27,148 nucleotides of DNA, taken from an uncultured Pseudomonadota bacterium (GTDB lineage Bacteria; BMS3Abin14). The notes below the pieces were generated by a model that saw only the letters and a list, made by a program, of their open reading frames with translations, was not told the DNA's origin and did no database searches. A program made the translations under genes and the position numbers. Where the stretch lies: positions 1-27,148 of the forward strand of contig CAYVSA010000027.1 of NCBI GenBank assembly GCA_964454175.1. The letters run 5' to 3'. Numbering within the stretch: the stretch's first letter is position 1; each line of letters opens with the position of its first letter. Below, piece after piece: positions 1 to 27,148 of the stretch.

Positions 1-110
1 ATTCGTCTCCCAACGCCATTGAAGCCTATGAAAGAATGGGATTTGAGACCACAGGGAAAGAGCAAACCATCAACGGTGTCCGCTCCACACCCATGAGGCT
101 GAGGTTTTAG
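1..110 (+). CDS. 3' end of a GNAT-family N-acetyltransferase (partial, runs off the window start)
   Basis: Frame from nt 3 reads SSPNAIEAYERMGFETTGKEQTINGVRSTPMRLRF* (TAG 108-110). This resembles the C-terminal GNAT motif (N)SSxxAxxxYxxxGF. Confidence 0.7.
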   Translation, partial: SSPNAIEAYERMGFETTGKEQTINGVRSTPMRLRF

Positions 111-152
111 GCATTGTCAAAAGGTGTCAGAGCAAATCTGTTCCCAAAATTC

Positions 153-219
153 ACCCTCTCCTAACCTCTCCCCCTTGGCACGCCGTAGCTTAAAGCGAAG
201 GCGGCTCAAGGGAGAGGGA
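153..219. repeat. REP-like GC-rich palindrome with a nested second hairpin
   Basis: CCCTCTCCTAACCTCTCCCCCTTG...CAAGGGAGAGGG stem encloses CGCCGTAGCTTAAAGCGAAGGCG (inner CGCC/GGCG and GCT/AGC stems). Confidence 0.6.
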
Positions 220-240
220 TTAAACCAACTCAAAATTTTA

Positions 241-357
241 CTCTGTGAAACTCCGTGACGCCCTGTGTACCCTGTGTTGAATTGGGTTTTGCACAGTGTG
301 TCTTTTTGTGCCTCAACCCCAGATTTTCTTTGCGATCTTTGCGAGTCTGGCGTGAGA
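241..357. repeat. Two clusters of short degenerate tandem repeats
   Basis: CTCTGTG/CTCCGTG/CCCTGTG/CCCTGTG at about 10-nt period (241-276). TCTTTGCGA x2 then GTCTGGCGTGAGA (327-357). Confidence 0.5.
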
Positions 358-370
358 TAAAAAACCTCTT

Positions 371-399
371 TTGACTTTTCCAGATTTATAAATTATCCT
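371..399 (+). promoter_or_regulatory. Sigma70-type promoter for the TPP riboswitch/thiC transcript
   Basis: TTGACT (371-376), 17-bp spacer, TATCCT (394-399), about 14 nt upstream of the aptamer. Confidence 0.65.
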
Positions 400-412
400 T
401 TACCCCAAATTA

Positions 413-492
413 ACCGTTAGGGGCGCTCGGTTACCTGGGCTGAGATAGACCCTCAGAACCTGACCTGGATAATGCCAGCGGAGGGAAACGGC
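413..492 (+). ncRNA. TPP riboswitch (THI box)
   Basis: Conserved GGGG..GC...CTGAGA...ACCC...GAACCTGA.CTGGATAATGCCAGCG.AGGGAA elements. P1 is CCGTT(414-418)/AACGG(487-491). Lies directly upstream of thiC. Confidence 0.95.
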
Positions 493-528
493 AGTCATTA
501 TTGTACCGTCATCACTGCGACGGGCTGC

Positions 529-557
529 GCCGCTTCCCCCAATGGGAGCGGTTTTTT
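529..557 (+). terminator. Riboswitch expression-platform intrinsic terminator
   Basis: CCGCTTCCC-loop-GGGAGCGG stem followed by TTTTTT. Its 5' arm (529-538) can alternatively pair 9/10 with aptamer nt 483-492. Confidence 0.8.
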
Positions 558-683
558 GCTTTCAGGCCGGGAGTGTCTTTCAGCCCTTCAATTGAGCCCA
601 CCAGGGTGGCGCGAATGATCGGGCCGCTGCGGAAATACAAACACCTTCGGGTATACTTACAGGAAACGGAGACGACTGAGACC

Positions 684-1952
684 ATGAGCACACAAAGAAT
701 TGCTGCCATTGAGGGCAGGATCACCAATGAGATGAAGTACGTCGCGGCCCAGGAGGACGTCGATATTGAGGTAGTAAAAAAAGCCCTGGCCGACGGCACC
801 GCCGCGATCCCCGCAAACCCTCTGCATAAGTCACTCAAACCCAGGGGGGTTGGAGGACCGTTCACTGTCAAGGTCAACGCCAACTTCGGCACCAGCCTTG
901 CTTGCAACGATCCGGAGTCGGAGCTCAAGAAACTTGACGTTGCTATCGAAGCCGGCGCCGATGCGGTGATGGACCTTTCAACTGGGGGGGATCTTGTAGA
1001 CTTGAGGCGGGCGATAATTGAACGTTCCACTGTGCCCGTGGGCACAGTTCCAATTTATGACGCGGCCCTTAAAGCGTATGAGCTGAGAGAAGATCCGTCA
1101 AAGCTCTCGGTAGATGAGCTTTTCGATGCGATCCGCGAGCACGCCGAGATGGGTGTTGATTTCGTAACTCTCCACTGCGGCGTCACCAGATCGGCAGTGG
1201 AGAAAGTGAGGTCTTCCGGGCGTGTAACCAGGATCGTAAGCCGCGGAGGCTCAATGCTGGCTGCCTGGATGGAGAGGGAAAATGACGAGAACCCGCTGTA
1301 TTCAAGGTACGATGAGATCCTGGAAATACTAAAGAAGCATGATGTCACGATCAGTCTCGGAGATGGACTCCGGCCGGGAAGTCTGGCCGATGCAACGGAC
1401 CCGGCGCAGTTAGAAGAGCTCGTCACCCTTGGCGAGCTCACCTTGAGGGCCTGGGACGCAGGCGTTCAGGTTATGGTGGAAGGACCGGGCCACGTACCCC
1501 TGCACCAGGTGCAGGCCAACGTCGTTCTGCAGAAAAAATTGTGCCATGGAGCACCCTTTTACGTCCTGGGGCCCCTGGTTACGGATATCGGCGCCGGGTA
1601 CGATCACATCACAGCTGCTATCGGAGGCGCTCTGGCCGGGATGGCGGGTGCGGATTTCCTGTGCTACGTAACACCGGCTGAGCATCTTGCCCTTCCTAAC
1701 CTTGACGATGTCCGAAGGGGCGTCGTGGCCACTAAAATAGCGGCGCACGCCGTAGATATTGCAAAGGGCAACAAGGCGGCCTTTCAAAGAGACCTGAAGA
1801 TGTCCGAGTGCAGGGCGGCCCTGGATTGGAAGGGACAGATCGAACACGCCCTGGATCCCATCGAGGTCAAGGAACGGCTGTCCGGGAGGCAGGACCCGGA
1901 GGAGGACTGCTCCATGTGCGGAAAGCTCTGCGCAATGAAAGTGTTCGCTTGA
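684..1952 (+). CDS. thiC: Phosphomethylpyrimidine synthase ThiC (short form)
   Basis: KVNANFGTS, MDLSTGG, SRGGS, SLGDGLRPG, EGPGHVP, YDHIT, CYVTPAEHL and C-terminal CSMCGKLC Fe-S motif. A TPP riboswitch is upstream. The start is moved to ATG 684 because the ORF-track start (501) lies within the riboswitch platform. Confidence 0.95.
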   Translation: MSTQRIAAIEGRITNEMKYVAAQEDVDIEVVKKALADGTAAIPANPLHKSLKPRGVGGPFTVKVNANFGTSLACNDPESELKKLDVAIEAGADAVMDLSTGGDLVDLRRAIIERSTVPVGTVPIYDAALKAYELREDPSKLSVDELFDAIREHAEMGVDFVTLHCGVTRSAVEKVRSSGRVTRIVSRGGSMLAAWMERENDENPLYSRYDEILEILKKHDVTISLGDGLRPGSLADATDPAQLEELVTLGELTLRAWDAGVQVMVEGPGHVPLHQVQANVVLQKKLCHGAPFYVLGPLVTDIGAGYDHITAAIGGALAGMAGADFLCYVTPAEHLALPNLDDVRRGVVATKIAAHAVDIAKGNKAAFQRDLKMSECRAALDWKGQIEHALDPIEVKERLSGRQDPEEDCSMCGKLCAMKVFA

Positions 1953-2018
1953 GAACAGCTCCTGTTCGGTATTCAAGCTGTATCGAAAACAGAATCACTT
2001 AAATATAAAGGAGGTCAC

Positions 2019-2501
2019 ATGTTCACAAACATTCTTCTACCTACCGATGGATTGAAGGTCTGCGAGGATGCAGTTGGTAGCGGCATCAAGCTGGCCAAGT
2101 CCCTGAAAGCAAAAGTTACCGGGGTTCACGTAACGCCAAAACTCAGCCCGAGGGAGCTGCTCCATGCCTACCACCCCGAGATGCTGTGGAGTAGGGATGA
2201 GGCTGAAAAGGCCCAGGAAGCCATGAACCACCTTGAGGCCCTCAACAAGTCTTCAGCTGACAAGTACCTTTCACTTATTGAGCGCCTGGCAGGGGATGCT
2301 GGAGTGGAAAGCGAGATAGTTTACATTCAGAACGAGTCTCCTTCCACAGGGATCATAAAGGTGGCCAAGGAAAAGGGGTGTGACCTGATCTTCATAGCCT
2401 CTCACAGCAAGGGAGGCCTTGCAGGGGCTATCCTGGGGACGGTTACCACCAAGATCCTTGCAAAGTCCAACATACCCGTATTGGTCCATAGGTGTGACTG
2501 A
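2019..2501 (+). CDS. Universal stress protein (UspA family)
   Basis: N-terminal ILLPTDG, C-terminal CDLIFIASH...ILGTVTTKILAKSNIPVLV. SD AAGGAGG upstream. Confidence 0.92.
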   Translation: MFTNILLPTDGLKVCEDAVGSGIKLAKSLKAKVTGVHVTPKLSPRELLHAYHPEMLWSRDEAEKAQEAMNHLEALNKSSADKYLSLIERLAGDAGVESEIVYIQNESPSTGIIKVAKEKGCDLIFIASHSKGGLAGAILGTVTTKILAKSNIPVLVHRCD

Positions 2502-2535
2502 TTGACGCTGTAATTTAATAGTTGGTGACCTTGAT

Positions 2536-4332
2536 ATGACTGGTGAATGCGTACATCCCGGCCTGAAGAAGTGGGTCGACGAAGTGGCTGGCATGTGCCG
2601 GCCTGAAAAAATATGCTGGTGCGACGGCTCTGTCGAAGAGTACAACAGGCTCATGGGGGAGATGGTCCTGGCCGGTTCAGCCATTCCCCTCGCAGGCAGG
2701 GCCAACAGCTTCCTCTTCAGGTCGGATCCCAGCGATGTGGCGAGGGTCGAAGGCCGCACATACGTCAGCACAAGCCACCAGATCGATGCCGGGCCCAACA
2801 ATAACTGGCTCCCTCCCGGCGACCTGAAAAGGACTATGGGCACCCTTCTGGACGGCTGCATGAGGGGACGAACCATGTACGTCATCCCGTTCTCCATGGG
2901 CCCCATTGGTTCTCCAATGGCTAAAACGGGGATTCAGATCACTGACAGCTCCTACGCTGTGTGCAACATGCGCATTATGACGAGGATGGGCAAGAGCATC
3001 CTTGAGTCACTTGGTACCGATGGTGACTTCATACCCTGCCTGCATTCAGTGGGTGCACCCCTGGAGCCGGGTCAGGAGGATTCCCCCTGGCCCTGCGCTC
3101 CCATGGAGCAGAAGTACATAAGTCATTTCCCCGAGGAGAACCTGGTGTGGTCCTATGGGTCGGGGTACGGGGGCAACGCCCTGCTGGGCAAAAAATGCCT
3201 GAGTCTTCGGCTGGCATCGAACATGGCCAGCCGTGAGGGCTGGCTGGCAGAACACATGCTGCTTCTCAGGCTTATCAGTCCAGAGGGGAGGAAGTACCAC
3301 ATCGCCGGTGCCTTCCCCTCGGCTTGCGGCAAGACGAATCTCTCCATGATCCAGCCAACACTTCCCGGGTGGCGGGCCGAGACCATCGGCGACGACATCG
3401 CCTGGATGAAGATCAACTCTGACGGCAGGCTCCACGCCATCAATCCTGAAACAGGCTTCTTCGGGGTGGCTCCGGGCACTTCAAGCTGGTCGAACCCCGT
3501 TGCCGTGGATACCATGAAGGAAAATGCGATCTTCACCAACTGTGCTTTAACAGACTCAGGAGATGTCTGGTGGGAGGAAATGGACGGCCAGGCACCATCA
3601 CACGCCATAGACTGGAAGGGGCAGGACTGGACGCCGGGCTGCGGTCGGCCAGCTGCACACCCCAACGCCAGGTTCACAGCTCCGGCCAGTCAGTGCCCCC
3701 ATATAAGCCCAGACTGGGAAGACCCCGAGGGCGTTCCAGTGGACATCATAATATTTGGCGGCCGCAGGGCTGATACTATTCCCCTGGTCACCGAGGCCTT
3801 CGATTGGGATCACGGTGTTTTCATGGGTGCATCGGCCTCTTCTGAAACTACGGCAGCAATAATCGACAAGGTTGGGAAGGTTCGGAGGGACCCCTTCGCC
3901 ATGAAGCCGTTTTGCGGTTACAATATGGGCGACTATTTCAGTCACTGGCTGGAGATGGGAGACCGACTTGGTGACAGGGCACCGAAGATCTTTTACGTGA
4001 ACTGGTTCCGCAAGGGGCAAGACGGACGATGGCTCTGGCCTGGCTTTGGTGAGAACAGCCGTGTTCTGAAGTGGATGTGCGACAGAGTCGACAGCAGGGT
4101 AGGGGCCAGGGAGACCCCCATTGGCAACATGCCGGAAGAGGGGGGTCTGGACCTGGAAGGACTTTTCCTACCAGAGGGCGACATGCGCGAGCTGATGAAG
4201 GTGGATGTTGGGAACTGGAAAAAAGAACTTCCTGATCTTGAATCCTACTTCAGTCAGTTTAAAGGTCGTCTCCCGGAGCGTCTCTTTGGGCAGCTGGAGG
4301 GTCTTAAGGGGAGGCTGGAAAACCGAAAATAA
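2536..4332 (+). CDS. pckG: Phosphoenolpyruvate carboxykinase (GTP)
   Basis: [96 protein letters not shown]. Confidence 0.97.
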
Positions 4333-4394
4333 ACGAAGTCGAAAAGTAGGTGCCTGTTTTAGAACACCGGGAACAAAGTCAGTCACGGTTGCAG

Positions 4395-4430
4395 AAAAAG
4401 AACCCGCCCGCAAAAGGCGGGTATTTTTTT
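4395..4430. terminator. Intrinsic terminator after pckG (possibly bidirectional)
   Basis: AAAAAGAACCCGCC-cgcaaaa-GGCGGGTATTTTTTT. Confidence 0.85.
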
Positions 4431-4543
4431 AAGGGGCGGGTGCATCATATGAGTGAAACAACATGATCCAACTGATTATTACGGGCTGGCAGGATACATT
4501 TTACTGAAGTCAGTGTGTGAAACGGCGGAGCAAAGGTGGTAAG

Positions 4544-4579
4544 GGTGAGCGTATTGCCGGTGGTAAGCGTTTTGCCGGT
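4544..4579. repeat. 18-bp tandem direct repeat upstream of the AAA/OOR promoter
   Basis: GGTGAGCGTATTGCCGGT and GGTAAGCGTTTTGCCGGT, 16/18 identical. Confidence 0.55.
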
Positions 4580-4619
4580 AAGAAATATAAAATGGTGTTT
4601 ATAAAATGCCGTTTTTTTA

Positions 4620-4648
4620 TTGACATGACCGTGGACCGCAATTATAGT
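4620..4648 (+). promoter_or_regulatory. Sigma70-type promoter of the CDC48-FadR-OOR cluster
   Basis: TTGACA (4620-4625), 17-bp spacer, TATAGT (4643-4648). Confidence 0.85.
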
Positions 4649-4780
4649 GGTCCGACCATCAGGCCACCGTGATTAAAACCTGTAAAACTGAATATAACGG
4701 CATAAACGCGGTGGACAGGTTTTTGGAGTTCATTGGTCTGACCATCATACCAGGTGATCCAACATTGATGGTCAGACCAA
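4648..4780. promoter_or_regulatory. Three FadR/PdhR-type operators TGGTCnGACCA
   Basis: TGGTCCGACCA 4648-4658 (over -10/+1), TGGTCTGACCA 4734-4744, TGGTCAGACCA 4769-4779. They match the FadR-subfamily TGGT-N3-ACCA palindrome, and a FadR-family gene lies in the cluster. Confidence 0.85.
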
Positions 4781-4807
4781 CAAATCACTCTCAGCATCTG
4801 GAAGAAA

Positions 4808-6979
4808 GTGAAAGTCAGACAGAAACCGGAGAAAATAGAGGAAGTGTCGTTGCGAGTTGCCAAAGCCTTTATAGAGGATGAGGGAAAAGGGCTGGCTCGC
4901 CTTGACACGATCCACCTGGAGGGCCTCCGGGCTGTGCCGGGTGACGCCCTCGTGATCTCCGGCCGCGGCTCAACGGTTGCCAGGGCGGCCGAAACCACAA
5001 CCGAGTATACCGGTCAGAACCTCGTGCAGATAGACGGTATCATCAGGGACAACGCCCAGGTTTCGGTTGACGAGTGGTGCACGATCCAGAAAGTAAAAGT
5101 CAAGGCGGCCGAGAGCGTCCTTCTCTCGCCCCTGGAAGGTTCAAGCCTGATCCCCAAGGACGAGGAGATGCAGCATGTCCAGCAGCTCCTTTCGGGACTC
5201 CACGTTGTCATCGGCGACAAGATCCAGATCATCCTGTACGGAACAAGGCCCCAGTTCTTCTTTGTTGACGGAGCCAGTCCAAGGGGTGTTGTTCGAATAA
5301 CTCCCGATACTACTATTCACTTCAAGGCCACGGATGTCGCCCACGAGAAAACCTTGAGGGTCTCTTACGAGGACATCGGCGGCCTTGAAAAGGAGCTGTC
5401 CCTCGTAAGAGAGATGATCGAACTGCCGCTGAAATTTCCTGGCTTGTTCACCACCCTGGGAATAGACCCCCCCCAGGGTGTTTTACTGTCCGGACCACCG
5501 GGAACGGGCAAGACCCTCCTTGCCAGGACGATCTCCAACGAGGTGAGGGCGCATTTTATTCACGTCAACGGCCCCGAAGTGATCCACAAGTTCTACGGTG
5601 AGAGCGAGGCTAAACTGAGAGAAGTTTTCGAAGAGGCTCGCAGAAATGCTCCCAGTATTATCTTCCTTGACGAGATCGATGCTCTGGCCCCACGTCGAGC
5701 CCAGGTTATTGGAGACGTTGAAAAGCGGGTAGTGGCCCAACTGCTGGCCCTCATGGATGGACTGGTCTCCAGGGGTGAAGTTGTCATTATCGGGGCAACG
5801 AACTTGCCGGAGCTTGTTGACCCGGCTCTGCGCCGCCCGGGAAGGTTCGATCGAGAGATAACCATCGGCGTACCCAACAGACCGGGCCGCCTTCAGATAC
5901 TGAAGATCCACTCCAGCAGGATGCCGCTGGCAGAGGACGTGGACCTGGACCACCTGGCCGGGATAACCCATGGCTATGTCGGGGCTGATATCGCCGCCCT
6001 GTGCAAGGAAGCCGGGATGGTCACCCTTCGCCGATTGATGCCGGAGATCAGGTTCGAAGTTGATGACAGGCCGCAGCTTCCCGAGGGCGCTGCCGTAAAA
6101 GTCACAGGTGAAGATTTTCTGGAAGCCTTCAAGAGTGTGGAGCCAACTGCCACGAGGGAGTTCATGACCGAAAGACCCAGGCTCAGATTCAGCGATGTTG
6201 GAGGTCTTGAGGAGATCAAACAGAACCTGAAATCCATAGTGGAACTCCCCATGCGCGGTATATCCACTTTTACCAACTCGAGATTGGGGCCGCCTAAAGG
6301 GGTTCTCTTTACTGGCAGGTCCGGAACCGGAAAGACTCTCATGGCCAGGTCTCTTGCAGGAGAGATGGGCATAGCTCTGATAGTTGTTGATCCTCCCACC
6401 CTTTTGTCCAAATGGGTTGGAGAGTCAGAAAAAGGGTTGAGGGAGGTTTTTAAACGGGCCAAGCAGGCGTCACCCTGCATTCTTTTCCTGGACGAGATAG
6501 AGGCTATCGCGTCTGCCCGTTCTGCCGAGTATTCAAGCGATGTCTCCCAGAGGGTCGTGAGCCAGCTCTTCAGGGAACTTGACGAACTACACGGCTCCCT
6601 CGGGGTGATCGTCGTGGCAGCCACAAACCGTATTGACCTTGTTGAACCTGCCCTGCTGAGAGCAGGCCGTTTTGATTATATTATCGAATTTCCTCTTCCA
6701 GGTGAGAAGGAGAGGGAGGAGATCTTTTCCACATATATGCAGTCGATTCCTTTCGAAGCCGACGTGGATCTGCACCTTCTTGCTGAAAGGAGCGAGGGGT
6801 GGACGGGGGCCGATATAGAGGCTCTTTGCAAGAGGGCGCTCATGCTGGCACTTGAGGAATTCATGGATAACGGGGGAGAGTCGGATCTCTCATTGTGTGT
6901 GATCACATCCAGGCATTTTGATGGGGCGTCATCGCAGCATTCATTCGCTGCCGTTGATCCCTCACCGGTAAAGCACTGA
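4808..6979 (+). CDS. CDC48/p97/VAT-family double-ring AAA+ ATPase
   Basis: CDC48-type N domain (LRVAKA..DEGKGLARLD). D1: YEDIGGL, GPPGTGKT, KFYGESE, FLDEID, ALRRPGRFDR. D2: FSDVGGL, GRSGTGKT, KWVGESE, FLDEIE, ALLRAGRFD. The GTG start is uncertain. Confidence 0.93.
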   Translation: MKVRQKPEKIEEVSLRVAKAFIEDEGKGLARLDTIHLEGLRAVPGDALVISGRGSTVARAAETTTEYTGQNLVQIDGIIRDNAQVSVDEWCTIQKVKVKAAESVLLSPLEGSSLIPKDEEMQHVQQLLSGLHVVIGDKIQIILYGTRPQFFFVDGASPRGVVRITPDTTIHFKATDVAHEKTLRVSYEDIGGLEKELSLVREMIELPLKFPGLFTTLGIDPPQGVLLSGPPGTGKTLLARTISNEVRAHFIHVNGPEVIHKFYGESEAKLREVFEEARRNAPSIIFLDEIDALAPRRAQVIGDVEKRVVAQLLALMDGLVSRGEVVIIGATNLPELVDPALRRPGRFDREITIGVPNRPGRLQILKIHSSRMPLAEDVDLDHLAGITHGYVGADIAALCKEAGMVTLRRLMPEIRFEVDDRPQLPEGAAVKVTGEDFLEAFKSVEPTATREFMTERPRLRFSDVGGLEEIKQNLKSIVELPMRGISTFTNSRLGPPKGVLFTGRSGTGKTLMARSLAGEMGIALIVVDPPTLLSKWVGESEKGLREVFKRAKQASPCILFLDEIEAIASARSAEYSSDVSQRVVSQLFRELDELHGSLGVIVVAATNRIDLVEPALLRAGRFDYIIEFPLPGEKEREEIFSTYMQSIPFEADVDLHLLAERSEGWTGADIEALCKRALMLALEEFMDNGGESDLSLCVITSRHFDGASSQHSFAAVDPSPVKH

Positions 6980-7014
6980 CCTTGGTTGGCCCGGACAGGA
7001 TGGGAAAGGAATAG

Positions 7015-7749
7015 ATGTTCAAGCCGGTAAAGAAGACAAGGGTATACGAAGAGATCGTCCAGAAGGTCAAGGGGATGGTCGAACAAGGGATGCTCATATC
7101 GGGAGACCAGCTTCCCTCGGAAAGAGAGCTTTCAGAGGTTTTTAAGGTCAGCAGATCTTCCGTCAGAGAGGCACTCAGGGCCCTGGAGAGCCAGGGTTTT
7201 CTCGAGAGTCGGCAGGGAGACGGCACCTACATTGCGAGCCGCCCGGTGGAAGACCTCGTCGACCCCCTTGCTGAAATTATCTTTACCGAAAAGGACGGCC
7301 AGATGGAGCTCTTTGAAATGCGGCGGCTTATTGAGCCTCAGCTTGCCTGCCTCGCAGCTGAGCGAGCCACTCCGCAGGATATTGCCGAGATGGAGGAGAT
7401 CCTGAAGACGCAGCAGGATCTGGTGAGCGCAGGGGAGCCCGGTACTGATATCGACAAGCTGTTTCACGACAAGCTTTCAGCTGCGACGAAAAACACGATA
7501 CTCATTCGAATAATGGACACAGTAATGGACTCCCTCACTGAAAGTCGTGAGAAGTCACTACAAACAGAAGGAAGGCCCTGGAAATCCCTTTCACGCCACA
7601 GGGAGATCCTGGATGCCATCAAAACGGGGGATAAAGAGCGCGCGGCAAATATAATGCGCGAGCACCTCGAAGACATTGAGGCTGGTCTGTTTACAGTGGA
7701 AGAAAGGAGGAACCTCGAGACCAAGACCAGAAAGGGGGGCGATAGCTAG
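7015..7749 (+). CDS. GntR-family regulator, FadR subfamily (PdhR/LldR/GlcC-like)
   Basis: wHTH GDQLPSERELSEVFKVSRSSVREALRAL. FCD domain with RRLIE, DKLFH, N and HREI residues. Confidence 0.95.
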   Translation: MFKPVKKTRVYEEIVQKVKGMVEQGMLISGDQLPSERELSEVFKVSRSSVREALRALESQGFLESRQGDGTYIASRPVEDLVDPLAEIIFTEKDGQMELFEMRRLIEPQLACLAAERATPQDIAEMEEILKTQQDLVSAGEPGTDIDKLFHDKLSAATKNTILIRIMDTVMDSLTESREKSLQTEGRPWKSLSRHREILDAIKTGDKERAANIMREHLEDIEAGLFTVEERRNLETKTRKGGDS

Positions 7750-7803
7750 AATTATCTTATCGCTTTTTTTGTACGACTATTTTCGATCAAAGGAGGAAAA
7801 GTT

Positions 7804-8418
7804 ATGGCCGAAGTCTATGAGATTACAATCTGGGCCCGCGGGGTTATCCAGGATATGGAGGGACGTCATCTGTCGCTCCTCATGGCGAACTCAGCGGACA
7901 AGGACGGCAAGTTTGTCCAGGCGTGGGACAATTACGCCGATCTGCCGGACAGAGTTGGAGTTCCTCTTCGAAAGTATGCCCGCATCAGCGACGAAGAGAT
8001 AGAGATGCGCTACGACTACGAAAACCTGAACCCCAACATGTCCGTAGTTATGGATGACACCATTGTGAAGGGCATTGATATCCTGTACGGCATGCCCAAG
8101 GGCGGAGTTCTTGTTGTCAACACGAAGAGAACTCCCGATGAGATCCTAAAGTTCATACCTAACAAGGATATTCTTTCGGCCCTGGTCTGTGTGGACGCCG
8201 AAGGCATTTCAGGTGCCATGTCCATGGAGGATGTCGACTTTATGGGATCCGAAGGTGGTGTGGAAACTGCCGAAGTCGGAAAGGGTCTATCCGCGCCGTT
8301 AGTTGGTGCTGCGGCCAAGGCTGTCGACCTGCTGACCCTGGACAGCCTGGTGGCTGTTGCCGCCAACAAGGAAGGCGTCAAGGCTGGTTACGAGCAGGCT
8401 ATGGTGAAAGCCCTTTAG
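7804..8418 (+). CDS. Oxalate oxidoreductase-like 2-oxoacid:ferredoxin oxidoreductase, gamma subunit (domain III)
   Basis: ITIWARGV, QAWDNYADLPDRVGVPLRKYARIS, VLVVNTKR and GSEGG closely resemble the N-terminal part of the Moorella OOR delta chain as recalled. SD AAGGAGG. Confidence 0.85.
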   Translation: MAEVYEITIWARGVIQDMEGRHLSLLMANSADKDGKFVQAWDNYADLPDRVGVPLRKYARISDEEIEMRYDYENLNPNMSVVMDDTIVKGIDILYGMPKGGVLVVNTKRTPDEILKFIPNKDILSALVCVDAEGISGAMSMEDVDFMGSEGGVETAEVGKGLSAPLVGAAAKAVDLLTLDSLVAVAANKEGVKAGYEQAMVKAL

Positions 8419-8435
8419 ACAAGAAGGAGATGATC

Positions 8436-8786
8436 ATGAGCAAAAAGAAGTATTGTGAAAAGTTCAATGTTCCGGAGAACCTCCAGGTTCCGATGGGCGC
8501 CTGCATCAAGGCCCCTGTCAAGGAACAGAGGATGATGATAACCGGAAACTGGAGAACTGTGCGTCCCGTTATCGACCACGAGAAATGCACGCTTTGCCTG
8601 AACTGCTTCATCTACTGTCCCGACGGCAGCTGGCACCTTGACGAGAAGGAAGAGCGAATGGTCTGGAACGCAGATTTCTGCAAGGGCTGCCGTATTTGCA
8701 TTAATGAATGCACAGTTGACGCTCTTTCAGGTGTTGACGAACTGGAGTTCAAGGGCGGCGTTGTCCGGCTGGATGTCCCATTTTAA
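8436..8786 (+). CDS. oorD: Oxidoreductase delta subunit, 2x[4Fe-4S] ferredoxin domain
   Basis: TGNWRTVRPVID, CTLCLNCFIYCP, CKGCRICINEC. SD AAGGAG (8424-8429) favours ATG 8436 over 8430. Confidence 0.88.
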   Translation: MSKKKYCEKFNVPENLQVPMGACIKAPVKEQRMMITGNWRTVRPVIDHEKCTLCLNCFIYCPDGSWHLDEKEERMVWNADFCKGCRICINECTVDALSGVDELEFKGGVVRLDVPF

Positions 8787-8804
8787 TTTAGGAGGGCTAC
8801 GAAA

Positions 8805-9998
8805 ATGGCGAAAGAAATGTTTTTGGCCGGCTGTTCCGCTGCAGCGTATGGAGCGAAGCTGGCACGAGTGGAAGTTATATGTTCATACCCCATCCGTCCT
8901 TACACAGGCATCATGATGGAGCTCTCCAAGCTGGTCGCTAACGGGGAACTTGATGCTGAGTTCGTTCATGGCGAGGGAGAGCATGCACAGGTTTCAGTGA
9001 CCTACGCTGCCTCCGCCGCTGGTGCAAGGGCTTTCACAGGCAGCTCCGGTGTAGGCGTGGCCTATGCCATGGAGTGCTACTCCCCGGCCGCAGGCGGACG
9101 CCTGCCCTGTCAGATGTCCATCGCTGACCGTGCACTCGATCCTCCGGGAGACTTTGGGTCGGAGCACACTGACGCTATGAGCATCCGTGACCAGGGATGG
9201 ATCATGGGCTGGGCCGAGACGCCCCAGGAAGTCCTGGACAACACCATCCTGTACTACAGGATAGGTGAGGACCACAGGGTTCTGCTGCCCCAGTTCTGCT
9301 GCCAGGACGGATACTTTGTATCCCACATCCCTGACAAGGTTATCATGCCAGAACAGTCCCAGGTGGATGAGTTCCTCCCACCCTACACGCATCCCCATCC
9401 CCTGGATCCAACAAGGCCCATCTCACATGGTCCGCAGATCTTCCCCGACCAGGGCCCTGCGATCGACCTTCAGAGAGCACAGGCAATGGTGGATACACCA
9501 CCGGTTATCGCTGAGATAGTCGGCGAGTTCAACGAAGTGTTTGGGCGCGACTACAGCCCCTTCCTGGACGAGTATAGAACTGACGACGCTGATTTTGTCT
9601 TCTTCATCCAGGGTGGACATGCAAGGACAGCCCGCTACGCAGTGAACCACCTGCGCGACAGGGGCATCAAGGCCGGTTTGGTCAAGCTGCGGTTTGTGAG
9701 GCCATTTCCAACAGAAGCCGTTGCTGAGACCCTCTCCAAGTTCAAGGCTGTCGGTACTATCGAGACCAGCACATCTTACGGTGGAGCCATGAAGGGTGGA
9801 AACCTCATCCATGAGGTTCGCTCTTCCCTTTACGACGTTCCAAATCCACCAGTAGTTACCTCTTTCATGGCCGGTCTGGGTGGAGAGGTTGTCTCCCTTG
9901 AGGAGTTCTACAGCATGGCAAAGGTCCTCTCCGAAGCCGCAAAGAAGGGTTCGGCTGACCAGTATGTCTACTGGCTGAACTTCGACAATGGAGTGTAA
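8805..9998 (+). CDS. oorA: Oxalate oxidoreductase-like alpha subunit
   Basis: SYPIRPYT (Arg31, where PFOR has YPITP), GEGEH (Glu59), DRALDPPGDFG (Arg109, Asp116) and GPQ (Gln211). Numbering is identical to the Moorella OOR alpha chain as recalled. Confidence 0.88.
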   Translation: MAKEMFLAGCSAAAYGAKLARVEVICSYPIRPYTGIMMELSKLVANGELDAEFVHGEGEHAQVSVTYAASAAGARAFTGSSGVGVAYAMECYSPAAGGRLPCQMSIADRALDPPGDFGSEHTDAMSIRDQGWIMGWAETPQEVLDNTILYYRIGEDHRVLLPQFCCQDGYFVSHIPDKVIMPEQSQVDEFLPPYTHPHPLDPTRPISHGPQIFPDQGPAIDLQRAQAMVDTPPVIAEIVGEFNEVFGRDYSPFLDEYRTDDADFVFFIQGGHARTARYAVNHLRDRGIKAGLVKLRFVRPFPTEAVAETLSKFKAVGTIETSTSYGGAMKGGNLIHEVRSSLYDVPNPPVVTSFMAGLGGEVVSLEEFYSMAKVLSEAAKKGSADQYVYWLNFDNGV

Positions 9999-11045
<1,047 letters not shown>

Positions 11046-11100
11046 TCAGGGTTTGAGGGATTAATCATCCTGGATCTACTCATCTTGTAAAGCGTCAGAA

Positions 11101-11132
11101 AGCAGGCCCGAGCTGAAGTGCCCGGGCCTGCT
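11101..11132. other. GC-rich hairpin between oorB and tctC
   Basis: AGCAGGCCCG/CGGGCCTGCT perfect 10-bp arms with no U tract. Confidence 0.5.
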
Positions 11133-11307
11133 CGCTGGCCAGCACGGCTTATATACTTCGTGAATTTCAAGAAGGCCGTGTGTTAGAATCTCGTAATTGC
11201 CGAGGGGGCAAAATCGGTTCCATCTATGAAAAGGAGGTGACGGTTTAAAGGTGGATAAATGAGGGGGGAAAACGATTTGCAGTTTTACTGCAAGGAGGGA
11301 TTAGACC

Positions 11308-12285
11308 ATGAGAACAATGAGATCACATTTTTCCATTTTGCTTGTGACGATACTTGTCGTAGCAAGCGTGTTTCTCTTCGGAGAAATTGCCGAGGCATGG
11401 CCCCAGAGGCCTATTGAGTTCGTCATCTCTGCAGGCGTCGGAGGTGGTGCTGACAAGTATGCCCGGTTCCTTACAGGGATCAACGTAAAGCAGAAGTACG
11501 TCGACGAGGCGATTCTTCCCGTAAACAAGCCCGGCGGCGCAGGCGCAGTGGCCATGAACTACGTCCTCTCCCAGAGGGGAAACGGCCACATGATGCTGAT
11601 CACCCTGAACAGCTTCCTCACCACACCGCTGTTCCAGAACCTTCCGTTTACATTCCGCAATTTCACACCAATTGCTCTTCTGGCCCTGGACAACTTCCCG
11701 CTGTGGGTACATAAAGACGCCAAGTGGAAGACCATCCAGGAGTTCATTGCCGATGCCAAGACCCGGAACATCCTCGTTGGTGGAACGGGTTCAAAGCAGG
11801 AAGACGAGATCGTCTGGAGAGCGATTGAGAAGATCGCTGGTACAAAGAAGTTCAAGTACGTGCCGTTCAAGGGCGGCGGTGCTGTTGCCAAGGCCCTCGT
11901 GGGTAAGCACATTGAGGCTTCCGTGAACCAGGTCAGTGAGGCCGGGGGCTTTTTCCCCGAGTTCGTAAGGCCGCTGGTAGTCTTCCAGGACGATCACCTG
12001 GACGTTGCGGGCCTCGAAAATGTCCCCACAGGCAAGGAGAGCGGTATCGACTTCAGCTACAACATGATGAGAGCAATATTCGCTCCCCCCGGTATCTCCA
12101 AGGACGCCAAGAAGGGGCTGGTCGGTCTCTTTAAGGATATTTCCAAGGATGCCGAGTGGCTGAAGTTCGCCTCGGACAAGGGTCTTAAGGCTACCTTCAT
12201 GACAGGCGACAAGCTCATGAAGTTCGCTGAGGACTTCGAGGCAGTTCACAAGGACATCATGAAGAAGCAGGGTTGGATCAAATAA
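11308..12285 (+). CDS. tctC: Tripartite tricarboxylate transporter substrate-binding protein
   Basis: Signal peptide ending AEA/WPQRPIEF, GGGADKYAR, VNKPGGAG, YVPFKGGG, RAIFAPPG (Bug/TctC motifs). Confidence 0.93.
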   Translation: MRTMRSHFSILLVTILVVASVFLFGEIAEAWPQRPIEFVISAGVGGGADKYARFLTGINVKQKYVDEAILPVNKPGGAGAVAMNYVLSQRGNGHMMLITLNSFLTTPLFQNLPFTFRNFTPIALLALDNFPLWVHKDAKWKTIQEFIADAKTRNILVGGTGSKQEDEIVWRAIEKIAGTKKFKYVPFKGGGAVAKALVGKHIEASVNQVSEAGGFFPEFVRPLVVFQDDHLDVAGLENVPTGKESGIDFSYNMMRAIFAPPGISKDAKKGLVGLFKDISKDAEWLKFASDKGLKATFMTGDKLMKFAEDFEAVHKDIMKKQGWIK

Positions 12286-12324
12286 CTTCAGAGGAGTGAA
12301 CAGCACCTCAGAAACGTGATTCGT

Positions 12325-12357
12325 GGTTGTGAGGGCCGATGATCGGCCCTCACAACC
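12325..12357. other. Perfect 16-bp inverted repeat between tctC and tctB
   Basis: GGTTGTGAGGGCCGAT-g-ATCGGCCCTCACAACC. Confidence 0.75.
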
Positions 12358-12383
12358 TGATAGATCACCCTGGGAGGTCTAAA

Positions 12384-12854
12384 TTGAAAAAAGGTGAGTT
12401 AATTACAGCGGTAGTTTCCATAGTCATATCGCTTATAGCCATTATCGAAGCAGTTCGACTTGGTTTCGGATGGGAAACTGACGGGCCTCAGGCTGGCTTT
12501 GCCCTCTTCTGGCTGGCTATGATGATGTTTGTATGCTCGGCCGGGCTCCTTGCCCTGGCTGTGAGATCAAAGGATGAAGAGGAGTTCTTTGTGAGCAGGG
12601 AAGGAAAGATGGAGGCCATTCGAATAGCCTTCACTTCCGTGCTGGTGACAATCGGGATCATTTTCATGGGAGTCTACATCTCCACGTTGGTCTACTGCGC
12701 CCTGTTTTCCCGCTGGCTTGGAAAACATAGATGGCCAGCAGTAATAGCGTTTTCCATCATCACTACTCTTGCCATTTTCTTCGGGATGGAGAAGGGGCTG
12801 AAGATCCCCCTGCCCAAGAGTATGTTCTACAATAAAGGATTGTTTTGGTTTTAG
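12384..12854 (+). CDS. tctB: TTT small permease subunit
   Basis: 4-5 hydrophobic segments, GWETDGPQAG, C-terminal LKIPLPK. TTG start at 12384 follows SD GGGAGG; the ORF-track start 12339 lies inside the hairpin. Confidence 0.88.
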   Translation: MKKGELITAVVSIVISLIAIIEAVRLGFGWETDGPQAGFALFWLAMMMFVCSAGLLALAVRSKDEEEFFVSREGKMEAIRIAFTSVLVTIGIIFMGVYISTLVYCALFSRWLGKHRWPAVIAFSIITTLAIFFGMEKGLKIPLPKSMFYNKGLFWF

Positions 12855-13088
12855 CGGGAGTTACGAGTCCAACCCTGCCGCCCTCAGGGCGCTGCGGGAC
12901 TGTTGCCAGAACGATTCAACGGTATCAGATCTTTTGATAAAAAGAGCCTCCGGCTCGCTCTTTAGGAATTCAAAGTGTTAAATAATTCGGGTTTTTGGCC
13001 CCGACTTGACCGTTGATAACTTCAACAGCGAAGGCTTGTAAAATGGATTTTCACGGCTTTAGTAAAGACATCGTATCGGGAGGTATTA

Positions 13089-14612
13089 ATGGAAACTCTA
13101 GCTAACCTGATGGTCGGTTTCGGGGTTGCGATGCAGCCTATGTCAGTGATTATGATGACCCTGGGGCTGTTTCTGGGACTTGCGATAGGTGTTCTCCCAG
13201 GACTCGGCGGTACCGCCGGCGTTGCCCTGCTGCTGCCCCTGACCGTTCTAGTTCCCAAGGAAGTTGCCATCATCTTTCTTGCTGCCATCTACTGGGGAGC
13301 TCTTTATGGAGGGGTTATTACTTCAATACTTTTTGCTATCCCCGGCGAACCATGGTCAGTTGCACTTATTTTTGATGGTTATCCCATGGCGAAAAAAGGT
13401 CAGGCTGGTCTTGCCCTGTCTGTGGCATTCCTGTCCTCCTTTGTCGGCATCATGGTCGCTGCGGTATTCTTTGTGGCCTTTGCAATGCCACTTGCTCTTT
13501 TCGCCCTGAGATTCGGTCCTCCGGAAATGTTTGCCATCATGATGCTCGCTTTCAGCACATTTGTTGGCCTGGGCACCGGTGGTGCATTAAAGACCCTGGT
13601 CAGCACATCCTTCGGGCTCATCCTCACTATGGCAGGCCTGGACGTAGTTACCGGTCAACCCAGGTTGACCTTCGGAACATTTGCCTTTATGTCCGGATAT
13701 CACTTTGTTCCGGTAACCATCGGCCTTTTCGGGATCGGCGAGATCATGATCGATGGTGAGGAACGGTTCAGCACCCAGATCAAGGAAGTCATTCAGGCCA
13801 AGGTGGGAATGCAGGACATCTGGCAGGGTATGAGGGAGATCAAGAAACATTTACCCCTGACCCTTTTCAGCGCATTTATGGGTTTTTTCGTGGGCATCCT
13901 GCCAGGAACTGGGGCCACACCGGCTTCCTTCCTTGGCTACGGTATTGCCAAACAGTACTCCAAACATCCTGAAAAATACGGAGAGGGTTGTATCGAAGGT
14001 ATTCTGGCGCCGCAGGCCGCGGCGAACTCCGCCGGAACAGGCGCCCTTCTTCCCATGATCTCCCTGGGAATTCCCGGTTCCCCCACGGCGGCCGTTCTTC
14101 TGGCCGGTTTATACATGTGGGGGCTCTGGCCTGGACCGAGGCTGTTTCTTGAAGAGCCGGTTTTTGTATGGGGCCTGATCGCCAGCCTGTTTTTAGCTGG
14201 TTTCGTGTGCCTTATCATCTGTCTTTTCGGGACGCCACTTCTTGCGTCCATCATGAAGGTACCGTGGGGGCTTCTCACGCCCATCATCGTCATTGCATGT
14301 TTCGTGGGAAGTTACGTTATGCGAAACCTGATGTTCGACGTCTGGTGCACTCTGATTTTCGGCCTGGTTGGATACTTCATGAAGAAGTTAAAATACCCTC
14401 TGGCCCCACTTGCAGTGGCCCTTGTACTTGGTGAAATGACGGAGAGGTTCCTCAGACAGGCACTGATCATCGGTGACGGTTCATTTTCCATATTCTTCAC
14501 GAGGCCTTTGTCGGCAATTTTCATGGTTATCGCCATTTTGCTTTTCGCTCTGCCGGCGTTCAAGCTGATAAAGGACAAGATGAAGGATAGTGGAGCCGAA
14601 GCCCAGGCGTGA
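13089..14612 (+). CDS. tctA: TTT large permease subunit
   Basis: GVLPGLGG, YGGVITSILFAIPGE, DGYPMA, GILPGTGAT, LGIPGSPTAAVLL, LWPGP, FFTRPLS. Confidence 0.95.
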   Translation: METLANLMVGFGVAMQPMSVIMMTLGLFLGLAIGVLPGLGGTAGVALLLPLTVLVPKEVAIIFLAAIYWGALYGGVITSILFAIPGEPWSVALIFDGYPMAKKGQAGLALSVAFLSSFVGIMVAAVFFVAFAMPLALFALRFGPPEMFAIMMLAFSTFVGLGTGGALKTLVSTSFGLILTMAGLDVVTGQPRLTFGTFAFMSGYHFVPVTIGLFGIGEIMIDGEERFSTQIKEVIQAKVGMQDIWQGMREIKKHLPLTLFSAFMGFFVGILPGTGATPASFLGYGIAKQYSKHPEKYGEGCIEGILAPQAAANSAGTGALLPMISLGIPGSPTAAVLLAGLYMWGLWPGPRLFLEEPVFVWGLIASLFLAGFVCLIICLFGTPLLASIMKVPWGLLTPIIVIACFVGSYVMRNLMFDVWCTLIFGLVGYFMKKLKYPLAPLAVALVLGEMTERFLRQALIIGDGSFSIFFTRPLSAIFMVIAILLFALPAFKLIKDKMKDSGAEAQA

Positions 14613-15053
14613 TCCTGATTTACCTTTACGGGTTAAGGGATACAGATATTTATTGTACACGGTAAAGTTAATGAAGTTGAACCGATATGGAACGAGGTGG
14701 AAAAAGCATCATGGCAGATCACAAATTGTTTTCTCAACTCAGTTGGATGGCAAATGCCACCTTGAACCATAATGAAATTTCCGGCACAGAGGGGCGGCCA
14801 GACGGTTCGCCAGTGACAGGCATACAGTGCCGCCCCTCATTTTCTCACTGATAGATCTCATGAGTCCTGCAAAAACAATCCCTGTGACAGGTGGACCGGG
14901 TCCGTGGCAGTAAAAAGGCCTGAAAAAGGCAACCTCAAGCTGCCGGAAGGCCATGGATCAATTATGCTGAGATCTGCCAGGTTCGAATCGCAATACAAAT
15001 AGGGGCTGGGAGCCCGATCAACCTCATTTGCACTCCAAGGGAGGGGAGCACCG

Positions 15054-16397
15054 ATGGAACCAACTCAGATAGTCACAGCTGTAATTTTCGCTATCACCAT
15101 ACTTTTTATCATCATCAGGAAAATTGACAGCGTCGTTGCAGCTCTCCTGGGAGTGGCAGCGATGGTTGTCGCGGGAAGCATGACCGAGGTCCAGGCTTTC
15201 ACATTTGTGGACTGGGATGTCATCATGATCCTGATAAGCGTGTGGCTCATTGCCGGTTATTTTGGAAAGACGGGGATCCCGGAGTACATGGCGGACAGGA
15301 CCCTTCGCTTCTCGAAAGGCAATATTGCTCTATTCGTTACACTGATCGGGTTCCTTGCAGGGATCATCTCCATGTTCATCGACAACGTGGTAGTCGTCCT
15401 TATGCTGGCACCCATTATTTTTCATATCCGTAAGCTCTATGGTTTCTCCGCAACAGGTCCGATCCTTTTTATCGGGCTGTGTTCCAACTTCATGGGAACC
15501 GCCCTTCTGCTGGGTGATCTGCCTCCCCAGATGCTCCACAGCGTTTCGGGCATCGAGTTCGCCGGGTTCATATGGCACTCTGGACGGCCATCATCACTGC
15601 TCATACTGACTGCAACGTATATAGTCGTCTGCCTGTTCTTCTATTTCAAGTTCCTCAAATCGCCCCTTTCGGCATGTGTGCTCGATGAGGCGGCGGCCCA
15701 TGAAGCGGCCCAGCAGACTCAGGGCCACATAAAAGACAAACGGGTCGCCATCATCGCAGTGGGAGGGTTCCTGCTAACTATTCTGGGCATGTCCTTCAGA
15801 CAGGTGATCGGCATGAAACTGGGTTTCATCGCCTTTGCCGGTGCCCTTCTGCTGGTCCTGGCCTTTGAGATCCTCAGGGAACCGCTGGGCCTCGAAATAC
15901 CCGACCTTGAACACATGCTTCAGGAAATTGAGTGGTCAGCCATCGGTTTTTACGTGGCTCTTTTCGCCCTGGTGGGAGGACTGGAGCACACCCACATCCT
16001 CGAGATAGTCGCTAACTGGCTCATACCTTTTATTAAACATGGACTGTTGACCGGTACGTCGGTCCTTTACTGGGTTACAGCTCCGATAGTTGGGATCGTG
16101 GAACATGATGCATACATCCTGACGATCCTGTATGTTATCCGGGACCTGGGTCACTCGCAGGCTCTGAACACGTGGCCCTATTACTGGGCGCTTGTCTGGG
16201 CAGGTACACTGGGAAGCAACCTGACCATAGCGGGTGCGCCCGCTCTGTACGTTGCCCTGTCCATGGGTGAGAAGGAAGACGGCGAAAAATTCTCCCTGAA
16301 GGAGTTCTTCTCCTACACGGTGCCTTATGTCATAATTTCACTGGTTGTGTGTTACGCACTCCTTGTTCTTGTATGGGTGTTGCCCTTCACAAGGTAG
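15054..16397 (+). CDS. Ion-transporter superfamily (ArsB/NhaD/SLC13-like) anion permease
   Basis: About 11-12 TM helices; VDWDVI, SMFIDNV, SNFMGTALLLGDLPP, GTLGSNLTIAGAPA (IT-family repeat motifs). Confidence 0.85.
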   Translation: MEPTQIVTAVIFAITILFIIIRKIDSVVAALLGVAAMVVAGSMTEVQAFTFVDWDVIMILISVWLIAGYFGKTGIPEYMADRTLRFSKGNIALFVTLIGFLAGIISMFIDNVVVVLMLAPIIFHIRKLYGFSATGPILFIGLCSNFMGTALLLGDLPPQMLHSVSGIEFAGFIWHSGRPSSLLILTATYIVVCLFFYFKFLKSPLSACVLDEAAAHEAAQQTQGHIKDKRVAIIAVGGFLLTILGMSFRQVIGMKLGFIAFAGALLLVLAFEILREPLGLEIPDLEHMLQEIEWSAIGFYVALFALVGGLEHTHILEIVANWLIPFIKHGLLTGTSVLYWVTAPIVGIVEHDAYILTILYVIRDLGHSQALNTWPYYWALVWAGTLGSNLTIAGAPALYVALSMGEKEDGEKFSLKEFFSYTVPYVIISLVVCYALLVLVWVLPFTR

Positions 16398-16501
16398 CTG
16401 CAGCCCGGGTGTGATCTGCCCCGGGTTTGACCAGGGTCGTGTCCGGCACCAGTCATTGCGGGTCGCAAAGTAAGTACTGCTCCCGGACACGACCCCTACT
16501 G

Positions 16502-16534
16502 AAAACAATGGGCTTTGGCCCATTGTTTTTTTTT
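16502..16534 (+). terminator. Intrinsic terminator after the anion permease
   Basis: AAAACAATGGGC-tttg-GCCCATTGTTTT followed by further T residues. Confidence 0.85.
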
Positions 16535-16638
16535 ATGCCCGGAAATGGTCACATTCCTGGATCCAAGCTTTTTAAATGCTGACTTTTTCTCAGATCATAG
16601 ATTAGACTATTGGTAAAATCTGAAAAAGGGAGAAAGAG

Positions 16639-18429
16639 ATGGTATCAGAAAAAAACAAGGACATAATGGGCAGGCTTCTGGGTCACGGTTCGGTCGAATT
16701 TACCAGCAGGCCGGTGATCATGGGCACTAATGGAATGGCTACCAGTGGTCATTACCTTGCGAGCAGGATAGGTCTTAACATCCTTGAGCAGGGAGGCAAC
16801 GCGATCGATGCCGGGGTGGCGATGGGTTTTGCTCTGTCGGTTCTGGAACCTTTTATTTATGGAATTGGCGGTGAGGTTCCGATCCTTATCTACCTTGCAG
16901 CAGAAGGCAGGGTAGTGGCCCTTTCGGGACAGGGTCACGCTCCGGAACGGGCGACGATCAAATGGTTTACGGATAACGGCTACGATGCTGTGCCGGGGGA
17001 CGGACTTCCCGCAACAGCAGTCCCTGACGCTGTTTCCACCTGGATAACCGCGCTTTCCCGATTCGGGAGTATGTCCCTGGCCCAGGTCCTCGGACCATCC
17101 ATTGAACTGGCCTCAACCGGTTTCCCCATGTACGAACTGATGAAGATCGCCCTGGAAAGCTACGCCGGGTGGTTCAGAGAGTCGTGGCCCACATCCGCCG
17201 CCGCATACCTGCCGGAGGGCAGGACCCCCGAAGTAGGTGAGCTTTACATTCAGGAGGATCTGGCTGATTTTTTCGGCAGACTGACTGCCGCCGAGGCGAA
17301 GGCTGTCGGCAGAGGCAGGATCGGAGCCCTCGAGGCAGCACGCTCTGAGTTCTACAGCGGTGAGATAGCTGAACAGATCTTGAGGTTCTCTCAAAACAAC
17401 AGTTTGCCTGACAGCGCAGGAAGGCGACATAAAGGACTACTGAGGGAACAAGATCTGGGCGGTTATATTTCACGAATAGAGGATCCGGTTACCGTCAATT
17501 ACAGGGGACTGGACGTTTATAAGTGCGGACCATGGACACAGGGCCCTGTTTTCCTGCAGCAGCTCAGTATCCTGGAAGGTTACGACCTGGCTTCAATGGA
17601 GCACAACTCCCCGGAATATATTCACCTGGTAACGGAGTGTGCCAAACTGGCCTTCGCCGACAGGGAGCAGTATTATGGAGACCCTGATTTCGTTGATGTG
17701 CCGCTGGACATGCTGCTCTCAAAAGAGTATGCGGAAAAACGCAGGGAGTTGATCGATCCCGAAAGAGCATCAATGGAGCTTCGTCCTGGAGATACAGCAT
17801 CATTCAGGCCCCAACACAAGGAAACTGATCCCAGGGTATTTAGGGGCGACACCACCCACCTTGATGCAGTCGATCGATGGGGCAATATGATAGCAGCTAC
17901 ACCGAGTGGAGGATGGTTTGCCAGTTCCCCTGTAATTGAGGGCCTGGGATTTCCTCTGGGTTCAAGGATGCAGATGTTTTACCTTGATCCGAAACACGCC
18001 AACTCACTCGAACCAGGTAAACGGCCGCGCACGACTCTCACCCCGTCACTGGTGCTCCGTGACGGCAGACCATTTATGGTTTTTGGTACGCCGGGAGGCG
18101 ACCAGCAGGACCAGTGGACACTCCAGTTTTTCCTGAACTGTGTAGATTTCAATATGAACATGCAGGCTGCTGTGGATGCTCCAACATTCCACTCCAGCCA
18201 CTTCCCGGCTTCATTTTACCCACACAGTGCCAGCCCAGGCCGACTTACTGTAGAGGGAAGATTACCCGAAGCAACTATTTCAGCGTTGAGAAAAAAGGGT
18301 CACGATATCGAGGTTGCCGGTGATTGGAGCAATGGCAGGGTGCTCGGGATAAAGTACGATTCAGGGAGTGGTGTCATGAGCGGAGTGGCAACGGCACGGA
18401 TGGAGACGGGTTATGCAATGGGGTGGTAG
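16639..18429 (+). CDS. ggt: Gamma-glutamyltransferase-family Ntn hydrolase (substrate unknown)
   Basis: GGNAIDAGVA, VLEPFIYGIGGE, KLAFADREQYYGDP, autoprocessing site GD|TTHLDAVDRWGN, PGKRPRTTLTP, FGTPGGDQQ. Confidence 0.9.
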   Translation: MVSEKNKDIMGRLLGHGSVEFTSRPVIMGTNGMATSGHYLASRIGLNILEQGGNAIDAGVAMGFALSVLEPFIYGIGGEVPILIYLAAEGRVVALSGQGHAPERATIKWFTDNGYDAVPGDGLPATAVPDAVSTWITALSRFGSMSLAQVLGPSIELASTGFPMYELMKIALESYAGWFRESWPTSAAAYLPEGRTPEVGELYIQEDLADFFGRLTAAEAKAVGRGRIGALEAARSEFYSGEIAEQILRFSQNNSLPDSAGRRHKGLLREQDLGGYISRIEDPVTVNYRGLDVYKCGPWTQGPVFLQQLSILEGYDLASMEHNSPEYIHLVTECAKLAFADREQYYGDPDFVDVPLDMLLSKEYAEKRRELIDPERASMELRPGDTASFRPQHKETDPRVFRGDTTHLDAVDRWGNMIAATPSGGWFASSPVIEGLGFPLGSRMQMFYLDPKHANSLEPGKRPRTTLTPSLVLRDGRPFMVFGTPGGDQQDQWTLQFFLNCVDFNMNMQAAVDAPTFHSSHFPASFYPHSASPGRLTVEGRLPEATISALRKKGHDIEVAGDWSNGRVLGIKYDSGSGVMSGVATARMETGYAMGW

Positions 18430-18546
18430 TGGACGACCAGTAAACTGAATAATGGTTCCGGCAATAACCCCTTTGCTCTGCAAGAGCCTTTGAGCGTCGC
18501 TTCAGGGGTTTTGCCGGAACCTTAAAGTTCAGTTCCTGGTCGTCCA
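18430..18546. repeat. 117-nt long imperfect inverted repeat (MITE-like or structured RNA)
   Basis: Nested arms TGGACGACCAG/CTGGTCGTCCA, AACTGAA/TTCAGTT, GGTTCCGGCAA/TTGCCGGAACC, AACCCCT/AGGGGTT. Confidence 0.75.
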
Positions 18547-18577
18547 GGAGTTTGGGTGTTGGTGATTTACGGTGATC

Positions 18578-18661
18578 CTGGATTTTGGATCTGAGACGTT
18601 GGACCTTGGACCTTGGGCGTTGGACGTTGGGCCTGGGGCGTTGGCCCCTGGACGTTGGACA
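18578..18661. repeat. Degenerate heptamer tandem repeat (about 12 x TTGGACS)
   Basis: ctggatt ttggatc tgagacg ttggacc ttggacc ttgggcg ttggacg ttgggcc tggggcg ttggccc ctggacg ttggaca. Confidence 0.85.
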
Positions 18662-18714
18662 AAAAAACGCCCCTTCCAGTTGGAAGAGGCGTTTTTTGTT
18701 GGAAGGGGCGTTTT
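18661..18714. terminator. Bidirectional terminator between ggt and ppdK, with a duplicated arm
   Basis: AAAAAAACGCCCCTTCCA-gt-TGGAAGAGGCGTTTTTT, then a second arm copy GTTGGAAGGGGCGTTTT (18698-18714). Confidence 0.8.
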
Positions 18715-21381
18715 CTAAGCGACAGAATAATCGGCGAACTTCTTGGGCTTCTTCTTCCTCAGAGTGGCCTGGGCGGCAGCCAGTCTCGCAACCGGCAGCC
18801 TGAAGGGGGAGCCGCTGACGTAGGTGAGGCCAACAAGGTAGCAGAATTCAACAGATTTGGGATCGAGCTGTTCTCCGCAGATCCCCATCTTCATGCCCGG
18901 TTTGATCTTCCTGGAGCTGTCGATGGCCATCTGCATGAGGAGGCCGACGCCCTTCTGGTCGATGGTCATGAATGGGTCATCTTCGAAAATACCCTGTTCA
19001 ACGTAAAATGGCAGGAACCTTCCCGCGTCGTCCCTGGAAAGGCCGTACAGTGTCTGAGTGAGATCGTTCGTACCGAAGGAATAAAAATCAGCCTCTGGTG
19101 CTACTGTGTGAGCAAGAAGCGCGGCCCTTGCTATCTCGATCATCGTTCCCACGTCGTACGGGATCTTGACCTTGTATTTTTTCTCAACTGCGGTGGCAAT
19201 ACGAATAGTCATCTTCCTCAATACGATCAGCTCATTAACGTCAGCTATGAGAGGGATCATGATCTCCGGGATCGCCTTAATCCCCTTCTTTGCCGACTGG
19301 CAGGCTGCCTCCATAATGGCCTGGACCTGCATCTCGTAGATCTCGGGATAGGTGATGGCGAGCCTGCATCCGCGGTGACCGAGCATGGGGTTGAACTCCC
19401 TGAGGGCCTTATTCCTCTCAGCAAGCCTCTTGTAGGGGACACCCATGTCTTTGGCGATCTCGCGAAGTTCAGCGTCTGTCTTGGGCAGGAACTCGTGAAG
19501 CGGTGGGTCCAGGAGGCGGATCGTTACTGGAAGTCCGTCCATGACCTTGAATATCTGATTGAAATCCTTCCTCTGCATGGGCAGGATCTTCTTGAGGGCC
19601 GCTCTCCTGTCGCTCTCTTCATCTGCAAGGATCATCTCACGGACCGACTGGATCCTGTCTCCTTCAAAGAACATGTGCTCTGTTCTGACAAGCCCGATAC
19701 CCTCGGCACCGAACTTGAGTGCCATGCGGGCATCGGTGGGTGTGTCTGCATTGGCCCTGACCCCAAGCTCCCTGATATTATCGGCCCACTTCATGATGGT
19801 GTTGAAATCGCCGGTCATCTCGGGAGCCACGAGTGGTACCTGACCCTTGATGACTTCGCCTGCCGTGCCGTCCAGGGTTATGAAATCACCCTCCTTGACG
19901 ATCAGGTTCCCGATGTTGAAGTTCTTTTTCTTTTCGTTGATGTTTACCGGGGTGCACCCTGCTACGCAGGGTTTACCCATGCCCCTTGCAACGACGGCTG
20001 CATGGGATGTCATACCTCCGCGGGCTGTGAGTATTCCCTGGGCCGCGTCCATACCGCCGATGTCCTCGGGGGATGTCTCAGGACGGACCAGGATCACGGG
20101 CTTGTTTTTTGCGGCTGCTTTTTCAGCGTCCTCAGCCGAGAATACCACCTTGCCTACGGCAGCTCCAGGCGAGGCCGGCAGGCCTTTGGCGATGACTTTG
20201 TAATCAGCCTTGGGGTCCATCATAGGGTGCATCATCTGCTCGAACTGGTCCGGGTCGATCCTCATGACCGCTGTTTCCTTGTCGATCATACCCTCCTTCA
20301 CCATCTGGATCGCGATCTTGAGGGAAGCCGCGGCAGTCCTCTTGCCAACTCTGGTCTGAAGCATATAGAGTTTTCCATCCTGAACGGTAAACTCGATATC
20401 CAGCATGTCCTTGTAGTGCTTCTCGAGCTTGTTGTAGATCCTGTCAAGTTCCTTATAGGCGGCCGGCAGCTGCTTTTTCATCTCCTTGATGTGGAGAGGC
20501 GTCCTGATCCCGGCAACGACATCCTCGCCCTGGGCGTTCACAAGATATTCGGCGAAGAACTGCTTCTTTCCTGTTGAGGGATCACGGGTAAAGCCGACTC
20601 CGGTGCCCGAGTTATCGCCCATGTTGCCGAAGACCATTGCCTGCACGTTACAGGCTGTTCCCAGATCGTGTGCTATGCTGTTCAGGTTCCTGTAGGTGAT
20701 TGCCCGCTCGCCGAACCAGGAGTCGAAAACTGCGTTGATGGCAAGCCTGATCTGCTGAAGAGGGTCCTTTGGGAAATTCTTGCCGGTCTCCTTGCGGTAG
20801 ATCTTCTTGAACTCGTCGGTGAGGGCCTTCAGATCGGCAGCTGTAAGATCCGTGTCTTCTTTTGCCTTCTTTTTTTTCTTCATCTTTTCGAGAGCATTTT
20901 CAAACAGCATCCTGTCAATACCCATTACCGTAGTGCCGAACATGGTAATGAGCCTTCGGAAGGTGTCCCAGGCAAAACGATCGTTTCCGGTTTTATCAAT
21001 GATAGCTTTGATCGCAGTGTCGTTAAGGCCAAGGTTGAGCACCGTATCCATCATTCCGGGCATGGAGAACTTCGAACCCGACCTTACGGACAGGAGAAGC
21101 GGATTTTTTGGGTCCCCAAGCTTCATGCCCATGGACCTCTCGATCTTTTTGAGATTTGAAACGACCTGGTCCCACATGCCCGCCGGGTACTTATTCCCTT
21201 TGTCGAAATATGCGTTGCAGGCCTCGGTTGTTATCGTAAAACCGGAGGGTACCGGGATCTTCAGGTTGGTCATGTTGGCCAGCCCGGCCCCCTTGCCGCC
21301 GAGGAGGTCCTTCATCTTCGCACTGCCGTCCGCTTTTCCGTCACCAAAATAATAGACATACTTTTTCTTTTTGCCTGCCAT
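18715..21381 (-). CDS. ppdK: Pyruvate, phosphate dikinase
   Basis: LLGGKGAGLA, SVRSGSKFSMPGMMDTVLNLG, NAQGEDVVAGIRTP, phospho-His GGMTSHAAVVARG, RLLDPPLHEFLP, EFNPMLGHRGCRL, SFGTNDLTQ, GICGE. Start ATG 21381 (MAGKKKKYVY) follows SD GGAGG. Confidence 0.97.
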   Translation of the reverse strand: MAGKKKKYVYYFGDGKADGSAKMKDLLGGKGAGLANMTNLKIPVPSGFTITTEACNAYFDKGNKYPAGMWDQVVSNLKKIERSMGMKLGDPKNPLLLSVRSGSKFSMPGMMDTVLNLGLNDTAIKAIIDKTGNDRFAWDTFRRLITMFGTTVMGIDRMLFENALEKMKKKKKAKEDTDLTAADLKALTDEFKKIYRKETGKNFPKDPLQQIRLAINAVFDSWFGERAITYRNLNSIAHDLGTACNVQAMVFGNMGDNSGTGVGFTRDPSTGKKQFFAEYLVNAQGEDVVAGIRTPLHIKEMKKQLPAAYKELDRIYNKLEKHYKDMLDIEFTVQDGKLYMLQTRVGKRTAAASLKIAIQMVKEGMIDKETAVMRIDPDQFEQMMHPMMDPKADYKVIAKGLPASPGAAVGKVVFSAEDAEKAAAKNKPVILVRPETSPEDIGGMDAAQGILTARGGMTSHAAVVARGMGKPCVAGCTPVNINEKKKNFNIGNLIVKEGDFITLDGTAGEVIKGQVPLVAPEMTGDFNTIMKWADNIRELGVRANADTPTDARMALKFGAEGIGLVRTEHMFFEGDRIQSVREMILADEESDRRAALKKILPMQRKDFNQIFKVMDGLPVTIRLLDPPLHEFLPKTDAELREIAKDMGVPYKRLAERNKALREFNPMLGHRGCRLAITYPEIYEMQVQAIMEAACQSAKKGIKAIPEIMIPLIADVNELIVLRKMTIRIATAVEKKYKVKIPYDVGTMIEIARAALLAHTVAPEADFYSFGTNDLTQTLYGLSRDDAGRFLPFYVEQGIFEDDPFMTIDQKGVGLLMQMAIDSSRKIKPGMKMGICGEQLDPKSVEFCYLVGLTYVSGSPFRLPVARLAAAQATLRKKKPKKFADYSVA

Positions 21382-21719
21382 TCTCATCCTCCCTGATCCA
21401 AGTGTTGAGTAGTCTGGAACGTCAAATTCGGCCTGTAATTCACGATTTACCCAAAATCGACACTCCGCGGTCAGAGGTGAAAACCTCTGCCAGCCTCCCC
21501 ATGATCCTGAACACAAACCGAGTTCCAGGACCTTGATCTGTACGGTATTCTTGAAGCTCCCCTCCTGCCCCCAGCAGGATTCCAAATGAGGTCGTACTCT
21601 AGCATTTATCGTCAGATAAAGCTAATGAAATCAGTGGTTTCATGGGGAAAAATGAGTATGAAGCACTGATTTTTTCGGACTGGTAAACTGCAGAAAGTCA
21701 CGTCGGCCTGAACACAGGC

Positions 21720-21748
21720 CTGATATGAACAGGTGTACCTGTTATAAT
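21720..21748 (+). promoter_or_regulatory. Possible sigma70 promoter with a palindrome in its spacer
   Basis: CTGATA, 17 bp, TATAAT (21743-21748). The palindrome AACAGGT-gt-ACCTGTT spans 21728-21743. Confidence 0.4.
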
Positions 21749-22083
21749 ACTAATAATTGGCAGGGGTTATCGGAAAATTTCATCAGGAGGGGGCATTAGT
21801 GCCTGCTGCTGGCTGGAAGTATTTCTGTTTGAGAAATTATATGGGCCAGGATGCACCTGCTGCCCGCAGTTTACGATTATAAAACGGGATTTTAATTGAC
21901 CTGTTTTATATTGTCTGGTATTCAGATATTTCTACTATGTAATTTGTTTGAGCCTTGGTTCACACTGACTGGATCCAGTTGACGCATGATTATCGGACAA
22001 GTTCAAATTCACGTTCATAAACGGCAGTTTATTTCGGTTCTCGAAGGGGTAAGGGAATCACTAACCTGGAAAAGGAGAAGAAT

Positions 22084-23328
22084 ATGAGCACAAGAGCTTT
22101 TAGGATCGCAGTTATCTTCGCTGCGGCAGTCACACTTCTTTCTGTGCCTGCTCTCACACTGGCAGCGGACAAGGTCGTCATAGGCCACGCGGCTGCCCTC
22201 TCCGGCAAGTACGCGAAGGCCGGCGAGCAGGCGGTTGGCGGAATTGAAGCCGCCGTCGACTGGGTAAACTCGAAACATAAGGGCGTCAAAGTTGGCAAGA
22301 AAAGGGTTCCTCTTGTCTACAAGAACTACGATTGCGAATCGAGGAAGGAGATGGTGAGCAGCCTTCTGGAGAGGTTGATAACTACTGACAAGGTTGACTT
22401 CACACTCTCTGCGTACAGCTCAGGCCTCACCCTGGCCGGTGCGCCGATTGCCGAAAAGTATAGCAAGATCTACATGGACCACGGCGGAGCATCTGACAAA
22501 ATATTCAGGCAGGGCTTTGAGTACGTGGTTCAGACCATCGGTCCCGGCTCGAGTTATCATGCCGGCACCCTTGACATGGTCAAGAAGATCGATCCGGGCG
22601 CCAAGAGGGTCGCGCTTGCCTATGAGGACTCCGAGTTTGCAAGGTCAGTTATGGACGGAGCCGAGGCAAAGGCCAAATCCCTGGGCTTCGATATCGTCTT
22701 CAAGAGGACCTATCCCAAGGGTGTTACCGATCTGACTCCACTCCTGTCGGATCTTAAGGCCGCCAACCCCGAGATCATTATCGGCGGCGGCCACTTCCAG
22801 GACGGGCAGCTTTTTAACAGGCAGCTCGCGGATCTGGACATCAATCCCAAGGTTCTTTCCCTGATTGCCGCAGCGACGCTGCCTGCCTTCCACGAGGCCC
22901 TGGGCGATCTGGCCGAAGGCGTCATGGGACCCTCCCACTGGGAGTACGGCGTTACTTTCTCCAAAAAGGCCGCCAAAAAGGCCAAGCTTCCATGGATAGG
23001 CCCCAGCCAGGACGAGTTTGTCGCGCTGTTCAAGAAGGCGGTTGGCAAGGATATGCTGCCTGATTATCATGCTGCCGAAGCCGGCGCTGCCGTTCTTGCT
23101 CTTGTTATGGCCGTCGAAAAATCCGGAACAGTGGATTCCGATACGGTTCGAAAGGCCCTGGGTGACCAGAAGTTCATGTCCTTTTACGGAACGTGGGATG
23201 TTGATGACACGGGCAAACAGATCGGCCACTCCATGGTGGACGTCCAGTGGCAGAACGGAGAAAGAAAGATCGTTTGGCCGTTGGCCGCCAAGACTGGCGA
23301 CGTAGCTTACCCGAAAAGGAAATTCTAA
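22084..23328 (+). CDS. HAAT/Liv-family ABC transporter substrate-binding protein
   Basis: Signal peptide, VVIGHAAALSGKYA, YDCES, SAYSSGLT, YPKGVTDLTPLL (type I periplasmic binding protein). Lies upstream of livHMGF-like genes. Confidence 0.92.
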   Translation: MSTRAFRIAVIFAAAVTLLSVPALTLAADKVVIGHAAALSGKYAKAGEQAVGGIEAAVDWVNSKHKGVKVGKKRVPLVYKNYDCESRKEMVSSLLERLITTDKVDFTLSAYSSGLTLAGAPIAEKYSKIYMDHGGASDKIFRQGFEYVVQTIGPGSSYHAGTLDMVKKIDPGAKRVALAYEDSEFARSVMDGAEAKAKSLGFDIVFKRTYPKGVTDLTPLLSDLKAANPEIIIGGGHFQDGQLFNRQLADLDINPKVLSLIAAATLPAFHEALGDLAEGVMGPSHWEYGVTFSKKAAKKAKLPWIGPSQDEFVALFKKAVGKDMLPDYHAAEAGAAVLALVMAVEKSGTVDSDTVRKALGDQKFMSFYGTWDVDDTGKQIGHSMVDVQWQNGERKIVWPLAAKTGDVAYPKRKF

Positions 23329-23419
23329 TACCGGATCGGGATAGTCACTACTTGAATATCTGTCCGCGAGAAGATCTTTTCTGATGTTCAATTGCGGGCG
23401 GGCTGTAAAATAATTTACC

Positions 23420-23458
23420 GGGCTCTTCACCTTGAACTGTAAATAAGGTGGGGAGCCC
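23420..23458 (+). other. Hairpin after the binding-protein gene (mRNA stabiliser or weak terminator)
   Basis: GGGCTCTTCACCTT/AAGGTGGGGAGCCC followed by TTCTGTT. Confidence 0.55.
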
Positions 23459-23511
23459 TTCTGTTGCTCTGTGTCTACTGACGCGGCCAGGATGAAAGAA
23501 AGGAATAGCTA

Positions 23512-24399
23512 GTGCTCTTTGAACAGATGTCCGGGAACCTCCTTCAGGGAATCATCCTGGGCGGTATTTACGGGATGGCAACAATGGGGCTTTCTCTCAT
23601 CTTTGGCGTACTGAGGATCGTCAACGTTGGGCACGGCGCGTTTATCATGGTGGGGGCCTACATTACCCTTTGGATGTTCCAGTACCTTGGTCTGGCTCCG
23701 CTCTTTGCCATACCGATCGCAATGGTGATCGGTATGCTGCTTGGTCTTTTATTCTATTTCACTGTCATCAAAAGACTCCTGAAGGCTCCGGAACTTGCCA
23801 CACTCCTCGCGACCTTTGCGATCGGGGTCATCCTCGAAGAGACCCTTAAACAGATGTTCACTTCAGAGGCGAGAGGGTTTAACTGGAAACTTGGAAAAAT
23901 AGACCTGGGCATCACTGTACTTCCCTATTCGAAGATCCTGGCTTTCGGTGGAAGCATCATTATCGCAATCCTCCTGTATGTCTGGTTCAACAAGACGCGG
24001 GCAGGAATGGCGATGAGAAGCGTGGTGGAAGATGACGAGGGTGCCAGGGTGTGCGGTGTTAATGTCGACTGGCAGTACGCACTCAGTTTTTCCCTTGGCA
24101 TCGGCCTTACTGTTACTTCAGGGGTGCTGCTCACGATGTTTATTCCGGTCGGGATCAACCCCTATATGGGCGGGAGCTATACTCTCAAAGCATTTGTTAT
24201 TGCGGTCCTGGGAGGGCTCTCTTCGCCATACGGGGCCTTTTTCGGCGGACTTGTTTTCGGACTTGTTGAGAACGGCTCCTACACCCTTTTTGCCAATATA
24301 CCCGGGGTCGAACCGTTCGCCCTCACGCGGTTTTTTTCCTTCGTCATGCTGCTGGTCATACTCCTTGTAAGACCAACGGGTATCCTGAAGGCCAAGTGA
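23512..24399 (+). CDS. livH: Branched-chain amino acid-type ABC permease
   Basis: GLSLIFGVLRIVNVGHG, TRAGMAMRSV, KAFVIAVLGGL, LLVRPTGI. Confidence 0.93.
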   Translation: MLFEQMSGNLLQGIILGGIYGMATMGLSLIFGVLRIVNVGHGAFIMVGAYITLWMFQYLGLAPLFAIPIAMVIGMLLGLLFYFTVIKRLLKAPELATLLATFAIGVILEETLKQMFTSEARGFNWKLGKIDLGITVLPYSKILAFGGSIIIAILLYVWFNKTRAGMAMRSVVEDDEGARVCGVNVDWQYALSFSLGIGLTVTSGVLLTMFIPVGINPYMGGSYTLKAFVIAVLGGLSSPYGAFFGGLVFGLVENGSYTLFANIPGVEPFALTRFFSFVMLLVILLVRPTGILKAK

Positions 24400-24418
24400 T
24401 CACAGGGGCAATTTATCC

Positions 24419-25414
24419 ATGGATAAACACACTAAATATTTACCAATAATCCCGGTGATCGCCTGCTATGCGCTGCTTTTTGCGGCGGGAATAATGTTCC
24501 CGGGCAAGTGGCAGCTCGTCTCCCAGCTTGCCTTCTACTGCGCTCTGGGTCAGGCTTTCAACATGTTCATGGGCATGACCGGATACGTCGATTTCGGCTA
24601 CGTTGCCTTCATGGGCGTCGGTACTTACGGAATGGCCATATCCATTACAGGCCTTTACGACAAGGGCCTGGGCGTTGGGATAATTATCATCGGGCTTCTG
24701 ATGGCTGCTCTTTTCTCCACACTTCTCTCACTGGCAGTCGGGGCTGTGGCCCTGCGTCTCCGGGGAGCATACTTTGCTATCGCGACCATAGGGGTTAACG
24801 AAGGGTTCCGTTATCTTATTGAGGGTGCGCGGATCTGGAACGGTGCAGACGGGATCATTTTTTCCAGGCACATGAAAACAGCCTTTGGCCGGGAAGCCGC
24901 TATGGCTATCTCCACCTTCTGGGCAGAAGTGCTTATTTTCGCTGTCGCACTTGGTGCTGCGATCTTGACCCTGATCTTTATCAGGAACAAGGTCGGTTAT
25001 GCCCTGACTGCGTTAAGGGAGGATGAAGACGCGGCTAAGGTAATGGGCATTAACGTGACCAAGTACAAAATTATAGCATTCATAAGCAGCGCAGTATTTG
25101 CGGGTCTGCTCGGGGCAACTGCCTGGGCGCTGGAACTTACATATGTGTATCCTGATGATGTATTCGAGATTCATTACACAGTTGAAGCGATAATCATAGT
25201 GCTCCTCGGCGGTGCCGGTACTCTGACCGGACCGGTGGTTGGGGGCTTGATATATGGGCTGACAAAATACTACCTGGCGATCACTTTACCGGGCTTCCAA
25301 CTGCTCATATTCGCACCGCTGATTATTGCCATTATTATTCTTTTCCCGGAGGGGACCGTGGGGATGTTGAAGTCTAAGTGCCGCGGGACGGTTCTGGAAA
25401 AGTATATTATCTGA
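24419..25414 (+). CDS. livM: Branched-chain amino acid-type ABC permease
   Basis: GMTGYVDFG, LRLRGAYFAIAT, ALREDEDAAKVMGIN, LLGGAGTLTGPVVG. Confidence 0.93.
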   Translation: MDKHTKYLPIIPVIACYALLFAAGIMFPGKWQLVSQLAFYCALGQAFNMFMGMTGYVDFGYVAFMGVGTYGMAISITGLYDKGLGVGIIIIGLLMAALFSTLLSLAVGAVALRLRGAYFAIATIGVNEGFRYLIEGARIWNGADGIIFSRHMKTAFGREAAMAISTFWAEVLIFAVALGAAILTLIFIRNKVGYALTALREDEDAAKVMGINVTKYKIIAFISSAVFAGLLGATAWALELTYVYPDDVFEIHYTVEAIIIVLLGGAGTLTGPVVGGLIYGLTKYYLAITLPGFQLLIFAPLIIAIIILFPEGTVGMLKSKCRGTVLEKYII

Positions 25415-25422
25415 GGTGATCC

Positions 25423-26172
25423 ATGCCCCTGCTCAAACTTGAGAATGTTACTAAACGGTTTGGCGGCCTGGTGGCTGTTGACGGTATATCCATGGAGATC
25501 GCCCAAGGTGAGATCATGGCCATTGTCGGACCAAATGGTGCAGGAAAAACCACATTATTCAATCTTATCAACGGTGTTTACCCCATCGACGAGGGCAGGA
25601 TAATCTTCGAGGACCTTGACGTCACCGGTTTTCCCGCTTTCAAAAGAGCTCACCTCGGTATCGGGCGCACATTTCAGATACCGCGCCCTTTTGCCTCTGC
25701 AACAGTCCAGGAAAATATTGCTATCGGAGCAATGTTCGGCGCTCAGGGCAGCGAAATCAATGTAAAAAAATCAATGGAGATGGCAGACCACTACATAGAG
25801 CTGATCGGCCTTTCCGCACACCGCGATAAGCCAGCCGGCGGACTGACTCCCATTGAAAAGAAAATGGTTGAGATCGCAAGAGCACTTGCAATGCGGCCGC
25901 GGCTTCTGCTGATGGATGAGGCAATGGCGGGTATGAACCCGAAGGATATTGACGACATGATGGATTTCATCCGTCATATCAGGAACACGGAGGGGATAGC
26001 AATAATTTCCATGGTTGAGCACATAATGAGGGCTGTGGCCGGACTGGCCGAAAGGGTCCTGGTCATGCACCAGGGAGCCAAGCTTGTTGATGAGCCGACA
26101 CAGGAAGCTTTATCCGATCCCAGGGTCATAGAAGTTTACCTGGGACGTCCGGTGGAGGAGCATGATGCTTAA
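25423..26172 (+). CDS. livG: ABC ATP-binding subunit
   Basis: KRFGGLVAV, GPNGAGKTT, RTFQ, LLLMDEAMAG, VEH, DPRVIEVYLG. Confidence 0.94.
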   Translation: MPLLKLENVTKRFGGLVAVDGISMEIAQGEIMAIVGPNGAGKTTLFNLINGVYPIDEGRIIFEDLDVTGFPAFKRAHLGIGRTFQIPRPFASATVQENIAIGAMFGAQGSEINVKKSMEMADHYIELIGLSAHRDKPAGGLTPIEKKMVEIARALAMRPRLLLMDEAMAGMNPKDIDDMMDFIRHIRNTEGIAIISMVEHIMRAVAGLAERVLVMHQGAKLVDEPTQEALSDPRVIEVYLGRPVEEHDA

Positions 26173-26872
26173 GGTTCAGAAACTGGAATCAGGGTATGGC
26201 CCCATGCAGGTCCTCTGGGGTCCTGATATGGAGGTGAAGAAGGGAACTATCACCTCTGTGCTGGGTCCCAACGGTGCCGGTAAATCGACAATGCTCTGGA
26301 CTATCCTGGGTTCCGTGTTGCCCCGTGGCGGCACCATTATCTTTGAAGATGACGACATCACAGCTCTTGCACCTCACAAGAAGGTCGAACGGGGAATAAC
26401 TCTCGTTCCCGAAGGTAAACATCTGTTCAAGGAGATGACGGTTTATGAGAACCTGATGATGGGGGCTTATCTCAAAGAAAACATGGCCAAAAGAGATGAG
26501 ACCATCGAGCTTGTGTATAAACTCTTCCCGATCCTGAAGGAGAGGGCAAAGCAGATTTCGGGTACTATGTCCGGGGGACAGCAGCAGATGGTAACCATCG
26601 GAAGGGCGCTCATGACCAGGCCCAAACTTATTATGCTGGATGAGCCAAGTCAGGGTCTTGCTCCAAAGCTTGTAATGGAAGTTTTCGAGACAATAGTGAA
26701 GATGAAAGATGAGGTTGGACTTACCATCCTGCTTGTGGAGCAGAACTCGGCCGCATCCCTTGATGCAGCTGATTACGTCTACGTCATGCACGAGGGATCC
26801 ATCAAGGCAGAGGGCACTCCGGATATCATCAAACAGTCAGATGAGATCAGAGAGGCTTTCCTCGGTCTTTAA
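26165..26872 (+). CDS. livF: ABC ATP-binding subunit
   Basis: GPNGAGKST, LVPEGK, MSGGQQQM, LDEPSQGLAP, LLVEQN. SD spacing favours ATG 26165 over 26162. Confidence 0.94.
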   Translation: MLKVQKLESGYGPMQVLWGPDMEVKKGTITSVLGPNGAGKSTMLWTILGSVLPRGGTIIFEDDDITALAPHKKVERGITLVPEGKHLFKEMTVYENLMMGAYLKENMAKRDETIELVYKLFPILKERAKQISGTMSGGQQQMVTIGRALMTRPKLIMLDEPSQGLAPKLVMEVFETIVKMKDEVGLTILLVEQNSAASLDAADYVYVMHEGSIKAEGTPDIIKQSDEIREAFLGL

Positions 26873-26917
26873 CCATTTTTTCCGCCTGATACCCAGATCC
26901 TGAATTTTAATTATGAG

Positions 26918-26957
26918 TGCACATGGTTGTGTGCAGTGCTGCACACGATCGTGTGCA
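26918..26957. promoter_or_regulatory. Tandem enhancer-like palindromes (bEBP/NtrC-family UAS)
   Basis: TGCACATGGTTGTGTGCA (26918-26935) and TGCACACGATCGTGTGCA (26940-26957), 22 bp centre to centre. Confidence 0.7.
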
Positions 26958-27031
26958 GTAATCCCAGTTTCTGATTCCGGTAAAAAATATATAAGCTTTA
27001 AAAAACAGTAGGTTACAAAATAATGCGGCAT

Positions 27032-27047
27032 TGGCTCGATTTTTGCT
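27032..27047 (+). promoter_or_regulatory. Sigma54 (-24/-12) promoter for a gene beyond the window end
   Basis: TGGCTCG-ATTT-TTGCT with GG-N10-GC spacing. An IHF-like site AAACAGTAGGTTA (27003-27015) sits in the AT-rich stretch between it and the palindromes. Confidence 0.8.
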
Positions 27048-27148
27048 AATTAAACACCGGTTAGTTGCGTTTTGCCCGAAGCGACATCTGTGGTCTTGCT
27101 CGAGAGTTGGTCAGCGGCTGCCCGGATCGGTAGTCGTGTGGGCCGGGA

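Follow-up and report, generated by a model that had tools for sequence, protein, structure and literature searches.

Introduction

Oxalate oxidoreductase (OOR) is itself already a known enzyme, for which NCBIfam includes equivalog models, and the characterised form is that of Moorella thermoacetica (EC 1.2.7.10; PDB 5c4i, 5exd, 5exe). We take the Moorella genes to adjoin a GntR regulator, an AAA ATPase and an MFS carrier, and a 2017 paper, by its title, reportedly concerns suicide inactivation of OOR by pyruvate. Rubisco activase and CbbX are AAA+ activases of another enzyme prone to dead-end inhibition. The operators of FadR-subfamily GntR regulators are presumably palindromes of the TGGT-N3-ACCA type. 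In the excerpted text of PMC12654022, the curated OOR active-site residues include Arg31 and Asp116 (alpha), Asn143 (beta) and Glu154 (delta), and that of PMC6017811 presents the Cdc48-type ATPases VAT and Cpa as partners of the proteasome, Cpa having no C-terminal HbYX motif.

We consider here a 27-kb window (the whole stretch of DNA analysed, 27,148 nt), and suggest that its central gene cluster is best explained, as a whole, as an anaerobic oxalate-catabolism module around a four-subunit oxalate:ferredoxin oxidoreductase, a reading to which we give a probability of roughly 70%.

Results and Discussion

Ten co-oriented + strand ORFs occupy 4808-16397, and their profile matches agree with the families that a first-pass annotation had assigned to them. 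The features of the locus are as follows.

4402..4422, + strand: intrinsic terminator 3' of a PEPCK gene, upstream border of the unit (GC-rich stem of 7-8 pairs, then a T run)
4620..4648, + strand: sigma-70-type promoter TTGACA-17-TATAGT (11/12 consensus positions)
4648..4658, no strand: operator 1, TGGTCCGACCA, adjoining the -10 hexamer; an invariant block in the alignment
4734..4744, no strand: operator 2, TGGTCTGACCA, within the leader; together with operator 3 it falls in a perfect 15-nt inverted repeat
4769..4779, no strand: operator 3, TGGTCAGACCA, 29 nt 5' of the GTG start
4808..6979, + strand: Cdc48/VAT-type double-ring AAA+ ATPase, 723 aa from GTG 4808 (CDC48_N, CDC48_2, two AAA modules)
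7015..7749, + strand: GntR-family regulator with FCD effector domain, FadR subfamily (GntR 71.2 bits, FCD 109.7 bits)
7804..8418, + strand: OOR gamma-like subunit (domain III), counterpart of Moorella delta over its N-terminal two thirds (5c4i_B 13-207, E 1.8e-49)
8430..8786, + strand: OOR ferredoxin-like subunit (domain V), counterpart of Moorella delta over its C-terminal third (5c4i_B 227-314, E 3.9e-23)
8805..9998, + strand: OOR alpha subunit (NF045791 597 bits, cut-off 500; 5c4i_A E 6.9e-158)
10065..11045, + strand: OOR beta subunit, TPP-binding (NF045792 583 bits, cut-off 590; 5c4i_C E 8.9e-150)
11092..11143, + strand: GC-rich hairpin without a U tail at the junction of OOR and transporter genes (-35.2 kcal/mol, z -3.56)
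11308..12285, + strand: TctC-type substrate-binding protein (TctC 85.7 bits; only distant solved relatives)
12339..12854, + strand: TctB small membrane subunit (49.7 bits)
13089..14612, + strand: TctA large membrane subunit (463.2 bits)
14613..15053, no strand: non-coding gap at the site of an extended-SDR gene in relatives (SDR in 30/80 loci)
15054..16397, + strand: CitMHS / ion-transporter-superfamily anion permease (CitMHS 173.8 bits)
16501..16530, + strand: intrinsic terminator, downstream border of the unit (13-pair stem, then a T run)

The enzyme and its relatives

Sequence and comparison show that the four genes from 7804 to 11045 encode an OOR, to which, among characterised enzymes, that of Moorella thermoacetica is closest. 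The alpha subunit scores 597 bits on the OOR model against 312 on the best pyruvate synthase model, its second-best structure being a pyruvate:ferredoxin oxidoreductase (E 4.8e-65), and it carries the YPIRP motif with Arg31 together with Arg109, Asp116 and Phe117, all four invariant among 13 aligned alpha sequences. Asn151 of beta falls opposite Asn143 in the Moorella beta chain, Glu150 of the gamma-like subunit opposite Glu154 in the delta chain, and by alignment all the OOR residues curated in the excerpted part of PMC12654022 are kept in the window's subunits. Beta falls 7 bits short of its equivalog cut-off, and both delta halves fail the NCBIfam model built for a fused delta (NF045790; 215 bits for the gamma-like subunit, below cut-off). 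What is a single delta chain in Moorella is represented here by two genes, one for a domain-III protein and one for a ferredoxin protein with two CxxCxxCxxxC motifs (two 4Fe-4S clusters). The enzyme would convert oxalate to two CO2 without CoA, passing its electrons to a ferredoxin encoded elsewhere; the cluster contains no gene for a ferredoxin acceptor.

We compared the locus with 80 related loci which, judged by record titles, come from many phyla and which do not include the Moorella locus. The first-pass annotation was right to set the subunit architecture apart from that of the characterised enzyme, but the split form is the common one and no rarity: delta is split in all 77 evaluable loci. 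The cluster type is likewise common among uncultured anaerobic bacteria. The closest relatives here are MAGs labelled Proteobacteria and Deferrimicrobiaceae, and this, with a TctC N-terminus that by eye resembles a signal peptide, fits the diderm anaerobe that had been envisaged as host. The forecast that automated annotation would call the module pyruvate synthase plus a citrate transporter holds in part: beta and the delta halves miss their models and some records name a pyruvate ferredoxin oxidoreductase, but alpha passes the OOR equivalog, and JGI and some NCBI records name homologues as OOR.

Promoter, operators and regulator

The near-consensus promoter at 4620-4648 bears out the strong promoter proposed ahead of the run, and it ranks best among 11 promoter-like sites between 4200 and 17000, a count that is unremarkable because shuffles give 8.2 +/- 2.7. 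The palindrome TGGTCNGACCA has exactly three copies in the 27-kb window (4648, 4734, 4769) and no others; with one mismatch allowed there are 4 matches against 1.09 +/- 1.01 in shuffles, of which 1/100 reached 4. When the region is aligned with L001 and L003, its nearest relatives (70% identity), the promoter, including an invariant -35 block TTATTGACA, and the three operators stand out as invariant islands, and only these two relatives share the arrangement of one promoter operator followed by two leader operators. Across the related loci, TGGTNNNACCA has 31 copies within the 25,332 bp that lie upstream of clusters versus 10 in the other 948,375 bp, an enrichment of about 116-fold. An exact copy is present in 24/59 evaluable loci, with one-mismatch copies in others; 35/59 have no exact copy 5' of the first gene.

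The operators had been called FadR-type; they are conserved, they are palindromes of the TGGT-N3-ACCA type, and a FadR-subfamily GntR gene precedes the OOR genes, although the regulator's nearest NCBIfam models (NanR, LldR, PdhR and GlcC) each score below their own cut-offs. The conserved operators suggest that this GntR/FCD protein would repress the promoter at 4620-4648 by binding one palindrome at -10/+1 and two in the leader, and that it may be released upon binding oxalate or a close derivative. As to the sigma54 signals of the first-pass annotation, a consensus scan returned 38 matches against 27.1 +/- 5.1, without enrichment, and between the genes of the cluster it gave no good site on the + strand.

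Extent of the transcription unit

Strong terminators border the cluster at 4402 upstream and 16501 downstream. The first-pass annotation saw no U-tailed terminator until 16502; the + strand sites between the strong terminators are short stems inside ORFs (6463, 6652, 6872, 14127) and a weak 5-pair stem at 16347. Terminator-like sites number 20 in total, versus 12.8 +/- 3.3 in shuffles. One transcript for all ten genes is plausible, and only that, because of the long non-coding gaps of 262 bp (11046-11307), 234 bp (12855-13088) and 441 bp (14613-15053) and the strong U-less hairpin at 11092-11143, at whose position relatives carry other GC-rich palindromes.

It is also possible, at somewhat less than even odds, that fewer than ten genes make up the functional module, with a core of Cdc48, GntR and the four OOR genes, the tripartite (TTT) transporter TctCBA as a second and separately tuned unit, and the CitMHS permease as an unrelated passenger driven by a promoter within the 441-bp gap. 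The permease occurs in only 4 of the 80 related loci and follows the gap left by SDR gene loss; the hairpin and the 262-bp gap set OOR beta and tctC apart; and TTT identity follows that of OOR weakly (Spearman 0.44-0.53), the TTT genes lying upstream or on the other strand in some loci. Against this division, 4650-16500 holds no U-tailed + strand terminator outside ORFs save the weak stem at 16347, L001 and L010 have the gene order tctA, SDR, permease, and the promoter-like sites nearest to the permease (15198, 15379) lie inside its ORF.

On the ten-gene reading the permease is probably co-transcribed with the cluster, but it is a lineage-specific extra, whose place in the module was overstated; no NCBIfam model was passed by it, and it shows only weak similarity to VcINDY. 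The description of the module as complete is doubtful, because the SDR gene found in 30/80 related clusters is missing here (the best tblastn match in the window, at E 0.21, lies outside the gap, and no remnant was found), and the ferredoxin acceptor gene is also lacking from the cluster. The module here may be a reduced one.

Putative oxalate uptake

Among the 45 loci whose sequence continues for 4.5 kb or more past OOR beta, TctA lies downstream in 28, an MFS carrier in 11, both in 0 and neither in 6. On TIGR04259, the equivalog for oxalate/formate antiporters (cut-off 335), the one MFS carrier tested (L075) reaches 431 bits. Because an OxlT-like carrier replaces the TTT system at the same position, TTT is a credible oxalate uptake route, in keeping with the different route first proposed; the replacement suggests that TctCBA would carry oxalate in from the periplasm. 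The titles and abstract beginnings covered by a literature search yielded no TTT system for oxalate transport.

The Cdc48-type ATPase

The GTG start at 4808 is backed by N-terminal conservation, and the family named in the first-pass annotation is confirmed by matches to yeast Cdc48 (5e-207) and VAT (3e-181), with a score of 799.6 on TIGR01243 (cut-off 802.65). Walker motifs are intact and both rings have aromatic pore loops (KFYGESE, KWVGESE). A motif check found no HbYX at the C-terminus, the tail is variable, with a penultimate tyrosine in none of the 12 commonest endings among 44 relatives, and the window has no proteasome gene.

Among the related loci, the Cdc48 gene accompanies OOR in 57 of the 60 whose upstream sequence extends 3.3 kb or more (55 just upstream, 2 downstream); one of the others has GntR only and two have neither. 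We propose the ATPase as a dedicated OOR partner because of this near-universal linkage, from which it would most likely remodel, assemble or reactivate OOR rather than serve general proteolysis. This link is the newest point of the cluster; we found no mention of it in the literature searched, which lay outside the primary OOR papers.

We consider it rather unlikely that the ATPase is a general quality-control unfoldase which has travelled with the cluster historically and does nothing specific to OOR. The protein is a canonical Cdc48/VAT homologue in a cluster without adaptor or protease gene, and such homologues in bacteria other than actinobacteria are, in the excerpted text of PMC6017811, sporadic and probably derived from Archaea. 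Yet the linkage spans many phyla by record titles, the gene is first or second in the operon under the same operators, and it stays with OOR with either transporter type and also without GntR. The N-domain is moreover conserved about as well as ring D2 (majority fraction 0.55-0.61 vs 0.65, 45 aligned sequences). How similar Cdc48 is to its window counterpart goes together with how similar OOR alpha is (Spearman 0.83 over 59 loci; for TctA 0.44), which could be plain shared descent.

That the enzyme acts on another small acid (glyoxylate, pyruvate or another dicarboxylate) imported by TTT, its OOR likeness being ancestry only, is quite improbable: beta and the delta parts do miss their cut-offs, the relatives' MFS carrier reaches 311.9 bits on an L-lactate transporter model (just below the cut-off of 320), the solved TTT binding proteins found bear other ligand names such as terephthalate, and an SDR belongs to many related clusters, but alpha scores slightly under twice as high on OOR as on any other OFOR model, the alpha residues and the equivalents of beta Asn143 and delta Glu154 are all kept, and the MFS carrier passes the oxalate/formate equivalog.

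Comparison with known systems

The proposed enzyme belongs to the same OFOR subfamily as Moorella OOR, with which alpha, beta and both delta halves align end to end, and the delta-like protein has two ferredoxin-type cluster motifs. It differs in having four polypeptides instead of three, delta being split between domains III and V, and in a probably diderm host related to Deferrimicrobiaceae-like MAGs, where Moorella is an acetogenic Firmicute. The TTT system shares with the OxlT-type antiporter the slot after OOR beta (MFS in 11/45 clusters) and the presumed task of oxalate import, but it is a binding-protein-dependent tripartite secondary transporter, not an MFS exchanger; OOR yields no formate for exchange. 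The regulator has the winged-helix GntR and FCD domains of the FadR subfamily and a gene within the operon that it presumably controls, but differs in passing no named NCBIfam model. With archaeal VAT/Cdc48 and actinobacterial Cpa the ATPase shares an N-domain, two AAA rings and aromatic pore loops, and with Cpa the absence of HbYX, but, as far as the excerpted text of PMC6017811 goes, those are proteasome partners, whereas ours belongs to a catabolic operon. A possible analogy is offered by Rubisco activase and CbbX, likewise AAA+ motors genetically tied to one inhibition-prone metabolic enzyme; they differ in AAA+ clade and architecture from the present ATPase, whose contact with OOR is putative.

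Enzyme identity and subunit organization

We posit, on the strength of sequence comparison, that the four oxidoreductase genes of the window encode an oxalate oxidoreductase (OOR; EC 1.2.7.10), as the first-pass annotation had proposed. They lie in the middle of a compact run of ten plus-strand genes extending from 4808 to 16397, with the following organization.

Genes and terminators of the cluster (gene assignments from Pfam and NCBIfam)
4402-4422, strong intrinsic terminator at the upstream end of the gene run
4808-6979, plus strand, Cdc48-type AAA+ ATPase
7015-7749, plus strand, GntR regulator with an FCD domain
7804-11045, plus strand, four 2-oxoacid:ferredoxin oxidoreductase genes
11308-14612, plus strand, TctC, TctB and TctA
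15054-16397, plus strand, CitMHS-family permease
16501-16530, strong intrinsic terminator at the downstream end of the gene run

The best solved relatives of all four oxidoreductase proteins are the chains of the Moorella thermoacetica OOR (structure 5c4i), with E values of 6.9e-158 for alpha, 8.9e-150 for beta, and 1.8e-49 (residues 13-207) and 3.9e-23 (residues 227-314) for the delta chain; alpha scores 529 bits against 5c4i and 223 bits against the next structure. Among NCBIfam models, those for OOR, rather than for the pyruvate, ketoisovalerate or oxoglutarate enzymes, are the top match of all four proteins. Alpha passes the OOR-alpha equivalog (597 bits, cut-off 500) with nearly twice the score of any pyruvate or ketoisovalerate model, and beta, at 583 bits, falls 7 bits short of its cut-off of 590. 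The two delta halves reach 215.2 (N-terminal part) and 87.6 bits (C-terminal part) on a model whose cut-off of 230 they cannot attain, because it was set on the fused protein. TPP_enzyme_C and POR_N domains were found among the enzyme genes; the delta-like protein carries two CxxCxxCxxxC motifs, and beta contains cysteines 32, 35 and 60, among others, together with GDGG.

The residue pattern points the same way. We take Arg109 and Phe117 of alpha to be substrate-site residues of OOR. A 2025 survey (PMC12654022) lists four literature-curated OOR residues: Arg31 and Asp116 in alpha, Asn143 in beta and Glu154 in delta. The window proteins have R31 (within YPIRP), R109, D116 and F117 in alpha, N151 in beta and E150 in the gamma-like protein, and the substrate-site residues of alpha are invariant in 13 aligned homologues. 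Delta is divided here between two ORFs (7804-8418 and 8430-8786), which is a variant of architecture and not of chemistry. No gene for a ferredoxin acceptor is encoded in the cluster.

Related loci and genomic context

Scanning one genome per species by alignment confirmed 551 loci with relatives of alpha. The best 80 of these were kept, and the Moorella locus is not among them. Gene counts were obtained by tblastn of the window proteins against these 80, and greedy longest-ORF clustering, which picked up antisense ORFs where loci are GC-rich and undercounted families, served only for spotting extra families. The labels of the best 80 of 551 comprise unclassified Proteobacteria, Deferrimicrobiaceae, NC10/Methylomirabilota, Myxococcales, Anaeromyxobacter, Betaproteobacteria, Syntrophales, Syntrophobacter, Nitrospirota, Thermodesulfovibrio, Bacillota (including Clostridium aromativorans), Atribacterota and Opitutaceae, among others. 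By alpha identity, the closest of these 80 are three MAGs labelled Proteobacteria or Pseudomonadota bacterium (L003, 87%; L004, 86%; L001, 84%), which have thiC-Usp-PEPCK or GGT flanks in common with the window, followed by Deferrimicrobiaceae MAGs at 72-78%. These labels place the window among the diderm anaerobes of that neighbourhood, and no more finely, in agreement with the host type first suggested for it.

The gamma-like and delta-like genes are separate wherever both are present (77 of 77 loci, the other three of the best 80 of 551 lacking one or both), and a fused delta was sought and found in none of the evaluable loci among the 80. It follows that the four-subunit form is the usual one, from which the fused delta of Moorella departs: the different subunit architecture claimed at first pass is real when measured against Moorella, and is no oddity of this organism. 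In two Betaproteobacteria-labelled loci (L019:13161-14921 and L032:13268-15478), the OOR genes are followed by a second, distant OFOR alpha/beta pair, at 27-33% identity, and then by a Cdc48 gene.

Upstream, the cluster is flanked by thiC, a Usp gene and a gene for GTP-dependent PEPCK; downstream lie a gamma-glutamyltransferase (GGT) gene and then, on the opposite strand, pyruvate phosphate dikinase (PPDK), followed by a Liv/Urt-type ABC transporter. PPDK, GGT, Usp and PEPCK stay near the OOR cluster in relatives, in varying order. A TPP riboswitch (RF00059; 409-503, plus strand; 73.9 bits, gathering score 54.3) immediately precedes thiC (501-1952) and is an ordinary one, though 4 kb away from a cluster encoding a TPP-dependent enzyme. 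The PPDK ORF (18715-21585, minus strand) has about 73 residues ahead of the start of its TIGR01828 match, so its true start is probably later.

Promoter and regulator

A promoter of the form TTGACA-17-TATAGT, agreeing with the consensus at 11 of 12 positions, is located at 4620-4648. The palindrome TGGTCNGACCA occurs exactly three times in the 27 kb, at 4648, 4734 and 4769, all within 132 bp; the copy at 4648 touches the -10 hexamer, and the second and third are inside a perfect 15-nt inverted repeat. Allowing at most one mismatch raises the count to 4, where shuffled sequence gives 1.09 +/- 1.01. When the region is aligned with L003 and L001, the two closest loci that contain it, the -35 block and all three palindromes remain invariant amid sequence of otherwise 70% identity. 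Across the best 80 of 551 loci, the 25,332 bp lying ahead of the clusters' first genes hold 31 copies of TGGTNNNACCA and the other 948,375 bp hold 10, an enrichment of about 116-fold; of 59 evaluable loci, 24 have the motif ahead of the first gene, and several more have copies with one mismatch.

The regulator combines an N-terminal GntR winged helix (PF00392, 71.2 bits, cut-off 27) with a C-terminal FCD domain (PF07729, 109.7 bits, cut-off 24.3) and, with a palindromic predicted operator near the promoter that is kept in relatives, appears to belong to the FadR subfamily of the GntR family. The promoter and three predicted operators described at first pass are thus real sequence features of the region; the sigma-54 signals also invoked there are not borne out in the cluster, where a sigma-54 promoter scan gave no signal. 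Just 5' of the -35 hexamer, at 4544-4613, we also note two tandem direct repeats, one of 18 nt twice at 4544-4579 and one of 14 nt (TATAAAATG...) twice at 4586-4613, the latter pair being AT-rich and UP-element-like.

A strong hairpin, rich in GC and lacking a U tail, separates beta from tctC (11092-11143, plus strand; -35.2 kcal/mol, z -3.56), and relatives have other, unrelated GC-rich palindromes at this site. Such a hairpin may set different message levels for enzyme and transporter, or may act in the processing or stability of the message.

The Cdc48-type ATPase

Judged by its sequence, the first gene of the run encodes a canonical Cdc48/VAT homologue. It has a double-psi-barrel N-domain (CDC48_N, 51.9 bits, cut-off 35.1; CDC48_2, 24.7 bits, cut-off 22.4) and two AAA domains, with Walker A/B motifs GPPGTGKT/IIFLDEID and GRSGTGKT/ILFLDEIE and aromatic pore loops in both rings (KFYGESE, KWVGESE); it matches yeast Cdc48 at 5e-207 and Thermoplasma VAT at 3e-181, and scores 799.6 bits on TIGR01243, 3 bits short of the cut-off of 802.65. 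The archived copy of the protein, at 709 aa, is 14 residues shorter at the N-terminus, which would place its start at TTG 4850; residue conservation with L003, the L003/L001 alignment and full-length relatives support the start at GTG 4808 (723 aa). Close homologues bear in public records only the names "AAA family ATPase", "CDC48 family AAA ATPase" and "transitional endoplasmic reticulum ATPase".

The association of this ATPase with OOR is close. Of the best 80 of 551 loci, 60 extend 3.3 kb or more upstream of the gamma-like gene. Among these 60, the order there is Cdc48-GntR in 35, GntR-Cdc48 in 17 and Cdc48 alone in 3; Cdc48 is downstream in 2, GntR stands alone in 1 and neither is present in 2. 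The identity of the ATPase to that of the window tracks the identity of OOR alpha (Spearman 0.83, 59 loci), much as the OOR subunits track one another (0.80-0.90) and unlike TctA (0.44); shared descent alone could account for part of this correlation. Across the window protein and 44 aligned relatives, conservation of the N-domain is about that of ring D2, and the C-terminal tail shows none.

Transporters and the SDR gene

The adjacent TctC, TctB and TctA genes all exceed their Pfam cut-offs (85.7, 49.7 and 463.2 bits) and form a tripartite tricarboxylate transporter (TTT). In the 45 of the best 80 of 551 loci that extend at least 4.5 kb beyond beta, 28 have TctA at this position, 11 have an MFS carrier, none has both and 6 have neither; the one MFS carrier scanned, that of Clostridium aromativorans (L075), scores 431 bits on the oxalate/formate antiporter equivalog (cut-off 335). 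This mutual exclusion with OxlT-like carriers at one position suggests that the TTT transports oxalate.

The CitMHS permease is less regular. Its full-length CitMHS domain (residues 16-382) scores 173.8 bits against a cut-off of 31.9, no specific NCBIfam model passes, its similarity to VcINDY is only faint, and it is found in just 4 of the best 80 of 551 loci (L001, L005, L010 and L020). In 30 of these 80, a gene for an extended SDR of about 315 aa (Pfam Epimerase; e.g. L001:15912-16871) follows the transporter, whether this is of the TTT or of the MFS type. In L001 and L010 it separates tctA from the permease, and in its place the window has 441 non-coding bases (14613-15053); the gene is absent from the window, and tblastn and blastn searches for a remnant found none. 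Given the missing SDR gene, the rarity of the permease and the lack of an encoded ferredoxin acceptor, the initial description of a complete, self-contained module was too strong. In four Deferrimicrobiaceae-like loci (e.g. L012:16856-17602), a gene for a TerC/YjbE-family membrane protein comes after the SDR gene.

Discussion

We propose that TctC would bind oxalate in the periplasm and TctBA would bring it into the cell, that the GntR/FCD repressor would then depart from its three predicted operators, and that the four-subunit OOR would oxidise oxalate to two CO2, presumably reducing a ferredoxin encoded elsewhere. The Cdc48-type motor may assemble, remodel or rescue OOR. The idea of rescue draws on the analogy of AAA+ activases and on a 2017 paper that, going by its title, reportedly concerns suicide inactivation of OOR by pyruvate. 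Taken jointly, the propositions that Cdc48 is a dedicated OOR assembly or reactivation factor, that TctCBA is an oxalate TTT, and that the two belong to a widespread oxalate-oxidising module are tentative, and we would give them roughly three chances in ten.

Should they hold, a bacterial Cdc48-family motor would for the first time be linked to one particular metabolic enzyme, the sporadic "archaeal-type" Cdc48 genes of bacteria other than actinobacteria would gain a function, and oxalate would have its first TTT transporter in TctCBA. The module would be widespread, with at least 551 related loci in a species-level genome set, mostly from uncultured anaerobes, and CoA-independent oxalate oxidation would play a larger part in anoxic soils and sediments than recognised from Moorella alone. 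It may be asked what use a Cdc48-type unfoldase is to a thiamine and iron-sulfur enzyme, whether a TTT binding protein recognises oxalate, and what purpose the conserved SDR serves, and why the organism of the window manages without it.

The enzyme family itself is known, with curated models, and is already named OOR in many records. Neither the four-subunit form as the common one, nor a near-obligate Cdc48 partner, nor the exchange of TTT and OxlT-like transporters, nor the conserved SDR of OOR clusters was found described in a literature search that had the primary OOR papers outside its range. Among the papers listed there, none has "oxalate oxidoreductase" together with CDC48 or "tripartite tricarboxylate"; with AAA it returned only a Thermoanaerobacter kivui PFOR paper, and "oxalate" with TctC mostly primer-sequence noise. 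Titles and opening lines of abstracts of works joining "tripartite tricarboxylate" and oxalate include none on oxalate transport, and Moth_1587 to Moth_1596 appear in one work only, in which Moth_1591 and Moth_1592 are BLAST queries. The 2010 OOR paper reportedly mentions that the Moorella genes have a regulator, an AAA ATPase and an MFS carrier as neighbours, and part of the findings on OOR partners may hence be in print. For annotation, we note that the beta and split delta genes of the common form score just below current equivalog cut-offs.

Plants, fungi and minerals hold a major pool of carbon in the form of oxalate, whose anaerobic breakdown is usually discussed in terms of the oxalyl-CoA decarboxylase route or of a single acetogen enzyme. 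The comparison presented here points instead to the CoA-independent OOR route, which in a four-subunit form recurs in many uncultured anaerobic lineages alongside a fixed set of partners. Non-actinobacterial bacterial Cdc48 homologues are described in the Cpa paper (PMC6017811) as sporadic and nested among archaeal ones, and are given no function there; the same paper defines the C-terminal HbYX motif as in archaeal Cdc48. Unlike archaeal Cdc48, the ATPase of the window, which ends in ...PSPVKH, has no HbYX proteasome-docking tail, and a penultimate tyrosine occurs in none of the 12 commonest three-residue endings among its 44 relatives. Whereas the three-subunit OOR of Moorella has a fused delta, that of the window has two separate genes.

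Follow-up and report, generated by a model that had tools for sequence, protein, structure and literature searches.

Why should a bacterial operon for a metabolic enzyme begin with a Cdc48-type unfoldase? This question is raised by a locus in a 27,148-nucleotide stretch of bacterial DNA, called the window here. In it, the gene of a Cdc48/VAT-type AAA+ ATPase is followed by those of a GntR/FCD regulator, a four-subunit oxalate oxidoreductase (OOR) and a TctCBA transporter (Table 1). The distribution of this gene suggests that the ATPase is probably an undescribed helper of OOR alone, since its clade adjoins OOR in almost all bacteria where it occurs.

The ATPase and the operon that it heads

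Table 1. Positions of the genes, domains and putative control elements of the ATPase-OOR locus in the window.
Feature	Position	Strand	Basis
Terminator-like hairpin closing the upstream PEPCK unit	4402..4422	+	7-8 pairs, 6 G-C, then T run
Sigma-70-type promoter, TTGACA-17-TATAGT	4620..4648	+	11/12 consensus positions
Putative operator 1, palindrome TGGTCCGACCA, abuts the -10 hexamer	4648..4658	.	exact palindrome match
Putative operator 2, palindrome TGGTCTGACCA	4734..4744	.	exact palindrome match
Putative operator 3, palindrome TGGTCAGACCA	4769..4779	.	exact palindrome match
Cdc48/VAT-type AAA+ ATPase, N-D1-D2	4808..6979	+	723 aa; 709 aa if the start is TTG 4850
N domain: CDC48_N double-psi barrel (residues 15-97) and CDC48_2 beta-clam (residues 119-173)	4850..5326	+	Pfam
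D1 AAA module and lid, residues 225-417	5480..6058	+	Pfam, motif scan, clade alignment
D2 AAA core, residues 503-622, intact in the window	6314..6673	+	motif scan, clade alignment
GntR/FCD (FadR-subfamily) transcription regulator	7015..7749	+	Pfam GntR 71 bits, FCD 110 bits
OOR gamma (domain III)	7804..8418	+	215 bits; positions 13-206 of the NCBI fused OOR 'delta' model
OOR delta (2x[4Fe-4S] ferredoxin domain)	8430..8786	+	88 bits; positions 226-315 of the NCBI fused 'delta' model
OOR alpha	8805..9998	+	NF045791 597 bits, cut-off 500; 529 bits, E 7e-158 to Moorella 5c4i_A
OOR beta (TPP-binding)	10065..11045	+	NF045792 583 bits, cut-off 590 (7 short); Pfam TPP_enzyme_C
TctC, TctB, TctA tripartite carboxylate transporter	11308..14612	+	Pfam
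First strong plus-strand terminator-like hairpin past the cluster, behind a CitMHS-family gene	16501..16530	+	13 pairs, then T run

The first-pass annotation had described a complete N-D1-D2 ATPase with intact Walker A and B motifs, KFYG and KWVG pore loops and arginine fingers, and both the Pfam matches and the motif positions agree with it. CDC48_N scores 51.9 bits (cut-off 35.1), CDC48_2 24.7 bits (cut-off 22.4), the two AAA stretches 285 bits and the two AAA_lid_3 stretches 109 bits. The NCBIfam model TIGR01243 (CDC48) is the top family by a wide margin, at 799.6 bits, which is 3 bits under its cut-off of 802.65. D1 carries Walker A GPPGTGKT at residue 229, the pore loop KFYG at 261, Walker B DEID at 288 and RPGRFD at 343; the corresponding D2 motifs are GRSGTGKT at 503, KWVG at 535, DEIE at 562 and RAGRFD at 618. 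Sensor 1 is also intact in both modules. From its family membership, the protein is predicted to be a hexameric, substrate-threading unfoldase of the Cdc48/VAT type.

The public gene call of the same protein (P0002) is 709 aa long, corresponding to the in-frame TTG at 4850. This codon has a GAGGA-type Shine-Dalgarno sequence 7 nt upstream, and conservation among relatives starts from L15-R16-V17. In the alignment of the OOR-linked clade described below, the D1 Walker A, Walker B, K[FY]YG pore loop, sensor-1 Asn and arginines are invariant (119/119 rows), and the D2 pore-loop Trp is kept in all 119 rows. The D2 Walker B Glu is replaced by Thr in 57 of them, so that the motor differs within the clade. 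As the earlier annotation had noticed, there is no HbYX tail: the window protein ends in ...DPSPVKH and none of the 119 clade C-termini is HbYX-like.

The ATPase gene had also been placed directly under FadR-type operators, and this held: a near-consensus promoter and three exact TGGTCNGACCA palindromes (TGGTCnGACCA), starting at 4648, 4734 and 4769, lie upstream of it. With up to one mismatch, TGGTCNGACCA occurs four times in the window against 1.09 expected, a number reached by 1 of 100 shuffles. Clade loci totalling 1.9 Mb contain 66 TGGTnnnACCA sites, and 42 of these precede a Cdc48 start by no more than 200 bp. The regulator combines a GntR winged helix, an FCD domain and TGGTnnnACCA-type putative operators at its own promoter, as FadR-subfamily members do.

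Judged by family models and active-site residues, the four-subunit enzyme is an oxalate oxidoreductase. Its alpha subunit resembles that of the Moorella thermoacetica OOR (PDB 5c4i, 5exd, 5exe), and R31, R109 and D116, oxalate-specific residues of the active site and switch loop, are kept with respect to 5c4i_A, as are D112 and F117; all five are invariant in a 21-row alignment. The Moorella-type enzyme has a fused gamma/delta subunit, whereas the window has two separate genes, which match the two halves of the NCBI fused 'delta' model (316 positions, cut-off 230). The clusters also differ in their transporter, which is TctCBA in the window. This TctCBA, whose gene order is retained in relatives, is likely the substrate importer. 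A GGT-family gene at 16639-18429 was considered as an oxamate amidohydrolase feeding OOR and was not supported, with only 82 bits to the HpxW chain PDB 5hft against 491 to 6j3a.

Linkage between the Cdc48 clade and OOR

A whole-protein search for related loci was swamped by generic AAA motifs (2 of 79 loci were close relatives), and an N-domain alignment was used instead. A single branch holds all the Cdc48 genes that adjoin OOR, with support of 100 in a FastTree tree of 188 rows and an SH-aLRT of 100 in an IQ-TREE tree of 78 rows. All 118 database clusters placed in the tree fall within this clade (P0001, P0002 and P0088 were left out of the placement). In these trees, built with neither an outgroup from other AAA families nor a verified Cpa sequence, the OOR-linked clade and other bacterial Cdc48 form sister groups, which both sit among the archaeal Cdc48. 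By record label, the more than 119 distinct sequences of the clade come from seven to eight phyla. Outside it, one archaeal Cdc48 has a distant OFOR nearby (39% identity).

The forward set consisted of 144 distinct Cdc48 genes, collected from Cdc48-based searches alone. Seventy-three belong to the clade, and 68 of these have OOR genes in their locus. In 67 of the 68, OOR gamma lies less than 1.2 kb downstream on the same strand; in the other, OOR is 5.6 kb off on the opposite strand. The remaining five clade genes are uninformative, with less than 1 kb of contig left downstream, so that no clade gene with an informative flank lacks OOR (68/68 have it). None of the 71 Cdc48 genes outside the clade adjoins OOR. 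Note that the linkage persists when the surroundings change: with a LysR regulator in Betaproteobacteria (locus L215), with no adjacent GntR or other regulator in Anaeromyxobacteraceae, and with an MFS transporter replacing Tct in one Bacillota locus.

The Cdc48 and OOR-alpha trees show the same major groups. Co-occurrence and co-phylogeny, which the first-pass annotation had named among the checks of its proposal of an OOR-dedicated ATPase, came out in favour of such a dedication (68/73 against 0/71), and homologues mostly unlinked to oor, an outcome that it had set against the proposal, were not what we found. The clade-wide co-location and the shared tree groups give strong support to its suggestion that these ATPases serve the OOR system.

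Starting from the enzyme, 90 distinct OOR loci comprise 69 with the ATPase, 12 that are uninformative and 9 without it (69 of 78 informative loci). In a Bacillota-type phylum, OOR alpha exceeds the NCBI cut-off in 30 of 401 genomes. Of 28 loci examined there, 26 were informative, and the ATPase gene is directly upstream of OOR in every one of them (26/26); a Cdc48 gene is present somewhere in 29 of the 30 OOR-positive genomes. Nine genomes have Cdc48 and no OOR: seven carry non-clade genes, one a clade gene at a contig end (in an assembly of 1.2 Mb) and one a broken clade gene. Among the loci and genomes examined, no intact clade member was seen away from oor genes in a complete genome. In the Bacillota-type genomes with the highest scores on the NCBI OOR-alpha model (820-844 bits), the genes run GntR, Cdc48, OOR gamma/delta, alpha, beta, whereas in the window the regulator follows the ATPase gene. 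The first-pass annotation had suggested, subject to verification, that an AAA ATPase and a GntR gene adjoin the Moorella oor genes, and the order in these best-scoring genomes fits this.

The relation is not absolute in the other direction. A Cdc48-like gene at E <= 1e-60 is absent from nine of ten genomes, of unstated completeness, that have an ATPase-less OOR, and the OOR-alpha tree shows at least four independent changes between the states with and without ATPase. GntR-OOR modules without the ATPase also occur (loci L246, L256, L264, L271 and L272). Since at least nine genomes have an OOR that lacks this partner, the ATPase is an accessory and not a core subunit, and an obligatory maturase becomes less likely; the ATPase is dispensable for OOR in some lineages. 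No stand-alone N-domain-like gene was detected in the Cdc48-less OOR loci (tblastn, E <= 10). The C-terminal tails of the four OOR subunits are the same whether or not a lineage has the ATPase, and therefore no recognition element was identified there. N-domain divergence and the OOR delta tail showed no clear co-variation; the ratio of N to D1D2 identity drops as overall divergence grows.

Possible roles of the ATPase

The reading that we favour, at somewhat less than an even chance, is that of an operon-encoded, OOR-dedicated unfoldase performing an ATP-driven remodelling or reactivation of the enzyme. A GntR/FadR-type repressed promoter would drive the ATPase, the regulator, the four OOR subunits and the carboxylate transporter together, so that the ATPase would be made only when OOR is made. 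A dead-end thiamine-diphosphate adduct or damage to the iron-sulfur clusters may leave OOR stuck. The ATPase would then spend ATP pulling on an OOR subunit, which would partly unfold or dismantle the stuck enzyme, and the freed complex would reload its cofactor and work again. Suicide inactivation of OOR by pyruvate was reportedly described by Pierce and co-workers in 2017. More tentatively still, this entire bacterial branch of the Cdc48 family might be a dedicated OOR reactivase, expelling a suicide TPP adduct or a damaged Fe-S domain by threading. Beside the observed anatomy, operon layout and clade-wide linkage, we infer both OOR as the client and reactivation as the outcome. The intact motor motifs, the one-clade linkage in both search directions, its persistence under other regulators and transporters, and the missing proteasome partner speak for this reading. 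OOR purified from Moorella is active without added ATPase, which counts against a reactivase, as do the OOR loci that lack the ATPase, the uniform subunit tails and the uneven D2 Walker B. A complex prediction of the N domain with OOR alpha, gamma and delta (21-row alignments each, beta left out) gave a score of 0.00 and was counted neither way.

The same linkage would be expected from an assembly or maturation chaperone, which would hold or remodel new OOR subunits for the insertion of TPP and three [4Fe-4S] clusters and for the formation of (alpha-beta-gamma-delta)2. The position of the ATPase as first gene of the operon in the lineage of the window agrees with this role, as does ThiC, which is present in 10 of 119 clade loci, including the window and several Acidobacteriota. 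However, OOR without any Cdc48-like gene in nine of the ten genomes checked, with the repeated changes of state in the tree, would be unusual for an obligatory factor, and other OFOR families within the same loci have no such partner; we consider this role unlikely. Regulated turnover, in which the unfoldase would pass the enzyme, or damaged copies of it, on to a separate peptidase once oxalate is gone or the enzyme is oxidised, seems to us less probable again. Both rings keep their threading pore loops, the genome encodes HslV and other AAA proteases, and, in the accessible part of Ziemski 2018 (PMC6017811), Cdc48/VAT and Cpa are described as working with proteolytic cores. Against it, the only PF00227 match in the 98.5%-complete genome is HslV beside HslU, with no 20S proteasome, the clade has no HbYX-type tail (0/119), and no peptidase gene is conserved at the locus across phyla. 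A degrader co-induced with its own target from one promoter would also be odd.

The client could instead be the GntR/FCD repressor, stripped from its operators or unfolded by the ATPase. The three putative operators directly upstream in the window fit this idea, and 109 of 119 clade rows have a GntR gene no more than 0.5 kb from that of the ATPase. OOR gamma is hardly a steadier neighbour (111/119), an observation that speaks against OOR reactivation. Yet the ATPase stays with OOR under a LysR-type neighbour (Betaproteobacteria) or none (Anaeromyxobacteraceae), GntR-OOR modules occur without it, and FCD-domain regulators normally respond to small ligands; a regulatory remodeller is, in our view, improbable. 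Least of all do we expect a general-purpose unfoldase that only accompanies the oor cluster in horizontal transfer and has no specific functional tie to it. The clade is indeed nested among archaeal and other bacterial Cdc48, and non-actinobacterial bacterial Cdc48 are sporadic and horizontally acquired from archaea, according to the sections available of Ziemski 2018 (PMC6017811). Mere co-travel is nevertheless hard to reconcile with 68 of 68 informative loci linked in seven to eight phyla by record label, despite changed gene order, regulator and transporter, or with the broken copy in the single genome where a clade gene was found and OOR was not.

Relation to known systems and meaning

The window ATPase shares its N-D1-D2 architecture with eukaryotic Cdc48/p97 and the archaeal VAT of Thermoplasma. 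It scores 692 bits against Cdc48 (8dar_A) and 607 bits against VAT (5g4f_A), and VAT likewise has aromatic pore loops in both rings. It falls inside the Cdc48 radiation in trees, but in a bacterial clade of its own. Whereas VAT and Cdc48 are general-purpose machines, it is encoded in the operon of one enzyme and co-inherited with that enzyme. It is also set apart from them, and from the proteasome-activating archaeal Cdc48 (Cdc48-20S), by having neither an HbYX tail nor a 20S proteasome in its genome. The actinobacterial Cpa is likewise a Cdc48 homologue from bacteria that lacks a classical HbYX motif; in what is accessible of its description (Ziemski 2018, eLife, PMC6017811), Cpa forms a separate actinobacterial cluster, and other bacterial homologues are sporadic and lie in the archaeal cluster.

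If OOR is reactivated as we propose, the mechanism might resemble that of the Rubisco activases (Rca, CbbX, CbbQO) and of the B12-enzyme reactivases (DdrAB, GdrAB, EutA). Each of those systems has an ATPase whose gene adjoins that of a single enzyme; the ATPase releases this enzyme from a dead-end state, is co-regulated with it and can be dispensed with in some lineages. Their ATPases are of other families (single-ring AAA+, MoxR and Hsp70-like), and we know of no Cdc48-family member that acts as an enzyme reactivase.

Our literature search, with subscription journals mostly outside its coverage, found no paper linking a Cdc48 or other AAA ATPase with OOR. The non-actinobacterial Cdc48 of bacteria appear, in the portion of Ziemski 2018 (PMC6017811) that is accessible, as sporadic archaeal imports without an assigned role. 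Now that one large clade has a single constant genomic partner, such an orphan ATPase gives rise to a hypothesis that can be tested directly. Should the reactivase reading be true, this would be the first Cdc48-type 'activase' and the first defined job for a non-actinobacterial bacterial Cdc48. If the ATPase repairs or matures OOR, the activase/reactivase concept would extend to thiamine/iron-sulfur oxidoreductases. Such a helper could account for practical difficulties with these enzymes, and would be relevant to engineering oxalate degradation or CO2-reducing OFOR chemistry.

The Cdc48-like gene and its neighbours

The presence of a Cdc48-like ATPase in the window was confirmed. Its product of 723 residues contains the CDC48_N and CDC48_2 domains and a pair each of AAA modules and AAA lids (Pfam), and the motif description of the first-pass annotation was borne out in D1 (GPPGTGKT 229, KFYG 261, DEID 288, RPGRFD 343), in D2 (GRSGTGKT 503, KWVG 535, DEIE 562, RAGRFD 618) and at the C-terminal end (...SPVKH). 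The top relatives of solved structure are Cdc48 (8dar_A, 692 bits) and VAT (5g4f_A, 607 bits), and with the CDC48 model of NCBI the protein reaches 799.6 bits, missing the cut-off by 3 bits. Note that the start codon is uncertain, since the public gene call (protein cluster P0002) has 709 residues, which fits initiation at TTG 4850, where the ribosome-binding site is better.

The four-gene 2-oxoacid:ferredoxin oxidoreductase (OFOR) beside the ATPase is, judged from its sequence, an oxalate oxidoreductase (OOR). Alpha matches Moorella OOR alpha (5c4i_A) with E 7e-158, keeps in the alignment R31, R109, D112, D116 and F117, which we take to be oxalate-site and switch-loop residues, and passes the NCBI OOR alpha equivalog (597 bits, cut-off 500). 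Beta reaches 583 bits with the NCBI OOR beta model, 7 bits short of the cut-off of 590, and the gamma and delta genes match the two halves of the NCBI fused 316-position OOR 'delta' model. The C-terminal tail of delta, ELDFxDGVVRLEKPF, is conserved in most lineages and absent from the Moorella-type and Acidobacteriota forms. In Acidobacteriota loci (L246:8120-9952 and L244; frame breaks split the copy in L125) the ferredoxin domain of delta forms the C-terminus of a 610-residue protein that also carries Fer4_20 and Pyr_redox_2 (GltD-like) domains, and this OOR probably hands electrons to NAD(P).

Features of the window around the Cdc48-like gene (listed genes, PPDK apart, all on the plus strand, from Pfam and ORF calls)
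Feature	Position	Remark
TPP riboswitch RF00059	409-503	73.9 bits; 5' of ThiC
ThiC		Pfam; downstream of the riboswitch
Universal stress protein (Usp), then GTP-dependent PEPCK	2019-4332	Pfam
Terminator-like hairpin	4402-4422	closes the PEPCK unit
Promoter TTGACA-17-TATAGT	4620-4648	11/12 consensus positions matched
Three exact palindromes TGGTCnGACCA	4648, 4734, 4769	after the promoter
Cdc48-like gene	4808-6979	
GntR/FCD regulator	7015-7749	Pfam
OOR gamma	7804-8418	
OOR delta	8430-8786	
OOR alpha	8805-9998	
OOR beta	10065-11045	
TctC, TctB, TctA		Pfam; after OOR beta
CitMHS/ArsB-type transporter	15054-16397	CitMHS family; after TctCBA, before the first strong terminator
Terminator-like site	16501-16530	first strong plus-strand one 3' of the Cdc48-OOR beta genes
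GGT-family protein	16639-18429	Pfam
The same GGT-family gene together with PPDK	16639-21585	

From Cdc48 through OOR beta the intergenic gaps are 11 to 66 bases, and from this layout we infer, as the natural reading, a single transcription unit with the ATPase gene first. The CitMHS/ArsB-type gene has counterparts at 66-81% identity in several relatives. On the two sides of the cluster are Usp, PEPCK, the GGT-family gene and PPDK, which lie near it, in varying order, across Deferrimicrobiota-type loci; GGT-family genes (the window protein scores 342 bits against TIGR00066, below the cut-off of 358) also occur near OOR in some Bacillota-type loci. ThiC is present in 10 of 119 Cdc48-OOR loci, several of them from Acidobacteriota, and near the cluster in the Bacillota-type locus L328; this may link thiamine supply to the TPP enzyme OOR, or may be chance.

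Linkage of the Cdc48 clade with OOR

The phylum of the source genome is small (16 species genomes, a single family, with relatives labelled Candidatus Deferrimicrobiaceae in public records). The ATPase gene is present in 14 of the 16, and each of the 12 loci from relatives that extend as far as OOR shows the order Cdc48, GntR, OOR; a thirteenth, on a 2.5-kb contig, stops after GntR. Since these genomes are kin, the search was widened beyond the phylum with an N-domain-only alignment, which gave 80 loci without using OOR, pooled with those from the earlier whole-protein and phylum searches. In a tree of 188 distinct Cdc48 sequences, every OOR-adjacent one fell on a single branch (support 100, 119 rows), and all 118 database clusters placed in the tree belong to this clade (P0001, P0002 and P0088 dropped). 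IQ-TREE analysis of 78 rows, with Bacillota-type genes added, recovered the same clade (45 rows, SH-aLRT 100).

The co-occurrence with OOR that the first-pass annotation had proposed checking was evident among the 144 distinct genes retrieved by Cdc48-based searches. OOR genes were found in the locus of 68 of the 73 clade members: OOR gamma lies less than 300 bp downstream on the same strand in 46, 300-1200 bp downstream, mostly with a GntR gene between, in 21, and in one OOR is on the other strand, 5.6 kb off. The remaining five have less than 1 kb of contig left downstream and are uninformative, so none of the 73 had flank present and lacked OOR. None of the 71 non-clade genes (including 3 too poorly covered to enter the tree) adjoins OOR; one, from an archaeon, is near a distant OFOR (39% identity).

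In the reverse direction, 90 distinct OOR loci were retrieved via OOR alpha. The ATPase gene is present in 69 (labelled Acidobacteriota, Methylomirabilota, Myxococcota, Deferrimicrobiota, Thermodesulfobacteriota, Pseudomonadota and Bacillota); in 12 the flank is too short to tell, and 9 are without the gene despite at least 6 kb upstream. In the Bacillota-type phylum, OOR alpha exceeded the NCBI cut-off in 30 of 401 sampled genomes; among 28 loci examined, the ATPase gene is directly 5' of OOR in all 26 with flank, and the other two genomes (loci L240 and L241) have the identical arrangement. In the top-scoring genomes (820-844 bits, OOR alpha), presumably Moorella-like, the genes run GntR, Cdc48, gamma/delta, alpha, beta, in agreement with the AAA ATPase and GntR gene that the first-pass annotation tentatively placed beside the Moorella oor genes. 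A Cdc48-like gene occurs in 38 of the 401 genomes, including 29 of the 30 with OOR. Seven of the nine OOR-negative ones carry non-clade genes; one has a clade gene whose contig, in a 1.2-Mb assembly, ends just past it; and the last has a clade gene (L340:3600-5441) whose frame shifts near residue 360 and which breaks off near residue 509, so that it may be either a remnant in decay or the result of faulty assembly. A GGT-family gene fragment is next downstream of it.

Candidate roles of the ATPase

OOR without the ATPase is real. At E <= 1e-60 a Cdc48-like gene is absent from 9 of 10 ATPase-less OOR genomes, for which completeness is not given, and the only copy in the tenth lies outside the clade. 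These cases are dispersed over the tree of OOR alpha, with at least four changes forced by well-supported branches. Among the 119 clade rows, OOR is a neighbour in 111 and a GntR gene in 109. Betaproteobacterial loci L215 (12190-17203) and L224 have the Cdc48 gene about 5.5 kb downstream of OOR and a divergent LysR-type regulator; the interval between OOR and Cdc48 holds another, distant OFOR and a frame of 1044 residues that ends in GltD-like domains.

All D1 motifs and the D2 pore-loop tryptophan are invariant in the 119 clade rows, and D1 looks like the constant motor. At the D2 Walker B glutamate position (E563, 6494-6496 in the window), 57 rows have threonine, 56 glutamate and 5 aspartate; the threonine forms may hydrolyse ATP in D1 only.

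Pierce et al. 2017 report, in their title, that OOR undergoes suicide inactivation by pyruvate. The pairing of a self-trapping enzyme with a dispensable, co-regulated ATPase of the threading type is reminiscent of Rubisco and its activases, and of B12 enzymes and their reactivases. On this likeness we rank reactivation of OOR first, as a tentative reading at somewhat short of an even chance. Maturation of OOR, set beside the OOR genomes that do without the ATPase, is rather doubtful. Turnover seems unlikely: no HbYX-like end was found in the 119 clade rows, and the source genome (98.5% complete) has no 20S proteasome, its sole Proteasome-family match being HslV, beside HslU, which makes proteasome docking unlikely. 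Action on the repressor would suit the frequent GntR neighbour and is improbable; the ATPase-OOR pairing is kept alongside a LysR-type regulator in Betaproteobacteria and without an adjacent one in Anaeromyxobacteraceae, and GntR-OOR modules without the ATPase occur. That the ATPase merely hitch-hikes with the OOR genes is very improbable, the pairing being kept also in loci with an MFS transporter.

Ziemski et al. 2018 (PMC6017811) describe Cpa, the Cdc48-like protein found in Actinobacteria; in their account, other bacterial Cdc48 genes are sporadic, fall in the archaeal cluster and were probably horizontally acquired. Our literature search, with most subscription journals outside its coverage, found no paper tying Cdc48 or an AAA ATPase to OOR. 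Comparative genomics gives good support to the view that this Cdc48 clade is dedicated to the OOR system, and the biochemical role of the ATPase is readily testable.
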